DNA of 64,000 nucleotides. Source: Patescibacteria group bacterium. Lineage in GTDB: Bacteria; Patescibacteriota; Patescibacteriia; Magasanikbacterales; GWA2-37-8. The first letter of the stretch is position 1, and each line of letters starts with the position of its first letter. The position numbers and the translations under genes were made by a program. Under the pieces are notes generated by a model. The model was not told where the DNA came from. It worked only from the letters and a program-made list of their open reading frames with translations, and did no database searches. The stretch covers positions 640,907-704,906 of the forward strand of contig JBAZUP010000001.1 of NCBI GenBank assembly GCA_041661385.1, written 5' to 3'. Positions 1 to 64,000 of this stretch are shown here, piece by piece.

Positions 1-102
1 GCCCTAAATAATTTTGATGGAGCAATTATTTTAGTCAGCCATGCCTACGATTTTATTGAAGAAATAAAAATTGATCAAACCTTAGACTTGGGAGCGCTAT
101 AA
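1..102 (+). CDS. ABC-type ATPase, C-terminal fragment (5' end outside window)
   Basis: ORF runs in from window edge to TAA at 100-102; ALNNFDGAIILVSHAYDFIEE resembles the C-terminal region of ABC-F-type ATPases. Confidence 0.3.
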   Translation, partial: ALNNFDGAIILVSHAYDFIEEIKIDQTLDLGAL

Positions 103-134
103 TTTCTAGCGAGCCAACAAACGAAAATTTATTT

Positions 135-434
135 TCACTTGTGGCGAGCGACGTAATTATATACCCGGTGCGAAGCAGCGGGTATATAAAAATTTTTTAT
201 CAAAATTAACTTTTCCGTCCGGGAAAGTTTTTTTATTTTTATTTCTCTTTTCAGAGCAGCGGAAAGAGTTTTGTATTTTTCAAAATATACTAAATTTACC
301 GGCCTACGGCCGCGGGTATACTTTGCACCGGCTTTACCACCATTGTGGTCACTCAATCGTTTTTCAATGTTGTTCGTGTAGCCGGTATAAAGCGAACCAT
401 CAGAACACCTAAGAATGTATACAGTATACTGCAC
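135..434 (-). CDS. GIY-YIG nuclease family protein
   Basis: 99 aa; YILRCSDGSLYTGYTNNIEKRLSDHN is a canonical GIY-YIG motif. Confidence 0.8.
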   Translation of the reverse strand: MQYTVYILRCSDGSLYTGYTNNIEKRLSDHNGGKAGAKYTRGRRPVNLVYFEKYKTLSAALKREIKIKKLSRTEKLILIKNFYIPAASHRVYNYVARHK

Positions 435-1087
435 ATTTTTAAATTAAAAATACTCACTTTTGCCCTTATTTTACACGATTTTCTCGTTTGCAGCAATTTA
501 AATTAGTTGCGCACCACTTATCCACCGACTGTGCACTTTTTATCAATATAATCCTTGCCAATTATCTCATTGGGTATTTAATAACGAGATAGTGTGTGAT
601 TTTAATCCACGATTCAACTTCAGCAAAACAAACAAACTGATTGTGGCAGTTTCTGCCGAAAAATCAACAAGCTACTAAGCGAACCCCTAAGTTAATCTTT
701 ACAATTAACTTAGGAGCTCATCTTTCCGACTTAACCGAATATTTATCGCTAAGGTTAATAAAGGAAAATATGAAGCAATGGGCAAATAAAACAAGGAATG
801 TTATCAGATGTTTATATTTGAGAATGTTTCGAACACGCATTAATCCGTCAATGCGGGTATTATTTGTTAATTTTTTTGGATTAATATTTTTAAAAAGACA
901 AATTTAGTTTGTCTTTTTTTATTATTATTCAAAAAAATTTAATTATTAACTCGGTTAAACAAAGAGGGTGTCACTTCCACCAAACCAAAAGGTCGAATGG
1001 TATGAGGTGATTATTAAAAAAATTTAACCGGCAACCTAGCTGATTTTTATAATAAATAGGAAAAACCAGCGGGATAATAAATATCAT

Positions 1088-1966
1088 ATGAATAAAAAAA
1101 TATTTTTAAGCTTCGCGATGATTGCAGCGGTCGCAGCGATTGGCATTGGCGCTACTACTGCTTTTTTCGCGGATACTGAAACATCAACTGGCAACACTTT
1201 CACAGCCGGTGCGATTGATTTAACTGTTGATAGCACGGCGCACTACGACGGGCTTATTTGCGTGGCAAATATTGATGCGCCCGGCTACCATTGGGCACTC
1301 GAAAATGCGCAAGTACCTTCAACTCGGCCTGATTTGATTGATAAGGCCTGCGGTGGCAGTTGGCTACTTACCAATCTTGGCCCGACCAATCAATTCTTCA
1401 ACATCAGCGACCTCAAACCGGGCGACCAGGGTGAAAATACTATCTCGCTTCACGTCGATAACAACGATGCGTATGCGTGTGCAGATGTAAGAATCACCTC
1501 CAACGCAGAAAACAGTGTTCTTCAACCGGAAATTGCTGTCGGCGACAGCACTACCACTGTTGGAAACTTTGACGGCGAACTAGCACAGAATGTTAATTTC
1601 TTTGCCTGGGCCGATAATGGCGTTACTAGTACTGACGGCCAAATTGGAAAAGGTGACAATGTTTGGCAAGTTGGTGAACCGGCTCTCTTCACAAACGGTG
1701 TTGGCCCTGCGAGTGATGTGCTTGGCGGCAAAAGCTATATGTTAGCTGGCCCCGGTAATGCACTTCCTAGCGGAAGCACCAGTTATATCGGTCTAGCCTG
1801 GTGTGCGGGCAGCATGACTGCCGTTAACGGTGTCATAACTTGTAACGGAGCTGCGATGGGAAATATTACTCAAACTGACTCCATGACTGCAGATGTTACC
1901 TTTCGAGTCGAGCAGGCCAGAAACAACCCAAACTTCACCTGCGTTCTTCCACAACTTGTTGAATAA
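1088..1966 (+). CDS. camelysin/TasA-family (peptidase M73-like) secreted protein with SipW-cognate signal peptide
   Basis: N-terminus MNKKIFLSFAMIAAVAAIGIGATTAFFADTETSTGNTFTAGAIDL matches the SipW-cognate signal class plus TasA/camelysin N-terminal core (NLKPGD-like motif present); lies upstream of sipW. Confidence 0.8.
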   Translation: MNKKIFLSFAMIAAVAAIGIGATTAFFADTETSTGNTFTAGAIDLTVDSTAHYDGLICVANIDAPGYHWALENAQVPSTRPDLIDKACGGSWLLTNLGPTNQFFNISDLKPGDQGENTISLHVDNNDAYACADVRITSNAENSVLQPEIAVGDSTTTVGNFDGELAQNVNFFAWADNGVTSTDGQIGKGDNVWQVGEPALFTNGVGPASDVLGGKSYMLAGPGNALPSGSTSYIGLAWCAGSMTAVNGVITCNGAAMGNITQTDSMTADVTFRVEQARNNPNFTCVLPQLVE

Positions 1967-1987
1967 TTTATCCTAAGCTTAATTTAG

Positions 1988-2013
1988 CCTACCCTGATTT
2001 AACTCAGGGTAGG
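1988..2013 (+). terminator. intergenic stem-loop between tandem camelysin-like genes (partial terminator/attenuator candidate)
   Basis: cctaccctga-tttaac-tcagggtagg perfect 10-bp stem; no strong U-tract. Confidence 0.3.
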
Positions 2014-2027
2014 TATACAAGGCGAAT

Positions 2028-3434
2028 ATGAAAAAAATAATAATAAGCCTTGGGATAATCCTGAGTATCGTGGCTGTAATCGGAATAACCGGAACAAGGG
2101 CCTTTCTTTCTGACTCAGAAAAGTCAGTTGGCAACACTTTCACAGCCGGAGCCATTGATCTGAAAGTTGATAATGAAAGCTATTACAACGGCGCTATTTC
2201 GCAAGCGACCACTTTTGGTCCGAGCGACCTAATCGACGGAAAATTGCTTATCAACTTTAGAGATTTGAAACCGGACGACGAAGGTGAAGACACCATTTCT
2301 TTGCATGTGAATAATAATGACGCTTGGCTCTGTATGGATATGTCACTCACCACCAATGACGACATTTCCTCTAATGAGCCAGAGCTCGGAACCGGCGACG
2401 CCCCAGAAGATATCAATAATACCTGGGACGGAGAGCTGGCCGACAATGTGCGAATGATCTGGTGGGCCGATGATGGCGATAATGTGCTTGAAGTCGGAGA
2501 ACCGCTGTTAAATGGCGGGGTCAAAACGGTCAAGGATTTCTTTGGCCCGAACCTGACTTCCTCAATAGATCTCGTTGATGCCACGACCAATGTCTGGAAT
2601 CCAAACCAGTTGGGACCAGCGGTAGGCGGCCAAGATTATTACATCGGCAAAGCCTGGTGTTTTGGCACAATGGCTGAAGCTCGCGTCGCACAAGACGGAC
2701 AAGGCAAATTGCCTGATAGTACCAATGGCCCATTAGTTCGGGGAACCGGCACAACCTGTAATGGCGCCGCTCTCGGCAACCAGACACAGACCGATGGCGT
2801 AACCATGAATATTGCATTCCGAGCAATGCAGGCAAGGCACAACACGGGCTATACCTGTGATACAGAGCAACGCCTGGCAACGATTACTGTCACCAAACAA
2901 ATCATCAATGACAACGGCGGCAACAATGTTGTCGGCGATTACCAGTTGTTTGTCAGTGATGGCGCAAACACCATTCCTCTCACTTCCGGAGTTCCAACTG
3001 TAGTGCCAGTAGGCAACTACATCGTTACGGAGACTGGGGTGCAGGGATATGTCGGTTCCTTCGCGGGACCAGATTGCAACTCAGTAGGCCAAATTACTTT
3101 ACTTGAAGGAGATAGTAAAGCTTGCACGGTCGTAAATAACGACCTGCCGCCGAATATCACTTTGATAAAGAATGTGCTTAGTGGAACAGCCAACCCCTCA
3201 ACCTTTGGGTTGAAGGTCGATGGCGCCTTAGTACAAAATGGCTCATCGGTCGCGGTGACATCCAACGCACCTCATGCGATTACCGAAGACGGCTTACCTG
3301 GTTATACGTTTGTCGGACCAATTACCGGCACCTCTAACTACGGTCAATCCTGCCCGACTACTTTGGGTGGATCCATAACACTAGCCGAAGGCGAAGCGAT
3401 TGTTTGCACTATTAATAACGCTCTAACGCCATAA
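2028..3434 (+). CDS. camelysin/TasA-family secreted protein with two C-terminal beta-sandwich (prealbumin/Cna-B-like) repeats
   Basis: N-terminus GITGTRAFLSDSEKSVGNTFTAGAIDLKVDN parallels preceding gene; C-terminal ~90-aa duplicated module (NYIVTETGVQGY... / GYTFVGPITGTSNYGQSCP...). Confidence 0.8.
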   Translation: MKKIIISLGIILSIVAVIGITGTRAFLSDSEKSVGNTFTAGAIDLKVDNESYYNGAISQATTFGPSDLIDGKLLINFRDLKPDDEGEDTISLHVNNNDAWLCMDMSLTTNDDISSNEPELGTGDAPEDINNTWDGELADNVRMIWWADDGDNVLEVGEPLLNGGVKTVKDFFGPNLTSSIDLVDATTNVWNPNQLGPAVGGQDYYIGKAWCFGTMAEARVAQDGQGKLPDSTNGPLVRGTGTTCNGAALGNQTQTDGVTMNIAFRAMQARHNTGYTCDTEQRLATITVTKQIINDNGGNNVVGDYQLFVSDGANTIPLTSGVPTVVPVGNYIVTETGVQGYVGSFAGPDCNSVGQITLLEGDSKACTVVNNDLPPNITLIKNVLSGTANPSTFGLKVDGALVQNGSSVAVTSNAPHAITEDGLPGYTFVGPITGTSNYGQSCPTTLGGSITLAEGEAIVCTINNALTP

Positions 3435-3549
3435 TAATCTCAAAAAATCCTAAAGGCTAAAAAAGAATACGAATTCTTTGAGGCTGCCCCATCGGACCAA
3501 GGCCGAAAGGGACAGCCGATTGAGGATTTGAAAAACTAACTATAATTAA

Positions 3550-4086
3550 ATGAAAATATTCAATATCATCTATTATTTGTTCTTTGGCTGTATCTGCACG
3601 ATTGCAACTCTTTTACTCGTTTCAATTTTTCCGATTACTGGAAATATCAAAATTATGTCCGTACTTTCCGGTTCAATGGAACCGGCAATCAAGACCGGCA
3701 GTATTGTAATTGTTAAACCGGCCGCAGATTATAAAGTCGGCGACATTATCACCTTCGGTAAGATCAGCAGAACGCAAACCCCAATCACACACCGCATCAA
3801 CGAAATCAAAGGCCTGGGCGCAACACGGATATTTATTACCAAAGGCGACGCTAACAATGCGCCTGATAGCAAAGAAGTAAGGCTGGGTGAAATTGTCGGC
3901 AAAGAAATACTAACCGTTCCATATGTTGGTTACGCTATCAACACCGCCAAAAAACCTTGGGGCTTCGCGCTAATAATTATGATCCCCGCTTTGCTTATAG
4001 TCTTTGATGAAGGGAAAAAAATATGGGATGAAATAATAAAAATAAAAAATAATAAAAAAAATGAAATCCAAAATCAAGAAAATTAA
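3550..4086 (+). CDS. sipW: signal peptidase I, SipW/archaeal-ER type (S26B)
   Basis: 178 aa; N-terminal TM, SGSMEP catalytic-Ser box, ITHRI and GDANN boxes; closely parallels Bacillus SipW. Confidence 0.85.
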   Translation: MKIFNIIYYLFFGCICTIATLLLVSIFPITGNIKIMSVLSGSMEPAIKTGSIVIVKPAADYKVGDIITFGKISRTQTPITHRINEIKGLGATRIFITKGDANNAPDSKEVRLGEIVGKEILTVPYVGYAINTAKKPWGFALIIMIPALLIVFDEGKKIWDEIIKIKNNKKNEIQNQEN

Positions 4087-6547
4087 AAAAGCTTTAAACA
4101 AAGCCCGCGCAAAAAAACACTCGGTATTTTTAGTGAAACCTGTTGCGTTTGGTTTTTCCCACCGACCACTGATGCGCGTGTGTGCCACAATTTTACTTTT
4201 CACCATGTGCGCGCTGCAATTGCGCGGCGTAAGTGGCACCCGTGCTTTTCTTTCCAATTTAGAAACATCCACCGACAATACTTTTACTGCCGGCACTTTG
4301 GATTTCAGCCTATCTTCGCAAGTCTCAACCACTTCCACCTGCGCCGCTTTTGGTAAACCTATCAAAAAAACTATTAGCATCACCAATCTTGGCAACTCAT
4401 TCCGATATCAGGCGAAAGCCGGCGAATTAGCCGGCGCGGTTTGCGATTATGTCTGGCTAGAAGCCAGTCTCAGCTCCGAATTAAAATATTCTGGACTCGC
4501 CAAAGATTTTGATTATGGCCTGACTGAATTCACTGACCCAAATGCCTGGGGTTTTTCACTATATTTTTCATCTACCACGCCAGCGAACCTGCAAGGACAA
4601 ACTTGTGAATTTAATTTCGATTTTCTGGGTCAGCAAACTCGGAACAATCTGGTATTTCCAACCGGTTTTTCTGATCGAGAAATTTCTACAACAACCTTGC
4701 AAGCGCCATATTGCGAGGATTTTGAAGTTCGTTCCGTGGGATATTGGAGAACCCATTCATCCATTTATCTTCCACTTTTGCCAGTGTTTCTTGGCGCTAC
4801 TACCACCCTACCAAACGGACAACCGACCAGCACCAACGAAATGATCAATACCCAAACCAAGGTAAATAATATCTTCAATGCCTCCAACAGCATAATGCTC
4901 AACAAACTAAAAAAACAATTGCTTGCAATGAAATTTAATATATTTAATTTCCATATTGATGCCTATGTGCCGCCAGAAAGTTCTGATGATATGGATACGA
5001 TTGTGGCACAGGCCGACGCGCTGCTCCGTCGTATCCCAGCAGCTCCCGATACCGAACTGGAGGTAATGAAAAATCTTTTGGAAAGTATTAATATCGCGAT
5101 TTCATTACGGATTTGCACGTGTGAACCACCCCCGCCACCAAACAGTTGCGCGCTGCGCATTACCAAAACATCTAACAAAACAGAAGTTGCGCCGGGCGAT
5201 ATTATAACCTATCATTTAACGCTAGATAACTATGGCACCAAAGTTTGTACTGGTGGCGGCGTACGTATTGATGATAACTACCCCTCTACGCTTGAATATA
5301 TCGGCTATACCGTTAACCGCACTCTCAGCTACGATAATATATCAACAGGAGTTATTGAGTGGAATTTTGGCAATGTCTATCCCAACGATCCGCTGATTGA
5401 AATAGATCTTAAATTGAAAGTTGCTAACAATGCTGATTATACCAAGGCGGCTTGTGGTTCGATTATAACCAACTCGGCCAAATACTGGTCCAACCAAACC
5501 GATTGGGGCACGCCGGTAACCGCTGAAAGCAAGGTTGTCTGCTCGGCGCCGGGAACACCAACGGTCGTCCTCAATGAATTTTTACCAAACCCCATCGGTG
5601 CGGATAACGCGAATAAACCCGGCGGCGAATGGATAGAACTTTACAACCTAAGCACCAGTTCTGTTGATGTGAACGGCTGGGCGCTTTACGACGAATCCGA
5701 TTTACATAAACTCCTCATCACGCCGGCAATTACTAACACCGGATTAACCGTGATTCCTGGAGGCGGGTTCTTGGTAGTTTATCGCAACGGTAGTTCAAGT
5801 TTTGCTCTGGATAATGTTGGCGGGGATTCAGTCCGACTATTTGATGGTCAAATTTCGAATGGCGCAAATTTAATTGATTCATTTGTTTACTCGGAAGACG
5901 CGCCCGCAGGCAAATCTTTCGCCCGCATTCCTGATGGTTCCAGCAATTGGGTTGATCCAACCCCGACTCCTGGTGAAGAAAACTCTTTACTCGACGCCTT
6001 TGCTTTCTTCGGCCCGGCTGTACCAGAAGAAGGTGAAGACGATTATATTGCACTCATACCAGAACAAATTACTACCGATTCGTTAGCAACAAAAACAAGC
6101 AGTGTCATCATTGAACCAACAACTACTTTAGAAATAGTAACTAGTAGTGAGATCATTGCACCGGTGACCACCTCAACTGAGCCAGTAACAGAAATTTTAA
6201 TAAATAATTCCCCGGACCAAGGTGCGACATCTTCGCCGATGACTACTTCGTCCACGGTAAGTTTACCAACCGCAGAGCCGACTGTGCCGCTTGATGAAAT
6301 AGCAACTCCGCCAATCCAAGAACCGGTAGTTGCGCCTATTATTGAAACAACAATCATACCGGAACCAACTGAACAATCGACAGCTCCAACTACCGAAACA
6401 ATCGAGCCGGTTACTACCCCGGAAACACCGGTGATTCCAGAAAATACAAGCGACACAATTCAAGTCGAAAGCCCGATTGCTACAATGCCACCAGAAGCAA
6501 TAATACCAACGGCACCAACGGTAACCGATAACGGCTCCGGTGCATAA
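4061..6547 (+). CDS. large secreted/cell-surface protein: SipW-cognate signal, camelysin-like core, DUF11-like domain, lamin-tail-like domain, Pro/Thr/Glu-rich tail
   Basis: GVSGTRAFLSNLETSTDNTFTAGTLDF signal; PGDIITYHLTLDNYGTKV... resembles DUF11; LNEFLPNP...GEWIELYNLS...VNGWALYD resembles lamin-tail domain; start may be the in-frame ATG at 4172 rather than 4061 (overlaps sipW). Confidence 0.7.
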   Translation: MKSKIKKIKKALNKARAKKHSVFLVKPVAFGFSHRPLMRVCATILLFTMCALQLRGVSGTRAFLSNLETSTDNTFTAGTLDFSLSSQVSTTSTCAAFGKPIKKTISITNLGNSFRYQAKAGELAGAVCDYVWLEASLSSELKYSGLAKDFDYGLTEFTDPNAWGFSLYFSSTTPANLQGQTCEFNFDFLGQQTRNNLVFPTGFSDREISTTTLQAPYCEDFEVRSVGYWRTHSSIYLPLLPVFLGATTTLPNGQPTSTNEMINTQTKVNNIFNASNSIMLNKLKKQLLAMKFNIFNFHIDAYVPPESSDDMDTIVAQADALLRRIPAAPDTELEVMKNLLESINIAISLRICTCEPPPPPNSCALRITKTSNKTEVAPGDIITYHLTLDNYGTKVCTGGGVRIDDNYPSTLEYIGYTVNRTLSYDNISTGVIEWNFGNVYPNDPLIEIDLKLKVANNADYTKAACGSIITNSAKYWSNQTDWGTPVTAESKVVCSAPGTPTVVLNEFLPNPIGADNANKPGGEWIELYNLSTSSVDVNGWALYDESDLHKLLITPAITNTGLTVIPGGGFLVVYRNGSSSFALDNVGGDSVRLFDGQISNGANLIDSFVYSEDAPAGKSFARIPDGSSNWVDPTPTPGEENSLLDAFAFFGPAVPEEGEDDYIALIPEQITTDSLATKTSSVIIEPTTTLEIVTSSEIIAPVTTSTEPVTEILINNSPDQGATSSPMTTSSTVSLPTAEPTVPLDEIATPPIQEPVVAPIIETTIIPEPTEQSTAPTTETIEPVTTPETPVIPENTSDTIQVESPIATMPPEAIIPTAPTVTDNGSGA

Positions 6548-6558
6548 AAAATAATAAA

Positions 6559-7695
6559 ATGAAAACATCCGAACTAAAATTCCAACTCCTAAAATTATCC
6601 GCGCTTGTTGTCGCGTGGTTATTTGTATTCAATCCATTACCCGCAAAAGCTGGCAACATCGCTGATATATATTTTGAACAGTCACCGCTGTTTGGGTCAA
6701 CAGATATTGTACCAGGTGATACCGTTGCGAAGTGGGTAAGGGTAATAAATAAAGTGAATGATAATCTAATCGTGACGACTGCGGCTTCTAGTGTAATTAA
6801 TGATGATCATTTAGGTGATCGGCTAAATTTAATAATTAAAAAAAATGGCGTTCTAATTTATTCCGGAACAATGTCAGAATTTTTCACAGCCTCTGAAACG
6901 ATACTCGGCACCATAGCTCCTTACCAAACCGGTCAATATTATTTTACCGTGTCATTCGATAATGCTGCGGGAAATAATTTTCAAGAAAAAACCTTATCTT
7001 TTGATATTGCCGTTTCCGCCCAAGTTTCAGAATCAATTGGCGGCGAAACCCAGGCACCTCAAGGTGGTAGCTCCGGCAACAGTGAATATATTATCAGCGA
7101 TTTAAATTTAACAAATATCAGCGCAAACCTTGTATCAAATCTTTCCACTTCTTCTATCACTATTACTTGGCTTACCAATAAGGCGGCTACATCACGGGTT
7201 GTATATGATACTGTGCCGCACCCCGATCTATCTATGGCTCTGCCACCAAATTACGGATATGCTTCTTCCACCATGCTTGATACAAATAAAGTTACGAGCC
7301 ATTCCGTCACAATTTCCGGATTACTCCTCGGGCAAGCATATTATCTAAGGCCGATTTCTGCAGCATCGCCGGAAAAATTTGGAGCCGAGTTGGCAGTCAT
7401 ACCAAGTGGCGCGGAGCAAATAAATAATACCCAAACTTATAAAAATAACAGCGCAACATATGTTCCAGCTGAATCGCCGGAGAATGAAATCAAAAATATA
7501 AAAATTGCACAAACTGTCCCGATTGCTTCGCCAAGGAGTGAAATCAAAGGCATAAAAATTTCCCGTACTTCCGGCGCCAATAACTTAACCGAATCTGGAA
7601 TCGGCCCTCTGGAGATTGTCTTTTCGGGAGTAAGCATCCTGATTTTGTTTTCTCTCAGAATATTATTAAAGAAAAATAGCGTAGTTACAGATTGA
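6559..7695 (+). CDS. secreted protein with camelysin-like N-domain, FN3-like domain and C-terminal TM anchor
   Basis: 378 aa; signal peptide; IVPGDTVAKWVRVINKVNDNL resembles TasA core; ITITWLTNKAATSRVVYDT FN3-like; hydrophobic C-terminus. Confidence 0.55.
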   Translation: MKTSELKFQLLKLSALVVAWLFVFNPLPAKAGNIADIYFEQSPLFGSTDIVPGDTVAKWVRVINKVNDNLIVTTAASSVINDDHLGDRLNLIIKKNGVLIYSGTMSEFFTASETILGTIAPYQTGQYYFTVSFDNAAGNNFQEKTLSFDIAVSAQVSESIGGETQAPQGGSSGNSEYIISDLNLTNISANLVSNLSTSSITITWLTNKAATSRVVYDTVPHPDLSMALPPNYGYASSTMLDTNKVTSHSVTISGLLLGQAYYLRPISAASPEKFGAELAVIPSGAEQINNTQTYKNNSATYVPAESPENEIKNIKIAQTVPIASPRSEIKGIKISRTSGANNLTESGIGPLEIVFSGVSILILFSLRILLKKNSVVTD

Positions 7696-7719
7696 GATTT
7701 TTTCTGTTTAAAAATAATA

Positions 7720-7748
7720 GGCCCTAGGTGCAATTCGCACCTAGGGCC
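7720..7748. terminator. GC-rich perfect hairpin between convergent genes (bidirectional terminator candidate)
   Basis: ggccctaggtg-caattcg-cacctagggcc, 11-bp perfect arms. Confidence 0.5.
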
Positions 7749-7766
7749 GGTCTCCCGATTTGGGAG

Positions 7767-8975
7767 TTACTTCTTCTCCCCCGTTGTGGTGAGCCTCGCG
7801 TCTTCGGCCACCTTTACGCGGTCGAATACATAAACGCACTTCTCACCTTCGGCAGCGCCGCAGGGGTTGTCTTTCCTCTCCTTCACTTTCACCCAGTGAC
7901 CAGTGTCCTTGAGGACGCTGATCTTGGGCACATCGAGCCGGATCTTTTCTTCCACCTTCGGTTCAGGCTTCACTTCAACCTTCACCTCGGGCTTCTTGCT
8001 TGCAAGCTCGATGTCTGCAACCTTCAACGCGGAATTCACGTCGTACACGCAGTCAACAGCGACCACGCCAACGACACCGAGTGAAGAGTTGTTTGAAAGG
8101 CCGAGCCCTACACCAAGCGCCTTGTCGGCGGCATAGTTTGCAGCTCCGCTCGAGCTACCCCCTTGGCCATCTTGGCCGACCGTGAGGTAGACCTGATGAC
8201 CGTAGACGGTGACAATCTTGCGATTGAACGGAGCCGGGATGAGAACCTCATCCACCAGGAACGGCTTTTCATTGTCGAAACCATCGAGCATGCCGTGCAT
8301 CGTCTGCACGCGAACACCCGTCTGCCACAGACCAAAGATCTGTGGAACATGAGCATTGCGCTCGAATGGGCGAACCATGACCCTACGGCCGCAGTCGCCC
8401 ATCTTCTCGAGACGAACACCGCCCATGGCGATGGTGGTCGGAAGCGACGGCGGCTGCACCGGGAAGAAAGTGAGCTCCCGGCTGTTGTCGACATTGGTCG
8501 TGGTCTGATTGACCACCGCACCTCCGCCATTGCCGGAGTTTTCCACCTTCGCCTTGCCGCCCTCAGCGTTTCCGCCAGTTGCATTTCCGCCGGCAGCATT
8601 GCCACCCGCGCCACCAGCACCTCCTTGCGAGGTGGAAGAAGACGAGGCGTCGCCTGTCCTCACATCTCCGGTATGAACCGAAGTGTTCTGGTCACCAGTG
8701 GTGGAGGTCGAGGTAGAACCCGACTGTGCGTTGCCGCCAGTTGCCGTCGAAGCAGAGTTCGACGCCGAGTTGGCATTCGCGGTGACCTGTTGATTCTGGT
8801 CTTGAGACTGATGTTGGTTCTGATCCTGCTTCTGGTTCTGAGTCTGGGTCTGATTCAGGTTGCACGGCTTTCCCTTGGGGTGGCCGTGCTTTTCATCATC
8901 GCAGGCGAAAGCCGACGAAACGAAAAGGAATTGAACGAAAACCGCGAACACTGCCGCAAGCATCTTTTTTGACAT
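7767..8975 (-). CDS. GC-rich secreted protein of unknown function, Gln/Asn/Gly/Ser-rich low-complexity N-half (compositional island A)
   Basis: ATG at 8975 preceded by GGAGG (8983-8987 complement); MSKKMLAAVFAVFVQFLFVSSAFA signal peptide; strong GC3 codon bias unlike flanks; ORF-track start 9047 is an upstream in-frame alternative. Confidence 0.55.
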   Translation of the reverse strand: MSKKMLAAVFAVFVQFLFVSSAFACDDEKHGHPKGKPCNLNQTQTQNQKQDQNQHQSQDQNQQVTANANSASNSASTATGGNAQSGSTSTSTTGDQNTSVHTGDVRTGDASSSSTSQGGAGGAGGNAAGGNATGGNAEGGKAKVENSGNGGGAVVNQTTTNVDNSRELTFFPVQPPSLPTTIAMGGVRLEKMGDCGRRVMVRPFERNAHVPQIFGLWQTGVRVQTMHGMLDGFDNEKPFLVDEVLIPAPFNRKIVTVYGHQVYLTVGQDGQGGSSSGAANYAADKALGVGLGLSNNSSLGVVGVVAVDCVYDVNSALKVADIELASKKPEVKVEVKPEPKVEEKIRLDVPKISVLKDTGHWVKVKERKDNPCGAAEGEKCVYVFDRVKVAEDARLTTTGEKK

Positions 8976-9255
8976 CGAACTGCCTCCGTGGGTGAAAATC
9001 GATTGACCATCAACTTTCTTCATTGCGCAATTGTTGCTTTTGCACAACTGAAGATTCTATCATTTTTTTACCATATTGTCAATGATATATCGATATATTT
9101 AACTGAGCTCCAATCGTATTATCAACCGTAGAATTACCCCAAATCACTTAAAAACCGCCCTTACTTGGTTTATGCACCCTGTTCTACCCTTGATTTTTCA
9201 AAATATTTATGCTATTCTAGTCAAACAAAAATTGATGTTTTTACGCTAATAAAGC

Positions 9256-9341
9256 GGAGAGGTGGCCGAGCGGTTTAAGGCAACAGTCTTGAAAACTGTC
9301 GTGCCTAATAAGCACCGTGAGTTCGAATCTCACCCTCTCCG
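9256..9341 (+). tRNA. tRNA-Ser (anticodon TGA)
   Basis: GGAGAGG...CCTCTCC acceptor, long variable arm, anticodon loop CTTGAAA, T-arm GAGTTCGAATCTC. Confidence 0.9.
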
Positions 9342-9358
9342 CTTTGTTAGTAATAAAC

Positions 9359-9484
9359 GGAGATGAGATTCGAATGGGAAAGGGAGAAAACGGGAGTTTT
9401 TTCTTGATGAGGAAAGCCCACGAAAACCCGAACGGTTTTCGTGAGAGCGAAGCGAGTTCGAATCTCCGATCGCCGCTTTGTTAG
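9359..9484 (+). repeat. tRNA-3'-associated structured element, copy 1
   Basis: begins ggagatgagattcgaa (inverted copy of the tRNA-Ser T-arm and 3' strand). It contains hairpin agaaaacgggagtttttct, core TGATGAGGAAAG, and hairpin GAAAACCCGAACGGTTTTC (9422-9440). It ends gagttcgaatctccgatcgccgctttgttag, a direct copy of the tRNA 3' end and trailer. Confidence 0.6.
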
Positions 9485-9497
9485 TTAAAAATGTAAT

Positions 9498-9584
9498 GGA
9501 GAGGTGGCCGAGCGGTTGAAGGCGTTGGTCTCGAACACCAATAAAGTCGAAAGACTTTCGTGAGTTCGAATCTCACCCTCTCCG
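9498..9584 (+). tRNA. tRNA-Ser (anticodon CGA)
   Basis: same acceptor/T-arm as upstream tRNA-Ser; anticodon loop CTCGAAC; long variable arm aaagtc-gaa-agacttt. Confidence 0.9.
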
Positions 9585-9626
9585 CTAAATTAAATACCAT
9601 CCAATAGGGGTGGTATTTAATTTATT

Positions 9627-9763
9627 GTGAATGATGAGATTCGAACTAAAGATGGAAAGAAACGAAGTTTCTTTCGTGCTGAGGAAAGTTCACGAAAACC
9701 CGAACGGTTTTCGTGAAGCGAATGAAATGAACGTGTTCGAATAGCGAAGTGCTCACCCTCTCC
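9627..9763 (+). repeat. tRNA-3'-associated structured element, copy 2
   Basis: gatgagattcgaac (inverted T-arm) ... gaaagaaacgaagtttctttc hairpin ... TGCTGAGGAAAG ... GAAAACCCGAACGGTTTTC (9694-9712) ... gtgttcgaata...ctcaccctctcc (direct 3' acceptor copy). Confidence 0.6.
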
Positions 9764-9770
9764 ACCAAAA

Positions 9771-9806
9771 CAACGACTCTCTTGTGTGGGTCGTTGTTTT
9801 TGTTTT
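9771..9806 (+). terminator. rho-independent terminator
   Basis: caacgac-tctcttgtgtggg-tcgttg followed by tttttgtttt. Confidence 0.6.
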
Positions 9807-9846
9807 ATAATAACTATATAAATTAAATAAAAATTTTTAGAAATAT

Positions 9847-9954
9847 ATGCGCGTAATATTTATTGTCGGCTTTATAGTGTTGATCATTGCAGTAACCGGT
9901 TTTTATGAATACTTTTCCCCCGACAAACCAAAGTCAAAAGACATTCCTAAATAA
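9847..9954 (+). CDS. possible small membrane peptide (35 aa)
   Basis: ATG...TAA, MRVIFIVGFIVLIIAVTGFYEYFSPDKPKSKDIPK; hydrophobic; below ORF-track cutoff; unverified. Confidence 0.2.
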   Translation: MRVIFIVGFIVLIIAVTGFYEYFSPDKPKSKDIPK

Positions 9955-10003
9955 TATTTAGAAATAAAAAAACACCTCATATGTTTATAAGGTGTTTTTT
10001 TTA

Positions 10004-10636
10004 TTAAACGATATGAAAAAATTTTTCTTTTGGCAGTCGAACTTTTGCGAGTTTTAGATAATCATCACTTTCATCTCTAAAACCCACTGCCGCAATTACT
10101 ACCGTTTTCAAACCCTTCTCCTCGAGCCCTAAGATCTTATCAAACTCCGCCGGATTGAATCCCTCCATCGGCGAAGCGTCTATTCTTCCTTCTGCCGCCG
10201 CTGTCAAAAGCACACCCAGCGCAAGATAAGCTTGCCTGGCCGCCCACTCCTGTCGCTGTTCGTTAGTTCGTGAAGAGATTGTGTTTTTTATCATTGATTC
10301 AAAATCTTTTAAAGCCGCGACTGGCACGCCACGGGTCTTAGAAATCTCCTCCATATATTCATCAACATGTTTTTCGCCCAGATCTTTTTCAATTGCAAAT
10401 ACTAACAGGTGAGAAGCGTCTGTAATCTGAGGCTGTCCAAAAGCGGCGATTTTCAATTTTTCACGTATTTCCGGTTTAGTAATTACTAAAACCTTAAACG
10501 ATTGCAAGCCAAAAGATGACGGTGAAAGGCGAATTGCTTCCATAAGACCTTCAAGCTGTTCCGATGACAATTTTTTCTCTGTATTATATTTTTTTGTAGC
10601 ATAACGCCACAATAACGAGTTAATCGCTGTTTTCAT
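10004..10636 (-). CDS. nitroreductase family protein
   Basis: 210 aa; nitroreductase-fold signature residues (RYATKKY..., SPSSFGLQSFKVLVI, C-terminal GF..ESDDY). Confidence 0.8.
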   Translation of the reverse strand: MKTAINSLLWRYATKKYNTEKKLSSEQLEGLMEAIRLSPSSFGLQSFKVLVITKPEIREKLKIAAFGQPQITDASHLLVFAIEKDLGEKHVDEYMEEISKTRGVPVAALKDFESMIKNTISSRTNEQRQEWAARQAYLALGVLLTAAAEGRIDASPMEGFNPAEFDKILGLEEKGLKTVVIAAVGFRDESDDYLKLAKVRLPKEKFFHIV

Positions 10637-10761
10637 ATATTTTACTACATTATGTCACGTCAAATCCTTAAAGACGCGGCAATTAATTTAATTAATGGAG
10701 GATTTTACATTGTATCCCCTATAGTCTATACTGTCAAAATAAGGGGGTTGGTCAATTATTT

Positions 10762-11181
10762 ATGTTCAAAAAAAGTGGATTAATTTTAGTCGGAATTTTG
10801 ATAATTGTAGCAATGATTTTTTGGGTTAAATTTTTTAGCGCCGAAGATTCTTCTCCCACCGCTCCACTCGATCAAAAACCGCTAGTTTTGCCGCCCCTAA
10901 ACGCCCCCAAACAACTTTCCATCTCCGGTCTTTATGTTTGTTTACCGAGTAAAAATACTAGTCCTCAAACCATGGAGTGCGCTCTCGGACTTATGGCAGA
11001 TGATAATAATTATTATGCGCTCGATACTCAAAAATTAAGTTCATTTATAATTTACCCTACTGGTACTCGCCTTCATATTTCTGGCTTGTTCACACCAATT
11101 GAAATGATCAGCGCCGATACCTGGCGAAAATATAATATTAAAGGAATAATTAGCGTCGAAAAAGTAAATGAAATTGAATAA
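10762..11181 (+). CDS. hypothetical exported/membrane protein
   Basis: 139 aa; N-terminal TM helix; no recognisable domain. Confidence 0.4.
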   Translation: MFKKSGLILVGILIIVAMIFWVKFFSAEDSSPTAPLDQKPLVLPPLNAPKQLSISGLYVCLPSKNTSPQTMECALGLMADDNNYYALDTQKLSSFIIYPTGTRLHISGLFTPIEMISADTWRKYNIKGIISVEKVNEIE

Positions 11182-11206
11182 AATAAATTAAAAGATATTT
11201 ATTAAT

Positions 11207-12271
11207 ATGACAAAAAAAATAAATGTCGCGATTTTATTTGGCGGCAAGTCAGCCGAACATGAAGTGTCGCTTCGTTCGGCAAAAAATGTTATCGAGGCGC
11301 TCGATAAAAGTAAATTTAATCCGATTCTGATTGGTATTGATATAACCGGACACTGGCTTTTAAATGAAAATTCTCGTGAGCTTCTCGAGCACAACATCCC
11401 CCAGGAAATAGCTTTGTTGCCGGAACACCAGGGAGAAATGATAAATTTTTCAGATCTTAATAAAAAACAAAAAATTGATGTTGTTTTTCCAATTTTGCAC
11501 GGACCGTTTGGCGAAGACGGTACCGTCCAGGGGCTCTTAAAATTGGCGGATGTGCCGTTTGTTGGCGCTGGAGTGCTTGGTTCCGCGATCGGCATGGATA
11601 AGGATGTTATGAAAAGATTACTTCGTGATGCCGGACTCCCGGTTGGCAAATTTATAACTTTTAAAGATTTTGAAGTTCCAACCTATAAAAAACTTACCGA
11701 CGAACTCGGTTCGCCATTCTTTATTAAACCGGCCAATCTTGGTTCTTCAGTTGGCGTTCATAAAATAAAAAACAAAATCGGATATGAAAAAGCGCTTGCC
11801 GATGCTTTTCAATACGATCGCAAAATTATTGCCGAAGAATTTATTGAAGGCAGAGAAATTGAGTGTGCGGTTCTTGGCAACGAAGAACCGATTGCCTCAA
11901 CGCCTGGCGAGATTATCGTCAACAGCGAATTTTATTCTTATGAAGCGAAATATCTAGACGACAAGGGCGCAACTCTGCAAATTCCAGCGAAACTTTCCAA
12001 CGAACTCAGCGCGGAAATTCAATATCTTGCCGTTCAAACTTTTAAGACTCTTTGCTGTGAAGGTTTGGGTCGGGTAGATTTTTTTCTGAAAAAAAACGGG
12101 AAGGTGCTCATTAACGAAATCAACACCATCCCGGGTTTTACTTCTATTTCAATGTATCCCAAACTCTGGGAAGAAAGCGGTTTAAAATATTCTGAATTAA
12201 TTACCCGTCTTCTTGAACTAGCTATTGAACGCTACCAGAAAGAATCTAAACTTAAAACTGCCCGCTCTTAA
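11207..12271 (+). CDS. ddl: D-alanine--D-alanine ligase
   Basis: KINVAILFGGKSAEHEVSLRSAKNV N-terminus, ATP-grasp motifs, C-terminal EINTIPGFT. Confidence 0.9.
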   Translation: MTKKINVAILFGGKSAEHEVSLRSAKNVIEALDKSKFNPILIGIDITGHWLLNENSRELLEHNIPQEIALLPEHQGEMINFSDLNKKQKIDVVFPILHGPFGEDGTVQGLLKLADVPFVGAGVLGSAIGMDKDVMKRLLRDAGLPVGKFITFKDFEVPTYKKLTDELGSPFFIKPANLGSSVGVHKIKNKIGYEKALADAFQYDRKIIAEEFIEGREIECAVLGNEEPIASTPGEIIVNSEFYSYEAKYLDDKGATLQIPAKLSNELSAEIQYLAVQTFKTLCCEGLGRVDFFLKKNGKVLINEINTIPGFTSISMYPKLWEESGLKYSELITRLLELAIERYQKESKLKTARS

Positions 12272-13266
12272 ATTTTTGCCACAAACAAATCAAGAAGCAA
12301 TGCCTGGCCTCCTCGGCCAGTCTTTGTTTTTATATCGGTTTCCAAAAGTTGTTCGTATATTGATTCTAAACGCGCCAATGAATATTGGCGTACAATCGCC
12401 AGATTTTTTTTTGCGACAAACGGGTGAACTCCCAACTTTTTTGCAATTTGGTCGCTAGTTAACCCACCCTCTCTTTCAAGCAAGTCGCTCATCTCAATAA
12501 GAATTCTAAATTGCCACAAAATTGTTCCGAATAATTTTCCATCCTCTTCGCCCAGCTCGCGTTGTTCTTCGAGGAGAGTCAGGGCTTTTTTATGGTTTCC
12601 GGAAACCACGGCATCAGTAAAATTAAAAATATTATCATCCAGTTTTGTTTCAGTAAATTTATTAACATCCTCAACCGTGATTGTTCGGCCAGATGAAAAT
12701 GCGAGCAATTGATTTATTATAGCCGCCAGCGTCCAGCTGTCGGCACCTGATTCTGCCATTCGGAAAGCGGCTGGTTTTTCAATTGTCCCGCCCTTTTCTT
12801 TTATTTTTTCTTCAATCCAAACAACCAACTTTGCGCCGCTTAAAAGTTCATGATTTTTACTATATTTTTCTTTAGCCAAAAGTTCATGAAGCTCTTTTGC
12901 TTCTTTTACTTTACTAAGGTTTTCACCTTGCCAAAAAATTAAAACCGTACTTTCCAATACACCCGCTTTAACTTTTTCAATAACCTCTGCCAGTAATTCT
13001 TTATCCGGAGACGTTAATAAATTTTCCACTACGACTAATTTTTTTTCACCAAGAAACGGTACGGTGTTAACTTCCGCAAAGATTTTACTGGCAGCCACTT
13101 TTTTCCCATCTAAAATAACTACATTATACCCTTGCGGATCGCGCTGTTTTTTGAATTTTAAAATCGATTCGCGCAAATATTCACGACTGCCAAAAGTATC
13201 TTGTCCGTAAATATATATAATCATATTATTTTGTTTCCCCCCAACTTTGTCCGGCTCCCACTTCAA
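12268..13266 (-). CDS. holA: DNA polymerase III delta subunit
   Basis: 332 aa; IYIYGQDTFGSREYL N-terminus and overall HolA-like length/organisation; adjacent to polA. Confidence 0.6.
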   Translation of the reverse strand: MKWEPDKVGGKQNNMIIYIYGQDTFGSREYLRESILKFKKQRDPQGYNVVILDGKKVAASKIFAEVNTVPFLGEKKLVVVENLLTSPDKELLAEVIEKVKAGVLESTVLIFWQGENLSKVKEAKELHELLAKEKYSKNHELLSGAKLVVWIEEKIKEKGGTIEKPAAFRMAESGADSWTLAAIINQLLAFSSGRTITVEDVNKFTETKLDDNIFNFTDAVVSGNHKKALTLLEEQRELGEEDGKLFGTILWQFRILIEMSDLLEREGGLTSDQIAKKLGVHPFVAKKNLAIVRQYSLARLESIYEQLLETDIKTKTGRGGQALLLDLFVAKI

Positions 13267-15928
13267 CTTTAACCGGCACTCGAAGTTTTACGACATTTTC
13301 CATTATTTCTTTTAATTTATTACTGATTTCTGCAACTAGTTTTTCTTTTACTTCCAAAACCAATTCATCATGCACTTGCATAATTAACTTGGCATCTTCG
13401 TTTTTAAAATTTTCTTTCAAATATTTATAAACCTCAATCATCGCCATCTTCATAAGGTCGGCTGCAGTGCCCTGCACCGGATGATTTACTGCCATGCGTT
13501 CGGCAGCACTGCGCGCCTGATAATTTGAAGAATTAAGCTCGGGTAAATATCGACGGCGTCCAAATAACGTTTCGCAGTAGCCTTCTTTTTTGGTAAAAAT
13601 TAAAGTCGAATCAATATACTTTTTTACGCCGCTGAATTTTTCAAAATACTTTTGAATAAATTGTTTTGCTTCCCAATGAGTAATATCGGCGCGCCAACTG
13701 AGACCATAAACTCCCATGCCATAAAGCACGCCGAAATTTATTTCTTTAGCAGCGTAACGCATTTCTTTGGTGACTTTATCAAGTGGCACTTCGTGAATCG
13801 CGGCGGCGGTCGCTTGGTGAATATCTTCGCCCTTTTCAAAAATTTCAATCATTTTTTTATCTTCGGCAAGTGAAGCTACTACCCTTAGTTCAATTTGTGA
13901 ATAGTCGGCGCTAATTAATTTATAGCCTTTTTCAGCGACAAATGCGTTGCGGACTTCCTGCCCAAGCTTGGTGCGAACCGGAATATTTTGTAGGTTTGGA
14001 TCAGAACTTGAAAGGCGGCCGGTCGCAGTGATTGCCTGATTAAACGAAGAATGAATGCGTTTTGTTGTAGAGTTAATAAGTACGGGCAAGGTATCAATAT
14101 AAGTATTTTGAAGTTTGGTTAGTTCACGATAAATACTTATTTCATCAACAATCGGATGCAGACCTTTTAATTTATCTAGTTCTTCGGCAGAAGTAGATAA
14201 ACCCGTTTTGCCTTTTTTTATGCCCTCAGTTGAAATATCCAATTTTTCAAACAGCACCTCACGAAGCTGAAGCGGCGAAGAAATATTAAACTCCATTCCG
14301 GCGTGCGAATATATTTTATCAGTAATAATTTTTATTTCTTTTGCGACTCGCGTCGATAAGTCTTTTAAAATTTTAGTATCAACCGCAACACCATTTGCTT
14401 CCATATCGGCGAGAACCGGCACAAGCGGCATTTCAAGTTTTTCAAGCAATCCTAAATTATCTATTTTTTCCAAATCATTTTTTAATTGACCCGAAATTTG
14501 TGAAACTAAATATAACTCATATGTCGCCTGGCGCTTATCAATTCCAAACAAACTTTCTTGTCCGCTGCCTGCCGCCAGTTCTTTACCAAGAATTTTAAAG
14601 ACCAGTCCGGCAATATCATGAGCCCGACTTCCCGGATTAAGAATATATGACGCGATCATTACATCAAATAGCTTATTTTTTATAAAAATGTTTTCGTGAA
14701 TTTCCAAATATTTTACCAGCGGTTTTAAGTCGTGTCCTATTAATTCAAGATCTTTTTCCAAAAAAATTGTCTTGAACTTATCGAACATTTCGGCAGGAAT
14801 AAAATATGATTCACCTCCAACAGCAAGCGCGACGCCATTTAATTTGTTTTTAAATATATCTGTTCCTTCAATTACCAACCGCGCCGCATATTTTTTGGTC
14901 TTTTTTATTTTTTCCACCAGTTCGTCAACCGCTGCTTTTTTGCTTATTTCTGTATATTTATAATCAATTTTTACTGCCGTTTTTTTACCGTTCTTTTTTT
15001 CTCCTCCTCCGGCCTCCGGCGCATCCTTAAACTCAGGAATACGTTTTAACAAAGAAATAAATTCATATTTTTGAAACATTTCAACAAGCTTCTCCCGCTC
15101 AAATGGCTTGACGCGACAATCTTCCAAATTAAAATTTAAATTAGGCACTTTGGTATCTAGCGTAGCGAGCTCATAACTAAGCCTGGCAATTTTTTCATTT
15201 TCCTGCAGTTTTTTTATAAGTGAATCTGTGAAGCCGGCTTTTTTTAAATTTTTAATATTTTTATATATTTGATCTAGTGAACCAATTTTTTTTATTAACT
15301 CTGTTGCGCCTTTTTCTCCGATACCGGGCACGCCAGGAATATTATCCGACGCATCACCGCGAATTGATTTATAATCAATCACTCGATCCGGTCCGAAACC
15401 GTACCGCTCATTTACTCCTTTCGGATCATAAACAACCACATCATTTATTCCTTTTCTTAAAGTATAAACCTTTACTTTTTCTGAAACTAGTTGCAGCGTG
15501 TCCATATCGCCGGTAACAATAAAAACTTCCAACGGTTCTTGCTCGGTCATTTTTACAATTGTTCCAATCACATCGTCTGCCTCATAGCCGGACTTAGAAA
15601 AAATTTGAAAATTAAACGCGCCTAGCACTTCCCTAGTAAGAGGTATTTGATCGTACAGTGCTTGTTCGGCTTTCACCCGAGTCGCTTTATATTTATCAAA
15701 TTTAACATGCCTAAATGTCGGACCGGCTTCATCAAAAGTAACCGCAACATATTCGGGTTTAATTTCATTCAAAACTTTCAAAAGCATCGAAACAAAACCA
15801 TACACTGCATTTACCACGACGCCGCTTCTTGTTGTAAGCGGTGGAATCGCGTGATATGCCCGGTGCACAATAGCATTCCCGTCAATTATCATTAACTTTT
15901 TCATAATCGAATTGAACGAGGAAATCAA
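13226..15928 (-). CDS. polA: DNA polymerase I
   Basis: 900 aa; 5'-3' exonuclease domain N-terminus, C-terminal polymerase motifs (RRAAKEINFGVLYG, VHDELVLEV). Confidence 0.9.
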   Translation of the reverse strand: MISSFNSIMKKLMIIDGNAIVHRAYHAIPPLTTRSGVVVNAVYGFVSMLLKVLNEIKPEYVAVTFDEAGPTFRHVKFDKYKATRVKAEQALYDQIPLTREVLGAFNFQIFSKSGYEADDVIGTIVKMTEQEPLEVFIVTGDMDTLQLVSEKVKVYTLRKGINDVVVYDPKGVNERYGFGPDRVIDYKSIRGDASDNIPGVPGIGEKGATELIKKIGSLDQIYKNIKNLKKAGFTDSLIKKLQENEKIARLSYELATLDTKVPNLNFNLEDCRVKPFEREKLVEMFQKYEFISLLKRIPEFKDAPEAGGGEKKNGKKTAVKIDYKYTEISKKAAVDELVEKIKKTKKYAARLVIEGTDIFKNKLNGVALAVGGESYFIPAEMFDKFKTIFLEKDLELIGHDLKPLVKYLEIHENIFIKNKLFDVMIASYILNPGSRAHDIAGLVFKILGKELAAGSGQESLFGIDKRQATYELYLVSQISGQLKNDLEKIDNLGLLEKLEMPLVPVLADMEANGVAVDTKILKDLSTRVAKEIKIITDKIYSHAGMEFNISSPLQLREVLFEKLDISTEGIKKGKTGLSTSAEELDKLKGLHPIVDEISIYRELTKLQNTYIDTLPVLINSTTKRIHSSFNQAITATGRLSSSDPNLQNIPVRTKLGQEVRNAFVAEKGYKLISADYSQIELRVVASLAEDKKMIEIFEKGEDIHQATAAAIHEVPLDKVTKEMRYAAKEINFGVLYGMGVYGLSWRADITHWEAKQFIQKYFEKFSGVKKYIDSTLIFTKKEGYCETLFGRRRYLPELNSSNYQARSAAERMAVNHPVQGTAADLMKMAMIEVYKYLKENFKNEDAKLIMQVHDELVLEVKEKLVAEISNKLKEIMENVVKLRVPVKVEVGAGQSWGETK

Positions 15929-16110
15929 ATTTATTTGAATTTCCGAGTGATTGAGTTTATATCGAAGATATAAGATATTTTCCCTTATTATACACTAAAT
16001 TAACACAAAATCAACCTATATAAATGATAAGGGCGGCCCAGTTTATGGGCTCGCCCTGTGTGAGGTTTTGCCTGCCCTCAGCAGGCCGCACGGATGCGGA
16101 AATTGGGTAT

Positions 16111-16464
16111 CTACCCGACCACCCCGACAGCTTCGGGGTAAAGAGTCTCGGGGTCGGGCCAGAGGGCCTCATTCACGTCGGCAAGCAAATCACCGAACGA
16201 AATTTCCCTCTCGGGATAGATGCGGTCCGGCTCGAGCCGCACGTAGCCAAGCCGATTGGCCAAAATGACCACATAACGGTGCTTGCCGCTCTTGTTGTAG
16301 ACCGCGAAGGTGAGTCCATCCTTGGTCCCGAAGGTCCCGCCAACCCCGAACTTCCCGGGGATCTTGGCCTTCACTGCCGCAGCGAGTCCGTCCGTTCCGA
16401 AGAACGAAAGCCAGCAAAAGTTTTCGCCAGCCTCAGCAACAGCCACTCTGATGTTAGTCTTCAC
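16111..16464 (-). CDS. GC-rich hypothetical protein (island B)
   Basis: 117 aa; extreme GC3 bias versus flanks; GC-rich hairpins 16031-16056 and 16070-16086 just downstream. Confidence 0.45.
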   Translation of the reverse strand: MKTNIRVAVAEAGENFCWLSFFGTDGLAAAVKAKIPGKFGVGGTFGTKDGLTFAVYNKSGKHRYVVILANRLGYVRLEPDRIYPEREISFGDLLADVNEALWPDPETLYPEAVGVVG

Positions 16465-16864
16465 GTTTTGACTCCTTGTTACTGGGTTTACCCGCCTAGA
16501 AAAGAACGATTTTTAATATTCCAGACCTTTTTATGTGTCTGGAGTGTGGTTTGTTTTGCAAAACACACCTCAAAACATAAAAATGCATAAAAAATCACCC
16601 TTTTTTGAAGGGTGATTATAGTTTTATCGATAAGCGCTACTTCTTAGGCATTTTCAAAAACATAATCACCCCTCTTATAAAAGAAGGCCCAGAAGCTAAA
16701 ATACTGTTGTGATTGATTATGTTTCATAGATTGAATTAAATTTACCCTAAACTTTAGGGGGCGTCAAGTGTGGATAAAATGCCGATAAACTTCAAACTAA
16801 TTTGGAGCTTAATAGGTTGGCAGAGATTAAGCCCTCTGCCATGGCTCCGTCGAAACGGAATGAG

Positions 16865-17185
16865 CTACTTCATAGGGCTCTTGCTGAAGAACCCCTCGCA
16901 GGTTAGGCTGAACAAATAGGCAGCCTCGCTGACCTTGAGATTCGTTCCAGCCTTGAACGAAAGAAGGTTGCCGCCGGAAAACCGGCCCCTCATTCGCGCC
17001 TCGCGCAATTTCTCGATCGTCCCCTCGTCATCGGGCTTCAGTGCACCCGACGCGCACAGCTGCCCCAGCTTGTTGAGCGCTGTCGCTTCATCAGGATCGA
17101 GCACCTGATGAAACACCCCGTAGAAAGATTCGTTCCTGAGCATCGAATCGATCATGAACTTCTGAATCACCGCCGCGTCAATCAT
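16865..17185 (-). CDS. GC-rich hypothetical protein (island B)
   Basis: 106 aa; same compositional class; hairpin ggcagag-attaagccc-tctgcc 16819-16840 downstream. Confidence 0.45.
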   Translation of the reverse strand: MIDAAVIQKFMIDSMLRNESFYGVFHQVLDPDEATALNKLGQLCASGALKPDDEGTIEKLREARMRGRFSGGNLLSFKAGTNLKVSEAAYLFSLTCEGFFSKSPMK

Positions 17186-17224
17186 CGAACTTCTCCTTGT
17201 GAGAGTAAATACAGTTGCTGTGAA

Positions 17225-17590
17225 CTACTTCTTGCTCGCTCGGGAGCTGATCCGCTCGAGGCCGGGCCACACGTTCTTCATGAAGAGTTCCGGCTTGAAG
17301 AACTTGACCGGACGCAGCACGATGGTACGCGCCGCCTCCCTCTCGACCTCCGAGGAGTTTCTGGGGCTATACCAATAACCCCGCTGGATCGCCTTGTGAA
17401 CCATGTCGAGGTCCTCGTCGCTCACGATGATCCGTGACCGATTGGACATGTCGACGAATTCGTCGAGAGACTTCACGACGTTCTCGTCAATCTTCGGCTT
17501 GAAGATGATGAGAAGCCGCTTGGTCACCCGAAGGGAATTCTGCAGCTCAGTGAGAGCCATGTCTTCTGTCTGGAACTGTCCATTTCCCAT
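17225..17590 (-). CDS. GC-rich hypothetical protein (island B)
   Basis: 121 aa; 40-bp gap to next island gene; no recognisable domain. Confidence 0.45.
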   Translation of the reverse strand: MGNGQFQTEDMALTELQNSLRVTKRLLIIFKPKIDENVVKSLDEFVDMSNRSRIIVSDEDLDMVHKAIQRGYWYSPRNSSEVEREAARTIVLRPVKFFKPELFMKNVWPGLERISSRASKK

Positions 17591-17675
17591 TTATTTTACC
17601 CCTTTTTGATGTCTGCCGAGATATTCAGCGGACTAAGAATTCTATCAAAAAAATGGGTTTTTGTCAATGGAAGCC

Positions 17676-17797
17676 GAGGGGAATCGCACTGCTCGGCCTT
17701 CGGCCTGCGCTTTGAGAAACCGTTCGGGTTTCTCAATACTCATCCTCAGCAAGTAAGAGGGCTCGCTGCCCTCTTACCATCTCCCCGTGCGATTCCC
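17676..17797 (-). repeat. tRNA-3'-associated structured element, copy 3 (downstream of tRNA-Cys)
   Basis: read on minus strand: gggaatcgcac (inverted tRNA-Cys T-arm) ... gtaagagggcagcgagccctcttac hairpin ... TGCTGAGGATGAG ... GAGAAACCCGAACGGTTTCTC (17714-17734) ... gagcagtgcgattcccctc (direct copy of the tRNA-Cys 3' end). Confidence 0.6.
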
Positions 17798-17807
17798 AGA
17801 CACAAAT

Positions 17808-17838
17808 AAAAAGATACCTTTTATAAAGGTATCTTTTT
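17808..17838. terminator. perfect palindromic hairpin, bidirectional terminator
   Basis: aaaaagataccttt-tat-aaaggtatcttttt, 14-bp perfect arms flanked by A/T runs; sits between tRNA-Cys 3' end and element copy 3. Confidence 0.6.
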
Positions 17839-17843
17839 ATTTG

Positions 17844-17915
17844 AGGCCCGAGTGGGAATCGCACCCACGCATAGGGGTTTTGCAGACCCCTGCCTTACTG
17901 CTTGGCTATCGGGCC
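17844..17915 (-). tRNA. tRNA-Cys (anticodon GCA)
   Basis: GGCCCGA...TCGGGCC acceptor with discriminator U, anticodon loop CTGCAAA, T-arm GTGGGTGCGATTCCCAC. Confidence 0.9.
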
Positions 17916-17970
17916 AATTTTTTTAACTTTAAACAAGACTATCACAAAAACATCTTTTTTTCAAGCCTTA

Positions 17971-19290
17971 CTACCTGGTATATTTAAGCGGGTTAGCTCT
18001 TGCGCCATTAATAATAATTTCAAAGTGTGAATGAATACCAGTAACACCCCTAACTTTGCCGGTATTTCCCATAAGCGCGATCGTCTGTCCAGCATCAACC
18101 AAGTCACCCGGCGAAACCAAAAGCTTTGAATTGTGGCCATACAAAGATTTTACACCATCACCATGATCAATAATAATGTAACATCCGTAACCGCTATTCC
18201 AACCACATTGCGAAGTTAGAACTACACCGGACTTCGTAGCATAAATTGGTGATTGCCAAGGACCGCCGATATCAATGGCGTGGTGGGTGAAACCATAATA
18301 TTGCGTTATGGTGTGAGCAGAGCTTGGCCAAATAAATCCAGACAAAGACGGTGCAGATCTTGAGCTTGGCGGTGTTGGCACACGTGACGCTGATTGAGTT
18401 ACTCTTCGCACTACCGCAACCTGAGTTACCTGCGCTTTAACTCCGTTTGGCACCGCGATTCGCTCGCCAACCTTCATGTCGCTGCCGTCCGGCTTAAGAT
18501 TATTAAATTCCACAATTTCTTCAGCCTTACCGCCATATAATTTAGCAATTTTCCCCAGCGTATCTCCTTTTTTTACTGTATGCATTACTCCATCAGTTGG
18601 AGGAATATTCAAAACATCCCCCGGTCTTAACACAGAACGAAGCACCAAACCATTGTTCCACATGATAGTAGAAACACTGAGCCCAAAATCATAAGCAATA
18701 CTGCTCAACGAATCTCCTTGTTGAATGGTGTATTTTTCTTCCGTCTGACGTTTCGCGGTTGAAACCCCTCCCGAAATTAAGCCTGGCCGACTAATAGCGG
18801 AACCGCCAGCAATTGGCGCGCCTAAATAATAAATTTCATCCGTTGTCTGTCCGGCCGGCGCTAACTCAGAAATAGATATCGCGCCAGTCTTCCATGAATA
18901 ACTACTTACCGCGCTCTGGTTAGTCGGAGCAAATTCTTCTTCTAATTGAATTTCGTCGGATTCTCCGACCAGAGCATAAGCAAGCGTTTTTTGACCAACA
19001 TATGAAAGATCTTTTTTCCCGGAAATTTTTGTTTGTCCAATAGTAGTCAAAAACAGGGCAACAAAAATTATTACTTGGATAAAATCTCGCTTCCACACCC
19101 ATTCATTGCTTTGAGCAACACCAATTTTTTTAAGAAAAAAACCTATTCTAAGGCGAAGATGAATAATGTTTTGGGTAATTATTCCGGTTACAAAGCCAAT
19201 AACAAAATAAAGGCCGGATCCAACCCGCCAAAAAAATCTCTTTACATAGACCAAAAACTGCAAAAATTTTAACAGTACCCGGTATTTCAT
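17971..19290 (-). CDS. LysM-domain M23 family metallopeptidase
   Basis: two LysM repeats (DSLSSIAYDFGLSVSTIMWNN; DTLGKIAKLYGGKAEEIVEFN) and C-terminal M23 motifs (HHAIDIG, HGDGVKSLYGH, GNTGKVRGVTGIHSHFE). Confidence 0.8.
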   Translation of the reverse strand: MKYRVLLKFLQFLVYVKRFFWRVGSGLYFVIGFVTGIITQNIIHLRLRIGFFLKKIGVAQSNEWVWKRDFIQVIIFVALFLTTIGQTKISGKKDLSYVGQKTLAYALVGESDEIQLEEEFAPTNQSAVSSYSWKTGAISISELAPAGQTTDEIYYLGAPIAGGSAISRPGLISGGVSTAKRQTEEKYTIQQGDSLSSIAYDFGLSVSTIMWNNGLVLRSVLRPGDVLNIPPTDGVMHTVKKGDTLGKIAKLYGGKAEEIVEFNNLKPDGSDMKVGERIAVPNGVKAQVTQVAVVRRVTQSASRVPTPPSSRSAPSLSGFIWPSSAHTITQYYGFTHHAIDIGGPWQSPIYATKSGVVLTSQCGWNSGYGCYIIIDHGDGVKSLYGHNSKLLVSPGDLVDAGQTIALMGNTGKVRGVTGIHSHFEIIINGARANPLKYTR

Positions 19291-19370
19291 ATCTTGACTG
19301 AAACCTTATCTTAGCATAATATAGTGTTCAAATCAACCCTATTTATTTAATTATTTTAACCAGTATAAGT

Positions 19371-21356
19371 ATGGACATTGTGGTTTACACCGCTATTGTA
19401 CCTGCCCTACTCGCGATTTTGTATGGCGGTATTTTAATTCGTTGGATTCTTCGTCTTCCAACCGGAGACGAGCGCATGCAAGCTATATCGCGCGCTATTC
19501 AAGAGGGCGCCCAAGCTTTTTTGAAACGCCAATATACGACTATAGGCATCGTTGCTGCGATACTTTTTCCAATTATCGGACTTTGGGTTGATTGGATTAC
19601 CGCTTTTGGTTTCTTAACCGGAGCAGTCTTTTCCGGAGCAGCTGGTATTATTGGTATGAATGTTTCTGTTCGAGCCAATGTTCGTACTACCGAAGCGGCC
19701 AAAAAAGGTTTCAAAGAAGCCCTTCAAGTAGCAGTGCGCGGCGGTTCCATCACCGGAATGCTTGTCGCCGGACTTGGTCTTTTGTCAGTTGCCGGTTTTT
19801 ATTTAATTACTAAAGATGTTTCCGCCCTAATTGGTCTTGGCTTCGGCGGAAGTTTAATTTCGGTTTTTGCCCGTATTGGCGGTGGTATTTATACCAAAGC
19901 CGCTGACGTCGGCGCTGATCTAGTTGGTAAAGTTGAAAAAGGTATTCCTGAAGACGACCCACGCAACCCCGCCGTTATTGCCGACAATGTCGGAGATAAT
20001 GTTGGAGATTGCGCTGGTATGGCCGCGGATCTTTTTGAGACCTATGCCATCACTATGATTGCCGCGATGGTTCTTGCAAATTTATTATTTCCTGCCAACA
20101 CAAAAATTCTTATCTATCCTTTAGTTCTCGGTGGAGCTTCACTCATCGCTTCGATTGCTGGAACTTTTGCGATTCGCCTTGGTAAAGATAAAAATGTCAT
20201 GGGCGCTCTTTATAAGGGCCTCCTTGCCGCCGGTGTTTTATCACTAATTGCTTTCTACCCAATTACCAACTGGCTCGCCTCGAGCACAACACTAAACCCA
20301 ACCAAATTATTTGGAACTGCTGTGGTTGGTTTGGTTTTGACCGCTATTATGGTTTGGCTAACTGAATATTACACCGCCACCAAATATGCTCCAGTTCGAC
20401 ATATCGCCAAAGCCAGCGTCACCGGTCATGGTACAAATGTTATCGCCGGTTTAGCTGTTTCAATGAAATCAACTGCCCTTCCAGTTATTGCGATTGTTGC
20501 TTCAATTTTAACTTCCTATTCTCTTGCTGGTATTTACGGCATTGCGGTCGCTGCGGTTTCCATGCTTTCTCTCGCGGGTATTATTATTACAATTGATGCC
20601 TATGGACCAATCACTGACAACGCGGGCGGCATCGCCGAAATGGCCGAGCTTCCAGAATCCGTGCGCGATATTACTGATCCGCTTGATGCGGTTGGTAACA
20701 CCACCAAAGCCGTTACTAAAGGTTATGCGATCGCGAGCGCCGGTCTTGCCTCACTCGTCTTGTTCGCGGATTTCACTCACAAAATTCCTTCCACAATAGT
20801 TTTCTCAATCAACGATCCAAAAGTTCTCTCCGGTTTATTTATTGGCGGTCTTCTCCCCTATTTGTTTGGCGCCATGCTAATGGAATCCGTCGGAAAGGTA
20901 GCTCAAAAAGTTGTCGAGGAAGTTCGCAGACAATTCAAAGAAATTCCGGGTATTATGGAAGGCAGCGCGAAACCAGATTACAGCAAAGCCTCAGATATCG
21001 TTACCCGTGACGCACTTCGCCAAATGATCGTTCCGTCTTTACTTCCAATCGTGGTGCCAATTTTAGTTGGCGCATTCCTTGGTATCGAAGCTCTTGGCGG
21101 ATTACTCGTTGGTACTATCGTTACCGGTCTTTTCGTCGCTATTTCCATGACCACCGGTGGTGGCGCTTGGGACAATGCTAAGAAATATATCGAACAAGGC
21201 AATCACGGTGGCAAGGGTTCTTTTGCCCACCAGGCTGCTGTTACCGGTGACACGGTAGGTGATCCATACAAGGACACTGCTGGCCCCTCCATTAACCCAA
21301 TGATTAAGGTTGCAAACATTGTCGCTTTGCTTATCGTTGGATTACTGTTAAAATAA
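19371..21356 (+). CDS. hppA: membrane-bound H+/Na+-translocating pyrophosphatase
   Basis: 661 aa polytopic; [57 protein letters not shown] signature motifs. Confidence 0.9.
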
Positions 21357-21464
21357 ACGGTATACTGCCGTTTGAAATTACGTCGCTCTCCCCAAATAAA
21401 AACACACTTTTACTTGCGGGTTCGCTAGCAATTATAAACTGGTTACTAAACTAATCTAAATCGT

Positions 21465-22028
21465 ATGTCACCAGAACGACCCGGCTTTCGCCCCCCGGAA
21501 ATGAATGACAACCCCAAACCGACGACGGAAGAAATTAAGAACGATGGTTGGCTTGGAAAAATCAGAAAAACTATGGGAGAAAAAATTGCTTTAGCTGGCC
21601 TAGTTGGAACGCTTGCCGGCTCCCCAGAGTCTGCAGAAGCCCAGCCTCAAAAAAATAAAGCTGAACACTCTCATAGACTCAAGGCTTATGATGGTCCGGT
21701 TCTCATAAATGTAAACGCTGAAAAAGAGTACGCCGCGAGACATAAAAAATATCAACAACTCTCAAATCCTGATCAGGCCGAATTGGAAGATCGAATCCAA
21801 ACGGAAAAATCAAATACGCGCGAGCTCGAGCATTTTATTAAAGAAATAAAGAAATCCCATCCTGGAAAAGAAGGCCAAGCAATAATCAACGAACTTCTTA
21901 ATATTACCGGATCAACTGTCGATGGTTCAGGCACAGTTACAAGTACTGTAATGGATGCTTTTGAAGCCCAATACTTAATCAGAAACCACTCGAAGTTTTA
22001 TAAAGTTACCCTGGAATCAGCCAAATAA
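21465..22028 (+). CDS. hypothetical protein
   Basis: 187 aa, charged/low complexity; no recognisable domain. Confidence 0.35.
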   Translation: MSPERPGFRPPEMNDNPKPTTEEIKNDGWLGKIRKTMGEKIALAGLVGTLAGSPESAEAQPQKNKAEHSHRLKAYDGPVLINVNAEKEYAARHKKYQQLSNPDQAELEDRIQTEKSNTRELEHFIKEIKKSHPGKEGQAIINELLNITGSTVDGSGTVTSTVMDAFEAQYLIRNHSKFYKVTLESAK

Positions 22029-22119
22029 ATTATATAATTCGAAATCAAAGTCAGCCCGCTCGGGTTGACTTTTTGTTTTACTTACGCTAAACTCCGTTCA
22101 TAATTTTATTATTCTATTT

Positions 22120-23403
22120 ATGTCTTACGAAGTAAAAAAACTCGACAAATCACAGCTTGAACTTACTTTCACCGTTACCCCAGCTGAATATCAAAAAGAT
22201 ATTGAGGGGGCCGCCGTACGCCTGTCCGAACGCGCTGCCATCAAAGGCTTTCGACCTGGCAAAGCACCATATGAAATAGTTAAACAACAGGTCGGTGAGC
22301 TTAAAATACTTGAGGAAGCAGCTGAGAAAATAGTTCAACGCCTTTATTTTGAAGCAATCAAAACCGAAAAGGCCGCCGCTATCGGCATGCCACAAATTCA
22401 TGTGGAAAAACTTGCACCTGGTAATGATTTTGTGTTTACCGCAACCGTTGCGCTTTTACCGAACGTAAAGCTGCCGGATTTAAAAACCATCTCTGTTAAA
22501 TCTGAACTAAAGGTCGCCGGCGATAAAGATGTAGACGAGGCCCTTGGTCATATTCAAAAAATGCAGCCTAAAGAGGAGCCAAAAGACGGCCCAGCGACTA
22601 AAGACGATAAAATGACGATTGATATGCAGATGTTCCTTGACCGAGTGCCGGTTGAAGGCGGACAGGCAAAAAACCACCAAGTTTACCTTTCGGAGGCCCA
22701 CTATATCCCGGGTCTTGCTGAACAGCTGGTTGGCCTCAAAAAAGCCGATACCAAAGAATTTAGCCTTCCTTTCCCAAAAGAACACTATCAAAAACACTTA
22801 GCCGGAAAAGTAATTGATTTTAAAATTTCGGTTAATGATGTTTACTCTCTTACATACGCGACGCTTGACGATGAATTTGCAAAAACTCTCGGCCAAGAAA
22901 GTCTTGCCAAACTAAAAGAGTTACTGCTTGCAAATATTTCGCGTGAAAATGAAGAACGCGAAAAGCGCCGTTTTGAAGAAGCGTTACTCGAACAGATTAT
23001 TGAAAAGAGCAAGTTTGACGAATTACCAACCTTACTTGTTGATTCAGAAAAGAAAAAAATGTTTTTTGAATTGAAACATGATTTACAACGACGCGGTATT
23101 GAAATGGACAAATATCTTTCTGATATAAAAAAATCTGAGGAACAAATTTATAAAGATTTTGCGGAAGGTGCCGACAAGCGTGCCCGCGCCGCACTGGTCT
23201 CTAGACAGGTCGCTGTAGAAAACAATATTTCTGTTTCAAAAGAAGAACTGGAAAAAGAAATTGCTGAAATTAAACTTGCTTACCCTGGCGACGTTAATGT
23301 CGAAGAAAATTTAAAACGACCGGAAGTTTTAGAAACCGTCGCTTCAACTGTTCAAAACCGTAAAGTGGTGGACTTTCTGCGAGCTGCAGTATCAAAAAAA
23401 TAG
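22120..23403 (+). CDS. tig: trigger factor
   Basis: 427 aa; N-terminal ribosome-binding region with GFRPGKAP motif, overall trigger-factor architecture. Confidence 0.85.
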   Translation: MSYEVKKLDKSQLELTFTVTPAEYQKDIEGAAVRLSERAAIKGFRPGKAPYEIVKQQVGELKILEEAAEKIVQRLYFEAIKTEKAAAIGMPQIHVEKLAPGNDFVFTATVALLPNVKLPDLKTISVKSELKVAGDKDVDEALGHIQKMQPKEEPKDGPATKDDKMTIDMQMFLDRVPVEGGQAKNHQVYLSEAHYIPGLAEQLVGLKKADTKEFSLPFPKEHYQKHLAGKVIDFKISVNDVYSLTYATLDDEFAKTLGQESLAKLKELLLANISRENEEREKRRFEEALLEQIIEKSKFDELPTLLVDSEKKKMFFELKHDLQRRGIEMDKYLSDIKKSEEQIYKDFAEGADKRARAALVSRQVAVENNISVSKEELEKEIAEIKLAYPGDVNVEENLKRPEVLETVASTVQNRKVVDFLRAAVSKK

Positions 23404-23407
23404 TTTA

Positions 23408-23441
23408 CAAAGACACCCCTAAGCCGGGTGTCTTTTTTTTT
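23408..23441 (+). terminator. rho-independent terminator after tig
   Basis: gacaccc-ctaagcc-gggtgtc then ttttttttt. Confidence 0.65.
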
Positions 23442-23475
23442 GCCTTGTTGTATACTATATCAATAGTATTACCCT

Positions 23476-24318
23476 ATGCTTTTTGGTGCTCATGTATCCA
23501 TTGCCGGCGGCATTTTCAACGCCCCGTTAAACGCCGCACAAATTGGTGCGGAAGTTTTTCAAATTTTCTCGCGCTCGCCTCACGGTGGTAAACCCTCCCC
23601 GCTTACACCTTCTGTTTTAAGCTTGTTTAAGCAAAATCTTGCCCTCACCGGTATTCCAGAGTTTTATATTCATACCCCCTACTTTATTAACTTTTCCTCG
23701 AACACAAAACGTATTCAATATGGGTCGATCTCCGTAGTACGCGGCGAACTTGAGCGCGCGACCCTGCTTGGAGCAAAATATGTCATGACCCACCTTGGCA
23801 GCTATAAAGACTTAGGTAAAACGACCGGACTAAAACAAACAATTGAGGGGTTTGAAAAAGTTTTAAAAGGATATCAAGGTACTGCTGAACTGCTCATTGA
23901 AAATTCGGCCGGCGCCGGTGATGTTGCTGGTGATACTTTTGAAGAAATTGCTGAAATTATTTTTGATAAAAAACTTGCTAAATATAAAATTGGCGTTTGT
24001 TACGACACACAGCATGCTTTTGCTAGCGGCTACGACGAGCGTACCGGTGAAGCGGTTAAAAATACTTTTAATAAGTTTGATAAAGAAATTGGTTTGAATA
24101 AAATAAAATTATTTCACTGCAATGATTCTCTGGTTGAGTTCGGTCACAAAACTGATCGCCACGAACATATCGGTAAAGGAAAAATTGGCGCGGCTGGTTT
24201 TGAAGAAATATTTAAATTTTTTAAAAAGAACAAAGTGAATTATATTTTAGAAACAAAACCGGATTTTATTGGTGAGGATTTATCGCTTGTGAAAAGTTTA
24301 CGTGCAAAACTTTTATGA
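23476..24318 (+). CDS. nfo: deoxyribonuclease IV (endonuclease IV)
   Basis: MLFGAHVSIAGG start, xylose-isomerase-like TIM barrel with conserved His/Asp/Glu metal ligands (HCNDS, ETKPD). Confidence 0.85.
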   Translation: MLFGAHVSIAGGIFNAPLNAAQIGAEVFQIFSRSPHGGKPSPLTPSVLSLFKQNLALTGIPEFYIHTPYFINFSSNTKRIQYGSISVVRGELERATLLGAKYVMTHLGSYKDLGKTTGLKQTIEGFEKVLKGYQGTAELLIENSAGAGDVAGDTFEEIAEIIFDKKLAKYKIGVCYDTQHAFASGYDERTGEAVKNTFNKFDKEIGLNKIKLFHCNDSLVEFGHKTDRHEHIGKGKIGAAGFEEIFKFFKKNKVNYILETKPDFIGEDLSLVKSLRAKLL

Positions 24319-24536
24319 TTTTAACTGTAAAAATTTCTCCTCGTTCTTCTCGAAATGAAATTAAAAAAAACTTGGACGGCTCACTTAAGATTTACTTAAC
24401 CTCCGCACCCGTCGACAATAAGGCGAACGAGGCTTTAATAAAAATGCTCGCCGAATATTTTGAGGTTGGAAAAACTAAAATAAAAATTGTCCGGGGCCGG
24501 ACAAGTAAAAACAAAACTATTGAGATCCTTATTTAA
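24315..24536 (+). CDS. DUF167/YggU-family protein
   Basis: 73 aa; LKIYLTSAPVDNKANEALIKMLAEYF typical of UPF0235/DUF167. Confidence 0.7.
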   Translation: MILTVKISPRSSRNEIKKNLDGSLKIYLTSAPVDNKANEALIKMLAEYFEVGKTKIKIVRGRTSKNKTIEILI

Positions 24537-24804
24537 CCGGATCGTCTCCCCCTTTGTTCCACGGATTACATCGTAAAATTCTCCAAGCTGTTAATGGCAG
24601 GCCAACAATAAGGCCTTTTTTTAATATTGTTTGATACCCATATTCACTACAAGTTGGATTAAACCGGCACATTCCATATGGAAAAGCCGCTTTTAACAGC
24701 CCGTGATCGGGTGAAATGGTTTTTTGATATATTTTTATCAGAATCAGTACCGGCATCCTCGGTAAAAATATGATTTTATTAATTACTTGCTTAATTTTAG
24801 TCAT
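24529..24804 (-). CDS. yidD: membrane protein insertion efficiency factor YidD
   Basis: KTISPDHGLL...CRFNPTCSEYGYQTILKKG conserved YidD motifs; in rpmH-rnpA-yidD context. Confidence 0.8.
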   Translation of the reverse strand: MTKIKQVINKIIFLPRMPVLILIKIYQKTISPDHGLLKAAFPYGMCRFNPTCSEYGYQTILKKGLIVGLPLTAWRILRCNPWNKGGDDPVK

Positions 24805-25213
24805 TTATTAATTTTGATTTAATAAATAATAATTTTATTTCTTTGCTAATCTCAGCGAAAGGAATTATATGTTTTATATTTTTAATGGCTGTTTTTGGTA
24901 AATTCGGAACAATCAATATATAACCACCCTCTTCAATCAGTTTTTTTGTGATAAGGGGCTGAACAGCCTCGAAGATCTGTCGGCGTAGTTTATTTCGCTC
25001 AACTGCCTTTTTTGAATATTTTATACCCACCGAAACCGCTATTTTTAGCTGTTTATTAACTTTATCAAGATCTTTTTTTAAAATAATAATCTTGTTTATT
25101 TCGCTAAGCTTCAATAGTTTTAATGATAACTGTTCAGCTTTAAACCATCGTCCATGTTTTAAGACGATTTCGAAGTCGCGTTTTTTTGTCATTCTTAAAT
25201 TTTTTGGCAGCAT
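24797..25213 (-). CDS. rnpA: ribonuclease P protein component
   Basis: 138 aa basic protein directly downstream of rpmH; KKRDFEIV...GRWFKAEQLSL matches RnpA RNR-motif region. Confidence 0.75.
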   Translation of the reverse strand: MLPKNLRMTKKRDFEIVLKHGRWFKAEQLSLKLLKLSEINKIIILKKDLDKVNKQLKIAVSVGIKYSKKAVERNKLRRQIFEAVQPLITKKLIEEGGYILIVPNLPKTAIKNIKHIIPFAEISKEIKLLFIKSKLIND

Positions 25214-25279
25214 GTCATTATTATACCTTGATTTCTCATAATTAAAAAACCCTCACTTGAGATGAGGGTTTTAGAAAGA

Positions 25280-25459
25280 TTAACTTCGGAAGCGGCGGAG
25301 TTTTCCGCGATTTTCATCTGAAACTGTAAGTTTCTTGCGACCCTTGGCGCGGCGACGAGCTAAAACAGTGCGGCCGTTTTTGGTTGCCATTCTCGACATG
25401 AAACCGTGTGCTCTTGCACGCTTGCGTTTCTTTGGCTGATAAGTTCGCTTTGTTGACAT
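25280..25459 (-). CDS. rpmH: 50S ribosomal protein L34
   Basis: Not in ORF track (59 aa). Manual translation [59 protein letters not shown]; classic rpmH upstream of rnpA. Confidence 0.85.
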
Positions 25460-25559
25460 ATAACACTATTCAAATTAAAGTGTGTATATTCTACCTGAAG
25501 ACTTATGAAAAGTCAAGGGTGCCGATCATTCACACCTTTCTTTATAAAGCAAATAAAAG

Positions 25560-25599
25560 TTATCCACATTTTTGCTTTTTTATCCACATTTTATCCACC
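25560..25599 (+). promoter_or_regulatory. three direct DnaA boxes (oriC/dnaA-promoter region between rpmH and dnaA)
   Basis: TTATCCACA at 25560-25568 and 25580-25588, TTATCCACC at 25591-25599; AT-rich tract follows. Confidence 0.7.
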
Positions 25600-25686
25600 G
25601 ATAACTCATTTTTTTGTTTATTCTTAGCCAAAAAAATGTTATAATTTTTTCACTTTGTATATATTTGGCTAATTTTACGCAATATT

Positions 25687-27102
25687 ATGACAAACATTGA
25701 AGTCTGGCAGGCTGTTTTGGCCGAATTAGAGCTTTCTATCTCTAAAGCAAACTTTATTACTTGGTTTAAAAATACAGGAATTATCGCAAACCAGCAGGGT
25801 CAGGTGCTACTTTGTGTACCAAACGCCTTTACTAAGGCCTGGCTTGAAAAGAAATATCACGCCCAAATCGTGAAATCACTAGAACGAATTACCGGTAAAC
25901 CAATAAAAAAGGTAGAATACAAGATTGAAAATATCAAAAACGTTGCTGAACAAACGGAAAACGAACCGGTTTCTGACCTCAACCAAGCCACCCAGCAAAA
26001 AAGTGAAGCTTTTTCTCAAACTCCTTCATCTCCTAGTGAACCACTTACGCGCCCCCTTCCAGTCAATGGTGGTTTTTCAATCAATCCAAAATACACTTTT
26101 GAGAGTTTTGTTGTTGGTAAAGGCAGCGAACTTGCTTACGCGGCTGCCCAAGCAGTTACCTCAAGGCCTGGCGAGTCCTACAATCCATTATTTATATATG
26201 GCGGAGTTGGTCTTGGAAAAACTCACCTTATTCAAGCGGTAGGCAATGCGTTACTTAAGAAAAATCCTCGGATGAACATTATGTATGTTAGCGCGGAGAA
26301 ATTTTCTAATGATTTTATTTCTTCTATTAAAGAAGGTGCCGCCCGCGACTTTCAGAATCGTTATCGTCATATTGATTTGCTTCTTATTGACGATATTCAA
26401 TTTATCGCCGGTAAAGACCGAACTCAAGAATCTTTTTTCCACACCTTTAATGAACTCCACCAACAAAATAAACAGGTTATAATAACCTCCGATCGTCCAC
26501 CCAAAGCAATTCCAGCACTTGAGGATCGCCTTAAGTCGCGTTTTGAGTGGGGAATGATTGCCGATGTTTCAGCTCCTGATTTTGAAACCCGCACCGCGAT
26601 TTTAGAAAAAAAATGCACCGAAAAGAACTTTCCTTTACCAATTAAGATTTTGGAATTAATAGCGGTTACTATTCAAAGCAATATTCGTGAATTAGAGGGC
26701 GCTTTGAATAAAATTATCGTTTTTCACCAACTCAAGAACATTCCTCCTTCTCTAGAATCTGTTAAAGTCTTGTTGTCTAGCGCAACGTCTAATTCCGGTC
26801 GTCGTTCGCTTTCTCCAACTCAATTAATTGATGTGGTAGCAGACTTTTTTTCGCTAAGTAAAGAGGAATTAACCGGTAAAAAGCGAGAAAAAAAGATCTC
26901 TACACCAAGACAAATTATCATGTACTTGATGAGAGAAGAGTTAAAAATGTCTTACCCAGCAATAGGGGAGGAGCTTGGGGGGCGAGACCACACCACCGCG
27001 ATGCATGCACATGAGAAAATTAAAGACGATTTAGAGAAGTTTCCACAGGTTGGAAAAGACTTAAGTGAAATTAGACAGCGCTTGTTTGTTAATAACGTTT
27101 AA
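25687..27102 (+). CDS. dnaA: chromosomal replication initiator DnaA
   Basis: 471 aa; Walker A GGVGLGKTHL, sensor/box VII, C-terminal DNA-binding domain (KKISTPRQIIMYLMRE...TTAMHAHEK). Confidence 0.95.
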   Translation: MTNIEVWQAVLAELELSISKANFITWFKNTGIIANQQGQVLLCVPNAFTKAWLEKKYHAQIVKSLERITGKPIKKVEYKIENIKNVAEQTENEPVSDLNQATQQKSEAFSQTPSSPSEPLTRPLPVNGGFSINPKYTFESFVVGKGSELAYAAAQAVTSRPGESYNPLFIYGGVGLGKTHLIQAVGNALLKKNPRMNIMYVSAEKFSNDFISSIKEGAARDFQNRYRHIDLLLIDDIQFIAGKDRTQESFFHTFNELHQQNKQVIITSDRPPKAIPALEDRLKSRFEWGMIADVSAPDFETRTAILEKKCTEKNFPLPIKILELIAVTIQSNIRELEGALNKIIVFHQLKNIPPSLESVKVLLSSATSNSGRRSLSPTQLIDVVADFFSLSKEELTGKKREKKISTPRQIIMYLMREELKMSYPAIGEELGGRDHTTAMHAHEKIKDDLEKFPQVGKDLSEIRQRLFVNNV

Positions 27103-27118
27103 AATTTGTTAATAACAC

Positions 27119-27378
27119 TGTTGATAAAGATGTTGATAAACTCTTAATAAGGCCAAATAATAATCCACAGTAGAAATTTTTTAAGACTTACTTATCCACA
27201 CTAAAAATATTTAATCTAACTTATCAACACTTAGACGATAAACTACTAACAAAAAATATTTTTTTTACCCACACGGTTTTCCGCTCTGATTAAAGTAAAT
27301 TTCGACTTATCCCACCTTTCCACACCCCTTATTATTATTAATTCAATATATATATAAATAATTAGTATACTATTAATA
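27119..27378 (+). promoter_or_regulatory. oriC candidate: DnaA-box cluster plus AT-rich unwinding element between dnaA and dnaN
   Basis: TGTTGATAA x2 (27119, 27131), TTATCCACA (27192), TTATCAACA (27221), TTATCCCAC (27307); aattcaatatatatataaataatt AT-rich DUE 27331-27378. Confidence 0.7.
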
Positions 27379-27388
27379 GACGTGTTGT

Positions 27389-28513
27389 ATGAAAATTTCT
27401 TGCACCAAAGAAAATCTAACACAGGCTCTTACATTGGTAAGTGGGGCGACTGGTAAAAATATTAACTTGCCAATTTTAAATAACATCCTAATTAAAGTTT
27501 CTGAAAACAAAACTGAATTTATAACAACAAATTTAGAACTTGCTGTAATAGTAGTGGTAAGAGCAAAAATAGAAGAAATTGGATCTTTTACTGTTCCTGC
27601 TAGAACCTTAACAGATATAGTTAATCTGTTACCAAATGAAAATATTCAATTTTCTGTTAAAGATAATGAATTAATAGTTACTTGTGGAAAATCATCAACA
27701 AAAATAAAAGGCACCCTAGCAGATGATTTCCCGATAATTCCATCTCTACCAACCGGAAAAGGGTATTTATTGAATGCGGTTTCTCTAAAACAGGGGCTTT
27801 CTGATGTTTTATCATCAGCGGCGAAAAATGATATTAGGCCTGAATTATCGGGTATTTTCTGTTATTTTGATACAAATGAAAAAAGAGTTGTTTTGGCCGC
27901 GACAGATAGTTATCGATTAGCTGAGAAAAAAATTAAATTAGAACAAGGAGATGAAGAATTAAAAATTATCATCCCCGCAAAAAGCGCCCAAGAAATTAAT
28001 CATTTACTTAATACAACCAGCGAAGAAGGAGAAAAAGAAAAAAACGCCAAAATTTTAGTAGGGGACAATCAAATTGTTGTTTCTTTTAATAATGCTCAAA
28101 TTATTTCGAGGCTAGTTGAGGGTCAATATCCGGATTATACACAAATCATCCCCAAAGACTTTAATATTATAATAACAGCTGATACAGAAAAATTTATTAA
28201 GGAAATGAAGGCGGCTGGTCTTTTTACTACAACCGGTGTAAATTCAATTGCATTAAATATAAAAGCAAAAACTGGTGTTGTGGAAATTTCATCAGTATCA
28301 AGCCAAACCGGTGAATATAAATCAGAATTGCAAACTGAAATAAAGGGCGGAGATGGAACGATTATGTTGAATAATAGATATGTACTTGATGGTTTAAATA
28401 ATTTTAACAGCGCCGAGTTACAGTTGAAAATAATAAATGCTGATAGTGCTTGTGTGATAACTCCAAAAGGAGATGAAAGTTATTTGTATATTGTAATGCC
28501 GATCCGACAATAA
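27389..28513 (+). CDS. dnaN: DNA polymerase III beta sliding clamp
   Basis: 374 aa immediately after dnaA; three-domain clamp architecture. Confidence 0.9.
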   Translation: MKISCTKENLTQALTLVSGATGKNINLPILNNILIKVSENKTEFITTNLELAVIVVVRAKIEEIGSFTVPARTLTDIVNLLPNENIQFSVKDNELIVTCGKSSTKIKGTLADDFPIIPSLPTGKGYLLNAVSLKQGLSDVLSSAAKNDIRPELSGIFCYFDTNEKRVVLAATDSYRLAEKKIKLEQGDEELKIIIPAKSAQEINHLLNTTSEEGEKEKNAKILVGDNQIVVSFNNAQIISRLVEGQYPDYTQIIPKDFNIIITADTEKFIKEMKAAGLFTTTGVNSIALNIKAKTGVVEISSVSSQTGEYKSELQTEIKGGDGTIMLNNRYVLDGLNNFNSAELQLKIINADSACVITPKGDESYLYIVMPIRQ

Positions 28514-28519
28514 TTTATA

Positions 28520-28547
28520 AAAAAAACCGCCACGTGGCGGTTTTTTG
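28520..28547. terminator. bidirectional rho-independent terminator
   Basis: aaaaaaccgccac-gtggcggtttttt palindrome between convergent dnaN and nrdB. Confidence 0.7.
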
Positions 28548-28558
28548 TTTTATATTGT

Positions 28559-29593
28559 TTACCAGTCTAATGTACCACCGACTTTGTATTCTGTAACTCT
28601 AGTCTCGAAGAAGTTCTTTTCTTTATTTAAATCAATCGCTTCCGACATCCAGGGGAATGGATTTGGGGTATTATACTGAAGTGGAAGATTAACGCGCGCC
28701 AGTCGTCGGTCGGCAATATATTCGATATATTTTTGAAAACCTTCCGCATTCATACCAAAGATACCTTTTGGAAACACCTCAACCGCGAATTTTACTTCTA
28801 AATCAACTGCTTGTTTTACGAGTTTTATTACTCTTTCTTCAAACTCTTTAGTCCATAGCTCCGGCTGTTCTTCTCTAATGCCGTTAATAATATTAATGCC
28901 AAAATTAAGGTGTTGAGATTCGTCGCGCATTATATATTGGATCTGTTCAGCTGCGCCAATCATTTTATTTTGTCTTTGGAATCCGAACATTACCGCAAAA
29001 GAACTGTAAAAAAAGATTCCTTCTAGAATTAATGAAAAAACAACCATGTTTTCTAGAAACTTCTGATCACTTTCAAAAGTGCCGGTCTTAAAATTCGAAT
29101 CAAAAATTCCTTCATTAAAACTTAAGATGAAAGCATCCTTATTATAAATTGCATCAACCTCACGGTACATGTTAAATATTTCACTTCCATCTAAGCCGAG
29201 GCTTTCTACGATATATTGGTAAGAGTGGGTATGAATCGCTTCTTCGTAGGCTTGGCGAAGTAGATACATTCGACACTCTGGCGAAGTGATATGTCGATAC
29301 ATCGCAAGCACGACATTGTTCGCGGCAATCGAGTCGGCAGTCGTGAAGAACCCTAGAACTGTTTTAAAGGCCTTGCGCTCGTCTTCGGTGAGCGCTGTGG
29401 GTGATTTCCACTGTTCGATATCTTTTTGCATGCTAACCTCGGTAGGGAGCCAGTGGTTGGCATTGCCGGTGTTGTATGCCTCCCATGCAAAGGTGTGTCG
29501 CATTGGGTATAGCTGAATTACATCGGCATTCACGCCATTAATAATTCGGCGTTGGTTGATATCTACTTTTTCTGTGGTTTTTGTAATAGGCAT
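28559..29593 (-). CDS. nrdB: ribonucleoside-diphosphate reductase beta subunit (class I R2)
   Basis: diiron ligand motifs (EAIHTHSY, EGIFF, DESQHL) and C-terminal tail. Confidence 0.9.
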   Translation of the reverse strand: MPITKTTEKVDINQRRIINGVNADVIQLYPMRHTFAWEAYNTGNANHWLPTEVSMQKDIEQWKSPTALTEDERKAFKTVLGFFTTADSIAANNVVLAMYRHITSPECRMYLLRQAYEEAIHTHSYQYIVESLGLDGSEIFNMYREVDAIYNKDAFILSFNEGIFDSNFKTGTFESDQKFLENMVVFSLILEGIFFYSSFAVMFGFQRQNKMIGAAEQIQYIMRDESQHLNFGINIINGIREEQPELWTKEFEERVIKLVKQAVDLEVKFAVEVFPKGIFGMNAEGFQKYIEYIADRRLARVNLPLQYNTPNPFPWMSEAIDLNKEKNFFETRVTEYKVGGTLDW

Positions 29594-29598
29594 ATATA

Positions 29599-32448
29599 TT
29601 ATGATTGACAGGATTCACAAGTTGGATCGTCGATGGCGCAGGCTTTGCCAACAACTATTGCGGGAGCGGTGTTTTCAGGAATGGTCATGGTCGGGGCGGT
29701 AGTCGGAAATGAAGAGTTTTGAATTGGTTGTGATACAGGAGTGACAAAAGAAGGGCTAGATTTGCGATTATGAGTCGAACCAAAGTCGGTAGTATTTACA
29801 GTAGACTTCTCGACTTGGGACATGGCCAAAGTCCGAAGATAATAGGTTGTTTTAAGACCCATTTCCCAGGCATAAACATAAATCTCGCTTAGATCTTTTC
29901 CAGAAGTGCCGTTAAAATAAATATTCAGAGATTGGCTTTGGTCAACCCATTTGCCGCGGTAAGCGGCTGACTTGATTAACCAGCGCGGATTTATTTCAAA
30001 AGTTTCTTTGTATTTACGACGGATAGTTTCCGGAATTTCATTTATTTCCGCGACACTGCCGCCGTGGTATTTAATTTTTCCAAGCATTTCAAAATCCCAA
30101 AGATTAAGTTTTTTTAGATCTTCGACCAAATAAGGATTGATGACGATGAAATCTCCGGCCTGGTTGGCTTTGACATAAAGATTTTTATACATTGGTTCAA
30201 TAGTTGGAATACAGCCGACAATGTTCGCGGTTGTAGCGGTCGGGGCAATCGCGAGACAGTTTGAATTTCTCATGCCGTGTTCGCGGACCGACGCTTTTAC
30301 GATGTCCCAGTTTAATTTTCCGCCTCTTTGCACATCAATTTTTTGTCCGCGCTCTTGTTCTAGTAAATCAAGCGTATCGACCGGAAATATTCCCCGGTCC
30401 CACTTTGATCCGCGAAAGGTTTCGTAAGCCCCGCGCTCCGCGGCAAGTTGAGACGAACCGAGAATTGCATAGTATGAAACAACCTCCATGCTGTAATCGG
30501 CAAACTCTACGCACTCATCAGAATCAAAATTTATATTAAGTCCGTACAGGGCATCTTGAAACCCGCGAATGCCGAGACCGACCGGTCGATGGCGCAAGTT
30601 GGAATTTTTGGCGTCTGTTGTCGGGTAATAATTAATATCAATAATATTATCAAGCATTCTCATCGCAGTTGTTACAACTTCTTTTACAAGCGGTTCATTA
30701 AATTTGTTATTACTGACAAATTTTGCAAAATTTAGCGAGCCAAGATTGCAAACGGCGGTTTCGGTTTCGGAGGTGTTGAGGGTTATTTCAGTACAAAGGT
30801 TGGAGTTATGAACAACACCGACATGATCCTGGGGGGAGCGGATATTGGAAGGATCTTTAAATGTAATCCAAGGGTGGCCGGTTTCAAACAACATGGCGAG
30901 CATTTTTTTCCAAAGATCGCGCGCTTGTATTTTTTTGAATAAAGTTATTTTGCCTTCATCAACCATTTTCTCGTAGCGAGCATATCTTTCTTCAAAACGC
31001 TTGCCATAAATATGGTGCAAATCCGGAGTTTCTTCCGGAGAAAACAAAGTCCACGGACCGTCTTCTTTAACGCGTTTCATAAACAAATCCGGAATCCAAT
31101 TCGCTGTATCCATATCATGAGTACGGCGCCTTTCGTCACCGGTATTTTTTCGTAACTCTAAAAAGGCTTCAACATCATAATGCCAGGCCTCTAAATAGAC
31201 GCAGGCGGCGCCGCGGCGGCGGCCGCTGCGATTGATTGCGACTGTTACATCATTCGCAATTTTAAGAAAGGGAATTACTCCTTGTGATTCTACCCCGGTA
31301 CCCTCAATAAATGCGCCAGTACCGCGGATGTTGGTCCAATCGGTGCCAATACCGCCAGACCATTTGGAAAGCTGGGCGTTGTCAGAATAGGTTTTAAAAA
31401 TATTATCAAGCGAGTCAGAAGCTGTGTTTAGGTAGCAAGAAGACAGCTGTGGCTTAAGAGTGCCGGCATGGAAAAGAGTCGGAGTAGACGGAGTGTAATA
31501 AAGCTTAGACATTATTTCGTAAAATTTTATGGTGTGTTCAAGTTTGTTTTTTTCGTTTACCGCCGCACCCATGGCAATACGCATCCAAAATGCCTGAGGA
31601 GTTTCAAGGGTTTGTTTGGTTTCATGGTCGGCGACAAAATATCGATCGGTAAGAGTTTGCAGGCCCATGTAAATAAACAGATCGTCGCGATCGATTACTA
31701 AAGCCCGGCTTAGCGCTTCAAGATCAAAGGCAAGGAGACGTGGATCAAGCCGGCCAATTTCAACGCCCTTTTTGAGGTTGTTAATAAAAGCGCTGCGGTA
31801 TTGTTTGTCGAGTTGATTAAAATCAATATTGTCTGCTCCGATTACTTCTTTATAGTTGGTAAACAATAAAAGACGAGCGGCGATGGTTGCATAGGCCGGA
31901 TCTTGTTCGATCATTGCGCGCACGGTCATAATTAAAGCGCGCTCAACATCCTTGGTTGTTATTCCTTCGTAAAGCTCAGAGCGACACTGGTTAATAATAT
32001 TTCCAGCGTCAACAATCGACTCAAACCCTTTGATCGCAAAACCAAGCGAGCGGCGAAGTTTAGCGTCAGAAAACACTTCGGTTTTTCCGGAACGCTTGGT
32101 GACAGTAAGAGTATGTTTTTCTATTTTTTCAAGAAGAATTTTTTTATTTTCTTCGCGCTCTTTGGCGTGTTCATAACGATAAAGAATGTAAGCTTTCGCG
32201 ACGTCGTAAAATCCTAATTCCATAAGCTCACGTTCTACTAAGTCTTGAACATTTTCCACTGTCGGATTGCCGGAATGAAAAAGTGTTTCGATTTGCGCGA
32301 CCACGCGTTCGGTCAAAGCTTCGAGCTTGTTTTGTTCGTAGCTGCCGCGAACTGCGGTGAAAGCTTTTTGAACGGCCAGAATAATTTTTGCCGAATCAAA
32401 CGCCACGATTGAGCCGTTGCGTTTTTTTATTTTTATTTGTTGGGACAT
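29599..32448 (-). CDS. nrdA: ribonucleoside-diphosphate reductase alpha subunit (class I), ATP-cone, long low-complexity C-terminal tail ending in CxxC
   Basis: 949 aa; N-terminal ATP-cone (VIKRNGSIVAFD), catalytic NLCTEI, PTATTANI, C-terminal CESCQS. Confidence 0.9.
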   Translation of the reverse strand: MSQQIKIKKRNGSIVAFDSAKIILAVQKAFTAVRGSYEQNKLEALTERVVAQIETLFHSGNPTVENVQDLVERELMELGFYDVAKAYILYRYEHAKEREENKKILLEKIEKHTLTVTKRSGKTEVFSDAKLRRSLGFAIKGFESIVDAGNIINQCRSELYEGITTKDVERALIMTVRAMIEQDPAYATIAARLLLFTNYKEVIGADNIDFNQLDKQYRSAFINNLKKGVEIGRLDPRLLAFDLEALSRALVIDRDDLFIYMGLQTLTDRYFVADHETKQTLETPQAFWMRIAMGAAVNEKNKLEHTIKFYEIMSKLYYTPSTPTLFHAGTLKPQLSSCYLNTASDSLDNIFKTYSDNAQLSKWSGGIGTDWTNIRGTGAFIEGTGVESQGVIPFLKIANDVTVAINRSGRRRGAACVYLEAWHYDVEAFLELRKNTGDERRRTHDMDTANWIPDLFMKRVKEDGPWTLFSPEETPDLHHIYGKRFEERYARYEKMVDEGKITLFKKIQARDLWKKMLAMLFETGHPWITFKDPSNIRSPQDHVGVVHNSNLCTEITLNTSETETAVCNLGSLNFAKFVSNNKFNEPLVKEVVTTAMRMLDNIIDINYYPTTDAKNSNLRHRPVGLGIRGFQDALYGLNINFDSDECVEFADYSMEVVSYYAILGSSQLAAERGAYETFRGSKWDRGIFPVDTLDLLEQERGQKIDVQRGGKLNWDIVKASVREHGMRNSNCLAIAPTATTANIVGCIPTIEPMYKNLYVKANQAGDFIVINPYLVEDLKKLNLWDFEMLGKIKYHGGSVAEINEIPETIRRKYKETFEINPRWLIKSAAYRGKWVDQSQSLNIYFNGTSGKDLSEIYVYAWEMGLKTTYYLRTLAMSQVEKSTVNTTDFGSTHNRKSSPSFVTPVSQPIQNSSFPTTAPTMTIPENTAPAIVVGKACAIDDPTCESCQS

Positions 32449-32598
32449 AGTATTAAATTATTTTTTAGAGATTATAATACTATATCACAGTTTGAATACT
32501 AGCAGTAGTGTTATACCTGTGGATAAACCACTAAATATTATTTATTTTGGCTAAGAATAAGGTGGTAAATAAAAAAACGGCGGTTTGCCGTTTTAATA

Positions 32599-32735
32599 TT
32601 GTGGACCATGTGGAAGCGAACTCGTACTGCTTTGGCAGTACTCTTTGGAAAACCTTCGGGTTTTCCAATACCTTTCCTCGGCAAGTAGGAAAATTCTTTT
32701 CCTACCACCTTTGGTTCGCTTCCGATTGTTAATTG
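32599..32735 (-). repeat. tRNA-3'-associated structured element, copy 4 (downstream of tRNA-Ala-TGC)
   Basis: read on minus: cggaagcgaacc (inverted) ... gtaggaaaagaattttcctac hairpin ... TGCCGAGGAAAGG ... GGAAAACCCGAAGGTTTTCC (32647-32666) ... gagttcgcttccacatggtccacaa (direct copy of tRNA-Ala 3' end ggttcgattccgacatggtccacaa). Confidence 0.6.
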
Positions 32736-32809
32736 TGGACCATGTCGGAATCGAACCGACGGCCTCCGCGTTGCAAACGCGGCGCTCTAGCCAGCTGAGC
32801 TAATGGCCC
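32736..32809 (-). tRNA. tRNA-Ala (anticodon TGC)
   Basis: GGGCCAT...ATGGTCC acceptor with G3:U70, anticodon loop TTTGCAA. Confidence 0.9.
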
Positions 32810-32849
32810 ATATAGGCGATAAATATACTATTTATTCACAAAACAGTCA

Positions 32850-33320
32850 ATGCATGATATAATTCACCTCGATATTAACCATATATTTATGGAACAATCT
32901 GTTTTAACTCAGTTAATTTTCAGCGGCCAAATTCTCCTTTCAATTGGACTTGGTGCGATTCTTGGTTGGCAAAGGGCGCGTTGGGGAAAGTCAGCCGGAC
33001 CACGTACTTATGCCTTAGTAACGGCCGGATCAACGCTTTTTACGCTGCTTTCGAGGTTTGGCTATGATGCTACCATGACCAGTTCCGCAAATATAGCCGG
33101 TCAAATTGTCACCGGTATTGGCTTTCTTGGGGTCGGTCTTATTTTTCACCGCGAGAATCATGTGGATGGTTTAACGACCGCCGCGGGTCTCTGGGCATCG
33201 GCAGCGATTGGTATGTCGGTAGGTCTTTCGTTTTATATTCTCGCAATATTAACGACGACGATATTTTTCTTTGTACTCATGATGGATGAAAAAAAATTAA
33301 GCATTATAAAATCGGAGTAA
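32850..33320 (+). CDS. MgtC/SapB-family membrane protein
   Basis: 156 aa, four TM helices, GQIVTGIGFLGVGLIF...GLTTAAGLWASAAIGM pattern typical of MgtC family. Confidence 0.65.
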   Translation: MHDIIHLDINHIFMEQSVLTQLIFSGQILLSIGLGAILGWQRARWGKSAGPRTYALVTAGSTLFTLLSRFGYDATMTSSANIAGQIVTGIGFLGVGLIFHRENHVDGLTTAAGLWASAAIGMSVGLSFYILAILTTTIFFFVLMMDEKKLSIIKSE

Positions 33321-33414
33321 AGAAATAATTTTAAAAGCAAATATAAAACCGACTACTTCAAAGGGTCGGTTTTATAATGACTGTAATTTGAATATTATGA
33401 AAGATCCAAAGAGT

Positions 33415-33912
33415 TTATTTTAAATATATGTTGCCAAGAAAAAAAAGTAAGCCAGCATAAAGAAAATGAAGATGCAGACGCTTCAAAAGATTAAGGCAAT
33501 AAATAATGAACACAAACGGATAGCAAAGCAAAGCGAGCGGATTATGTCGAAGCTTTCTTGAGGCGATAGACGCGAGGGTGCTAGCGTCGCCGTTTGAAGG
33601 AATGGAATGAAGCGCCGAAACAAAACCCAGCCAGGCTAAAATAAAATTTTGCCAAATATAATATGGCGAAGCAATCCTCGCAAACAAAATTAAACTGGCA
33701 AATGAATTAAAAGTTAACGGACCAAAAGATATTAAAACACTTTGAACAAGACTGGACGGCTCGGCATGTTCAACAAAGCCGGCAGTTTTTTTAAAACTAA
33801 AAAGTTTCACCCGAAACACTTTTACACCGGATACCAGGCAAAAAAATAAATGTCCAAGTTCATGAAGAATAACTCCAGGAGCGCCAAGTAGCTTTAAAAT
33901 ATTTTGTCTCAT
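33415..33912 (-). CDS. small polytopic membrane protein with HExxH motif (putative metalloprotease-like, DUF3267-like)
   Basis: 165 aa; HELGHLFF near N-terminus within TM context. Confidence 0.4.
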   Translation of the reverse strand: MRQNILKLLGAPGVILHELGHLFFCLVSGVKVFRVKLFSFKKTAGFVEHAEPSSLVQSVLISFGPLTFNSFASLILFARIASPYYIWQNFILAWLGFVSALHSIPSNGDASTLASIASRKLRHNPLALLCYPFVFIIYCLNLLKRLHLHFLYAGLLFFLGNIYLK

Positions 33913-35150
33913 GCTGCTTCTTTAACTTTAATAATGTAAGCAGTTAAAATCCAAAACATCATCGCAAGATCGTTTTTAAAATATGGAACATCGACCAAGC
34001 CGTGTACAATAATTACGGTAATAATCCCAAGGCAGGCCGCGGCCGCAACCAGTTGTTTTTTTTGCAAAATATATTGAGAAAAAGCAAGTAAATTAGCCAT
34101 AATAGCAGCGAAACCCAAAAGACCAATAAAGCCGATTTCAGTCCAAAAATTAAGAAAAATATTATGCGGATAAATCAAGCGTTCCATTTTTTCTGAATTA
34201 TAATAAGGCTTTTGAATCTTGCGAAAAAATTGCCTAAGCCCGGTGCCAAAAATATAATTTTTAGGAGAAGCGGTCAGGTAATCAAAGGAATAAGTCCAAA
34301 GAGTAATTCGGTTTTGAAAGGATTGAAATTTTTGATTGGAGACATTAACCATTCGATAAGAAATGATAGAGCTTAAGACCAGGGCAACAACAATTGCCGC
34401 GGCAAAATTTCGTTTGCCTATTATTATAAACATCACAACCAGCGCGAAGATAAGTCCGATTACAGTGCCAAGAGAGCGCGTAAAAACAACCGCCAAGGCG
34501 GAAGCCGTGATTAACCAGAACTCAGGAATTTTGACCAAGAATAAATAATTGTTTAAAAATTTATCTTTTTTATCATAAAGTTGCTTAGTAAGCAAAACCA
34601 TAAGTGGCGCCAAATATAAACCGACCGCATTAGGAGAGGTGAAAAAAGACACCGCCCGACCGCTGTCGTCTAAGCCAAAATCAAATAGTTTTTGAATAAT
34701 TGCGTAAAGGGCAACGCTCGCCGAAGACCAGCAAAGAGCGCGAAGCAAATCGTGGTAAGAAAGGTTATCATCTCGACCGATGAAAATAAAAAATAATATT
34801 ATGGGTTCTAAAAAGTAAGCTCGCCACTGACCAAATGAATACCACCACATGTCGCTGATAAAGATGCTAATAAGAGAAGAGACAAAAAACAACGCCAGTG
34901 AATAGGAAAAAATACGATGTTTTACAAGAAACATCCTAATATTTTTATAATCCGTTAAGGCATAACGAATTAACCAAACAAGCGTCAAAAAACCAAATGC
35001 GACCTCAAGCGCGGTAGAAGGCAGGGGCCCAATATTAATACGAATCAGATAGGTCGGAAGCAAGCAAATAAATATTTGTGCAGCCAGACGAAAGTTTTTA
35101 TAAGCGACAAACCCAAAAACCAAACCCAAAAATATTATTAAAAGTGACAT
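33909..35150 (-). CDS. O-antigen ligase/polymerase-like polytopic membrane protein
   Basis: 413 aa, ~10 TM helices with a larger loop in the C-terminal half, typical of Wzy_C/O-antigen ligase family; low sequence-level certainty. Confidence 0.45.
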   Translation of the reverse strand: MSLLIIFLGLVFGFVAYKNFRLAAQIFICLLPTYLIRINIGPLPSTALEVAFGFLTLVWLIRYALTDYKNIRMFLVKHRIFSYSLALFFVSSLISIFISDMWWYSFGQWRAYFLEPIILFFIFIGRDDNLSYHDLLRALCWSSASVALYAIIQKLFDFGLDDSGRAVSFFTSPNAVGLYLAPLMVLLTKQLYDKKDKFLNNYLFLVKIPEFWLITASALAVVFTRSLGTVIGLIFALVVMFIIIGKRNFAAAIVVALVLSSIISYRMVNVSNQKFQSFQNRITLWTYSFDYLTASPKNYIFGTGLRQFFRKIQKPYYNSEKMERLIYPHNIFLNFWTEIGFIGLLGFAAIMANLLAFSQYILQKKQLVAAAACLGIITVIIVHGLVDVPYFKNDLAMMFWILTAYIIKVKEAA

Positions 35151-35151
35151 A

Positions 35152-35754
35152 TTATTTTATGTTTGATTTTTTTGATAAAACGTAATAACCGGCAAGTATA
35201 ATGACTATTGCCGCTAAAGAAATTTTTTCATAACGCACAAACAGCTCAAGATAAAACCTCCAGCGGTGACTGACAAAGACGCCAATTGCTACATAAAAAA
35301 TCGCTGAAGCAACATTGCTAAAAATATCAATCGGAATAAAAACGCGCCGACGCATTTTTAATAAACCCGCGGCGAAGGGAAGTAGTGGTCGAAGCGGGCC
35401 GATAAAGCGATGAGCGACGACTCCGGCGACACCATATTTTTTAAAAAAAATTTCGGCACTTTTAAGACGATCCGGCTTTAAATATTTTTCAATAATCTTT
35501 AAAATTCTTTTTCCACCTCTGCCCAGATAAAAACTTAAGACATCTCCAGCAATGCCGCCGAGCGATAGAGTGAGTACGGAGAGCGCAAAGTTTAGTTGGC
35601 CACGTGAAACTAAATATCCAACGAAAACCATTAAAGTTGTGCCGGGAAATGCTAGGCCCACAACAACGAGTGATTCAATGAAGGCAAATAAAACAACCAC
35701 CGCGTAAACAATGGCTGATCCGTGAAGTGATTGAATGATAGCAAGTATATTCAT
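35152..35754 (-). CDS. DedA/VTT-domain membrane protein
   Basis: 200 aa; GLAFPGTTLMVFVGYLVSRG and later G-x-x-x-R-F-x-G region typical of DedA family. Confidence 0.7.
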   Translation of the reverse strand: MNILAIIQSLHGSAIVYAVVVLFAFIESLVVVGLAFPGTTLMVFVGYLVSRGQLNFALSVLTLSLGGIAGDVLSFYLGRGGKRILKIIEKYLKPDRLKSAEIFFKKYGVAGVVAHRFIGPLRPLLPFAAGLLKMRRRVFIPIDIFSNVASAIFYVAIGVFVSHRWRFYLELFVRYEKISLAAIVIILAGYYVLSKKSNIK

Positions 35755-35906
35755 AATAAATTTGGCTAACCTTAGCCAAAAAACAGTTCAATAAAACTTT
35801 TTATGCTTTCGCTATTATAATATAAAAATCATAAATATTCAATCTGAATATAATACTTTGATAAAAATTGAAGATGTGGTAAAGTAAACTTGTTATCATT
35901 TATACT

Positions 35907-36296
35907 ATGAAACAAACTAGCTTAAAAAAAGTTTTAATTATCGAGGATGATGTATCGCTTTTGAAAGTTCTTTCATCCGGTTTATCTAATCAGGAATTTG
36001 AAGTAATAACCGCGGTAGACGGTGAAGAAGGGCTTGCAGTAGCGCTTAGAGAAAAACCCAATTTAATCTTGCTTGATCTTTTCATGCCAAAAATGGATGG
36101 GATCACAATGTTAAAAAAATTACGCGAGGATGAGTGGGGAAAGAAAGTTAAAGTTATTATTTTAACTAACATTGAAGATCGGGAAAAACTTGCCGCTGCG
36201 GTGGAAAATCGGGTGTACGATTATATGATTAAAACAAATTGGAATATAAGCGATGTCTTAAAGAAAATCAGGATTGAACTTAAATATACAGAATAA
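35907..36296 (+). CDS. response regulator receiver-domain protein (stand-alone CheY-like)
   Basis: 129 aa; KVLIIEDD, conserved phospho-acceptor Asp (LILLDLFMP), T and K positions. Confidence 0.75.
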   Translation: MKQTSLKKVLIIEDDVSLLKVLSSGLSNQEFEVITAVDGEEGLAVALREKPNLILLDLFMPKMDGITMLKKLREDEWGKKVKVIILTNIEDREKLAAAVENRVYDYMIKTNWNISDVLKKIRIELKYTE

Positions 36297-36310
36297 ATAA
36301 ATTTAAATTA

Positions 36311-36343
36311 AAAAACCAGCCGACAGTTGTGGCTGGTTTTTTT
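36311..36343. terminator. bidirectional rho-independent terminator
   Basis: aaaaaccagcc-gacagttgt-ggctggttttttt. Confidence 0.7.
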
Positions 36344-36354
36344 GTAAAACAGAA

Positions 36355-36612
36355 TTATTTAGAAAGTTTCTTTACTTTGGCCATAAGACGGGAAAGCCGG
36401 CGGCTGGCGGTATTTTTCTTAATTACTCCGACCTTGGCGGCTTTATCAAGAGCCTTTTGAGCGGCGATAATTAATTTCTTAGCTTCCTCAGCAGATTTGG
36501 CCTTAATAACGTTTTTTACTGCAGCTTTGTAGGCATCGCGGCGGGCAGCATTTTGTATGGCGTGGGTTTTTGTTTGGCGCAGTGCTTTTTGCGCGCTGTG
36601 TTTATTTGGCAT
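36355..36612 (-). CDS. rpsT: 30S ribosomal protein S20
   Basis: MPNKHSAQKALRQTKTHAIQNAARR matches S20 N-terminus; 85 aa basic. Confidence 0.85.
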   Translation of the reverse strand: MPNKHSAQKALRQTKTHAIQNAARRDAYKAAVKNVIKAKSAEEAKKLIIAAQKALDKAAKVGVIKKNTASRRLSRLMAKVKKLSK

Positions 36613-36725
36613 AATTTGAAAATTTGTTAAAGGTTAGCCGTTTGCAAACGTTAGAGAGCATGTCTGCAATATACTTAAATTTAAATCTTGGCTTATTCTA
36701 TACTAAAAATTGATTTATGTCAAGA

Positions 36726-37040
36726 TTACTGAATATACTTTCGGCCACAAAAGGTTGTTTGTAGGGCAAGTATTAACGACTCAATTTCATTAAGATCGGT
36801 TGTTTTGTTATAACCACTCTCGATTTCGAGCTTTATTTTGTTAAGTTCAGATAAGCCGTTGTTTATTTTTTTACGTAGTTCTTGGTTTGAAGAAAAATGT
36901 TTCCAATCGTATTTATCTAGTAAATGACGCAGTTCTACAAGATTATTTTTATCGAAAACCCCATCAAACAGGCGATCGGCAAACTCTTTGCTTGGTCTGA
37001 TCTTTAGTTCGGGCTGAAATCCTTTTTCAACGTTATTCAT
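36726..37040 (-). CDS. hypothetical protein
   Basis: ORF-track ORF 36726-37103 overlaps rmuC 3' end; internal Met (MNNVEKG) at 37040 avoids overlap. Confidence 0.35.
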   Translation of the reverse strand: MNNVEKGFQPELKIRPSKEFADRLFDGVFDKNNLVELRHLLDKYDWKHFSSNQELRKKINNGLSELNKIKLEIESGYNKTTDLNEIESLILALQTTFCGRKYIQ

Positions 37041-37044
37041 ATAA

Positions 37045-38127
37045 TTATTCAATATCAATAACCGGACGATCGATTTGAAGGGTTTCAACCGATTTTTCGC
37101 CACCGGTAATTTTTACAACATCTTTGTCAATTTTAACAAACTCCTTGTAAGAGTCGTTAAAAGCATTAACAGTGGTATCAAGGTTTTTACCCATCTTTTT
37201 CATGTAAATTTCGTATGCTAGCAAGTGTTTGCCGAGTTGCTCCACGCCTTTTCTAATCTCCTGGGCGGTTTCCTCGATACGTAAAGCCTTAAGTCCTTGC
37301 AAAACCGTCTGTAAGTAAGCTAAAAACGAGGTTGGGGAAACAATAATAACGTGGTATTTGCCGGCAGCTCTTTGAATTAAGCTTTCCGTGTCGTCTTTTA
37401 AAGCGCCGATTTTATTTATAATAAGATCGTAGTATATTGCCTCGTGCGGAATAAACATAAAGGCAAAATCCATAGTATTTTGGTTGGGCTGGATATATTT
37501 TGATGTCTCAGTAATTCGTTGCTTTAAATCGTTCACAAATATTTTCTCTAGTTTTTCCTTTTCAACAGGATTTCTTTCCTCAATTATGCGATTATAGTTT
37601 TCAAGCGAAAACTTAGAATCTATTGGAATAATTTTATCTTTTACAAAAACCACAGCATCAACGATGGTTCCATCTGCCATTGGGTACTGCATTTGAAAGC
37701 TTCCCGGCGGAAGTACGTTTTTCAATAAAGTTTCTAAATAGTATTCGCCAAGTATGCCGCGTTGCTTAGGGTTTTTTAAAATATCTTGTAATGATTGAAG
37801 CTGGTCGGCAAAGGACATTACTTGCTTGTTCGTTTCATCAAGTTTGGTTAGACGTTCGGTCACATCGGTTATTACTTTCATGCTTTGACCAAATTGTGTT
37901 TGGACGGTTTTGTTTAAATTATTTTGAGTTTCACTCATTGCCTTGTGGGTGTCGGTCATTTTCTGGTCAACAAGCCGGGATAACTCTTGAATTTGCTGCT
38001 GCATAAGGACAAACAAATTACTGTCATTTTTTGGCTCAGCTCCGCCAAACTTACGCATAACAAAAAAAAGTATACCAACTATCGCGAGAAGAAGAAACAG
38101 GGTTATGATTGCAAGTAAATTTTCCAT
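37045..38127 (-). CDS. rmuC: DNA recombination protein RmuC
   Basis: N-terminal TM, long coiled coil, C-terminal RmuC nuclease-like domain (FAFMFIPHEAIYYDL...HVIIVSPTSFLAYLQTV). Confidence 0.75.
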   Translation of the reverse strand: MENLLAIITLFLLLAIVGILFFVMRKFGGAEPKNDSNLFVLMQQQIQELSRLVDQKMTDTHKAMSETQNNLNKTVQTQFGQSMKVITDVTERLTKLDETNKQVMSFADQLQSLQDILKNPKQRGILGEYYLETLLKNVLPPGSFQMQYPMADGTIVDAVVFVKDKIIPIDSKFSLENYNRIIEERNPVEKEKLEKIFVNDLKQRITETSKYIQPNQNTMDFAFMFIPHEAIYYDLIINKIGALKDDTESLIQRAAGKYHVIIVSPTSFLAYLQTVLQGLKALRIEETAQEIRKGVEQLGKHLLAYEIYMKKMGKNLDTTVNAFNDSYKEFVKIDKDVVKITGGEKSVETLQIDRPVIDIE

Positions 38128-38260
38128 AAGATAATAGTTTTAGTAAACGCATTGTAACACAGTGTAATGAAAATTTAAAGTATAATTTTTAACAATATTT
38201 CACCAAGCAACAGGGCTTGCCAAAGTGTGTTTATTTGAGTAAAATGTGCAGGCGTGACAT

Positions 38261-38332
38261 GCCCTCGTAGTTCAATGGATAGAACATTCCCGTCCTAAGG
38301 GACAGATGTGCGTTCGATTCGTGCCGGGGGCA
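38261..38332 (+). tRNA. tRNA-Arg (anticodon CCT)
   Basis: GCCCTCG...CGGGGGC acceptor, anticodon loop GTCCTAA, T-loop TTCGATT. Confidence 0.8.
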
Positions 38333-38482
38333 CTAAGTCTCAGTTACGTCCTATATTACTAAATATAGCGCGTCGCTCGCAAAATAGAAACAGGTTTCAT
38401 TTTATTACTCACTAGGGTTATATCGCCAAGATATAGACCCGTCGCTCGGATAAAATGAATAAATTCATTTTGATCCTCACAA

Positions 38483-38553
38483 GGGCCTATAGTACAGCGG
38501 TAGTACGGGGCATTCGCATTGCTCAGACTCGAGTTCGATTCTCGATAGGTCCA
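38483..38553 (+). tRNA. tRNA-Ala (anticodon CGC)
   Basis: GGGCCTA...TAGGTCC acceptor with G3:U70, anticodon loop TTCGCAT. Confidence 0.85.
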
Positions 38554-38562
38554 CAAATAGAT

Positions 38563-38587
38563 CAGCCGGTTCAACGGCTGGTTTTTT
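38563..38587 (+). terminator. rho-independent terminator after tRNA pair
   Basis: cagccg-gttcaa-cggctgg followed by tttttt. Confidence 0.7.
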
Positions 38588-38589
38588 AT

Positions 38590-39205
38590 TATTGCTATTC
38601 TTCACAACTTCTTTTACCAATTTTGTTCGCGCAAAACATCCATCTCGTTGTCGCCCGCCTGCAACGCTATGCGTAGCATTGCGGGCAGGCTCAATCAATT
38701 ATTCATTTACCTTAATTTATATTTCCTTAGCCCTCGCCGGGCTGGCGATACTTTCATAACTGAAAGTATCCAAAGGTTTTGGGGAGATCGTCGATATAAC
38801 CACTCATTCGCGAGAACTCGGGATATCGACTTCCCCAAACCCCCATTGGTTGGCCAGTTACCAACTGGCTTCCGAGCCTTTGTGTAACGAGAGCGAAATG
38901 GCCGGCGAAATTAGATTTTTTCAATGTGATTATGCGCTTTTGAAAAAATCGTTTTGATTTCACCGTGACATTTGCCGAGTGGAACAACTGCGAGGCAATT
39001 TTGGGGGCACACCTTTTGTTGCCAAAAGGGGTGCAAAAGAGTTTTGATTGAGTGATAGCTAGGTTGAAATAAATAAAAAATCGACCGCCTGTGGCGGTCG
39101 AACTGGGGATAACTCTGTGTATAAGATGACACTATTGTGGATGTTTGTATACGTTATCCTATACAAATATTTTTTAAAATTTATGAATTTAAAATGTTTC
39201 ACATG
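38590..39205. other. ~600-bp hairpin-rich non-coding tract (candidate structured ncRNA; identity unknown)
   Basis: Successive stem-loops include gatactttca-taact-gaaagtatc (38738-38765), an imperfect long hairpin ggggagatcgtcgatat...atatcgacttcccc, gccagtt-acc-aactggc, and tcgaccgcc-tgt-ggcggtcga (39085-39107). Only short overlapping ORFs without RBS. Confidence 0.3.
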
Positions 39206-39208
39206 AAA

Positions 39209-39847
39209 CTATCCTTTAATCATGGTAGAAATACTGCTCGCTATATCACTATTTTGTACAACTGTTATATGCGGTGTCGTAGAAATAGGTATGATTGCTA
39301 TTTTATCCAACCATAAAATGAAGTAACAGTTGATAGAGCGCCTTGGGTGAATAAAAACCCTAGTTAATTTATCGTCTGTGTTTTTAATATTATCAAAAAA
39401 GACTTTGATCATCTCTGGGTCCCCTGGCTTAGATCCATAAAAAGTTAGGTTGTCTGTATTCAATAACTTTGTTAGCAGCTCAGAGATGCTTGCCTCTGTA
39501 CTATAAAATGTAACCTGAGGCTTTAAGGAGCCTCGATTGTAGACGGCTTCAAGTTCCGGCATTACTGCTTTTGCTATTCTTGACTTTGATTCGATATAAT
39601 CATCAATTGCAAACAGCTCAGTTGCTGCAAAGGCAACCTTATTACCAAGAACTTGCTTACTAATGAGTCCTTTTTGAAGAAGCTGCCTTATTACATAGTA
39701 ACAATTTGATCTAGCAATTTTTGTTCCATGTGAAACATTTATTACCGTAGATATACCATTTCTGAGTAAATACAGATAAACCACAACCTCTGATTTGTGA
39801 AGTCCAAGTTCTCGTAAGGAAGAATTGAGGGACATATGTAATGTCAA
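39209..39847 (-). CDS. TrmB-family-like HTH transcriptional regulator
   Basis: N-terminus LRELGLHKSEVVVYLYLLRNGISTVINVSHGTKIARSNCYYVIRQLLQKGLI resembles TrmB winged-helix; C-terminal sensor-like domain. Confidence 0.5.
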   Translation of the reverse strand: MTLHMSLNSSLRELGLHKSEVVVYLYLLRNGISTVINVSHGTKIARSNCYYVIRQLLQKGLISKQVLGNKVAFAATELFAIDDYIESKSRIAKAVMPELEAVYNRGSLKPQVTFYSTEASISELLTKLLNTDNLTFYGSKPGDPEMIKVFFDNIKNTDDKLTRVFIHPRRSINCYFILWLDKIAIIPISTTPHITVVQNSDIASSISTMIKG

Positions 39848-39928
39848 AAATATTTATACTTAATTATATACTATAATAAGCAAAAAATAATGTCAAATGC
39901 ATGTAAATGTCTAAAATTTCTATATAAA

Positions 39929-39984
39929 ATATACAAAATTTGTATACAATAGTCTATACAAGTTATCCACAATGACTATAGTCA
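39929..39984. promoter_or_regulatory. cluster of palindromes in divergent promoter region (operator candidates)
   Basis: atacaaa-a-tttgtat (39931-39945), tgtataca (39941-39948), tatacaagttatcc, tgactatagtca (39973-39984); related TTTGTATA-cgttatcc-TATACAAA at 39144-39167 on the other side of the regulator gene. Confidence 0.35.
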
Positions 39985-39998
39985 CGATGTAGTAAAAC

Positions 39999-42900
39999 AT
40001 GTATAATTTAAACGTTAATGTTCTTATGGTGCTTGTCGAGAACATCGCTAAAAAATCCAAGAGACTTGGCAACTGTTTATATAGCCGAGGAGTTTTAATT
40101 TTAACATTGTCGCTATTTGCGGCAATTTTTATTTTTTCCATTAAAACTACCGCCGCAACACCGCCTCCATTCATTACTTATCAAGGACGGCTTTATGTTG
40201 GCACTGCTCCGGCGACCACTACTTTGAATATAAGTTTTACAATGTTTGATGCGCCGACTGCCGGTACGGCAATTTATACCGCATCAGGAACGGTGGGGGT
40301 TCCTGCGGCAGTAAGTACCACACCAGTAAACGGATTATTTACCGTGTATCTAGGTGACACCGGAACAAACGCTCTTGATCCAACTTTGTTTCAGAACAAC
40401 AGCAGTGTTTATTTGGAAGTAGTCGTAAATGGTGAAACATTATTGCCTCGTAAAAGAATTATTTCAACTCCGTTTGCATTTAACGCAAAATATTTAGATG
40501 GTATTGGCGCGACGAGCGCCGCTTCAACTTCTGCCTACATTCCAGTTTCAGATTCAAGCGGAAATTTTAATTTAAATAAAGTTACTTCAACTGGTTTAAA
40601 TGTAACCGGTCAGTCTTCGTTTGCCACCTCAACATTTACCTCAACGACAGTCGCAAACGGAAATATCACAAATTTAATTGCGGGTTCAATTACAACAACA
40701 AATTTTAACACAGTATCTTTTGGCAGTACCAACGCAACTTTTACAAATGTTACTTCAACTAATATTTCTGGTACAAATGCTAACTTAGTTAGTTTGACTT
40801 CGACAAACCAGTTTGCAATTGGCTTAGCCGCGACAAACTTTAATAGTGTCAACGCCACTTCGACTAATAGTTATTCTTCAAATTTTGGTGCGTTAAATTT
40901 GGTCGCTACAAATGTAACCTCAACCAATATTTTTTCTTCGGGCCTGTCATTTACAAACTTAAGCGGCACATCGGCAAATGTAACCAACGTAACAACAACA
41001 AACTTTTTTTCCTCTTCACTAGTTGTAACAAATGGAACAATTACAGATTTTAATTCGACAAACGCTTCTACTACAAATCTATATGTTTCGGGGCTTGTGA
41101 ACTTGCCCGCGAATTCAGTGACAGATGCCATGATTTTTTCGGCAACAACTTGGAACGCAAAACTCGGCCCCAGTTATCCAGCCCTCGCCACCTCATCATT
41201 CTTATATATCGGTTATCAAGCGCTTGCTTCTTCGACTTATTTAACAAACTCCTATTCTGCGCTTGCAACTTCATCGTTCCTCGGTGTTAGTTATCCAGCC
41301 CTTGCTACATCGACATTTTTAACAATTGCCAATTCTACCTCTCTTGCTTATCTTGGACAAAATTATCCGTCGCTTGCTAGCTCAACATTTTTAAATCAAA
41401 ACTATACCGCAATAGCGACTACGACTTTTGTTTCTTATGCTGGAGCAAATAGTAATGTTGATCTTGGCAGTCATGGCATTACTTTTTTAAATGCAACGGG
41501 TACCTCACTTACCTCAACAAATATTTCCGGCACTAATGGTATTTTCGCGAACCTTACTTCAACCAATTCATACATTAGCAATCTTTCAGTTGGGAATTGT
41601 GTCGGCTGTTCTGGTGGTGGGGGCGGAGGCGCGGTGAATACTTCTACTGGGAACTATTTTTCTTATTATTTAAATAGTACCTCCGTTACGGGTACGCCAT
41701 TTATGGTTTTAAGCGGGAGCACAATTGCCATATCCGGCGGTTTAGATGTTACAGGTATTTCTTCTCTTGCTACGACCACCATCACGTCATCAACTATTTC
41801 ATATTTAAACGCAACCAACGTTACTTCGACGTATGCAACTATTACAAATGCCACGTTAACAAATTTAGCTTCTCTAAATCTTTCAGCTACAAATATCGCG
41901 GCAACAAATATTCAATCTACGAATGCAACATCCACCAATCTTGGTATATTGGGGTTGTTTAGTTATGCAAATGCTAGCGGTGTGTCGCTTACCTCGACAA
42001 ATTTATACACTCCAGGACTCTCTTTTACAAACGCAACCGGTACTAATCTATATTTATCAGGACCTGGCAACTCTTTAAATATAGCGAACAATGCAAACAT
42101 TAACGGAACTCTTAGCGTCGGCACAGTTTCTTCTACTAATTATATTGGCAATGCTCAAAATTTATCATTAGCACGTATTGGACAATCAACCTACTCAACA
42201 ATTCAACATTTACAAGATATATTTCATTCTTCCGGTTGGGTAGCCGGCGGCGTAATTGCTGATATTGGAGCCGGTAATGTTAGTGTAGCGGGTGGAACCG
42301 GTTTAATAAGAGGGCAAAATCAAGCAACAACAACTCTGTATTATTTCGATTGGACAGCTTCTTCTAGTATTACAATCGCTGTAAATACAATTCGATATTT
42401 GGGTGTTGAATATAATGGCGGTTCACCGCAAGTGGCACTAAGAACAACTGGAAATTGGAATTATAAAACAGATTTTCCACTTGGTAGAGTTGTAAATGAA
42501 AATGGCACGCTATATATTTCAAATGATGTTCAGGGGGTCGGAGATCATGCCGCCAATATGATTTTAAGAGAGTATGAAACTATGCCGCTCGCGCGTGACG
42601 AAAGAAATGGCGGTCTAATGTTGGGTGAAACCGGAACAAGAAATATTACAATGACAGCGGGTGCTCTTTGGGATCGCTTAAATCGATATCCAATTTCAGC
42701 AATTAATACTGGTGTTAGTGGAAATTTTGATATTTATGTCGGAGCAACGCTAAGCTCTTCCACGCAAACACAATGGCCAAATGCTTATTTTGATAATGCA
42801 GGCGTGCGCACAGTAATGACGAATAATCGTTATGCAAACTTATGGTTTTTCGTTGAGATGGACGGACGGTTGGTAATGGTATATGGAACAAATCAATATT

Positions 42901-45900
42901 CATCAGCAGCCGCTGCGCAGGCTGAAACCATGCCAGTCACTCTTCCGGACCGATTAATTTCCGACGGAAAATTAATTGGTAGAATAGTGTTTTTAAAAAA
43001 TGCCGCTACCGCAACGACAGTTGACTCTGCATTTGATATGGCGTTATCTGTTTCGCAGGCAACGAACCACGCCAATTTGTCGAATCTAGACTATGCTTCA
43101 TCGAATCATACTGGTTTTCAGGCCGCGATTACTACCGGTAACACTGCTCAATATTTCCGCGGTGATTTATCTTTAGCAACTTTAAATCAGGCAGCTATCG
43201 CTGGACTTACAATAACCGACAGTCCGACATTTTTTGGAGTTAGTACTACAAACGCAACAACAACAAACTTTCTGACCACCAATGCAACCTCCACCAATCT
43301 TAATATATTAGGATTGTTTAGTTATGCAAATGCGAATGGTACTTCACTTACCTCGACCAATTTATACACTCCAGGACTTTCTTTTGTGAATGCAAACGGC
43401 ACCTCACTTACCTCGACCAATATATTTACGAGTTTATTTAATGCAACAAACGGAAACTTTACAAATGTTACTACCACTAATCTCTCAGTCGCAACTAGGC
43501 TTTCTTTTGTAAACGCAACTGGTACGAATATTACTTCAACTAATATTTATAATAGTAACCGTTTCGTTTCAATGGGCGATGTAATGATCGGAACTACAAC
43601 ACCGGGCCGGTCACTCGTAGTTTCTAAAGATCAGGCGAACCCTACCGGAATTAATATTTCAAATAAAACTAATGGCGCGGCGTCTAATGCCGGATTATTT
43701 CTTTCAAATGACACTGGTAATGATGACGGTCAATTATTTAAATACGCATCTGGCAATATTGGTTATAAAACTTTAGCTGGTAGCGATCTAGGTTTTTATA
43801 ATGCCGTCGGAGGTAATATTTCGATCTTGAATGATTATGCTTCGGGAAATATAAATTTTGCCGCCGGAGCTGTATCATCGCCACAGCTTATTATTTTACC
43901 AACGGGATTGGTTGGTATTGGTACTGCGGCACCTTCCTCAACACTTCATGTTGTTGGTAATGGTATATTTAGCGGAATATTAACTTCAACAAGTTTTGTT
44001 GCAACCAGGGCGACTACTACCAATCTTGCTGTTACTACCGGGCTTTCATTACCAAACACCAGTGTTACCGATGCCATGATTTCTTCGGCAGCTACCTGGA
44101 ACGCCAAACTCGACTCAAGCTATTCGGCGCTTGCAACTTCTACGTTTCTTAATCAAAGCTATACCGCACTCGCTACCTCAACTTTTCTTTCACTCACCGG
44201 TGGCACGCTGACGGGTGGTTTAAACTTTACTAATGCGACCGGTACCAATCTCAATCTCACCGGCCTATTTAATTTCGTTAATGCAACTGGCACTTCTATC
44301 ACTTCCACCAACGCCACCTTCTCAAGTTCGATTAAGCTTTCATATATAGCAAGCTGTAATGCAAGCAATCAGGCGCTCCAAACTGCTGCTGATGGTTCGG
44401 TATCTTGTGGCACGCTGACTGTTGGCGGTGGGGGTGGCGGAGGAGTAAACACTTCCACGGCCGGATATTTTACTTATTATTCAGGTGCAACTTCGGTCAC
44501 GGGTACTCCATATATGAGTAACGTTGGAAATACTATTGCTTTCACTACTAATACTTCTTTCACCACTTCATCATTTTCTGGTTCGATTGGTGTCGGCACT
44601 ACTAATCCGACATCCAAACTCCATGTATATGATGGAACTTTGTCAGTAGATAATCCGGTTCATCCGAGATTAATTACAACGTATTCCGAAGGGACAATTA
44701 GTGACGCTACTCATCTTATTGTGTCTGGAAAATATGCCTATATAACCGATTATAATAATAATTCACTAACTATAATGGATATTTCTAATCCTGCTTCAAT
44801 GCAGCTAGTTGGCAGAACAGCGAGCGCGTCAAAATTATTAAACGCGAATTATGTTTATGTGGCAGGAAAATATGCTTATGTCGTAGCCTATGGTGTAAAT
44901 GGTCTTGCTGTCGTTGATGTCTCAGATCCGGGCGCACCTACAACCTCAGGTTTTGTAAGCGACCCTACATTACTAAGTCAGCCAGATAAAGTTTATGTTT
45001 CAGGAAGATATGCTTATGTGTCTTCTAACGGCAATAATGGATTAACGATAGTTGATATTTCAAATCCAAAAAAACCGACTATTGCTGGATCGATATCAGA
45101 TGCAACAAATTTGGGGGGAATATCTGGTGTTTATGTGGTTGGTCATTATGCCTATGTGACTTTTGGTTGGGCACCTGGAGGCATGTCCATTATTGATGTT
45201 GCAAATCCGGCTAGTCCGGTAGTGGTCGGTCATACTGAACATCCATACTATTTCAAAGGGCCGTTTTCTATTTATGTTTCGGGCAAGTATGCGTATGTTA
45301 CAACTAAAGACAGTAACGGTCTTGCAGTAGTTAATATTTCTAGTTCGACCGCTCCAACTACGACCGGATTTACTTCATCGACTTATTTAAAGGCTGCGGT
45401 AGATGTCCAGGTTTCTGGAAATTATGCTTATGTTGGAAGTTATGGGGTAGTGGGTGGGGGTATTGCTGTCGTTGATGTCTCCAATCCGGCTGCACCGACC
45501 ACGACCGGAGGGTATACGAGTGCTAGTGTTGGAAATTTGAATTCAATATCTGTTTCGGGTAAGTATGCTTATGTTGTAGCTAGGTGGAGTAATTGGATTT
45601 CATCTTTTGATCTAGAGGGTGCAAATATTTCTACCGCCAATATTGGCAATGTTGCGGCAAGTGATTTGACGGTTTGGGAAAACGCAGAAATCGGAAATAA
45701 TTTGTATGTCGGAAGTGGGTTGAATGTGGGTCTGAACGGAATTAGTACGATGGGACAATTAAACGTGTTTTCTACTACCACCCTACTCGGACAAGTAAAA
45801 ATTGGCACCACGACCGCGCTTTCTACTGCGATGCTTCATGTTGATGCTGGTACCTCCACCGCCTATGGTCTTGCGATAAATGGTTTTGCTCGCGCAACGG

Positions 45901-46883
45901 GTGGATTTTTCGCAAGCACTTCCCTTGATCTTGCGGAACGCTACCCGGTTGATCCGAACTGCGAAGCAAATGGCAATTGCCCGACTGCGGGGGATGTTAT
46001 TTGTCAGGTGGAAAACACTTCTTCATTATATATAGAAAAATGTTCAGTAACATCGAGCCCAATGGCGCTCGGTATAGTTTCAACCGATCCTGGGTTCGTT
46101 CTCGAAGGAGGATTTGCCGAAAGCAACTCGCGCAAAATTGCTCTCGCTGGTCGTGTGCCGGTTAGGGTTTCTACTGCTAATGGGAATATTAAACCCGGAG
46201 ACTTGCTCGCGCCATCGGGTATTTCCGGTATCGCAATAAAAGCTACTGAACCGGGAGTTACTGTCGGTAGAGCACTTGAAAACTATAATCAAAGCACCGT
46301 AAACGGATTTATAATTGCCTATGTTCAGTTGGGTTGGAATCATGTTGAAAACAAAACTATAAATAACTCAGCTTCATCTACTAGCACAATTTCTTCTTCA
46401 CTTTTCGAAAGTATTATTGATGCCTTCAGACAATTTGGAATAATTATTGAGCAGGGAATATTGCGAGTAACTAATTTCTTTGCAAATAAAGTTACCACCG
46501 ACGAATTATGTGTTGGCAACACTTGTGTTAATGAAACGCAATTGATTGAGTTGTTAAACAAGAACAACATGACACCAACTGCACCGGCACCGGCAGTTAC
46601 CCCAGTAGTTGACACAAGTACGCCAGCAGAAACCACCAGTTCAACCGCGCCGGTTATTGATACAACAACCGTAATTAATTCATCGACCACTACCCAACCG
46701 ACAGATACAGCGACAGATACAGGAACAACGCAGCCTGTTGACCCAGTGGTAACACCGCCAGCAGAAACCGTTTCTCCACCATCAACGGAAACAACTCCAG
46801 TCGTTCCGATTGAAACAGCGCCGACTCCAGTCATCGATGTTGCTCCAGCTCCATCAAGTGAACCCGCACCGGCCGCCCTGTAA
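39999..46883 (+). CDS. giant cell-surface fibre/adhesin-like protein (2294 aa): N-terminal TM, tail-fibre-like Ser/Thr/Asn repeats, eight LVIVD beta-propeller repeats, Pro/Thr-rich C-terminus
   Basis: N-terminal hydrophobic anchor, then a conserved beta-domain (ITYQGRLY...LPRKRIISTPFAFNAKYLDG). Long TSTN-type pseudo-repeats with an internal ~110-nt near-identical duplication (~41930 vs ~43290). Repeated GKYAYV..GL.VVDVS.P units (LVIVD repeats) 44650-45600. Start could be Met at 40026. Confidence 0.75.
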   Translation: MYNLNVNVLMVLVENIAKKSKRLGNCLYSRGVLILTLSLFAAIFIFSIKTTAATPPPFITYQGRLYVGTAPATTTLNISFTMFDAPTAGTAIYTASGTVGVPAAVSTTPVNGLFTVYLGDTGTNALDPTLFQNNSSVYLEVVVNGETLLPRKRIISTPFAFNAKYLDGIGATSAASTSAYIPVSDSSGNFNLNKVTSTGLNVTGQSSFATSTFTSTTVANGNITNLIAGSITTTNFNTVSFGSTNATFTNVTSTNISGTNANLVSLTSTNQFAIGLAATNFNSVNATSTNSYSSNFGALNLVATNVTSTNIFSSGLSFTNLSGTSANVTNVTTTNFFSSSLVVTNGTITDFNSTNASTTNLYVSGLVNLPANSVTDAMIFSATTWNAKLGPSYPALATSSFLYIGYQALASSTYLTNSYSALATSSFLGVSYPALATSTFLTIANSTSLAYLGQNYPSLASSTFLNQNYTAIATTTFVSYAGANSNVDLGSHGITFLNATGTSLTSTNISGTNGIFANLTSTNSYISNLSVGNCVGCSGGGGGGAVNTSTGNYFSYYLNSTSVTGTPFMVLSGSTIAISGGLDVTGISSLATTTITSSTISYLNATNVTSTYATITNATLTNLASLNLSATNIAATNIQSTNATSTNLGILGLFSYANASGVSLTSTNLYTPGLSFTNATGTNLYLSGPGNSLNIANNANINGTLSVGTVSSTNYIGNAQNLSLARIGQSTYSTIQHLQDIFHSSGWVAGGVIADIGAGNVSVAGGTGLIRGQNQATTTLYYFDWTASSSITIAVNTIRYLGVEYNGGSPQVALRTTGNWNYKTDFPLGRVVNENGTLYISNDVQGVGDHAANMILREYETMPLARDERNGGLMLGETGTRNITMTAGALWDRLNRYPISAINTGVSGNFDIYVGATLSSSTQTQWPNAYFDNAGVRTVMTNNRYANLWFFVEMDGRLVMVYGTNQYSSAAAAQAETMPVTLPDRLISDGKLIGRIVFLKNAATATTVDSAFDMALSVSQATNHANLSNLDYASSNHTGFQAAITTGNTAQYFRGDLSLATLNQAAIAGLTITDSPTFFGVSTTNATTTNFLTTNATSTNLNILGLFSYANANGTSLTSTNLYTPGLSFVNANGTSLTSTNIFTSLFNATNGNFTNVTTTNLSVATRLSFVNATGTNITSTNIYNSNRFVSMGDVMIGTTTPGRSLVVSKDQANPTGINISNKTNGAASNAGLFLSNDTGNDDGQLFKYASGNIGYKTLAGSDLGFYNAVGGNISILNDYASGNINFAAGAVSSPQLIILPTGLVGIGTAAPSSTLHVVGNGIFSGILTSTSFVATRATTTNLAVTTGLSLPNTSVTDAMISSAATWNAKLDSSYSALATSTFLNQSYTALATSTFLSLTGGTLTGGLNFTNATGTNLNLTGLFNFVNATGTSITSTNATFSSSIKLSYIASCNASNQALQTAADGSVSCGTLTVGGGGGGGVNTSTAGYFTYYSGATSVTGTPYMSNVGNTIAFTTNTSFTTSSFSGSIGVGTTNPTSKLHVYDGTLSVDNPVHPRLITTYSEGTISDATHLIVSGKYAYITDYNNNSLTIMDISNPASMQLVGRTASASKLLNANYVYVAGKYAYVVAYGVNGLAVVDVSDPGAPTTSGFVSDPTLLSQPDKVYVSGRYAYVSSNGNNGLTIVDISNPKKPTIAGSISDATNLGGISGVYVVGHYAYVTFGWAPGGMSIIDVANPASPVVVGHTEHPYYFKGPFSIYVSGKYAYVTTKDSNGLAVVNISSSTAPTTTGFTSSTYLKAAVDVQVSGNYAYVGSYGVVGGGIAVVDVSNPAAPTTTGGYTSASVGNLNSISVSGKYAYVVARWSNWISSFDLEGANISTANIGNVAASDLTVWENAEIGNNLYVGSGLNVGLNGISTMGQLNVFSTTTLLGQVKIGTTTALSTAMLHVDAGTSTAYGLAINGFARATGGFFASTSLDLAERYPVDPNCEANGNCPTAGDVICQVENTSSLYIEKCSVTSSPMALGIVSTDPGFVLEGGFAESNSRKIALAGRVPVRVSTANGNIKPGDLLAPSGISGIAIKATEPGVTVGRALENYNQSTVNGFIIAYVQLGWNHVENKTINNSASSTSTISSSLFESIIDAFRQFGIIIEQGILRVTNFFANKVTTDELCVGNTCVNETQLIELLNKNNMTPTAPAPAVTPVVDTSTPAETTSSTAPVIDTTTVINSSTTTQPTDTATDTGTTQPVDPVVTPPAETVSPPSTETTPVVPIETAPTPVIDVAPAPSSEPAPAAL

Positions 46884-46912
46884 ACTCACGAAGAAGTTGA
46901 ATAATTGATGTT

Positions 46913-47539
46913 ATGATTAAAAAAATAATAATTTTATCTTCGTTTTTAACACTGTTTATTCCACAGTTGGTTTTTGGTGTCATGACCTCAACAAATTATA
47001 GTATTATTTTCGATTCAGTTGGGCTTGCGGGCGGCGACAATCTTACTTCAACCTCATATTCACTTAGTGAAACAATCGGCGAAACACCAGTGCTTACTAG
47101 CTCAAGCACTACTTATCAGATTCAGGGTGGTTATCAGGCTTCAATTTTTGGCTCCTTAGGCATTTCACTCAATACCAATTCTTTAAATCTTGGGACGCTT
47201 TCAGACACTGCTGTAAATAGCGCTACGGCGATTGCGACAGTAACAAGTGAATCTGCCGGTTATTTACTTACTGTTAATAGTGCGACCGGCGTAATGCCGG
47301 CCGCGGTTGTTGGCGGCACAGTGACTGCCGGTACCGAAGGATACGGCTTTAGCGCAAGTGGTCCGAATAGCGCGATAGTTGGAGATGTGCCGGTCGTGGG
47401 TGGAACAATCATCGCCTCAACCACGGCTCAAGTAATTAACGATCAAAACACTTTGACATTTAAGGCAGCCGCGAGCAGCACTAGTGTTGCCGGTACTTAT
47501 AGTCAATCTGTTGATTTAGTCGTATCTCCAAATTATTAA
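46913..47539 (+). CDS. secreted hypothetical protein
   Basis: 208 aa, signal peptide MIKKIIILSSFLTLFIPQLVFG; Ser/Thr/Gly-rich. Confidence 0.5.
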   Translation: MIKKIIILSSFLTLFIPQLVFGVMTSTNYSIIFDSVGLAGGDNLTSTSYSLSETIGETPVLTSSSTTYQIQGGYQASIFGSLGISLNTNSLNLGTLSDTAVNSATAIATVTSESAGYLLTVNSATGVMPAAVVGGTVTAGTEGYGFSASGPNSAIVGDVPVVGGTIIASTTAQVINDQNTLTFKAAASSTSVAGTYSQSVDLVVSPNY

Positions 47540-47540
47540 T

Positions 47541-48404
47541 ATGAAAAAATTATACACGATAATATTTTCTACGTTGCTTGCCCTACTCGTTGTGACTGGG
47601 GTGGCTGCTTTTTCAGTTAGTCCAATTGGTTTTAAAACTACCATTGAGCCGGGCGGTAAGCAAAACTTTAGTATTCAAGTAAATAATAATGAAAAAGGAA
47701 AACATAAATATAGTGTAAATATTAATTCAATTCGAAACACTGAAGAAGGAAAAAGATATTATGAATCAGGAGCTGATCCCGCAGAATTTTGGGCGAAAGC
47801 CGAACCACAAAAATTTAGCTTGTCATCGGGCGAGAGTCAAACGGTAATCATTACTTTTAATATACCAGCTGGTACCGCGCCGGGTTCGCACCATTTGGCA
47901 ATAATGGTTGCTTCGGAAAGTTTGTCGCGAGGAGAAATCGGCCTCACCGCGCGCAGTGCGATTCCAATAAGTTTGACGGTGGCGGGCAACGTGACTGAAA
48001 AACTGGTTTTAAAAAAATTCGAGCCGGTTGATAAATATACCGGTAAAATAATTTGGCCATTTAATATCGAGATATATAACGAAGGAACGATGGAGGTTCA
48101 GTCTGCTGGTTGGATGCAAATAAAAAACATGTTTGGCAAAGAAATATTAAGTCAGCCGGTTGTGCTTGGTAATGCAATTTATCCTCAAAGCTTAAGACGA
48201 CTGCAGCAAAATATTGAAATGCCGCCCGGGATGTGGCCCGGCAAATATACTGCAAAACTTGCAGTGCAGTTTGGCGCCTCTAAAACATCCATTGCGGCAG
48301 AAACTGTAATATGGTTTTTTCCGGTTTGGCTATGCGGAGTAGGATTTGTCTTGGTAACTATTTTAATTATTTGGTTGTGGAAAAGAAGAAGCATTTCTTC
48401 CTGA
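47541..48404 (+). CDS. cell-surface protein with N-terminal signal peptide and C-terminal TM anchor (DUF916-like)
   Basis: 287 aa; FSVSPIGFKTTIEPGGKQNFSIQVNNNEK resembles DUF916 N-terminus; C-terminal FFPVWLCGVGFVLVTILIIWLWKRR. Confidence 0.45.
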   Translation: MKKLYTIIFSTLLALLVVTGVAAFSVSPIGFKTTIEPGGKQNFSIQVNNNEKGKHKYSVNINSIRNTEEGKRYYESGADPAEFWAKAEPQKFSLSSGESQTVIITFNIPAGTAPGSHHLAIMVASESLSRGEIGLTARSAIPISLTVAGNVTEKLVLKKFEPVDKYTGKIIWPFNIEIYNEGTMEVQSAGWMQIKNMFGKEILSQPVVLGNAIYPQSLRRLQQNIEMPPGMWPGKYTAKLAVQFGASKTSIAAETVIWFFPVWLCGVGFVLVTILIIWLWKRRSISS

Positions 48405-51400
48405 TGCGGCCCGGTGGAAAAGCCGCAATTTTTACTGGTGTTTTACTTTGCGCCATATTTTTGGTTACTGCTACTTATGCGCAGTCAGATACTTTAAATG
48501 TTGGTCTCACAATTCCAACCTTTAATCCGCCACCACCTCCGCCACCTCCGCCACCGCCTGTAGATAACCCTCCGGTAATTACCTCCGTTACCTCTACGGT
48601 TTCTCTAACGAGCGCTACAATTAGTTGGACAGCGACCGATGATAAGGGTCTTGGAAACTCAACCATTGTTTATGGTCAGACTACCGGCTATGGCTCAAGC
48701 GGCACGGTAACCGGTTCATATACCACATCTCTTGCTAGTCTTGTTTCTGGTACGACTTATTATTTTCAAATTAATGTTACGGATACGGGAGGAAATAACG
48801 TAGTTTACACTGGAACATTTAACACTCTCGCGGCGGATATTACCGCACCGAATATTTCTTCGATAGTTGTCACGACTTCATCTAATAGCGCCAATATTTC
48901 CTGGAATACCAATGAAGCGGCCGACGCTCAGCTACAATATGGAACCAGTGTTGCCTATGGTTTTTCAGTTTCCAATACCGCCTTTCTTTTAAATCATTCA
49001 GTCGTAATTAATTCGCTTGCTCCAGTAACCCAATATCACTATCGAATAATTGCTACAGATTCAGTCGGGAATGCTACTTCGACACCAGATCGTACTTTTA
49101 CAACCGCACCAGATGTGACTCCTCCGGTTGATGTAAGCAATCTAAATTTAAGTGCTACGACCAGCACTATTTCATTGACTTGGATAAACCCGAGTGACGC
49201 GGATTTTTTAAATGTTCGAGTCATACGAAAAGCCGGCAGCCAGCCAACAACACCCGCCGACGGCACCCTGCTTTATAATGGCGCAAATACTTTTTTGAAT
49301 GATTCAACCGCAGTCGCCAATGTTCAGTACTTTTATATGGTGTATTCGTATGACACCTCTGGCAATCGTAGTGGCGGCACATTTGTAAATGGAATACTCG
49401 CAACTCCGCCAAATGAAATATGTAATAATAATATTGATGATAATTTTAACGGTTTAATCGACTGCGCCGATTCCGTATGTACCAATTCGCCGGTTTGCGC
49501 TCCGCCTCAAAACGAAATATGCAATAACGGCATTGATGATAATCAAAATGGTTTTACAGATTGCGCTGATTCCGCTTGTTCAAATACGGCAAGCTGCGTA
49601 CCGACACTAATAGAAATTTGTGGAAACGGCATTGATGATAATAACAATAATCTTATTGACTGTGCTGATTCGGCTTGTGTAAATAATCAAGCTTGTAAAT
49701 CACCGGGCGGCGGCGGATCAATAACTCCACCGGAAATGTGCAGCAATGGTTTTGATGATGATAATAATGGAAAAGTTGATTGCGCGGATTCCGCTTGTAT
49801 TGGCTATCCGGGTTGTATATTTATTCCTGCGACCACCACCACGCCCGGCACCACCACAACTGTTCCAGTTGTTCCGGAAGGCAATGTTCCATCAAGTGCA
49901 AAACTATCTGCAAATGATTTCCAATTTTTTACCGGCAATCGGCGTATCGAAGCTAAACAGTACAATGGAACTATTACTAGTTTAGCAGGAACAAATTTCA
50001 CAATTGGCATCGCGGTTGAAAAATTATCATCTAAGCCGGAATCAATTCATATTACTTTTGATGAAACTAACCACGCTTTTGGTCTTGATTCATCGGAAAA
50101 AAATTATTATGCAGACTTTGCCTTCCCACAAATTGGCAGCCATGAGGCGATAATCGAAATTATATATAGCGAAGGGAAGCAAGATGTTATAAAGATAAAT
50201 CTTCAAAGCCTTCCGCTAGGTCAGGTTTTAGCTGGTAAAACACCGCTGGTTGATTCTACCGTAACATTATTTGATTTGACGTCGAACAAAGAATTTGAAG
50301 CCGGATCATATGGTCTTCATAACCCCACTCAAAGCTCAGTAAACGGTACCTTTGGTTGGGTGGTGCCAAATGGCAAATACTATATAACTGCGGTAAAAGA
50401 TGGCTATTATACTCGAAAAACACCAGTATTTACGGTTACAAACAACGTTGTAAATTCTCAAATCATTCTTATCCACTTTCCTCCTAAACTTGATCTAAAT
50501 CCGGCAAATATTGCGAAAATAGTTGAAATCGGGGCCCAAATCGGCATTCAAAAAATTACCGATACATTGGTTGGGGTTATGGATATTGCTGCCAATCCAC
50601 AGGTGCAAGAAACTATGACAACTGTGGTTGCTCCGTCGGTAGTAGGCGTGGTCGCGGTTGGAACTGTCGCTGTCGTGTCTTGGGCAAACATTATTCCCCT
50701 GCTTCAATTACTGTTCCTGCAACCTTTGGTATTTTTCGGCAATCGGCGCAAACGAGAGGCTTGGGGTCAGATTTACAATTCATTAAATAAACTGCCGGTT
50801 GATCTCGCCACTGTTCGCCTTATTAATAATGAAAGCGGAAGAGTAATTCAATCAAAAGTAACTGATAATCAAGGGCGCTATGCTTTTGTAATAAATCCTG
50901 GTACCTATCGGATTCAAGTATTAAAAAATAATTTTATCTTTCCGTCGGAATTATTAAAAGATGCGCAAAATGATGGAAAGAAAATTGATATTTATCATGG
51001 TGAAGCTATTTCGGTTTCAGAAAAAGAAGCAATCATCACCGCCAACATTCCTCTTGATCCGGTGGGTGAGCATATGACTCCGACCCGCATCCGTTTACAA
51101 AGGGCCGTTCATAACGGGCAAATGATTATTTGGTGGGTGGGTTTATTTATTAACGCAGCGGCAATTTATTTTTCGCCGCGCTGGTATTTATGGATACTGT
51201 TAGCTCTGCAGTTTGTTTTCTATGCACTACTAAGATATATGGCAGCACCGGCGAAAATTAAAAGCTGGGGAATTGTTTATGATATTACCAACAAGCAGCC
51301 GGTTGAAAGAGCGATTGCGCGCCTGTTTAGTTTGCAGTTTAATAAACTGGTCGCTTCACAAATTACCGATAGTAAGGGCAGGTACTATTTCTTGGCGGGT

Positions 51401-51577
51401 GATAACGAATATTTTATAACTTACGAACATCCGAGGTTTAATCCTCAAAAAACTGCCACCATCGATCTTAAGGGGCGGCCGACGGAGGCTATCAATGTGG
51501 ATATTGGTCTTCATCCACAGGTTGAGAAGGAAGTAGAGCACGATATTGAAGTTCAACCGCCACAATCGTTAAAATAG
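48404..51577 (+). CDS. large surface protein: poly-Pro, three FN3-like domains, five tandem Cys-rich Ca-binding-like repeats, prealbumin-like domains, two membrane segments
   Basis: ATG at 48404 overlaps upstream stop (ATGA). PPPPPPPPPPPPVDNPP, FN3-like SATISWTATDD.../ANISWNTNEAADAQLQYG.../ISLTWINPSDADF..., 5x C-N-N-x-I-D-D-N-x-N-G-x-x-D-C-A-D-S-x-C repeats. ORF-track start 48311 overlaps preceding gene. Confidence 0.7.
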   Translation: MRPGGKAAIFTGVLLCAIFLVTATYAQSDTLNVGLTIPTFNPPPPPPPPPPPVDNPPVITSVTSTVSLTSATISWTATDDKGLGNSTIVYGQTTGYGSSGTVTGSYTTSLASLVSGTTYYFQINVTDTGGNNVVYTGTFNTLAADITAPNISSIVVTTSSNSANISWNTNEAADAQLQYGTSVAYGFSVSNTAFLLNHSVVINSLAPVTQYHYRIIATDSVGNATSTPDRTFTTAPDVTPPVDVSNLNLSATTSTISLTWINPSDADFLNVRVIRKAGSQPTTPADGTLLYNGANTFLNDSTAVANVQYFYMVYSYDTSGNRSGGTFVNGILATPPNEICNNNIDDNFNGLIDCADSVCTNSPVCAPPQNEICNNGIDDNQNGFTDCADSACSNTASCVPTLIEICGNGIDDNNNNLIDCADSACVNNQACKSPGGGGSITPPEMCSNGFDDDNNGKVDCADSACIGYPGCIFIPATTTTPGTTTTVPVVPEGNVPSSAKLSANDFQFFTGNRRIEAKQYNGTITSLAGTNFTIGIAVEKLSSKPESIHITFDETNHAFGLDSSEKNYYADFAFPQIGSHEAIIEIIYSEGKQDVIKINLQSLPLGQVLAGKTPLVDSTVTLFDLTSNKEFEAGSYGLHNPTQSSVNGTFGWVVPNGKYYITAVKDGYYTRKTPVFTVTNNVVNSQIILIHFPPKLDLNPANIAKIVEIGAQIGIQKITDTLVGVMDIAANPQVQETMTTVVAPSVVGVVAVGTVAVVSWANIIPLLQLLFLQPLVFFGNRRKREAWGQIYNSLNKLPVDLATVRLINNESGRVIQSKVTDNQGRYAFVINPGTYRIQVLKNNFIFPSELLKDAQNDGKKIDIYHGEAISVSEKEAIITANIPLDPVGEHMTPTRIRLQRAVHNGQMIIWWVGLFINAAAIYFSPRWYLWILLALQFVFYALLRYMAAPAKIKSWGIVYDITNKQPVERAIARLFSLQFNKLVASQITDSKGRYYFLAGDNEYFITYEHPRFNPQKTATIDLKGRPTEAINVDIGLHPQVEKEVEHDIEVQPPQSLK

Positions 51578-51632
51578 CAAAAATTATCCTTCAAAAAAAT
51601 TCAATTTTGCTAATTTTAGCCAAATTTACCTA

Positions 51633-51661
51633 TTGACTTTTTGGCTAAAATATGCTATAAT
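51633..51661 (+). promoter_or_regulatory. sigma70-type promoter (TTGACT-17-TATAAT)
   Basis: ttgact 51633-51638, 17-nt spacer, tataat 51656-51661; falls inside the 5' end of ORF-track ORF 51641 (TTG start), so the real CDS must start downstream. Confidence 0.6.
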
Positions 51662-51784
51662 ATCACTGTTAAGCTTAACAATTTACATACCTCACAGCCC
51701 CTAGTTTTAACTAGGGAGGGTGGTGGGCGAAAAACGTCTAAAAAACACATTTTTGGAGTTATTCGCAAGTTTCTTCTTCACCAT

Positions 51785-52537
51785 ATGTCAATTGTCGTTA
51801 AGCATTGCGACGCATTACTTGCGAAGCATCATACTCGGGTTTCACCCATTGTTTTGTCGGTTGCTTCCTTGTTAGTTTTCGGCTTAATCAGTCCTACACT
51901 GTTATATGCCGCAGAAGTAACATCGAGCGCTTCAAATTTATCGCCCGCACCATTGGAATTTCGGCCGGAGCGACCAAGAATACTTTTTGGTTCTTCCACG
52001 CCAGCCTCAATGTTAGCTTCGTCCACCGTCCCATTTAGGGAAGGAGCGGAGCGAGAAAAAGGTTTTTCAAGTTCGTCTACAGCGCGAGTTATACAATTCA
52101 AAACCGCGCGTATTCAACTTATGAAAGAGGCGCTCGCCAAAATCGAGCAGCAAGCCAGGGATTTAAGAATCCAATTGGAAAATCTTCAATATGCGAGCAC
52201 ATCTTCAACCGAAGCGTTGAATGTGGGACAATTTAATCAAAAAATTAATGCTTTAATCCTAGTTTTTAGGAAAGTTAATTTCAACTATGAATTAACAAGA
52301 CTTAAGACTGATTTAAAGAGTGAGTTTAATAAACGCGATCTGCAACTAAAAAAAGAATTGCAGAAAGAACAAGCGGAAGCCGCTCGCGAACTATACAAAA
52401 AACAAACGGAGCTCAATAGGGAAACCTTAAAAAAAGAGCAAGAATTATTGAAGGAGCAGAGGGAACATAATTTACCCGGAGCAGCCAGTACTTCTCCGGA
52501 GCAAGCCTCAGCATCTTCGACCACTTCTAGTCCGTAA
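51785..52537 (+). CDS. hypothetical membrane-anchored coiled-coil protein
   Basis: start moved to ATG 51785 because promoter overlaps 51641; TM helix then coiled-coil/low-complexity (KELQKEQAEAARELYKKQTELNRETLKKEQELLKEQ). Confidence 0.45.
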   Translation: MSIVVKHCDALLAKHHTRVSPIVLSVASLLVFGLISPTLLYAAEVTSSASNLSPAPLEFRPERPRILFGSSTPASMLASSTVPFREGAEREKGFSSSSTARVIQFKTARIQLMKEALAKIEQQARDLRIQLENLQYASTSSTEALNVGQFNQKINALILVFRKVNFNYELTRLKTDLKSEFNKRDLQLKKELQKEQAEAARELYKKQTELNRETLKKEQELLKEQREHNLPGAASTSPEQASASSTTSSP

Positions 52538-52574
52538 GTAAAAAATTCTTTAACAATTAATTATGAAAAAATAA

Positions 52575-52640
52575 ACCGCCCCAGAAGGGCGGTTTTGTAT
52601 TTTAAAATAGAAAGTCCCGGACGCACATACTTGCGTCCGG
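52575..52640. terminator. paired hairpins between convergent genes
   Basis: ccgcccc-agaa-gggcgg then gtcccggacgca-catact-tgcgtccgggac (GC-rich 12-bp stem). Confidence 0.55.
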
Positions 52641-52818
52641 GACTTAGTTTCAAACCCCATTAGGGGCTACTCCTATTTTTTTTCGATAATCTTTTTTGCG
52701 ACCTGAATCGCCCTGTCCCGATATTTGGCCGGGATTTTTTGCAAGGCTGAAGCCAGTTCGCGTAGTCCAACCGACAGGGTGGTTGCTTCCGCGATAGGTT
52801 CTGCGCCCAATTTCAGCA

Positions 52819-53922
52819 TTACCATGGCAACCTGGAATATCTGATTTTCGTCGGCATGCGCCAGCGTGCCATGCAGAACGGGCGAAATAGTGACCGCCGT
52901 TCCCGATGTTTGGGTTGTGGGCGTGGTAGCGCCGTTCTTAAAGCGGTAAGACCGCTTAACACCGACCTGAATTTTTCCAGGTGGTGTCTGTCCACCAGTT
53001 GCCGCAGGCTTTGTCCGACGGACCGGAGTGATGCCGGGCCGGAATAAACCTCGTCGTCACACAGCAGTTTGAAAACTTCTCGGGTCGTGACGGATTTGGT
53101 TTTGCCGCCGAGTTTCTCGACACAATCCAGAATAATTTTATCAGGAATGACACTCATGGTTGTCTCCGGGTTGGTTTGTTGTTTGGATTCCTCAAGCTCA
53201 GCTTGAAAGAAAGACCCGCTTTCAACTTTTTTAGAACGAATGCCGAAATGCGTTTTTTTGCTTTGCTTATTTGCAAGGTTTGCTTGCCAGTTTTTTATAC
53301 CTTTACGCAGGGTATTTATTGCCTTTGCTTCTATTAGGCGGATTCCTTCGCGCGAAATTATATCTCCGCTGCGGCCAAGAATTGATTCGCCCACGGATTG
53401 AAGCGAAGGAATTTCTTCTCCGGAAAAATAACGAAGTTTTATTACTTCGCGCTGTTTTCCATGAAGTAAGGCAATAACCGCTTGTTGAAGAAGTTGAACA
53501 TCACCCTCGGTGTTTAATCCAAGTAAATTTTCCGGTCCGGAAAATTTATCTGGAATCTCGTCTTTTAGAGTGGTGTCAGAATCCTCATAGAGAGGCGCAT
53601 CAAGTGATATTTCCACCGGATGCTTTTTTAAATAACGCCTCATGAAAGCGAGAATCCACCATTGCGCGTAGGTTGCGAACCGGTTCTTATAAACCGGATC
53701 ATATTTTTCAACTGCTTGAATGAGTCCAAGGAAACCTTCTTGCGTTAGTTCTTCACCAAGATGCTTGTTTGCTCGGCTTAGTTTAAAAGCAAGACTCCGA
53801 ACAAATCCAGTACAGGACAAAATAAGTCTGTCCCGGGCTTTTAGGTCGCAGGAGGTTTTCCAGCGTCTTGAAAGCTCTCTTTCTTCACCCGGAAGCAATA
53901 CAGCTAAAGGAAGTTGGGGCAT
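52819..53922 (-). CDS. sigma-70 family RNA polymerase sigma factor (regions 2 and 4) with ~110-aa C-terminal extension that is GC-rich (possible fusion or separate gene from 53157)
   Basis: region 2 LGLIQAVEKYDPVYKNRFATYAQWWILAFMRRYL; region 4 REVIKLRYFSGEEIPSLQSVGESILGRSGDIISREGIRLIEAKAINTLRK; in-frame ATG at 53157 with GGAGA 5 nt upstream; GC content rises sharply downstream of ~53050. Confidence 0.6.
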   Translation of the reverse strand: MPQLPLAVLLPGEERELSRRWKTSCDLKARDRLILSCTGFVRSLAFKLSRANKHLGEELTQEGFLGLIQAVEKYDPVYKNRFATYAQWWILAFMRRYLKKHPVEISLDAPLYEDSDTTLKDEIPDKFSGPENLLGLNTEGDVQLLQQAVIALLHGKQREVIKLRYFSGEEIPSLQSVGESILGRSGDIISREGIRLIEAKAINTLRKGIKNWQANLANKQSKKTHFGIRSKKVESGSFFQAELEESKQQTNPETTMSVIPDKIILDCVEKLGGKTKSVTTREVFKLLCDDEVYSGPASLRSVGQSLRQLVDRHHLEKFRSVLSGLTALRTALPRPQPKHRERRSLFRPFCMARWRMPTKIRYSRLPW

Positions 53923-54010
53923 GGCATTCTCCCTGATTATGCGTTGGAAAAGAGCAAATTTGTGTAGTCACCCTATCATAAGGTGGTTTTAAGTCAACAA
54001 TCGCCCATAA

Positions 54011-54039
54011 TTGACAATTCAAGCGTTTATATATATAAT
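54011..54039 (+). promoter_or_regulatory. sigma70-type promoter (TTGACA-17-TATAAT) for tRNA-Ala
   Basis: ttgaca 54011-54016, 17-nt spacer, tataat 54034-54039, tRNA begins 54054. Confidence 0.65.
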
Positions 54040-54053
54040 GTGAACACAATTTT

Positions 54054-54127
<74 letters not shown>

Positions 54128-54354
54128 CAAATGAACAGAGATTTTAATCTCTGTTTTATTTTGTTTTTAATATTGACAAAAGCGTAATTTTGTGATATTA
54201 TGTTATGTTGCTTTTTACTCTATTTTTAGCAAAAAAAGCGATAAATGCTCATTAAAATGCAGTTTCAGCTGTGCAAATAGCCCATGTTTCGTGGTTTGTT
54301 TGCACGGGTGAACTGCAGTCAACTAGTTCGCGCTATAGGGGCGCAGGAGGAAAC

Positions 54355-54930
54355 ATGACCGTGTTTCGGATTCTTGGCAGGTGGCTGTTCGGCGTCATCA
54401 GTACTCTCGCATTCTTCGGCATCGTGTACGGTGTCGTTTGGTACTTCTTCGGAGTTACCGTAGTCACGTCGAAGTGCGAAAACCAGGACGTGATTTCGAA
54501 GGTGTACATCAACAACGAATACCGGGGCGAAACGCCCCTCAGTGTCCGTCTGGGTATGGGAAATCACATCGTGAAGATCGAGCCTCCCGAAGGTTATCGG
54601 GGTCAGCATCTTTACATGGAGTTCTGGAGTATGGGTCGCGGTATAAATTTCGCCGAGACTCTTACCAAGCTTGACTACCAGGTCACGCTTCACAGTCCTG
54701 CCAGTCAGCCTGGCAACTTCATGGTGATGGACGGAGCCGGAAAACCCATTGGAGCCTGTGGCGGCGTTGTATGTTCAATCCCTCTTCCGGGTCCAGGAAC
54801 CTACCGCGCCAAGCTGGAGCAAATTTGCTGGTCCAGTAACGGGACCCGATGGTGCACCGGCGGCGACGAAAAAGCGATGGACTTTGCTGTCCATCCTGAT
54901 CAGCCGACGGCTGAGATGACGTGGAACTAA
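54355..54930 (+). CDS. GC-rich PEGA-domain membrane protein (island C)
   Basis: AGGAGG 54345-54350 then ATG 54355; N-terminal TM; VYINNEYRGETPLSVRLGMGNHIVKIEPPEGY matches PEGA domain; strong GC3 bias; ORF-track start 54271 is upstream alternative. Confidence 0.6.
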   Translation: MTVFRILGRWLFGVISTLAFFGIVYGVVWYFFGVTVVTSKCENQDVISKVYINNEYRGETPLSVRLGMGNHIVKIEPPEGYRGQHLYMEFWSMGRGINFAETLTKLDYQVTLHSPASQPGNFMVMDGAGKPIGACGGVVCSIPLPGPGTYRAKLEQICWSSNGTRWCTGGDEKAMDFAVHPDQPTAEMTWN

Positions 54931-55180
54931 AGTAATAGCCGATTCCTGAACGGCTTTAAACATCTGTATCTGAAAACGCGTGAGCGTTGGCAGGTCGGTC
55001 AGGAAGACTCGTCTATGACGAGTCGCCGATTTCAATTGCGAATTTCGTAGTTGGTGAGGCGAGTTATATTCTAAAAACACTTCTACGAATAAAGTGTTTT
55101 TTTACTCAACCATTTAATAAAATTAATAAACAATCGGAATAGTTGATTAATTGGCGAAAGTTTAGTATAGTTGTGCAACT

Positions 55181-56251
55181 ATGTCATTCTCAATCGGAAT
55201 TGTCGGTCTTCCAAACGTGGGTAAATCCACTTTGTTTAACGCGCTCACTCGCAGTAAACAGGCTAATGCCGCCAACTATCCATTTTGTACGATTGACCCA
55301 AATGTTGGCGTGGTTGAGGTACCCGATGAGCGACTCGCCAAACTTTCAGAAGTTTCACATTCCAAAAAAATTATTCCGACCACAATTGAATTTGTTGATA
55401 TTGCCGGCTTGGTAAAAGGCGCTTCGGAAGGTGAGGGGCTCGGAAATAAATTTTTATCTCACATTCGCGAGGTAGATGCTATTGCGCAAGTGGTAAGGGC
55501 TTTTTCTGATGATAATGTTATTCACGTTCATAATCGGGTTGATCCAAAAGACGATGCCGCGATTATAAATACCGAGCTTGCTATTGCCGATTTACAAACG
55601 GTAGAAAAGCGCCTCGAGACAACCAAGCGAAATGCCAAAGGTGCTGGGGCTAAAGAGTTTGGTTGGCAAGTGGATGTTTTCCAAAAAGTTTACGATCAAT
55701 TACAAGATAGCAAACCGGCGAGAGATTTAGTTTTCAATGAAGAAGAATTACGAATCGTAAATGAATTACACCTTCTTACAATGAAGCCAATGTTGTATGT
55801 GGTAAATACCGACGAGGGAGCGAAACAGGTTGAACGGATTAGTGAAAGTGCGGAGCAAATTAATGTCAGCGCGAAACTTGAGGCCGAACTTGCCGAACTC
55901 TCCGAGTCTGAAGCCAGGCAGTATTTAAATGAGCTTGGAATAACAGAAACCGGTCTTGATAAGCTTGTTACTGCCGGTTATAAAATGTTAAACTTAATTA
56001 CTTTTTTGACTTCCGGCGAACCGGAAACTAGAGCTTGGACAGTAAAAGCCGGCGCCAAAGCCCCGGAAGCAGCAGGGGTAATTCATACCGATTTTATTAA
56101 GGGGTTTGTGAAGGCCGATGTTGTTGATTGGCGCGATTTTGTGGCTGCCGGAGGCTGGCACAAAATAAAAGAAACGGGTAAGGCCCGTCTCGAAGGTAAA
56201 GATTATATTGTAAAAGATGGTGATGTGGTTTATTTCCACGTGAGCGCCTAA
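55181..56251 (+). CDS. ychF: redox-regulated ribosome-binding ATPase YchF
   Basis: MSFSIGIVGLPNVGKSTLFNALT G1 motif, C-terminal TGS domain. Confidence 0.9.
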   Translation: MSFSIGIVGLPNVGKSTLFNALTRSKQANAANYPFCTIDPNVGVVEVPDERLAKLSEVSHSKKIIPTTIEFVDIAGLVKGASEGEGLGNKFLSHIREVDAIAQVVRAFSDDNVIHVHNRVDPKDDAAIINTELAIADLQTVEKRLETTKRNAKGAGAKEFGWQVDVFQKVYDQLQDSKPARDLVFNEEELRIVNELHLLTMKPMLYVVNTDEGAKQVERISESAEQINVSAKLEAELAELSESEARQYLNELGITETGLDKLVTAGYKMLNLITFLTSGEPETRAWTVKAGAKAPEAAGVIHTDFIKGFVKADVVDWRDFVAAGGWHKIKETGKARLEGKDYIVKDGDVVYFHVSA

Positions 56252-57454
56252 TTATTTTAGTTTGAATTTCCAGATCTCACGGCCGACTAGCTGGTCGCTA
56301 CGGCGATATAAAACGAAAGGTGAAAGTGAAACTTCTTTTGGAAGAAGCGGTTCAACCGTAAATCCAAATTTTTGAACAATTGGAATAAGTTTATCGGATA
56401 TAACAACCGGCTGAACTTTGGTAAAAAACTCCGGAATAACAAATACAACGCGTCCACCCGGGCGCAGTATTTTTTTAAATTGCTCAAAGGCCGCAGAGTA
56501 GAGCGAAAGCAATTCGCCGGCCTGAGTTTTAATTTCCATTTCCGATTCGTTTCCGCGAAGCGGTTTGCCCAGGTAAGGCTCAGTCACAATCGCATCAATT
56601 GAGTCAGGTTTGATTTTGCTGCTGATATTTTTTACATCTTGAAAATATATTTGTACGGTTGCCTTAGAAATTTCTGGATTCTTGTTGGTCAGCCACTCAA
56701 TATTAGTTTTGCTGTCTGTAATGGCTTTTTCCGATAAATCCGTGCCGATGATATTTGTATGTCCCTGAAGCAAAGCTTCGGAAATAATTGTGCCGGATCC
56801 GCAAAACGGATCTAATAAAACCTCGCTTGGCTTAATTTGAGCAAGATTAGACAGCATCAGGGCGAGCTTGGGTGGCAACATGCCGCTTTCACTATCTCTT
56901 CCAGGCCGGCCAAAATCACGGGCGCCAAAACTTTCAAACGGCTGAACAGCCGAAGTGATAGCAATACTGTATTTATCTTTGTATTGCAGGATCATGAATT
57001 CACGACCGCCCTCGGCCAGTTTATTTTTTTCAACCGTTACCGAAGAAAGAGTCGCTTCATTATTAAATACATACCGCACCGAATGTCCGCCGGCTTTTAA
57101 TTCCTTTTTTAAATTTTTACCCCATGTTTCAACTTGTTTAGGTGTCGTGTTTTTTCCATAAAGACTGATGCCAAAGGTAATTTTGCCGTCAATCACTTCG
57201 AGTTCATTCTTCATGGCATCAAAGAGCTCTTGGCCAGAAAGATTTTCACCAAGCTCTACGCCGGTTTTTATTGTTCCGCCAAGCCGGTTGATAAAATCTT
57301 TATTAATTTCGCCCTGATAAAATAAAAACGGCGGACTGAATTCAAATGAAGAGTCGCTATTAATTTTTAACAAAGAAAAAAGTTCCGCTGCGGATAACAG
57401 CGGCTCTCTTCCTAATAAAAACCAAATTTTATTGTTGGCTGGTTGTGGAGACAT
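56252..57454 (-). CDS. class I SAM-dependent RNA methyltransferase (Trm11/RlmL-like)
   Basis: GMLPPKLALMLSNLAQIKPSEVLLDPFCGSGTIISEALL = methyltransferase motif I/post-I of the Trm11/UPF0020 group; start taken at internal Met (MSPQPANN) rather than ORF-track 57616. Confidence 0.55.
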   Translation of the reverse strand: MSPQPANNKIWFLLGREPLLSAAELFSLLKINSDSSFEFSPPFLFYQGEINKDFINRLGGTIKTGVELGENLSGQELFDAMKNELEVIDGKITFGISLYGKNTTPKQVETWGKNLKKELKAGGHSVRYVFNNEATLSSVTVEKNKLAEGGREFMILQYKDKYSIAITSAVQPFESFGARDFGRPGRDSESGMLPPKLALMLSNLAQIKPSEVLLDPFCGSGTIISEALLQGHTNIIGTDLSEKAITDSKTNIEWLTNKNPEISKATVQIYFQDVKNISSKIKPDSIDAIVTEPYLGKPLRGNESEMEIKTQAGELLSLYSAAFEQFKKILRPGGRVVFVIPEFFTKVQPVVISDKLIPIVQKFGFTVEPLLPKEVSLSPFVLYRRSDQLVGREIWKFKLK

Positions 57455-57830
57455 ATCCGGAGACAGGTGAAGTGGTGGTAATTGGGGAAGCTGGAACGAC
57501 CGCAGGAGAAGAAGTGTTGAAGACAAAAATATTTCGCAAATTGCGGTCAATCTCGGAGCGAGTACTTTTAAGTTTGATTGCGTCAACCGCTCGTTTGTAC
57601 ATATCAAGATTAACATTATTTACAACCGTGTCTGTGTTTAAAAGCACAATCGTGTGAGCGTCTTCTAAAGTGCGGAAAGTATAATTATAAATTATAATCG
57701 AACTAAGCAAAAGACTGCCAATCATTAGGCCAAACATAAGATAGGTGATGATGCTCCACCACTGAAACTGATTCTTCATTGAAATTTTTACTTTTTGGCT
57801 AAGGAATGACATAGAGATTAAAATCAACAT
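57429..57830 (-). CDS. hypothetical membrane protein at distal end of pilus operon
   Basis: 133 aa, one TM helix; Pro/Thr/Ser-rich C-terminus. Confidence 0.4.
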   Translation of the reverse strand: MLILISMSFLSQKVKISMKNQFQWWSIITYLMFGLMIGSLLLSSIIIYNYTFRTLEDAHTIVLLNTDTVVNNVNLDMYKRAVDAIKLKSTRSEIDRNLRNIFVFNTSSPAVVPASPITTTSPVSGYVSTTSQQ

Positions 57831-58344
57831 TCATGATGACGCCGTCTGTAATAGTTGGATCTTTTTTGTCGTAGAATGGGGTAAGTGAAACGTGTGTGAC
57901 ATTTATAAAATACGGAAGGTGTTCAAGTTCATCTAAATAAGTGAGAGCTTTGTGGTAGGAGCCGGAAACAGAAATGGAAACCTGAATTCGTTGATTGGTA
58001 ATGTTGTCTAATGAAGAATTTGTGATTCTTTGGCTCACACCAGTTCTGGTTGCGAGCGACTCAAGGGTGGTGATAAGTCTAAGTTCGTCACCATTATTAA
58101 ACAGATAGTCGTTAAAAGGAGGCATTTCTTTTCTTAAACGATCGAGTTGTTTAACCGCCAAACGATAGCCGGTTGCTTGTTCATTTTTTCGTTCAAGAGT
58201 GACGCGTAGTTGATAGGTGTCTTTGTCGAGCTCGCGGATCTGCAAAACCGTGGGCATAATAATGGCGCCAATGATAAGACCGGCAATACCGACAAAGATG
58301 GCAATGGTAATTAAAATTCTTTTTTCAAGAATAGAATGAAGCAT
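57799..58344 (-). CDS. pilO: type IV pilus assembly protein PilO-like
   Basis: 181 aa, N-terminal TM then coiled-coil and ferredoxin-like C-domain; position after pilN. Confidence 0.5.
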   Translation of the reverse strand: MLHSILEKRILITIAIFVGIAGLIIGAIIMPTVLQIRELDKDTYQLRVTLERKNEQATGYRLAVKQLDRLRKEMPPFNDYLFNNGDELRLITTLESLATRTGVSQRITNSSLDNITNQRIQVSISVSGSYHKALTYLDELEHLPYFINVTHVSLTPFYDKKDPTITDGVIMNVDFNLYVIP

Positions 58345-58350
58345 AAAAGC

Positions 58351-58902
58351 CTAGTTTTTTTTCAATGCCGGCAACCCGCCTAGGGTGCCACGAATTTCAA
58401 AATTAATATTTTCTTTTTGGAAAAGCTGTGAATTGGGAGCAGTGACGCCTTGAATCCAGGTTATTTCAGTGACAATTCTTTGAAAATTTAGAAGCGCATC
58501 ACGAGTCGAAGCAGTGCCCGAAATAACTACCTTATTATTTTTGCGATCAAGATCAATGCCGGCAATTTTGATGTCGCCAGGCAGGGCAGTCGCGAATTCA
58601 ACAATTTTAGTTGTTAATTGGGCAAAATCTTGACTCGAAAGATAAACATTTCTCGTTTTGTTATTCATTTCGGCGATATCGCGGTTAATCGGCGGTGCTT
58701 CCCGATTAATAAGTAAGGCGCTTGAAACCACGTCGCTCATTGCCTGTGTAATGACCCACCAGGCAAATAAATACATCATGGCGAGAATGGAAACCGTAAA
58801 AATAACAAATTCCATCATTTCTTTAATGAACAAAAATCGCATGACAACACCAAAGTTCTTCTTTTTATCCGGGGATAATAAATTTAAGCGAAGGGACATC
58901 AT
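58351..58902 (-). CDS. pilN: type IV pilus assembly protein PilN-like
   Basis: 183 aa; N-terminal LNLLSPDKKK (INLLP-type motif), single TM; overlaps pilM stop by 4 nt. Confidence 0.55.
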   Translation of the reverse strand: MMSLRLNLLSPDKKKNFGVVMRFLFIKEMMEFVIFTVSILAMMYLFAWWVITQAMSDVVSSALLINREAPPINRDIAEMNNKTRNVYLSSQDFAQLTTKIVEFATALPGDIKIAGIDLDRKNNKVVISGTASTRDALLNFQRIVTEITWIQGVTAPNSQLFQKENINFEIRGTLGGLPALKKN

Positions 58903-60011
58903 AAGGAAGAGTTCATTAGTGGATTTTGAACAGCGCGCAGTCCGAGACCGATCGCAGTAGCGTAAGATAAGCCGCGGCGTTTTTCTTCGTCGGTTATTTC
59001 ATCGGTTACTTCTTTGGGAGCAAGGTTCTTCCAGACATTTCCGGGCCGAGTGGAAATCTTAATTTTTTGGGAAAGTACGGTATCGAGATCAATAAGGTTT
59101 GAGGATCCACCGCACATGGTAATATGAGTGACCGGGTTCGCATCGCTAAAATGCTCATCGTAAAATCTCAGCGTGCCTTTTATTTCTTCCACTAGTTTTC
59201 CGAGCATCGTATCAACAATTGTGACGTAGTTCGCGTGTTCCTTGTTATATTTTACACCAGTCGCGAGTTTAAGTTTTTCAGCTTCTTCTCGTTCAATTTT
59301 TAACCCCTGGGCAATTGCAGTGGTGAACATTTCACCGGTGAAATTAAGGGTTTTACTGAACTGAATGCTTTCATGATCATAAATAATAATACAGGAACGA
59401 GCGCCGCCGATGTCGATCATTGCCCTAGCCATGCCGGTGTAGTCTTTGGTGGAAGTAATAAGCGCCCGCGCTACCGCTACCGCCTCTGCTTCGAGGGCGA
59501 GTGGTGAAAGTTCGGCAGCTTCGAGTAAGTAGGTATATGAATCGGCAATAACTTTGGGTACCGCGGCGATAAGCACATGTGAAGTGGCGTCTTCGGAATT
59601 TGGATTCAGGGTTTGCCAATCTAGGTAAGTATCTGCTAATTCGAAAGGTAAATGCTTACTCGCATGAAAACTAATTTCGTCGTACATCAAATCTTTGGAA
59701 GGGGTTGGAATGTCGATAAGTTTAAGAAAGGTTTGTGGTTCAGGAAGATTTGCTACAACCCAAGGAGTTCCAATTTTGGGGTAAGCCCCGTCTTTACCGA
59801 GTAAGTGTAAAATTTTCTTGCGTACGATTTCCGGTTGTTGAATTTCACCATTGATAATAACTCCGGTTGGTAAAGATACGCTACGCAAAGTATCCGGAAA
59901 ATAATATGCCGGCCGATTTAATGAATGGCGTTTGCGCAGTTGGACCAACTTTACGGAAGTATCTCCGATGTCTAGACCAAATGCTCCTGGAAAAGGGTTG
60001 GTAAGAAACAT
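58899..60011 (-). CDS. pilM: type IV pilus assembly ATPase-like protein PilM
   Basis: actin-like fold, GLDIGDTSVKLVQL N-terminal motif; start set at internal Met 60011 to avoid overlap with pilC. Confidence 0.75.
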   Translation of the reverse strand: MFLTNPFPGAFGLDIGDTSVKLVQLRKRHSLNRPAYYFPDTLRSVSLPTGVIINGEIQQPEIVRKKILHLLGKDGAYPKIGTPWVVANLPEPQTFLKLIDIPTPSKDLMYDEISFHASKHLPFELADTYLDWQTLNPNSEDATSHVLIAAVPKVIADSYTYLLEAAELSPLALEAEAVAVARALITSTKDYTGMARAMIDIGGARSCIIIYDHESIQFSKTLNFTGEMFTTAIAQGLKIEREEAEKLKLATGVKYNKEHANYVTIVDTMLGKLVEEIKGTLRFYDEHFSDANPVTHITMCGGSSNLIDLDTVLSQKIKISTRPGNVWKNLAPKEVTDEITDEEKRRGLSYATAIGLGLRAVQNPLMNSSL

Positions 60012-60015
60012 AAAT

Positions 60016-61122
60016 CTACATGCTTGAAGAAAGAGAATAAATCGGCATGATAACTGATACGGCAATGCCGGCGACACCGACACCAAGTATTAAGATAAGA
60101 ACTGGTTCGATAATAGTGGAGAAATTTCTCATTGTATTATCGACTTCTTCAGAATAATAATTTGCAAGTTCTTTAAGCATGGCTTCCACTTCACCAGATT
60201 GTTCTCCGACCATAATCATCTGTACAACCATAGGAGGAAAACGGCTTGGCGATCGTCCAAGCGCTTCACTTAATGGTTCACCTTTTTTTAACGCTTCAGA
60301 AACTGCAATAAGGTCGTCGCGATATTTTACATTGCCTTCTACTGCTGAGGTAATTTTTACCGCTTCAATAATCGGAATCGCACTTTGAAGTAAAGAGGAA
60401 AGAGTAAGGGTAAAGCGGGCGATGTTAACTTTTTTAATAACCGGTCCAAAAATCGGCAGTTTAAGCATGAGGTTATGGACGACGTCTTTTACTTTAGGTT
60501 TTTTCATGAGCCAAACACCGAGAACTATGAGCGCGATAAACCCAATCAGCATAAAGATGCCGTAGTTTTGAAATGCATTGACCACAAAAATAAGCATGCG
60601 GGTGGTAAGCGGAAGTTCGACATCCATTTCTGTAAACATGCCTAAAATTTTTGGAAGCACGAAAGTGACCATGCCGATACCGACGCCGGCCATCGCGACT
60701 AAAACTACTGCCGGATAAATAAGCGCTCCTTTAATATGAGAAGTCAGTTCGTAAGATTTTTTCATTTGACTGCTCACTTGGGTAAGTGATTCTTCCATTT
60801 TACCAGCCGCTTCACCGGCGCCAATCATGCTAACATAAATTGCCGGAAAGACCTGTGGGTAGTCGGCAAGCGCTTCACTGAGTTGGCGGCCTTTTTCAAC
60901 TTGGGCTTTTACCAAAGAAATAACTTTTTTTAATCTTTTATTTTCAACTTGTTCAGCCAAGATGCGCAAACCATCCACAATTGAAAGACCGGCTTTGACC
61001 ATAATCGAAAGATTGTGGACAAAAAGAATCTTTTGCATGATTGGAATGCGAGTAAGGTGGTCGGTGAGCCAGATTTCTAACGCACTTTGCTCTTTTGGTT
61101 TTTTCTCTCCTTTTGGTGCCAT
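60016..61122 (-). CDS. pilC: type IV pilus inner-membrane platform protein PilC (GspF family)
   Basis: 368 aa polytopic; GspF-family repeats (IYPAVVLVAMAGVGIGMVTFVLPK...). Confidence 0.8.
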   Translation of the reverse strand: MAPKGEKKPKEQSALEIWLTDHLTRIPIMQKILFVHNLSIMVKAGLSIVDGLRILAEQVENKRLKKVISLVKAQVEKGRQLSEALADYPQVFPAIYVSMIGAGEAAGKMEESLTQVSSQMKKSYELTSHIKGALIYPAVVLVAMAGVGIGMVTFVLPKILGMFTEMDVELPLTTRMLIFVVNAFQNYGIFMLIGFIALIVLGVWLMKKPKVKDVVHNLMLKLPIFGPVIKKVNIARFTLTLSSLLQSAIPIIEAVKITSAVEGNVKYRDDLIAVSEALKKGEPLSEALGRSPSRFPPMVVQMIMVGEQSGEVEAMLKELANYYSEEVDNTMRNFSTIIEPVLILILGVGVAGIAVSVIMPIYSLSSSM

Positions 61123-61125
61123 ATA

Positions 61126-62853
61126 TTACTCCTTAGTGACACGTAAGACTTCACTGATTGTAGTCACGCCCATTTTGGCTTTAATAAGTCCGTCTTCAAG
61201 CATGGAAAGCATGCCTTGTTTGCGAGCCGCATCGTAGATGTCGGCGGCGGTGGCGCGTTGATTAATAAGTTTAATAATTTCCGGAGTATTTTCCAAAACT
61301 TCATAAATACCCTGGCGGCCTTTGTAGCCGGTTTCTCCACAACGACGACAACCTTCGCCCTGATAAAATACTGAGGTATCTGAAGAATTGATTTTTGCTT
61401 CAGGCGGAATGTTATTTTTAAAAAGTGTTGAAAGTTTTTCGTTGGTAAATATTTTACCAAGTTCAAGCGAGGCGGCGGTATCAAGTTTAAATTCTTTTTT
61501 GCAAAAGGTGCAAATGCGGCGCACCAGACGTTGAGCAACGATAATGTTCGCAGTATAAGCAATAAGGAAAGGCGGCACGCCCATATCGGTTAGACGAGGC
61601 AGGGTAGTCGCAGCATCATTGGTATGCAGAGTGGAAAGTACCAAGTGTCCGGTCATAGCGGCGTTAATAGCAATTTCCGCCGTCTCTTGGTCACGAATTT
61701 CACCGACCATAATAATATTTGGATCTTGACGAAGCAGGGCGCGTAAACCAAGCGCGAAAGTAAAACCAACTTTTACATTTACCTGGCTTTGGTTTACACC
61801 CGCCATACGGTATTCAATTGGATCTTCAACGGTAGAAATATTTACATTTGGCTGGTTTAGCATGCCGAGAACAGAATACAAGGTGGTAGTTTTACCGGAA
61901 CCGGTTGGGCCGGTAACCAGAATAATGCCGTGCGGTTTGAGAATATTTCTTTCCATTGCCGCGCGCGGGCCAGGCAAAAAGCCAAGACCATCGAGGGTAA
62001 GCGGTTTGGTTCCTTCATGCAGAACGCGCATAACAATTTTTTCTCCGTCGTAGACCGGTAGAAACGAAACACGAAAAGCAACTCGTTCATCCTGAATTTG
62101 AATTTTGAAACGTCCGTCTTGCGGTATCATGTGTTCGTCGAGTTTTACAACCGCCAAAATTTTGATACGAGCGACCACGCCGTTCTGTAAAGATTTCGGC
62201 AAAGTCATGATTTGTTTAAGGATGCCATCAATGCGATAACGAACTAACAATTCCTTTTCAGTTGGTTCGATGTGAATATCAGACGCGCCTTCGTAAACGG
62301 CATTTTCTAAAATACTCGAAACAACATTGATAACTGAAATAGTTTCAGCCGCTTTTTTTAAATCGCTGCCGGCGGCTTCTTCGCCGCTTTCTTGAATGAT
62401 ACGCAATTGTTCACCTTCTAGTTCAGAGTGGTAACGGCGCAATGCTTCTTTCAGGTCAGTGGGTGGAGTAATGTAAACTTTTGGTTCAAGACCGGTTTTA
62501 CGGCGTAAAAATTCGATGGTTTGAATATCGGTCGGATCGGTCATGGCCAATTTTATTTCCGACGGAGTTTTATCGAAGGCGACTACCTGATGAGTACCGG
62601 CGACTGGACCCGGGATAAGTGCTAAAACTTCTTTTTTAATTTCGCGTCCCTTTAAGCTGATGTAGGGAATATTAAGATAGTCGGATAATTTTTGATAAAG
62701 TTCTCCTTCTTCGGCAAGACCATCTGAATACAAAACCTCTTCAAAGGTCTTGTTCATTTTTATGGCTTTAGCTTCGGCCGCCCGAATTTGGGTAGGAGTA
62801 ATTTTGAGATCGTATTTTCGAAAAACTTTCTTTAGTGTTTCTACGCTAATCAT
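61126..62853 (-). CDS. pilB: type IV pilus assembly ATPase PilB (GspE family)
   Basis: 575 aa; Walker A GPTGSGKTTT, Asp box, His box, Walker B; C-terminal tetracysteine CRRCGETGYKGRQG. Confidence 0.9.
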   Translation of the reverse strand: MISVETLKKVFRKYDLKITPTQIRAAEAKAIKMNKTFEEVLYSDGLAEEGELYQKLSDYLNIPYISLKGREIKKEVLALIPGPVAGTHQVVAFDKTPSEIKLAMTDPTDIQTIEFLRRKTGLEPKVYITPPTDLKEALRRYHSELEGEQLRIIQESGEEAAGSDLKKAAETISVINVVSSILENAVYEGASDIHIEPTEKELLVRYRIDGILKQIMTLPKSLQNGVVARIKILAVVKLDEHMIPQDGRFKIQIQDERVAFRVSFLPVYDGEKIVMRVLHEGTKPLTLDGLGFLPGPRAAMERNILKPHGIILVTGPTGSGKTTTLYSVLGMLNQPNVNISTVEDPIEYRMAGVNQSQVNVKVGFTFALGLRALLRQDPNIIMVGEIRDQETAEIAINAAMTGHLVLSTLHTNDAATTLPRLTDMGVPPFLIAYTANIIVAQRLVRRICTFCKKEFKLDTAASLELGKIFTNEKLSTLFKNNIPPEAKINSSDTSVFYQGEGCRRCGETGYKGRQGIYEVLENTPEIIKLINQRATAADIYDAARKQGMLSMLEDGLIKAKMGVTTISEVLRVTKE

Positions 62854-63205
62854 ACCTTAATTTGAATATACGAATAGGTTGTCCAAAAAAATGGACGAGT
62901 AAAAAATACTATGGCGTTAGTATAGCATAAATTTTGGAGTGGTCATAGTGGAAAAACAACGGAGCAGGCAAACTTGACATTTTAGCAAAATATGTTAATA
63001 TAAGCGGGCTTTAAAAAGCAAAATAATTATTTTTTGGCGCCTGCTGCAGTCAAAAAATGTTTCTTAATTCATTACATTTCACGCCTTATTTTGACCCCTC
63101 GACCCGTATCTACCTTGTTGGTTCTCATCCAACCTGGTTTCGCCGGTGTCAAAATACCCATTTTATCGCTGTTTTAGCGGTGAAAGGCGCGGAAACATAT
63201 ATCTT

Positions 63206-63688
63206 ATGAGCAAAAAATACGAACTTTTGCTGGTTTTGCCGGGAACTTTTGACGACAAAGAAGTCGTTGGAAAGGCCGACGAAATAGTAAACATGGTAAA
63301 AGAGCTCGCAACTGATGTTGAGCTTAATTCTATGGGCAAAAATCGGTTAGCGTATCCGATCAAACAAATTCGCTATGGTTACTTCCACGCCATCACTTTT
63401 ACCGCTGAACCAGCGGCTTTAAAGGTTTTGGAAGACAAATTACGCTTACATCGTGAGGTTTTGCGCTTTTTGGTCAGTCATTTCAGCACAAATTTGACCG
63501 CCCAGCAAAAAATCGCCTATACTACCGATGCGAGCGGCATAACCCGCATGGTTGAGCGAGAAAACACTGTTTTCACCCCAGCGGTTACCCCAGGTTTAGC
63601 CCCTGAAGTAAAGGCTGAAAAGCTTAATATTGAAGAAATCAACAAGAAACTTGAAGATTTGATCGGCGGCGAAGTTGCCGGTGAATAA
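63206..63688 (+). CDS. rpsF: 30S ribosomal protein S6
   Basis: YELLLVLPGTFDDKEV...RLAYPIKQIRYGYFH typical S6; ORF-track GTG start at 63146 extended upstream; followed by ssb. Confidence 0.8.
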   Translation: MSKKYELLLVLPGTFDDKEVVGKADEIVNMVKELATDVELNSMGKNRLAYPIKQIRYGYFHAITFTAEPAALKVLEDKLRLHREVLRFLVSHFSTNLTAQQKIAYTTDASGITRMVERENTVFTPAVTPGLAPEVKAEKLNIEEINKKLEDLIGGEVAGE

Positions 63689-63709
63689 TAAATTACTTAC
63701 TTTAATCAT

Positions 63710-64000
63710 ATGGACTTAAATCGCGTAATGATTATCGGACGACTAACCCGCGACCCAGAACTTCGAAGTTTACCGAGCGGTAGAAGTGTAGCCAGTTTTT
63801 CTGTTGCTACCAACCGCCAGTGGACTGACCAAGCCGGTCAAAAACAGAAGCAGGTTGAATATCATAACATTGTGGCTTGGGCCGGTCGCGCAGAAACTGC
63901 GAGTCAATATCTTCGCAAGGGTTCACAGGTATATGTCGAAGGACATTTACAGACCCGCGACTGGACTGCGCAAGACGGCACCAAGAAAAGCCGCACCGAA
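63710..64000 (+). CDS. ssb: single-stranded DNA-binding protein (3' end outside window)
   Basis: MDLNRVMIIGRLTRDPELRSLPSGRSVASFSVATNRQWTDQAGQKQKQVEYHNIVAW OB-fold signature; runs to window edge. Confidence 0.85.
   Translation, partial: MDLNRVMIIGRLTRDPELRSLPSGRSVASFSVATNRQWTDQAGQKQKQVEYHNIVAWAGRAETASQYLRKGSQVYVEGHLQTRDWTAQDGTKKSRTE

Follow-up and report, generated by a model that had tools for sequence, protein, structure and literature searches.

Does the five-gene locus at 1088-7695 encode a surface fibre and, if so, which of its products would start the fibre, build it, end it and hold it on the cell? The window analysed here is the whole stretch of 64,000 nucleotides from a Patescibacteria group bacterium (GCA_041661385.1 JBAZUP010000001.1:640907-704906); positions are counted from its first letter and features lie on the + strand unless stated otherwise. 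The original prediction had seen a sipW gene flanked by genes for its substrates, and the ORFs it claimed are all present: five + strand ORFs that form one unit, preceded by a promoter-like site and followed by a strong terminator. They are gene A (1088-1966, 292 aa, a putative major shaft subunit), gene B (2028-3434, 468 aa, a paralog of A and putative decorated or minor shaft subunit), gene C (3550-4086, 178 aa, the SipW-like archaeal/ER-type signal peptidase I), gene D (4061-6547, 828 aa, a putative tip or initiator adhesin) and gene E (6559-7695, 378 aa, a putative acceptor-only terminator and anchor). The reading frames of C and D overlap by 26 nt. Upstream of A lies a sigma-70-like promoter candidate, TTAACC-18-TATAAT (1024..1053, 10/12 matches); sites of this kind are no commoner in the region than expected from shuffles, so that the candidate alone is weak evidence. 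The operon is closed by a 13-bp GC-rich bidirectional terminator hairpin (7720..7748; region dG -34.2, z -6.05), which it has in common with the convergent gene at 7767-9047.

By profile and motif, C is an archaeal/ER-type signal peptidase, as had been proposed. It gives a full-length match to TIGR02228 (126.9 bits, cutoff 51.85, residues 2-153), carries the motifs SGSM (S42), THR (H81) and GDAN (D100), and has hydrophobic segments at its N- and C-terminus. We take S42, H81 and D100 to be the catalytic residues, in line with SipW mutagenesis, with Ser/His(/Asp) replacing the bacterial Ser/Lys dyad. Against NF046067, the SipW-Bacillus model, C scores 122.3 bits, under the equivalog cutoff of 190, and therefore has no ortholog-level match to Bacillus SipW.

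We then asked which of the neighbouring proteins C may process. The model of the SipW-type signal, TIGR04088 (cutoff 19 bits), matches the N-termini of A (26.1 bits) and B (22.9 bits). D scores 13.6 bits, under the cutoff; its motif AFLSNLETSTDNTFTAG is explicit and common to all D-like proteins, and the SipW-type motif reads literally as GTRAFLSNLETSTDNTFTAG at residues 58-78. E gave no TIGR04088 match in the HMM search and no NTFTAG-like motif in the motif scan, and its signal (residues 1-31) is of the ordinary type, ending in AKA|G. The SipW-type motif is thus carried by exactly three window proteins, A, B and D, rather than by the four or five substrates originally claimed, and of the two downstream genes said to repeat the SipW-cognate N-terminus only D does so. 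A, B and D would be the substrates that C cleaves.

Cleavage by C is predicted at A25|F26 in A, whose signal peptide spans residues 1-25, and at A62|F63 in D, in which a basic extension precedes the signal. Immediately after these sites come FFADTETSTGNTFT in A (residues 26-39, nt 1163-1204) and FLSNLETSTDNTFT in D (nt 4247-4288), and the corresponding stretch of B is FLSDSEKSVGNTFT (nt 2103-2144). In all three proteins the SipW-type motif aligns with the donor strand of TasA, defined by cryo-EM as residues 28-38 (PMC9674648). Within the A family F26, D29, E31-S33, N36 and F38 are invariant or near-invariant, and residues 15-40 of A are disordered in the AF2 monomer model (pLDDT <50). Taken together, alignment and model suggest that mature A, B and D begin with a donor strand that is free in the monomer, the feature expected of TasA-type donor-strand exchange. 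A different reading is that nothing polymerises, SipW maturing monomeric adhesins or coat proteins for which the N-terminal motif is a recognition or retention signal only. The TIGR04088 and PF12389 signal of A and B does lie mostly in the signal region, and JGI labels A-type homologs only as 'peptide with SipW-like signal peptide'. The conservation, however, reaches about 14 residues past the predicted cleavage site, over a stretch that corresponds to the TasA donor strand and is disordered in the monomer model, and we consider this reading improbable.

The Peptidase_M73 family (PF12389) raises a further question, since A passes its gathering score (32.2 bits, residues 8-51). If the family name is taken literally, the products would be secreted camelysin-type metalloproteases. 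On A and B the match covers residues ~6-51 only, that is the signal and the donor strand, leaving the core uncovered, and the matches of A, B and D are confined to profile positions ~6-74. The expected camelysin relationship thus holds for the signal and donor strand of A and B and does not extend to the core. No HExxH-type motif was seen in the translations of A, B, D and E when read by eye, and the structural literature on TasA treats the family as fibre subunits (PMC9674648). We rejected the metalloprotease reading because the Pfam match does not reach past the signal and donor strand, and would now give it hardly any credence.

What follows the donor strand differs between the proteins. 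A and B are clearly related to one another (blastp E 1.6e-58; 39% identity over the core), and the A family has six invariant Cys. In sequence and profile comparisons this Cys-rich core resembles neither TasA nor the D and E cores beyond the donor strand, and an A-family profile found no match among PDB sequences. In the AF2 model of A (pLDDT 83) this core is a beta-sandwich. When the A model was compared with the PDB by Foldseek, the top match was the TasA fibre 8aur_A (E 4.8e-4, prob 1.0), at a modest TM of 0.32/0.39, and the second was the archaeal bundling pilus 7ueg_A. The suggested likeness of A to the TasA fibre fold is therefore upheld by the identity of its best match and tempered by the TM; the evidence for a TasA-like A core is this fold search, and we regard the support as modest. 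B additionally carries two C-terminal prealbumin/SpaA-like domains (nt 2877-3131 and 3186-3422; SpaA_2 28 bits), and many A-family homologs of 400-510 aa contain PF19403.

D and E are linked to TasA by another route. In D, the donor strand is followed by a compact TasA-type core (about nt 4289-4624), an unassigned stretch at residues ~190-360, a DUF11 domain (nt 5153-5452, Pfam 44.9 bits), a lamin-tail domain (LTD; nt 5549-5890, Pfam 51.4 bits) and a T/P/I/E-rich tail (nt 5981-6544). The 828-aa adhesin-like protein of the original prediction is thus indeed a member of the substrate set. In E, a TasA-type core that lacks the donor strand (nt 6652-7029) leads through a Gly/Ser linker to an FN3-like domain (nt 7096-7413). 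Because hhalign of the E family directly against the A family gave no relation (probability 1.6% and 0.7%), the link from E to TasA runs via the D core and via compact CPR homologs of TasA. The D-core and E-core families align at 96.6% (E 5.5e-10). On the D side this alignment begins at mature position 15, directly after the donor strand, and on the E side at position 3 of the N-domain alignment, the first mature residue, G32. The E core aligns with the compact CPR TasA homologs at 95.8%, and these in turn match B. subtilis TasA (5of1/8aur) over the whole core (E 2e-9). At profile level, the cores of D and E thus appear homologous to TasA, E by way of the D core and the compact homologs. The AF2 model of the E N-domain has a pLDDT of ~90. 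Generic tandem beta-sandwich proteins dominate the Foldseek list of E; 8aur_A (E 2.6e-4) ranks 42 in it by E-value, and no entry surpasses it in TM (0.40) or rmsd (6.3).

The distal part of E agrees with the original description of an FN3-like domain and a C-terminal membrane helix. PF16656 scores 24.4 bits on E, below its cutoff of 30; it is precomputed on most E homologs, and AF2 places a beta-sandwich at residues 184-280. A pentapeptide LTESG (nt 7585-7599) is followed by a transmembrane helix (nt 7615-7668) and a basic tail (nt 7669-7692), the C-terminus reading IVFSGVSILILFSLRILL and then KKNSVVTD. The donor motif is absent from all 21+9 listed E homologs, all of which have an ordinary signal and a C-terminal transmembrane segment with a basic tail. 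An exhaustive search returned 1401 E-family clusters at E<=1e-10, with a C-terminal transmembrane segment in 123 of the 142 top members, and in nearly all top matches the E-type domain starts at residue ~25-37. One exception is a large protein (P0173) with an E-type core behind a SipW-type motif. With its conventional signal and without a donor strand, E is therefore a candidate acceptor-only terminator and anchor.

How E is held on the cell appears to vary between lineages. The LTESG of the window E is not an LPXTG-like pentapeptide, and tblastn with two CPR sortases found no sortase in the 64-kb window; the window E probably stays membrane-anchored, judging from this motif and from the genes that adjoin it. 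Its close homologs carry LAETG, LSETG, LTATG, LAPTG, LVPTG or LTPTG, and in 4/5 of the E homologs with LxxTG a sortase gene lies immediately downstream. A sortase stands directly downstream of E in four loci (L005, L031, L033 and L034), none of the loci without the LxxTG motif has an adjacent sortase, and most related loci have none. The transmembrane anchor originally assigned to E is therefore apt for its hydrophobic helix and basic tail, but incomplete for its closest relatives, with their LAETG-type sorting signal and adjacent sortase. In those relatives E would be handed to the cell wall by the adjacent sortase. These sorting signals, the SpaA_2 domains of B and a weak match of E to FctB-type pilus anchoring proteins (E ~0.002, found beside FN3 matches when the full E profile was compared with PDB sequences) would also suit a covalent SpaA-type pilus built by a sortase, with B as pilin and E as LPXTG base pilin. 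Against this, sortase is absent from the window locus and from most related loci, A, B and D have no sorting signals, the window E has LTESG, and the single adjacent sortase of the relatives fits wall-anchoring of E only. Since the chain of profile matches that leads to TasA is much stronger, we kept the FctB-type match as a minor rival only, and we think a covalent pilus of this kind very unlikely.

Recurrence of the arrangement was assessed in related genomes, using the alignment of close homologs (A4) for the metagenome scan and counting only loci with enough flanking sequence. The order sipW-D-E is kept in all 27 of the 27 other loci so counted, usually with 1-3 TasA-like genes in front, and every related locus has a D-like gene that separates sipW from E. 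These loci come from Parcubacteria-type, Saccharibacteria-labelled, Berkelbacteria, Nealsonbacteria and Sungiibacteriota MAGs. Two loci (L013 and L014) are miniature: besides sipW they encode an LTD protein that is donor-only, a compact homolog of TasA and a transmembrane protein that is acceptor-only. Their D-like proteins consist merely of signal, donor strand and LTD. The L014 protein in the position of A matches PF12389 over positions 6-185 of 196 (39.4 bits), and the E-like protein of L013 matches it from profile position 38 onward. A triad of donor-only, donor-plus-acceptor and acceptor-only proteins is what a strand-exchange chain requires, and its presence in these loci is further evidence against a role of the SipW-type motif in monomer recognition or retention alone.

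The conserved position of E also bears on the possibility that the locus makes a free matrix as in Bacillus, with A/B fibres running between cells, D acting as a TapA-like nucleator or chaperone, and E being merely a co-transcribed surface protein. SipW and TasA-type donor strands are shared with tapA-sipW-tasA, matrix scaffolding is the best-known role of TasA-family fibres (PMC9674648), and D, with its full core, need not be terminal. E, however, has the TasA-type core of D minus the strand, invariably comes next after D and always has a membrane or cell-wall anchor, and in a protein that does not bind the fibre this combination of core, position and anchor would be difficult to account for. 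We therefore think a free matrix unlikely, and favour a fibre that is tied to the cell.

On balance, we think that the locus probably encodes a complete TasA-superfamily fibre that is anchored to the cell and assembles through donor-strand exchange, in which D is the tip or initiator, A and B form the shaft and E is the terminator and anchor. With similar confidence we propose that a single five-gene unit in this ultra-small, reduced-genome Patescibacteria/CPR bacterium holds separate genes for tip, shaft, peptidase and membrane-anchored base. The central idea of the original prediction, a surface fibre with a SipW peptidase, TasA-like substrates, an adhesin and an anchor, is thus supported by the synteny and by the fold and profile evidence, with the correction that E is not a SipW substrate. 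We infer polymerisation, polarity, the tip and base roles and the adhesion target, and envisage assembly as follows. A, B and D would be exported by Sec and held at the membrane through their SipW-type signals until cleavage by C behind the A-x-A-like site (A|FF, A|FL) frees a strand of ~14 residues, F-[FL]-[AS]-[DN]-x-E-x-S-x-x-N-T-F-T. The first shaft subunit would take up the strand of D in its beta-sandwich, and its own strand would thereby be freed for the next subunit, such that the fibre grows at its cell-proximal end. E would take the last strand and, having the same core with none to release, end polymerisation, while its FN3 stalk and C-terminal transmembrane helix tie the fibre to the envelope. 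At the distal end D would display DUF11, the lamin-tail domain and the long T/P/E-rich tail as the adhesive part. Since the D of the window combines a donor strand with a full core, it could sit within the fibre and not only at the tip.

The closest parallel that we find, by analogy of architecture, is the haloarchaeal Tafi system, with its tip TafC, shaft TafA/E, anchor TafF and signal peptidase TafD (PMC11821415, PMC12337348). TafF has a TafA-like domain, a C-terminal transmembrane segment and a signal type other than that of the strand donors (PMC11821415). By architecture alone, the two systems are alike in combining in one locus an archaeal-type peptidase, a strand-donating shaft, a multi-domain tip or initiator and an anchor, in the proposed order tip, shaft, anchor-terminator, and in an anchor made of a shaft-like N-domain and a C-terminal transmembrane segment behind a signal unlike that of the donors. 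They differ in that the present locus is bacterial and of the Sec/SipW type whereas Tafi uses Tat, and in that this locus shows neither a TafG/DUF5305 partner nor a TafB regulator. The tip here has DUF11, the LTD and a low-complexity tail, and the anchor has an FN3 stalk, to which some lineages add a sortase signal.

The equivalence to tapA-sipW-tasA suggested originally is looser. B. subtilis tapA-sipW-tasA and B. cereus sipW-tasA-calY share with this locus the SipW-type peptidase, the SipW-cognate signal, the donor strand (TasA 28-38) and, apparently, the TasA-type jelly-roll core, which D and E resemble by sequence through the compact CPR homologs and A by fold. The TasA-like donor strand of the accessory protein D also recalls what has been proposed for TapA. 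However, family HMM searches gave no TapA-type match for any of the five proteins, the genes here run shaft, shaft, sipW, D, E, and the acceptor-only anchored E has no described Bacillus counterpart. The shaft core is moreover much larger, Cys-rich and unrecognisable by sequence, and the host belongs to CPR rather than to the Firmicutes.

Anchors have been suggested for other TasA-superfamily systems. The sipW-bsaA-bsaB-bsaC operon of Clostridium perfringens and other operons of the BsaA/TasA family likewise combine SipW with several TasA-family paralogs per operon (PMC11580942). These BsaA operons neighbour LPxTG, FN3, SpaA and sortase genes, and an LPXTG-bearing BsaB paralog has been speculated to anchor the polymer (PMC11580942). 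There, BsaA subunits are locked by intermolecular isopeptide bonds and BsaC is a VWA protein; in the present locus the anchor demonstrably lacks a donor strand and the tip carries an LTD. The archaeal bundling proteins AbpX/AbpA form TasA-superfamily strand-donation fibres, and 7ueg_A, the second-best fold match of A, is one of this group (PMC9245690). For the AbpX-like clusters of bacteria, it is predicted that strand complementation brings LPXTG or SLH anchor proteins into the fibril (bioRxiv 10.64898/2026.01.04.697558). AbpX is related only marginally by sequence (E 0.07-0.13), and those systems have another peptidase type and other accessory genes.

In cultivation, Patescibacteria grow attached to other microbes; to our knowledge only type IV pili have so far been studied as their appendages, and the anchoring of TasA fibres is still unsettled for Bacillus itself. 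The present locus would offer a simple and genetically explicit model for how a TasA-type fibre starts, ends and is attached to the cell. We raise, as a tentative possibility, that Patescibacteria have a second, widespread, non-type-IV pilus, a SipW-dependent fibre of the TasA superfamily, which is started by a donor-only or donor-first LTD tip and stopped by an acceptor-only base with a membrane or sortase anchor, and whose tip attaches the episymbiont to its host or to a surface. If so, no complete strand-exchange pilus system simpler than the two miniature four-gene loci would be known. The tip LTD and the anchor are concrete targets for studies of host attachment. The module is very common in the group, with >2291 homologs of the shaft protein A, mostly in CPR, and ~1400 clusters of the anchor core at the threshold given above. 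The E family has so far carried no annotation beyond hypothetical or 'fibronectin type III' protein, and naming it as a TasA-type acceptor-only subunit would improve the annotation of thousands of genes. A search of the literature for TasA, SipW, camelysin or the lamin-tail domain together with CPR/Patescibacteria yielded only the statement, in a survey, that PF12389 occurs in Patescibacteria (PMC9245690). The design of tip, shaft and anchor is thus known as a proposal for archaeal pili and is undescribed for Patescibacteria/CPR.

Chaperone-usher pili (type 1/P) are likewise donor-strand-exchange fibres with a tip, a shaft and a terminator, although their proteins are unrelated, no chaperone or usher is present here, and the polarity is reversed, in that here the tip would donate the strand and the base would be acceptor-only. 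In those pili the stoichiometry is set in part by mRNA structure after the major subunit gene, and stem-loops that might serve such a purpose had been noted between the genes of this locus. Both exist. A perfect 11-bp hairpin lies between A and B (1987..2013, dG -22.4, z -4.57), with none of 200 shuffles as stable, and a structured region of two nested hairpins precedes sipW (3435..3549, dG -30.1, z -3.81). An Rfam search of the window returned only tRNAs, and the intergenic hairpins match no known RNA family. The hairpin between A and B was considered as a terminator and rejected because the terminator scan found no U-tract; it may stabilise the mRNA or act as an attenuator, to the benefit of A relative to the downstream genes. 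Stable hairpins were found 3' of the shaft genes in all eight loci checked, the window and seven others (z -3.6 to -5.7), and those of the seven other loci are unrelated in sequence to the hairpins of the window and equally stable. This gives indirect support to the suggestion that the hairpins tune stoichiometry, and we propose that structures 3' of the shaft genes probably raise the ratio of shaft to accessory subunits.

The locus at 1088–7695 consists of five closely spaced ORFs on the plus strand: two putative shaft genes, A (1088–1966, 292 aa) and B (2028–3434, 468 aa), the sipW-type signal peptidase gene C (3550–4086, 178 aa), the putative tip or initiator gene D (4061–6547, 828 aa), which overlaps C by 26 nt, and the putative terminator or anchor gene E (6559–7695, 378 aa), which starts 11 nt past D. 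A promoter-like site lies upstream of A (1024–1053) and a 13-bp GC-rich bidirectional hairpin (7720–7748) ends the unit ahead of a convergent gene. A has its best homologs in Kaiser-, Giovannoni- and Yonathbacteria and other Paceibacterota, and an identical E is present in a ‘Patescibacteria group bacterium’ MAG; the host was thus rightly taken for a reduced-genome bacterium.

The assignment of C as an archaeal/ER-type signal peptidase is borne out by TIGR02228 (126.9 bits, cutoff 51.85) and by the motifs SGSM at S42, HR at H81 and GDAN at D100. Against the SipW-cognate signal model TIGR04088 (cutoff 19), A (26.1 bits) and B (22.9 bits) pass and D (13.6 bits) falls under the cutoff with the SipW-type motif literally present. 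By regular-expression scan exactly three window proteins carry this motif: A (A↓FFADTETSTGNTFTAG), B (A↓FLSDSEKSVGNTFTAG) and D (A↓FLSNLETSTDNTFTAG). Neither TIGR04088 nor the scan found it in E, which has an ordinary signal ending in AKA↓G, so the original prediction that both downstream genes repeat the pattern is wrong for E.

We find instead that E is related to D through its core. In TasA, residues 28–38 at the mature N-terminus form the strand given to the next subunit (PMC9674648), and in A, B and D 14 residues are equivalent to this donor strand. Aligned by hhalign, the D-like N-domains of 7 loci matched the N-domains of 15 E sequences (96.6%, E 5.5e-10, 110 columns). The alignment opens at D mature position 15 (AGTLDF), immediately past the donor strand; on the E side it opens with the start of the mature protein (GNIADI). 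The E core also matched a set of compact proteins, TasA-like and encoded at the ‘A’ position in other CPR loci (95.8%, E 7.6e-9), whose profile in turn covers the entire core of B. subtilis TasA (5of1_A, 8aur_A; E 2e-9), and in an E-like protein of a miniature locus (L013) the match to PF12389 (Peptidase_M73) begins only at profile position 38. These alignments indicate that D and E have a compact TasA-type core in common, and that E carries it without a donor strand. In the AF2 model of E the N-domain reaches a pLDDT of ~90, and 8aur_A is the best of its Foldseek matches by TM (0.40) and by rmsd, although many generic tandem beta-sandwich proteins outrank it by E-value. The donor motif is found in 0/30 listed E homologs, and a C-terminal TM helix with a basic tail in all 30. 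An HMM of the E core, searched exhaustively, gave 2689 cluster representatives, of which 1401 reach E<=1e-10 and 334 reach E<=1e-30. In nearly all of them the domain begins at residue 25–37, right behind the signal peptide; among the top 142, 123 carry a TM segment at the C-terminus and most others appear truncated. The best-scoring relative, P0173 (1206 aa), is an exception to the rule that E-type cores have no donor strand: its core follows a SipW-type motif (AQA↓YFSGTETSPNS), and it is without a C-terminal TM.

Beyond the core, D contains DUF11 (44.9 bits) and a lamin-tail domain (LTD, 51.4 bits) and finishes in a T/P/I/E-rich tail of 188 residues. E carries an FN3-like domain, and a KK tail comes after its C-terminal helix, much as had been read for one of the downstream proteins. 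D starts with a K-rich extension of ~37 residues (residues 1–37, 4061–4171) before the hydrophobic part of the signal, with M38 as an alternative start. The extension may be real, because the D-like proteins of L005, L006 and L008 also begin with a long basic stretch, in which no internal Met precedes the h-region.

A and B, which had been read as TasA/camelysin proteins, are paralogs with a core identity of 39%, B having two additional SpaA-type prealbumin-like domains. Their Peptidase_M73 match is confined to the first ~50 residues, and a profile from 53 A-family members gave zero matches in the PDB. The AF2 model of A (pLDDT 83) is a beta-sandwich with residues 15–40 disordered; among its PDB matches the TasA fibre 8aur_A ranks first (E 4.8e-4, prob 1.0, TM 0.32/0.39) and the archaeal bundling pilus 7ueg_A second. 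Six cysteines are invariant in the A family. The earlier reading thus stands for the N-terminus and the fold of A and not for the core sequence: A and B are a large, divergent, Cys-rich branch, linked to TasA by donor strand and fold.

We searched the E family against GTDB genomes and JGI metagenomes, added the contigs of E homologs and annotated all loci with custom HMMs. All loci that extend far enough upstream, 27 in addition to the window (L005–L009, L013, L014, L018, L031–L035, L038, L040, L042–L046, L049, L052, L054, L055, L057–L059), have the order of one to three TasA-like genes, sipW, D-like and E-like; four more contigs, outside the 27, end just upstream of D-E. Host labels are Parcubacteria, Sungiibacteriota, Nealsonbacteria, Berkelbacteria, Saccharibacteria and unclassified Patescibacteria. 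The SipW-type motif is present in all D-like proteins and the LTD in nearly all. In the miniature loci L013 and L014, ‘A’ is a compact TasA homolog (167/198 aa), ‘D’ consists of signal, donor strand and LTD only, with the core absent, and ‘E’, which lacks donor strand and FN3, is a core with TM helices behind it. Besides the peptidase, each of the two loci thus encodes a donor-only protein, a donor-plus-acceptor protein and an acceptor-only protein. The sipW gene of L052 (1524–2076) is broken into two ORFs, possibly by a frameshift or assembly error, and in L031 a nucleotidyltransferase gene (NTP_transf_2, 6959–7474) is inserted between sipW and D. A far larger cluster in Kaiserbacteria (L004, CP064968.1, 1732–17136) has five A-family genes in a row, a 481-aa protein that contains a SipW-like region and, upstream, a block with a sortase (9005–9643), a SpaA-like protein and a 1126-aa protein; the last of these weakly matches the E-family profile, of which the FN3 domain is a part. 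This cluster suggests that expanded versions of the system exist.

The predicted intergenic stem-loops proved real, both window hairpins being more stable than shuffles (z −4.6 and −3.8). Stable hairpins (z −3.6 to −5.7) also follow the shaft gene(s) ahead of sipW in L004, L005, L007, L008, L013, L014 and L018; their sequences are unrelated among loci and the window has the same positional pattern. Since position is kept, the hairpins would fit a putative differential expression of shaft versus accessory genes.

The nearest E relatives end in a classical sorting signal: LAETG, LSETG, LTATG, LAPTG, LVPTG or LTPTG, then a hydrophobic stretch and last a basic tail. In four of the five sorting-motif loci with downstream sequence a sortase gene directly follows E: in L031, where it overlaps E by 4 nt, in L005, in L033 and in L034, where the contig end cuts it and it shares 85% identity with that of L031. 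Only L035 departs from this, and no locus with a motif-less E has a sortase nearby. The window E has LTESG with the terminator immediately 3′, and tblastn with two CPR sortases found none within the 64 kb, so this E is probably membrane-anchored and its relatives probably wall-linked.

By analogy with TasA and the haloarchaeal Tat-fimbriae (Tafi), subunits would be exported by Sec, and C would then free the donor strand on each of A, B and D. The D strand would prime the first shaft subunit, and each complemented subunit would give up its own strand to the next. E would take the last strand and, having none to give, would end growth and fix the fibre to the envelope, with the DUF11, LTD and tail of D displayed at the distal end. 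A weak point of this scheme is that the window D also carries an acceptor core. The observation of a sipW locus with cognate substrates largely holds, and its interpretation as a surface fibre locus broadly so, except for E, which is a probable terminator/anchor rather than a SipW-type substrate.

PF12389 homologs were already noted in Patescibacteria (PMC9245690), and a tip/shaft/anchor/peptidase design was proposed for Tafi, whose anchor, TafF, combines a shaft-like domain with a C-terminal TM and uses a signal of a different type (PMC11821415, PMC12337348). LPXTG or SLH anchors are predicted to join TasA-superfamily fibrils in bacterial AbpX clusters (bioRxiv 10.64898/2026.01.04.697558), and an LPXTG-bearing anchor, BsaB, has been speculated for Clostridium (PMC11580942). 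In our literature searches we met neither the CPR module nor the LTD tip, nor any paper that treats the E family as acceptor-only, and we therefore judge the module novel as a variant and not as a concept. Given how abundant the module is in Patescibacteria, and given these clean minimal loci, how TasA-type fibres end and anchor becomes directly testable.

Other features surround the operon. The convergent gene (7767–9047, minus strand) shares the terminator at 7720–7748 with E; its 426-aa product has an N-terminal hydrophobic segment and then a long Q/N/S/G-rich low-complexity region, and matched no family in HMM family searches. Past it lies a tRNA-Ser pair (9256–9342 and 9498–9585, anticodons TGA and CGA) with ~150 nt between. 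A 99-aa ORF at 135–434 (minus strand; N-terminus YTVYILRCSDGSLYTGYTNN) looks, by eye only, as if it begins with a GIY-YIG-type nuclease domain. A second surface-protein locus, unrelated to the operon, occupies 39999–52537: a 2294-aa LVIVD-repeat protein (39999–46883) and then a four-gene cluster of probable surface proteins (46913–52537), including a 287-aa member with weak WxLIP peptidoglycan-binding and Ig-like matches and a 1088-aa member with FN3/PF16656 and CarboxypepD_reg domains. On the minus strand, 56252–62853 is a block of type IV pilus genes (PilB-type ATPase at 61126–62853, T2SSE 423.7 bits), which indicates that the genome has type IV pili besides the TasA-type module. Upstream of the window on the same contig (L001), a T4SS_pilin gene (1–264) and a gene for an 838-aa LTD-PKD-PKD-LTD protein (3824–6340) precede the operon by a few kb, so that it is adjoined by another lamin-tail-domain surface protein.

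Follow-up and report, generated by a model that had tools for sequence, protein, structure and literature searches.

A GC-rich, self-contained expression cassette for a predicted secreted protein in a low-GC Magasanikbacteria genome: probable acquisition from a higher-GC bacterium

The locus described here raises the question of why a single gene in a low-GC genome has the composition of a GC-richer one, and whether it came from elsewhere. The gene lies in a 64,000-nucleotide (64-kb) stretch of DNA, here called the window, from a low-GC Candidatus Magasanikbacteria (Patescibacteria/CPR), an uncultured groundwater bacterium. DnaA of this host is 56-77% identical to that of 80 MAGs; about 30 of these carry the label Magasanikbacteria, and several others are labelled Patescibacteria or Parcubacteria. 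The presence of dnaA, dnaN, RNR, tig and type IV pilus genes places the locus on a chromosome. Genes within 8 kb of the locus include a TasA/SipW-like secreted-protein cluster, a nitroreductase, Ddl, the DNA polymerase III delta subunit and PolA. A sequence-only reading had proposed that the gene is a horizontally acquired cassette, possibly of actinobacterial origin.

The gene 7767-8975 (-) has a GC content of 57.2% (GC3 0.667), against 41.5% for the 64-kb window, and the region 7700-9010 one of 56.6%. Both values fall within the 55-60% that had been estimated by eye. The corresponding estimate for the flanks (35-40%) is slightly low for the coding flanks. The convergent neighbour gene 6559-7695 (378 aa) has 40.3% GC and the upstream intergenic DNA (8976-9255) 34.6%. 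The shift is sharp at both ends of the gene. The GC content of the island (0.58) is the maximum of all 1209-bp windows in the 64 kb (mean 0.415, sd 0.041; z=3.9). The tetranucleotide profile of 7701-8900 is the top outlier of the 64 kb (L1 distance z=5.7) and has a correlation of -0.07 with the window profile, so that composition is non-uniform on calculation as well as by eye. GC1, GC2 and GC3 of the gene are 0.61, 0.44 and 0.67, and the 44 other ORFs of the window have a mean GC3 of 0.384 (sd 0.093), in agreement with the claim that third positions are dominated by G/C here and not in the neighbours.

Recoding of the 402-aa protein with host codon usage gives an expected GC content of 47.3% (GC3 0.38), so about 6 GC points are due to amino-acid composition and about 10 to codon choice. 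AAG, TTC and ATC make up 89%, 92% and 86% of their codon sets, as opposed to 18%, 19% and 19% in the host, and TTA (26% in the host) is absent. Host ribosomal protein S6 reaches only 33% AAG and 38% TTC, and expression-linked codon bias is accordingly far weaker in this host; trigger factor has 15% and 19%. The codon usage of the gene is foreign, far outside the host range, S6 included. In GC, GC3, codon table and tetranucleotides, the gene has the profile of a horizontally acquired one.

The organization of 7696-9085 is that of a self-contained monocistronic expression cassette, with an extended consensus promoter, a leader of approximately 75 nt, a GGAGG sequence, a 402-codon ORF and a two-hairpin terminator (Table 1). 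The promoter is the sole promoter-like site in 7500-9400. In the leader, a promoter-proximal hairpin (UUGUGCAA-9 nt-UUGCGCAA inside CUUCA/UGAAG, approximately 9018-9053) is followed by a second hairpin. Folding of the leader in its entirety gives a z-score of only -1.9. Aligned with the closest related locus (contig L001, discussed below), the leader region shows 68% identity over 106 nt; in the first hairpin, one pair has changed in a compensatory way (T-A to C-G). An Rfam scan of 7600-9700 gave two tRNAs and sub-threshold noise only, and thus no known riboswitch or leader. The terminator hairpin (7720-7748) reads ggccctaggtgc-aattc-gcacctagggcc, then TATTATTTTT on the minus strand. Its stem has 13 pairs, nine of them GC, and the structure has the properties of an intrinsic terminator. 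The cassette 3' region folds at -35 kcal/mol (z=-7.4), and the terminator is identical to that of L001 at 27/29 positions, the A-T to G-C and G-C to G-U changes preserving the stem. Because it is located 24 nt from the stop codon of the convergent gene, this terminator probably serves both genes. The single minus-strand gene with its own GGAGG, the perfect GC-rich terminator hairpin and the adjoining tRNA-Ser pair had all been read correctly from the sequence.

Two longer versions of the ORF (418 aa from ATG 9023 and 426 aa from TTG 9047) were rejected, since their starts lie in the leader and have no Shine-Dalgarno sequence; the start at ATG 8975 is backed by the family alignment and the signal peptide. 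Three long overlapping ORFs, 8163-8972 (+), 8108-8620 (-) and 7728-8084 (+), are considered by-products of the GC-rich sequence.

Table 1. Features of the GC-rich cassette and the adjoining tRNA genes (positions in the window)
Feature	Position	Strand	Details and basis
Sigma-70-type promoter, TTGACA-17 nt-TAGAAT	9054..9082	-	TG extension, 11/12 match; upstream end of conserved cassette
5' leader, ~72-78 nt, two hairpins	8976..9053	-	Fold and alignment to L001
Shine-Dalgarno GGAGG	8983..8987	-	7 nt before ATG; surrounding CCACGGAGGCA common to L001
CDS, secreted protein (predicted) of uncharacterised family	7767..8975	-	402 aa + stop; ATG at 8975; 57.2% GC, GC3 0.667
Signal peptide (predicted), residues 1-24, SPase I AxA type	8904..8975	-	Sequence reading; AxA sites aligned across family; AF2 helix at residues 6-18
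Cys25-Cys38 loop (CDDEKHGHPKGKPC), then 132-residue Q/N/G/S/T/A low-complexity stretch	8466..8903	-	Composition, AF2
Family-defining beta-rich core (predicted), residues ~173-312	8040..8459	-	Two family alignments, AF2
Lys/Glu/Pro/Val-rich linker, then small C-terminal domain with Cys372 and Cys380	7770..8039	-	Alignment, AF2, composition
First 3' hairpin, CUCCC-AAAUC-GGGAG	7752..7766	-	Directly after stop codon; CUCUC-GAAA-GAGAG in L001, a compensatory change
Intrinsic terminator, 12-13-bp GC-rich stem (7720-7748) and T-tract (7710-7719)	7710..7748	-	Fold, L001 conservation
Tandem tRNA-Ser(TGA) (9256-9342) and tRNA-Ser(CGA) (9498-9585)	9256..9585	+	Divergent from cassette; first starts 174 nt past -35 box

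The encoded protein would be exported via the Sec pathway, with cleavage after AFA24. Its N-terminus (MSKKMLAAVFAVFVQFLFVSSAFA, followed by C) has the n-h-c/AxA form of a signal peptide. As read directly from the sequence, MSKK-MLAAVFAVFVQFLFV-SSAFA (again before C) shows the basic n-region, hydrophobic h-region and AxA motif of a Sec/SPase I substrate, and AxA-type cleavage sites line up across 23 family members in the alignment. Classification as a lipoprotein was rejected: residues -3 to +1 (A-F-A-C) form a poor lipobox. Most family members lack Cys at +1 and have V, N, W, G, T, K, A, Q or D instead. Residues 39-170 are 80% Q/N/G/S/T/A, and residues 31-169 are predicted to be disordered (AF2 pLDDT <50). 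The core carries the motifs PVQ..LP.T, CG(P)R, TMHG, GHQ.Y, QGG.SS.A.NYA and GVVG.VA..C, and Cys195 and Cys309 are invariant in the family alignments. AF2 confidence is good for the core only (pLDDT 85-96 over most of residues 181-311; mean pLDDT 76 for a core-only model). The C-terminal tail is common to only part of the family (P0002, P0003, P0004, P0007, P0015 and P0019). The cysteines at 25, 38, 195, 309, 372 and 380 form three pairs, and disulfides 25-38, 195-309 and 372-380 probably stabilise the protein. The signal peptide, the low-complexity stretch and the four cysteines of the C-terminal half (195, 309, 372 and 380) had been recognised from the sequence alone.

This protein is most likely an abundant surface or extracellular protein that acts outside the cell. 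The S-layer-like, fibre and matrix proteins of monoderms appear similar, having a Sec signal peptide with AxA, a disordered Ser/Thr/Gly/Asn/Gln-rich spacer and a beta-rich domain, and highly expressed genes typically have a consensus promoter, a leader hairpin and a strong terminator, as here. Unlike in known surface proteins, no SLH, LPXTG, CWB, LysM or other anchoring domain was found, and there is no sequence match or significant fold match to any characterised one.

The family comprises 25 clusters at E<1e-10 among 1.84 billion representative proteins. These approximately 25 clusters are all metagenomic, and no taxon name was seen besides 'Patescibacteria group bacterium'. A two-motif scan of 185,579 GTDB species representatives (in which MAGs are incomplete) found no relative; the window sequence satisfies both motifs, and the same collection returned the 80 close DnaA relatives, approximately 30 of them labelled Magasanikbacteria. 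There was no phage match for four family members and no plasmid match for the window protein (tblastn), and scans of IMG/VR found neither the family nor the terminator hairpin. For the protein and all family members, Pfam gave no match (best E-value: 0.08), NCBIfam gave only a low-complexity 'serine-rich' match far under cut-off, and PHROGs gave none. A sequence-profile search of the PDB produced nothing significant (best E-value: 0.095), nor did Foldseek against the PDB with the full and core models (best E-value: 0.3, TM <0.3). The long beta-hairpins resemble pore-form MACPF or gasdermin structures, but below significance, and this likeness was set aside. The nearest BFVD models are two unnamed viral proteins (E-values: 1e-3 and 3e-3; query-normalised TM [TMq] 0.55 and 0.45), for whose accessions no literature match was found; the sample and assembly accessions likewise gave none. 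The family is a tiny, uncharacterised one of predicted secreted proteins, with a core that is predicted to be beta-rich and has no recognisable fold.

The closest relative, P0002 (56% aa identity), is encoded on the low-GC contig L001, where the neighbour genes differ from those of the window. With a GC3 of 0.93 (0.48 in its neighbours), the P0002 gene forms a sharper island than the window copy. The two copies share the promoter-proximal leader hairpin, the Shine-Dalgarno context and both 3' hairpins. Between them, identity is only 44% at the four-fold sites of identical residues, as opposed to 79% for the 3' UTR and 68% for the promoter/leader, with compensatory pairs. As leader and 3' hairpins are shared, the mobile unit is likely to extend from promoter to terminator (approximately 7696-9085). 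The promoter region can be assigned to the cassette because it is homologous to the L001 upstream region from the -35 box onward; the sequence-only reading was correct that this region is AT-rich (34.6% GC) and called its composition host-like, but the region is not simply host DNA. A TTGACA-17/18-TAnnAT sequence is found at the equivalent position in L001, L002, L006, L007, L090, L093 and L094, and the L098 copy has no promoter of its own. Near-consensus promoters at the family loci (except L098) would fit strong expression and codon selection.

Homologues of the window gene are found in non-syntenic contigs. The L094 locus has a tRNA-Ser and a nitroreductase (39% identity) close by, as at the window, which could be a trace of old synteny. 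GC3 of the family member exceeds that of its neighbours in five of the nine contexts with scorable neighbour genes and is never more than 0.07 below it. On contigs with 51-60% GC, member and neighbours are alike (L002 0.565/0.554, L006 0.54/0.58, L089 0.72/0.70 and L090 0.57/0.64), and on the low-GC contigs (window, L001 and L007 [0.62/0.50]) the member lies above its neighbours. An excess of GC3 is also seen where neighbour-gene GC is 57-59% (L093 0.83/0.70 and L094 0.85/0.70). In a neighbour-joining tree of the core domain, low-GC and 54-60% GC hosts are interleaved and the low-GC hosts are not monophyletic. Judging from these sequence comparisons, the composition of the family appears to track a higher-GC home, and the non-syntenic contexts and non-monophyletic low-GC hosts may point to repeated transfer rather than ancestry. 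Similarly skewed orthologues in related low-GC genomes had been named as a sign that the gene is ancestral; these exist in part, because two other low-GC contigs likewise carry GC-rich relatives, but these are non-syntenic and their hosts are not monophyletic.

The preferred explanation, and in our view a probable one, is that the whole unit was acquired horizontally from an uncultured bacterium of higher GC content (approximately 55-60%) and specifies an abundant secreted product. The foreign codons, the recurrence of the same unit in L001 and the empty GTDB scan support the original proposal of an acquired cassette. The model for this acquisition runs as follows. The promoter-to-terminator unit would have arrived intact from its uncultured donor. 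Entry would have been by DNA uptake and subsequent illegitimate recombination within a permissive intergenic region next to tRNA genes; this is the default assumption. The codon usage of the cassette would not yet have drifted toward that of the host. We infer the direction and the recency of the transfer; no donor genome was found for the cassette among the family matches.

Acquired genes of atypical composition are reportedly covered by the amelioration framework of Lawrence and Ochman. Like acquired single-gene islets and ORFans, the cassette has GC, GC3, codon and tetranucleotide anomalies that are confined to one gene, an apparently patchy distribution, differing neighbourhoods, a predicted surface or secreted product and a groundwater CPR recipient. 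It differs from usual acquired DNA in that the island is GC-richer than the host; foreign DNA is more often AT-rich. It differs from such islets and ORFans in that the ORF is accompanied by an AT-rich promoter, a leader and a terminator, which show higher conservation than synonymous sites, and in having no mobility genes. Horizontal transfer is nothing unusual for these bacteria. A study of 125 Patescibacteria genomes from aquifers reported islands and transferred genes in the hundreds, with 83% of transfers occurring between Patescibacteria (PMC12455944).

Two more GC-rich islets occur in the 64-kb window (B and C, at 16111-17590 and 54355-54930, the present island being A). These have the codon signature of gene 7767-8975, as would be expected of a genome that takes up higher-GC DNA, and sit just 3' of tRNA-Cys and tRNA-Ala.

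An unlikely alternative is that the gene is native, an old resident whose G/C-rich codons are kept by gene-specific pressure (high expression, mRNA stability or a Gly/Ala/Ser/Thr-rich composition). The extended consensus promoter, strong Shine-Dalgarno sequence, leader hairpin and strong terminator would suit such a gene, and this high-expression design is common to all family loci examined but L098. Gene-intrinsic pressure toward G/C-ending codons is possible because family GC3 exceeds that of the neighbours in 5/9 contexts and equals or exceeds it in most; amino-acid composition alone raises the expected GC to 47.3%, and the tRNA-Ser and nitroreductase are nearby at both the window and L094. 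However, codon choice accounts for 10 of the 16 GC points, and the AAG and TTC frequencies far exceed those of host S6 and trigger factor. The L001 copy is rich in G-ending four-fold codons (ACG, TCG, CCG and GCG; GC3 0.93), a pattern that resembles the mutational equilibrium of a GC-rich genome and not translational selection. The unrelated small, non-secreted ORFs of islets B and C carry an equal signature, the closest homologues are non-syntenic, and the motif scan is without a relative in the GTDB species representatives, many Magasanikbacteria MAGs among them.

A special case of horizontal acquisition, which we regard as improbable, is that the unit is a recombinase-less mobile mini-cassette that is mobilised in trans, by a recombinase with its gene elsewhere, and prefers tRNA-gene or terminator sites. 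On either side of the L007 copy stands a perfect 55-nt direct repeat (869-923 = 2166-2220), in which the terminator of the upstream gene is included. A tRNA gene lies within 300 nt of the cassette at the window (Ser, two genes), L094/L095 (Ser-GCT) and L006 (between Thr-GGT and Thr-CGT), and probably at L088, where the presumed tRNA is truncated at the contig end. The whole unit is conserved across unrelated contexts. Each of the three GC islets in the window has a tRNA gene at a distance of 140-280 nt, and two of the islets have their own TTGACA consensus promoter. Against this, flanking direct or inverted repeats are absent at the window, L001, L002, L093 and L094. No tRNA-derived (att) or other flanking repeats occur around islands A, B and C, and past the promoter and terminator there is no conserved sequence at the cassette ends. 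The L007 repeat is exactly 55 nt long and reaches the contig end; it may be a tandem duplication, or a longer repeat cut at the k-mer limit of the assembler. Enrichment for tRNA genes is only marginal (binomial estimate ~0.01-0.05 at the tRNA density of the window) and post hoc, and L098 has no promoter of its own. Also improbable, to the same degree, is the broader proposal of a class of minimal self-expressing, recombinase-less single-gene cassettes that move among uncultured groundwater bacteria, including CPR, and land beside tRNA genes or terminators, with at least three here (islets A, B and C) and the 55-nt repeats of L007 as an insertion footprint.

Two known kinds of mobile element were compared with the cassette. 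Integron cassettes share with it a single ORF with its own RBS, a 3' inverted repeat and varied genomic contexts. Their attC site is an imperfect inverted repeat with R''/L''/L'/R' boxes, a GTTRRRY core and extrahelical bases, 3' of a usually promoter-less ORF. This classification was rejected: the 3' end (7696-7770) consists of two perfect hairpins and a T-tract, with no attC boxes, extrahelical bases or GTTRRRY core, and the cassette, unlike those of integrons, has its own 11/12 consensus promoter. No IntI, other recombinase family or cassette array was found among the ORFs within approximately 8 kb, and the ORFs and Pfam scans of 1-16 kb of the window showed no integrase. The cassette ends carry no integrase, transposase, att-type direct repeat or tRNA fragment. 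Islands targeted to tRNA genes resemble the present one in that tRNA genes adjoin the cassette at the window and at two to three other family loci. A tRNA-integrated island was also rejected, as there is no integrase and no direct repeat of a tRNA 3' end at the far boundary; unlike such islands, island A lies on the 5' side of the tRNA-Ser, is divergent from it and is only 1.4 kb long. No k-mer of 8 nt or longer is common to the tRNA-Ser genes and 7640-7800. An inverted match of 16 nt, which pairs 7804-7819 with the 5' end of tRNA-Ser, falls within the CDS and was taken as chance.

The actinobacterial origin suggested by the sequence-only reading, or an origin from another cultured high-GC host of an episymbiont, is very unlikely. 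Episymbiotic CPR do live on Actinobacteria (Saccharibacteria), and only this precedent and the high GC content of the gene favour such a donor. However, no family member assigned to Actinobacteria or any cultured taxon was seen in 5.8 billion clustered or 1.84 billion representative proteins, Patescibacteria is the sole taxon name attached to the family, and the motif scan of GTDB species representatives was empty. In aquifers, Actinomycetota were the source of only one of approximately 130 inferred transfers into Patescibacteria (PMC12455944).

Finally, an assembly chimera or contaminant, in which a high-GC fragment was joined to a CPR contig, can practically be dismissed: the sharp GC change at both gene ends and the metagenome-assembly source (a MEGAHIT-style contig name) speak for it, but two independent Logan assemblies from other runs, SRR18595301 (1-9301) and SRR6484324 (2031-9290), are 100% identical to the window over 9.3 kb and 7.3 kb across both junctions, the identical protein is annotated in two NCBI Patescibacteria MAGs (longest contig recorded, 779 kb), the junctions coincide exactly with functional signals, namely the promoter and a terminator that is 24 nt away from the stop codon of the neighbouring gene, and an equal mosaic is found in L001 and L007, which are from other samples.

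Acquisition of the whole unit from a higher-GC bacterium would leave current views unchanged, horizontally transferred islands having already been found to be frequent in aquifer Patescibacteria (PMC12455944). Since promoter and leader, although AT-rich, are part of the transferred unit, the island boundary would be misplaced if it were drawn from the GC profile alone. The analysis also defines a small uncharacterised family of predicted secreted proteins, whose core is predicted with confidence to be beta-rich and for which no relatives are detectable. If the preferred explanation is true, the locus is a clean case in which a CPR bacterium gained, from an organism of higher GC content, a gene that is ready for expression and codes for an exported protein. 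Exported and surface proteins are the ones most likely to influence the interactions of such tiny and probably host-dependent cells with what surrounds them.

Island A, the GC-rich unit around the gene for a 402-aa putatively secreted protein of an uncharacterised family, differs genuinely and sharply in composition from its surroundings. GC is 56.6% in region 7700-9010 (CDS 57.2%), against 40.3% in the convergent neighbour gene, 34.6% in the upstream intergenic region and 41.5% in the whole window. It is the richest 1.2-kb GC stretch within the 64 kb (z=3.9) and the top tetranucleotide outlier (z=5.7; correlation with the window profile -0.07). The GC3 of the gene is 0.667, compared to a mean of 0.384 for the 44 other ORFs. 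Written in host codon frequencies, this protein would have a gene of 47.3% GC and GC3 0.38, so about 6 of the 16 excess GC points come from amino-acid composition and about 10 from codon choice. Preferred codons include AAG (89% vs. 18% in the host), TTC (92% vs. 19%), ATC (86% vs. 19%) and CTC (50% vs. 10%), and TTA is absent. Calculation of GC, GC3, codon usage and tetranucleotides thus bears out the GC-rich, foreign-looking island proposed in the sequence-only reading. The window also has two AT-rich extremes: the dnaN gene (27101-28300; GC3 0.21, an AT-side tetranucleotide outlier with z=3.5) and a stretch at 9800-10000, between the tRNA-Ser pair and a nitroreductase gene, where GC falls to about 25%.

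Features of island A and of two further GC-rich patches of the window, islets B and C
Feature	Position	Strand	Basis or remark
Island A promoter, TTGACA-17-TAGAAT with TG extension	9082-9054	-	only promoter-like site in region
Leader, ~75 nt, hairpin at its start	between promoter and ATG	-	fold prediction
GGAGG	7 nt before ATG	-	sequence
ORF, 402 codons	7767-8975	-	ORF check
Small hairpin directly after stop codon	7752-7766	-	
Terminator, 12-13-bp GC-rich hairpin and T-tract	7710-7748	-	3' region -35 kcal/mol, z=-7.4
Islet B, three small ORFs	16111-16464, 16865-17185, 17225-17590	-	within 16025-17700
tRNA-Cys	17843-17915	-	islet B just 3' of it
Islet C, PEGA-domain membrane protein ORF	54355-54930	+	GC 0.54, GC3 0.62, AAG 71%
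Islet C own promoter, TTGACA-17-TGATATTAT	54173-54201	+	
tRNA-Ala(GGC)	54054-54128	+	islet C promoter ~45 nt and ORF ~230 nt 3' of it

The ORF, its GGAGG, the signal-peptide-like N-terminus, the perfect hairpin (7720-7748), the AT-rich composition of the promoter region and the adjoining tRNA-Ser pair (TGA and CGA) had all been recognised previously and are verified, as are the low-complexity stretch (80% Q/N/G/S/T/A) and the four Cys of the C-half (six in the whole protein). The signal peptide ends in AFA and is followed by a Cys25-Cys38 loop and 132 residues of predicted disorder. The beta-rich core (residues ~173-312; AF2 pLDDT 85-96 over most of it) contains the invariant Cys195 and Cys309, and a Lys/Glu-rich linker leads to a small C-terminal domain that holds Cys372 and Cys380. 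The terminator, at 24 nt from the stop of the convergent 378-aa gene (6559-7695), is probably shared by the two genes.

The main evidence on origin comes from comparison of the window with ten other family loci on metagenome contigs. The island protein is most similar to P0002 (56% aa identity), encoded on the 2.4-kb contig L001. The L001 island is sharper than that of the window (gene 67% GC, GC3 0.93; flanks 42% GC, neighbour genes GC3 0.48). The neighbour genes differ between the two loci, but the -35/-10 region, promoter-proximal hairpin, CCACGGAGGCA ribosome-binding context and both 3' hairpins are homologous, so the conserved, relocated unit is the stretch from promoter to terminator (about 7696-9085). 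The AT-rich promoter region, earlier read as host-like, is part of this unit. Identity is 79% in the 3' UTR and 68% in the promoter/leader, while four-fold sites at identical residues are near saturation (44% identical). Compensatory changes between window and L001 occur in the terminator stem (A-T to G-C), the small 3' hairpin (CUCCC/GGGAG to CUCUC/GAGAG) and the leader hairpin (T-A to C-G). On L098 (1-3212), the gene for the family protein P0009 has no promoter of its own and sits among seven small, closely packed co-directional ORFs (56% GC), an arrangement suggestive of a phage fragment or a piece of some other mobile element.

In contigs of 51-60% GC, the GC3 of the family gene is about equal to that of its neighbours (L002, 0.565/0.554; L006, 0.54/0.58; L089, 0.72/0.70; L090, 0.57/0.64). 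It exceeds that of the neighbours in the window (0.67/0.38), L001 (0.93/0.48), L007 (0.62/0.50), L093 (0.83/0.70) and L094 (0.85/0.70). A neighbour-joining tree of the core domain does not recover the low-GC hosts as monophyletic; in it, P0004 (host about 44% GC) clusters with P0005 and P0007 (hosts 54-55%). The simplest reading is that the family would be at home in moderate- to high-GC genomes and would have entered low-GC genomes more than once. By the established amelioration reasoning of Lawrence and Ochman, a donor with a GC content of roughly 55-60% would have supplied the window copy (GC3 0.67), which would not have ameliorated. Horizontal acquisition, as first proposed, is supported, with the cassette boundary corrected and the donor guess withdrawn. 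Aquifer Patescibacteria are reported to have hundreds of islands and transferred genes, with 83% of transfers within the phylum and an Actinomycetota source in only 1 of about 130 (PMC12455944); the suggested actinobacterial donor is therefore unsupported.

Alternatively, the gene could be native, its codon bias being kept by selection. The near-consensus promoter and strong terminator at all loci but one are consistent with this, as are a family GC3 never much below that of the neighbours and the nearby tRNA-Ser and nitroreductase (39% identity) shared by L094 and the window. However, host ribosomal protein S6 and trigger factor have nothing resembling the bias of the island, codon usage in L001 is of the mutational high-GC type, and the codon signature is common to unrelated islet genes, making a native origin unlikely.

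A sub-case of horizontal acquisition, a mobile cassette without a recombinase that targets tRNA- or terminator-adjacent sites, is quite improbable. As tRNA genes lie beside islets B and C as well as island A, all three GC islets of the window adjoin one (140-280 nt away), and one lies less than 300 nt away at three or four of the eleven loci; this enrichment is, however, marginal (binomial estimate) and post hoc. The copy on L007, from Hainich groundwater, is flanked by a perfect 55-nt direct repeat (869-923 and 2166-2220) that includes the terminator hairpin of the upstream gene and extends to the contig end. Three origins are conceivable for this repeat, namely an insertion footprint, a tandem duplication (perhaps cut short at the assembler's k-mer size) and an assembly limit at k=55. 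The other loci have neither repeats nor conserved ends.

Family members are located between tRNA-Thr(GGT) and tRNA-Thr(CGT) on L006 (9802-11255), 237 nt before tRNA-Ser(GCT) (5469-5557) on L094, and just before a truncated tRNA-like sequence at the 3' contig end of L088. In the window, the two tRNA-Ser genes with about 150 nt 3' of each form a diverged tandem duplication (9256-9700; spacing 242-272 nt, identity 71-83%), and a 45-nt imperfect inverted repeat is found at 9558-9602/9608-9652. tRNA-Ser(CGA) reads UCG, the commonest Ser codon of the island gene (40% vs. 14% in the host), a match that may be coincidence.

Assembly chimerism as the source of island A has a negligible probability, since 100% identical contigs from two independent assemblies (runs SRR18595301 and SRR6484324) cover 1-9301 and 2031-9290, so that both junctions are spanned, and the protein is also annotated in two Patescibacteria MAGs at NCBI (longest contig recorded, 779 kb). 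The 418-aa form in the NCBI records differs only by its start at an upstream ATG inside the leader. Genes on the 105.6-kb ENA metagenome contig that contains the window include dnaA and dnaN, rpsF, a type IV pilus operon and those for ribonucleotide reductase, trigger factor and a membrane pyrophosphatase. The Magasanikbacteria DnaA encoded there shares 56-77% identity with its counterparts in 80 MAGs; some 30 of the MAGs bear the label Candidatus Magasanikbacteria, and several others are named as Patescibacteria or Parcubacteria. Many of these loci (L008-L087) are TPA MAG records titled 'uncultured Gammaproteobacteria bacterium'; interleaved with Magasanikbacteria-named records, these titles look like placeholder mislabels.

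Searches of Pfam, NCBIfam, PHROGs and PDB sequences gave no match to the island protein, and Foldseek returned nothing significant from the PDB. Two unnamed viral models in BFVD score at the borderline (E about 1e-3, with query-normalised TM-scores of 0.55 and 0.45) and serve as no more than a lead. Among 1.84 billion cluster representatives, an exhaustive HMMER search recovered 25 relatives (E<1e-10), all metagenomic, the sole taxon name attached to any being 'Patescibacteria group bacterium'. No member was found in plasmids, phages or IMG/VR, or by a motif scan of 185,579 GTDB species representatives. The Sec signal peptide, paired cysteines, long disordered Ser/Thr/Gly/Asn/Gln spacer and high-expression design of the unit point to a putative abundant exported or surface-associated protein. 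Neither an anchoring domain nor an enzyme motif was detected in it, and no characterised protein was found to be structurally related.

Beside island A is a cluster of co-directional secreted-protein genes (1088-7695) that resembles a fibre or surface system of the TasA/SipW type. It encodes camelysin/TasA-like (Peptidase_M73) and SpaA-like prealbumin-fold proteins, a SipW-like signal peptidase, an 828-aa DUF11 and lamin-tail-domain protein and the 378-aa protein, which has a C-terminal membrane anchor; GC is slightly elevated at 2191-3399 (0.505). Two giant genes, 39999-46883 (2294 aa, LVIVD repeats) and 48311-51577 (1088 aa, acidic double-disulfide repeats), probably encode surface proteins.

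The codon signature of island A recurs in islets B and C (AAG 71-100%). Islet B consists of patches of 0.55-0.62 GC with AT-rich spacers between them (GC3 up to 0.80; AAG 88-100%). Its ORFs have no Pfam match, and their products are hypothetical proteins in the same NCBI Patescibacteria MAGs as the island protein. The promoter of its last ORF, TTGACA-17-TGATAGAAT (17667-17639), is very similar to that of island A. Island A is a probable HGT islet, in a CPR genome, whose secreted product is an ORFan, and islets B and C agree with repeated uptake of higher-GC DNA by this genome.

Follow-up and report, generated by a model that had tools for sequence, protein, structure and literature searches.

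We identified, in 64,000 nt of a Patescibacteria group bacterium (GenBank assembly GCA_041661385.1, contig JBAZUP010000001.1, positions 640,907 to 704,906; hereafter, the window), four copies of an undescribed structured family that lies just behind tRNA genes and is framed by copies of the very tRNA that it adjoins. The family is well supported and is currently missed by both tRNA and noncoding RNA annotation pipelines. Judging from sequence comparisons, our preferred reading, which we hold at just short of even chances, is that it represents a nonautonomous mobile element settling directly downstream of tRNA genes in Patescibacteria. Comparison of the copies shows that the part that would move is a structured core of ~95 nt only and that the flanks derive from the local tRNA.

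Distribution and novelty of the family

The core pattern matched the window four times, precisely at the four copies (0.01 matches expected from shuffles), and a covariance model built from relatives scored these copies at 79 to 96 bits, with nothing else credible in the window. A preliminary description of this DNA had placed the copies 3' of tRNA-Ser(TGA), tRNA-Ser(CGA), tRNA-Cys(GCA), and tRNA-Ala(TGC), and this proved correct: ARAGORN called all four tRNAs, and shortly 3' of each lies one element on the strand of that tRNA (Table 1). The other three of the seven tRNA genes in the window (Arg-CCT, Ala-CGC, and Ala-GGC) have no element. The genes neighboring the elements have housekeeping functions (nitroreductase, M23 peptidase, RNR, and MgtC). 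A genome pattern scan recovered at least 113 loci, and the scan combined with the covariance model yielded 91 members. The preliminary description had proposed a covariance-model search, and its hits turned out to be tRNA adjacent almost everywhere, with a tRNA directly upstream of 67 of the 91 members and at least 18 amino acid types represented; about 8 of the 91 copies have neither a tRNA nor a tRNA fragment upstream, which is a point against mobility. Of the tRNA genes sampled, up to half have the element or a relative of it. As far as tested, all members belong to Patescibacteria, chiefly Magasanikbacteria. The single case of apparent cross-phylum spread that was tested, an “uncultured Gammaproteobacteria” metagenome-assembled genome (L017), was mislabeled, with a TypA 97% identical to that of Magasanikbacteria. 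Patescibacteria have genomes of ~1 Mb with few recognized mobile elements.

The family, which the preliminary description had not recognized, is absent from Rfam. Across the whole window, only tRNA matches reached the gathering score in Rfam 15, and at E ≤ 10 in positions 9200 to 9850 the elements were overlapped only by weak chance matches (a snoRNA, and sX4 over a tRNA). Literature searches found no description of the family; blastn searches of a phage collection matched the tRNA portion alone; and a core-pattern scan of viral contigs gave two chance matches, both without the hairpin and without a tRNA. The partial tRNA copies within the element can mislead tRNA gene callers.

Core fold and arms derived from the adjoining tRNA

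Each element comprises ~120 nt plus the duplicated tRNA 3' segment and contains no gene. The common core of ~95 nt starts with the J1/2 segment (GGGAAAGGG), followed by hairpin P2 with a C(GNRA)G loop, a purine-rich junction (UUGCUGAGGAAAG), the near-invariant hairpin P3 (GAAAACC-CGAA-GGUUUUC), RGAG, a variable hairpin P4, and CGA. In RNAfold structures, the two arms pair as a closing stem, P1, which shows recurrent tandem G·A/A·G and clamps the core into a four-way junction. The variable, perfectly pairing hairpin (P2) and the conserved junction with its near-invariant hairpin (P3) had been noticed at the outset and are indeed present. The compensatory changes then adduced for a conserved fold are likewise borne out: P2 and P3 covary strongly (96.3% of cells paired, with double changes in 14 of 17 pairs), 293 compensatory cells were observed versus 94 ± 11 in shuffles, and slid controls gave ≤0.2 versus 0.53 in the true register. 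P4 is predicted from single-sequence folds together with compensatory differences among just L017, L120, and L122. One member, L122, has a 36-nt insertion inside the otherwise “invariant” P3 loop. A long hairpin (H) stands between the tRNA and the element in window copies 2 and 3; like P2 to P4, it evolves by strong purifying/compensatory change, which would fit a host-beneficial RNA too and in that respect speaks against mobility. H, P4, and the closing helix P1 were absent from the preliminary description.

The P2 loops are of the GNRA type on the tRNA-sense strand in at least 56 of the 91 members, and a strand test (37 G·U versus 22 A·C) gives a weak indication of the functional strand. Because of the GNRA loops and the recurrent tandem G·A/A·G in P1, the modeled fold suggests that the sense transcript, which would arise by read-through from the tRNA gene, functions as an RNA. 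This RNA could be a partner or guide of the insertion machinery or a transposition intermediate.

The arms consist of tRNA-derived sequence. On the right, a direct copy begins within the T-loop (positions ~53 to 58) and covers the T-stem 3' strand, the acceptor 3' strand, and the discriminator, sometimes also the native terminator; the earlier description of such a copy, covering the T-arm and the 3' end of the acceptor, is correct, and in window copies 1 and 3 the copy is diverged. On the left, the T-loop and 3 to 4 nt of the T-stem 3' strand are present in reverse complement. The inverted copy had been taken to extend over the T-arm and the acceptor, of which the T-loop and these few T-stem nucleotides stand and the acceptor does not: complementarity at positions 61 to 64 is 94, 91, 77, and 58% and is random beyond. 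It ends at T-stem position 64, and the suggested antisense relation between the 5' arm and the acceptor strand is not supported. An inverse duplication of the entire tRNA 3' region (flank, acceptor, and T-arm) appears unlikely as well, an in-register test having revealed no acceptor complementarity; the hairpin-to-arm spacing is near-symmetric even so.

Direct copy and inverted arm match the adjoining tRNA in about 65 of 66 tRNA-adjacent copies, in keeping with the initial claim that the termini track the neighboring tRNA, and rare T-loops are tracked too (TCCGATT in L105; TGCGATT in L017 and window copy 3). With regard to the initial suggestion that the 5' arm could compete with tRNA folding, own-arm pairing is stronger than pairing of arms swapped between copies (−9.4 versus −6.8 kcal/mol; P = 1e-8). 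The arms differ with each tRNA, and the initial view of the family as something other than a simple transposon of fixed ends is supported. Copies of the tRNA 3' 14-mer number 74 downstream versus 3 upstream. The direct repeats span 12 to 63 nt, with the left boundary in the T-loop and a variable right boundary; in window copy 1, measured from the tRNA end, the local alignment of the right-hand repeat spans −24 to +15. Perfect repeats among them measure 63, 58, 47, and 37 nt and take in nonfunctional terminator DNA. An age trend linking long perfect repeats to a poorly matched inverted arm was inconsistent across cases: L097 and L103 have very long perfect repeats yet poorly matched inverted arms, whereas those of L054 and L080 match well.

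Table 1. Element copies in the window and their anchoring tRNA genes (tRNA coordinates from ARAGORN; window numbering)
Feature	Position	Strand	Remarks
tRNA-Ser(TGA), anchor of copy 1	9256-9342	+	ARAGORN; Rfam tRNA, 61 bits
Copy 1, approximate extent	9358-9476	+	
Copy 1 5' arm A'	9358-9374	+	Reverse complement of T-loop/T-stem 3' strand (..tgagattcgaa); makes P1 in RNAfold structure
Copy 1 P2	9382-9405	+	GGGA loop
Copy 1 junction	9404-9416	+	TTGATGAGGAAAG; GAGGA invariant in 48 sequences
Copy 1 P3	9419-9443	+	CACGAAAACC-CGAAC-GGTTTTCGTG
Copy 1 P4	9447-9453	+	Mini-hairpin GC-GAA-GC; position homologous to P4 in alignment
Copy 1 3' arm, direct T-arm copy, diverged acceptor 3' strand, and flank	9454-9485	+	CCGCTTTGTTAGT
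tRNA-Ser(CGA), anchor of copy 2	9498-9585	+	ARAGORN, Rfam
Long hairpin H against tRNA-Ser(CGA) 3' end	9587-9625	+	aaattaaatacca..tggtatttaattt; 17 pairs, −20.4 kcal/mol
Copy 2, approximate extent	9635-9764	+	
Copy 2 5' arm A'	9635-9647	+	tgagattcgaact
Copy 2 P2	9655-9675	+	
Copy 2 junction	9676-9689	+	GTGCTGAGGAAAGT
Copy 2 P3	9691-9715	+	
Copy 2 3' arm	9733-9751	+	T-loop copy GTTCGAAT plus mini-hairpin AGCGAAGTG; type also in L004, L015, L040, L043, L057, L061, L087
Copy 2 direct copy	9752-9764	+	T-stem 3' strand, acceptor 3' strand, discriminator (CTCACCCTCTCCA)
Terminator-like hairpin 3' of copy 2	9769-9797	+	Sequence
tRNA-Cys(GCA), anchor of copy 3	17843-17915	−	ARAGORN, Rfam
Copy 3, hairpin H included	17668-17842	−	79.3 bits; without H, approx. 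17798-17668
Copy 3 hairpin H	~17842-17804	−	
Copy 3 A'	17798-17787	−	
Copy 3 P2	17777-17753	−	
Copy 3 junction	17752-17739	−	
Copy 3 P3	17736-17712	−	
Copy 3 P4	17705-17695	−	
Copy 3 3' arm	17689-17679	−	
Copy 3 diverged acceptor copy	17678-17668	−	
tRNA-Ala(TGC), anchor of copy 4	32735-32809	−	ARAGORN, Rfam
Copy 4, whole element	32598-32725	−	89.8 bits; fold z = −6.4
Copy 4 A'	32725-32713	−	
Copy 4 P2	32704-32684	−	
Copy 4 junction	~32683-32670	−	
Copy 4 P3	32668-32645	−	
Copy 4 P4	32641-32624	−	
Copy 4 3' arm	32623-32612	−	
Copy 4 direct copy	32611-32598	−	ACATGGTCCACAAT

Evidence on mobility and rival explanations

Near-identical cores occur behind different isotypes. In the pairs L013 (Gly)/L074 (Trp) and L020 (Met)/L077 (Lys), the latter within one genome, the cores are 93.7 to 94.7% identical, and another pair (Glu/Ser) has cores that are 94 to 95% identical. 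In the Gly/Trp and Met/Lys pairs, identity ends at the core edges and the flanks are not common; core clustering ruled out isotype-specific element lineages. Empty orthologous sites were found at tRNA-Ala (L117 and L119) and, among genomes with TypA 95 to 97% identical, at tRNA-Glu (L121). The orthologous tRNA-Ala locus L118 has a strongly diverged member, which also fits long residence and coevolution and to that extent counts against mobility. Tandem arrays are present at L004, L019, L046, L049, L060, and L080; gene cassettes bounded by further copies encode a methyltransferase, an HTH plus Fic/Doc pair, a glyoxalase, and a membrane protein; and other core families with an identical arm architecture exist. 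The att-like 3'-end duplication that the preliminary description had considered is borne out in part, namely, by the downstream position of the repeats, the empty sites, the tandem arrays, and the cargo cassettes. Among the genes in or next to the elements examined, as among the 20 window open reading frames (ORFs) scanned, there was no recombinase, transposase, reverse transcriptase, or nuclease, and neither an excised form nor a junction was observed; both points weigh against mobility.

If the elements are mobile, insertion would be aimed at the universally conserved T-loop/T-arm by an enzyme acting in trans and would duplicate the tRNA 3' segment, as in target-site or CRISPR-repeat duplication, so that the tRNA remains intact. 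Each new pseudo-3'-end would be a fresh target, which would explain both the tandem arrays and the accreting gene cassettes. The inverted arm may be made at insertion or kept complementary later, through template-switch correction or selection on the clamp; the mobile reading offers no account of how the inverted target copy arises, which is a point against it. Its consequences would be that every tRNA gene is targetable, unharmed, via the T-loop common to all tRNAs and that accessory genes (toxin-antitoxin, methyltransferase, and glyoxalase) have a route by which to gather beside tRNAs. Termini templated by the target would introduce a new principle among insertion elements and could serve as a programmable landing system. 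A stronger version, which we regard as doubtful though worth stating, posits a new mobile class in which the ~95-nt RNA or single-stranded DNA core is the sole heritable part and the termini are re-templated at each target, the universal T-arm hairpin being recognized and a fold-back or hairpin insertion leaving the inverted and direct 3'-segment copies. Under this version, the direct copy would be a landing pad, tRNA-anchored cassette arrays would accumulate, and ultrasmall genomes would possess an integron-like gene-capture platform, possibly RNA guided or ribozyme assisted.

The main rival to mobility, to our mind rather unlikely, sees in the elements a functional RNA module that acts in cis within tRNA transcription units, is cotranscribed as a trailer, and spreads by duplication and gene conversion instead of transposition. 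H would then be a processing or termination stem, and the clamped core would mimic a tRNA 3' half (T-stem plus single-stranded acceptor 3' strand), either acting on tRNA 3'-end enzymes (as decoy, chaperone, or sensor) or regulating the tRNA. Such a module would sit well with elements that always share the strand of their tRNA and as a rule are no more than ~60 nt away from its end counting H and spacer, with the GNRA loops and the tandem G·A motif, and with compensatory evolution of P2, P3, P4, and H even between genomes with TypA 95 to 97% identical. It would also suit the retention of the element in very small genomes, the ~20 loci that have differing flanks but an exactly conserved direct copy as far as the tRNA 3' end, the omission of precisely the acceptor strand from the 5' arm complementarity, and the greater length of the hairpins behind element-bearing tRNAs (16 versus 10 pairs; P = 1e-10). 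However, the element is dispensable, because it is absent at three of the seven window tRNAs and at the same tRNA in close relatives; near-identical cores occur at unrelated tRNA types; terminators fall within repeats of 37 to 63 nt; there are tandem copies, and both unrelated core families and protein-coding cargo occur with the same ends; and L122 tolerates its insertion in the P3 loop. Moreover, a strong hairpin usually stands between the tRNA and the element, so that cotranscription is not assured. A cis-acting RNA of this kind would be a widespread tRNA-specific 3'-half mimic without a described counterpart.

It is less probable still that the copies are att-site remnants, or CIME-like miniatures, of integrase-driven elements that enter the T-loop-to-3'-end segment and carry a replacement tRNA 3' end, the core being fused attL/attR arm regions with protein-binding hairpins. 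The direct repeats do start in the T-loop, reportedly a classical crossover sublocation; tandem accretion and cargo cassettes occur; and downstream gene content differs in every close relative, as is the case where islands integrate preferentially. Of the two copies in L118, the one on the right retains CCA like the empty allele L117, and the tRNA-proximal one does not. Yet an integrase-borne attP suits one tRNA, whereas here one core is found at no fewer than 18 tRNA types, both arms being rematched each time, and crossover in a noncognate tRNA would leave a chimeric, dead tRNA. Classical att sites are without an inverted target copy, no integrase lies near any copy examined, and comparison of near-identical cores places the tRNA-proximal repeat and hairpin outside the common unit. 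We find very improbable a retroelement-like origin, by tRNA-primed reverse transcription or a template jump from element RNA to tRNA in the style of short interspersed elements or primer-binding sites. The preliminary description had raised tRNA priming, and the antisense 5' arm does recall a primer-binding site, the fixed right junction and variable far repeat boundary recall target-primed reverse transcription, and two window copies happen to have CCA next. Nevertheless, the 5' arm pairs with positions 53 to 64 rather than with the 3' terminus, CCA after the copy is not enriched (7 versus 10), the repeats in many cases continue beyond the mature 3' end into flank and terminator, and no reverse transcriptase is nearby. 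Patescibacteria are reported to be without group II introns (PMC13011429), a further point against this origin.

Comparison with known systems

As small RNAs with multihelix junctions just 3' of tRNAs, the elements resemble tRNA-attached self-cleaving ribozymes (HDV-like theta and hammerhead), but here a spacer or hairpin separates tRNA from element, and no Rfam ribozyme model matched even at E ≤ 10. A hammerhead reading of CUGAGGA (CUGANGA-like) was rejected, as manual reading found no stem II and GAAA in register and no model matched. The group I tRNA introns of Patescibacteria, located in the anticodon loop (PMC13011429), are unrelated. No reverse transcriptase, TnpB/IscB, or IS110 recombinase gene adjoins the elements, as would be looked for with retron msr/msd, IS200/605 omega-RNA, or IS110 bridge RNA. 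The marks of a retro-copied tRNA fragment (a mature 3' end with nontemplated CCA and arm pairing at the 3' terminus) were not found. CRISPR-repeat duplication and casposon integration share with the elements a duplication of tens of nucleotides with one fixed boundary and polar array growth, and some casposons target the 3' ends of tRNA genes; in contrast, there is no cas1 or casposase here, the inserted unit has a conserved sequence, and the duplicated length varies.

Like tRNA-targeting integrative elements, CIMEs, and the tycheposons of Prochlorococcus (bioRxiv 10.1101/2020.12.28.424599), the elements would insert at the 3' part of tRNA genes; the tRNA is left intact, its 3' portion recurs as a direct repeat at the flank of the insert, and tandem accretion and small accessory cargo are seen. 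Those known elements are kilobase sized and integrase dependent, with a fixed attP for one or a few tRNAs, whereas we observed a gene-less ~95-nt core at at least 18 tRNA types, an extra inverted target copy, and arms that differ from site to site. No tyrosine or serine recombinase or full-length relative with the same ends was found at the copies examined or in the 20 window ORFs, and instead of one lineage per cognate tRNA, as expected of a fixed attP, cores are shared at Gly/Trp, Met/Lys, and Glu/Ser.

Integrons, in their attC sites and cassette arrays, likewise keep a fold rather than a sequence, close a variable and sometimes large loop with an imperfect inverted-repeat stem, and line up units head to tail in one orientation, some with a single promoterless accessory gene and others with none. 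The imperfect palindrome and head-to-tail arrays found here are a resemblance only: attC stems are element borne (R''/L''...L'/R') rather than target copies, the IntI gene and attI define the platform, and neither a tRNA nor a long target duplication is involved; the parts that define an integron did not turn up here. Of the attC core sites R''/R' (RYYYAAC...GTTRRRY), only AAC...GTT is common, trivially because of the T-loop sequence, and neither the window nor the loci showed an intI-like gene. Finally, the elements are, as are MITEs, REP/BIME, Correia, and RPE sequences, short, noncoding, multicopy, hairpin forming, intergenic, and polymorphic for presence or absence. In MITEs, however, the terminal inverted repeats are fixed and match a transposase, and the target duplication is short and constant in length. 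The arms found here follow each tRNA, unusual T-loops included, and the repeats range from 12 to 63 nt. The elements stand apart from MITEs in their target-derived termini, a variable duplication with one T-loop boundary, and RNA-like covariation of the interior.

Fold, distribution, and novelty of the element family

The window is a chromosome segment (GC, ~42%) of housekeeping genes (PolA, H+-PPase, class I RNR, T4P ATPase, Ddl, and DNA polymerase III delta subunit). Its RNR protein is identical to that of an NCBI "Patescibacteria group bacterium" entry, with the next-best matches in Magasanikbacteria; judged by its sequence, the source MAG belongs to the Patescibacteria, close to Magasanikbacteria. 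ARAGORN called seven tRNAs in the window; a single element copy lies 3' of, and on the strand of, four of these (Ser-TGA, Ser-CGA, Cys-GCA, and Ala-TGC; copies 1 to 4), and Arg-CCT, Ala-CGC, and Ala-GGC have none. In the window, the core pattern occurs at these four tRNA-adjacent sites and nowhere else (0.01 matches expected), and the covariance model likewise recovered the four copies alone; folded singly, the copies exceed shuffles in stability by 2.9 to 6.4 standard deviations. The preliminary description of these copies was right save for one overstatement and three omissions, namely, the closing helix P1, the hairpin P4, and a long tRNA-to-element hairpin in copies 2 and 3.

Parts of the element in order, read 5' to 3' on the tRNA strand
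Order	Part	Description
1	tRNA	5'-most part
2	Hairpin H	Usually present; long, often perfect; begins at the discriminator
3	Spacer	8-20 nt
4	5' arm (A')	
5	J1/2	GGGAAAGGG-like
6	P2 hairpin	
7	Junction	YUUGCUGAGGAAAG
8	P3	Inner AAACC-CGAA-GGUUU invariant; outer 5 bp variable
9	RGAG	
10	P4	2-10 bp; GAA- or GNRA-like loops
11	CGA	
12	3' arm	Form 1, GUGAGAUU, tandem G.A/A.G opposite 5' arm UCGAAC; form 2, GUUCGAAU then mini-hairpin AGCGAAGCG (window copy 2); form 3, full T-loop copy
13	Direct copy A	
14	Second terminator	Ordinary type

Covariation is strong in P2 and outer P3: 96.3% of the cells in the P2/P3 alignment are paired, 14 of 17 pairs have changed on both sides, and compensatory cells number 293, versus 94 ± 11 in shuffles. 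Sliding the partners lowers the covariation score from 0.53 to 0.20 or less. Read on the tRNA strand, the P2 loops are C-G-closed GNRA tetraloops in at least 56 of the 91 members among the loci listed, which favors a transcript in the tRNA sense, i.e., an RNA; the counts of G.U versus A.C (37 versus 22) are weakly directional.

One degenerate pattern scanned over 185,579 species genomes gave at least 113 loci. In at least ~62 of those listed, the core lies 57 to 140 nt behind a same-strand tRNA, with at least 18 amino-acid types represented, and the remaining listed ones are mostly chance matches in which the fold is absent. A covariance model derived from 48 members recovered at least 91 members. 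A called tRNA immediately precedes 67 of the 91 among the loci listed; a further 4 come after another unit or a cassette in their own array, 3 sit at the edge of a locus, and ~17 have no upstream called tRNA. For several of this last group, the preceding sequence is either a partial tRNA 3' end or a sister element's end, and ~8 of the 91 are true orphans. At the orphan loci L085, L095, L069, L010, L050, and L098 (L numbers denote individual genomic loci of relatives), P1 is intact and T-arm-like, with no upstream tRNA or fragment; these may mark sites where a rearrangement or an insertion at a non-tRNA target carried both arms along with the core. The model also picked up a strongly diverged member at L118, so the true family is wider than the search pattern.

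The hosts are Magasanikbacteria, Uhrbacteria, and other Patescibacteria. Loci titled "uncultured Gammaproteobacteria" include L014 to L017, L021, L024, L027, and L040 (binchicken/TPA MAGs); this label is unreliable, and for several MAGs appears wrong. The TypA beside the L017 element is 97% identical to that of Magasanikbacteria. The preliminary description had not recognized the family, and Rfam 15 returned only tRNAs, at the gathering score and at E ≤ 10. A phage collection and viral contigs gave no relevant match, and a full-text literature search found no description of the element. The family is real, widespread, well structured, and undescribed and, as far as sampled, restricted to Patescibacteria.

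Derivation of the arms from the neighboring tRNA

In the 66 tRNA-adjacent copies, direct copy A comprises the T-stem 3' strand, the acceptor 3' strand, and the discriminator of the neighboring tRNA, as an exact repeat with a median length of 15 nt (13/13 match in ~40 of the 66). Around 134 tRNAs, copies of the tRNA 3' 14-mer number 74 downstream and 3 upstream. The 5' arm A' is the reverse complement of the T-loop and the beginning of the T-stem 3' strand, and even rare T-loops are mirrored in it (TCCGATT at L105 by AATCGGAC; TGCGATT at L017 and in window copy 3 by AATCGCAC). The preliminary description had this inverted arm extending over both T-arm and acceptor; an in-register complementarity test bears out the T-arm reverse complement, with the acceptor not reached. 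Matching falls through 94, 91, 77, and 58% at tRNA positions 61, 62, 63, and 64 and is at background level from position 65 through the acceptor. A copy's own arms make a stabler duplex (−9.4 kcal/mol) than do arms of different copies (−6.8 kcal/mol; P = 1e-8). The 3' arm of window copy 4 departs from its tRNA in the T-loop sequence (CGCTT for CGATT), and the 5' arm (AAGCG) pairs with the changed form.

Evidence for core mobility, arrays, and sister families

Near-identical cores are found behind different isotypes (L013 Gly-GCC versus L074 Trp-CCA; L036 Glu versus L061 Ser), in one case within a single genome assembly (L020 Met versus L077 Lys), with cross-isotype identities (93.7 to 94.7%) equal to those of the best same-isotype pairs. 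In these pairs, identity begins at the A' end (..TCGAAC) and does not extend beyond the 3' arm, ending ahead of it or inside it; each locus has its own H, spacer, T-stem portion of A', and copy A. Occupancy varies among relatives: at the tRNA-Ala(TGC)-RNR locus, L117 and L119 are empty (tRNA plus terminator or gene) and L118 has the diverged member, and at the TypA-tRNA-Glu locus (TypA, 95 to 97% identical), L121 is an empty site beside the filled L017, L120, and L122, with a different downstream gene content in each of these four close relatives. Perfect direct repeats span 63 nt at L097 (tRNA 3' part with the entire terminator), 58 nt at L040 (where they bracket a methyltransferase cassette), 47 nt at L080, and 37 nt at L103; some long perfect repeats take in nonfunctional DNA.

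The tRNA-Glu-to-element hairpins of L120 and L122 are homologous and differ by paired changes only. The L017 hairpin after tRNA-Glu has another sequence, homologous to the L122 terminator 3' of the element; thus, close relatives differ in where the element sits with respect to the native terminator. The Arg/Ala tRNA pair of the window also occurs at L006, where an element follows the Ala tRNA; the window pair has none.

Two-unit tandem arrays behind one tRNA (L004, L019, L046, L049, L060, and L080) often mix core families with a common A'-core-arm-A architecture, and gene-bearing units are delimited by additional A copies. The cassettes encode a SAM methyltransferase (L040), HTH_17 and Fic/Doc (L057, closed on the right by a miniature A'-hairpin-A clamp), a glyoxalase-family protein (L066, where the start codon directly follows A'), and a membrane protein (L059). 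At least two more core families use the same slot and arm logic (L004, second unit after tRNA-Gln; L046 and L080, first units; L049, second unit; L040, cassette right end): one has ..GGACGCGAGAGAAGCCGAGCG.GCGAGGCTTCGGTGCGCAGCGCC..GAGGGRGAAT, then A, and the other ..GGCTAGACARAATTTTCGGAAGAAAATTTTAGTCGAAGCCGARC, then A, with the GA substitution in the 5' arm, not the 3' arm. A third kind of unit, with the end motif ..ACATCGTC, then CC(T-stem/acceptor copy), lies upstream of elements in L005, L008, L047, L066, and L100; at L066, this motif closes the unit that opens with A' and encodes the glyoxalase-family protein.

Further structured features, by position
Sequence	Position	Feature
Window	38334-38482	Between tRNA-Arg(CCT) and tRNA-Ala(CGC); two ~55-nt tandem units, CGTCGCTCG-A-rich-hairpin(..cattttat / ..cattttgat)..CTCAC
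Window	38640-38700 and 38730-38775	GC-rich inverted repeats (cgcccgcctgcaacgc..gcattgcgggcagg; gccctcgccgggctggcgat); surrounding intergenic DNA AT-rich
L118	2260-2370	Follows the diverged element and its tRNA-Ala 3' copy; ~100 nt of GC-rich structured DNA ending ..CCTTTCCACCAAA; may be a degenerate second unit
L122	~3500-3540	36-nt insertion in place of the otherwise invariant P3 CGAA loop; member outside it 95% like relatives

Origin of the element and comparison with known systems

The best explanation, which we hold tentatively and at somewhat less than an even chance, is a nonautonomous, T-loop-targeted mobile element with target-derived arms that seeds tRNA-anchored cassette arrays. The right junction is fixed in the T-loop (positions ~53 to 58) and the core left junction adjoins the complement of position 53, so that both core flanks begin at the same tRNA coordinate, one per strand. 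The far end of the duplicated segment is variable (discriminator to +47 nt), and the intact tRNA retains the original as a third copy. We infer that the T-arm would be the feature recognized, that the tRNA 3' segment would be duplicated in a staggered-cut manner, and that A' would either be made in a fold-back step or be kept complementary later, whether through selection for P1 or through the known mutational process of quasi-palindrome template switching. This appears to be the simplest remaining insertion scheme; no candidate enzyme was identified among the 20 window ORFs or in the element loci and their cassettes. That the copies are miniature integrase att remnants is distinctly improbable; a classical attP × attB crossover fits poorly, as it needs a cognate attP for each of at least 18 tRNA types, or else leaves chimeric tRNAs, and it predicts a tRNA-proximal repeat traveling with the core, which the near-identical core pairs contradict. 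A retro origin is very improbable; for retro-copying of a mature tRNA, there is no CCA enrichment, the repeats pass the 3' end, and A' is unpaired with the 3' terminus.

A dispensable cis-acting tRNA-trailer RNA is unlikely, and it stays alive as a reading because of several observations at the RNA level. Element-bearing tRNAs have a much longer 3'-end hairpin, with medians of 16 pairs and −20.9 kcal/mol, versus 10 pairs and −11.1 kcal/mol (P ~ 1e-10), and H and P4 show compensatory differences among L120, L122 (and L017) despite an identical tRNA. At ~20 loci, the direct copy is identical exactly to the tRNA end with unrelated flanks, and the complementarity gap of the left region falls on the acceptor strand. 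A read-through transcript would have a T-stem/acceptor 3'-half mimic aboard.

No ribozyme model in Rfam 15 matched the element at E ≤ 10, and fixed terminal inverted repeats are absent from it. The element works similarly to tRNA-targeting integrative elements but without an integrase or fixed attP, and its architecture is like that of integron attC cassettes but without IntI/attI; it fails the defining tests of both. As in island hot spots, the DNA 3' of the element differs in gene content among relatives.
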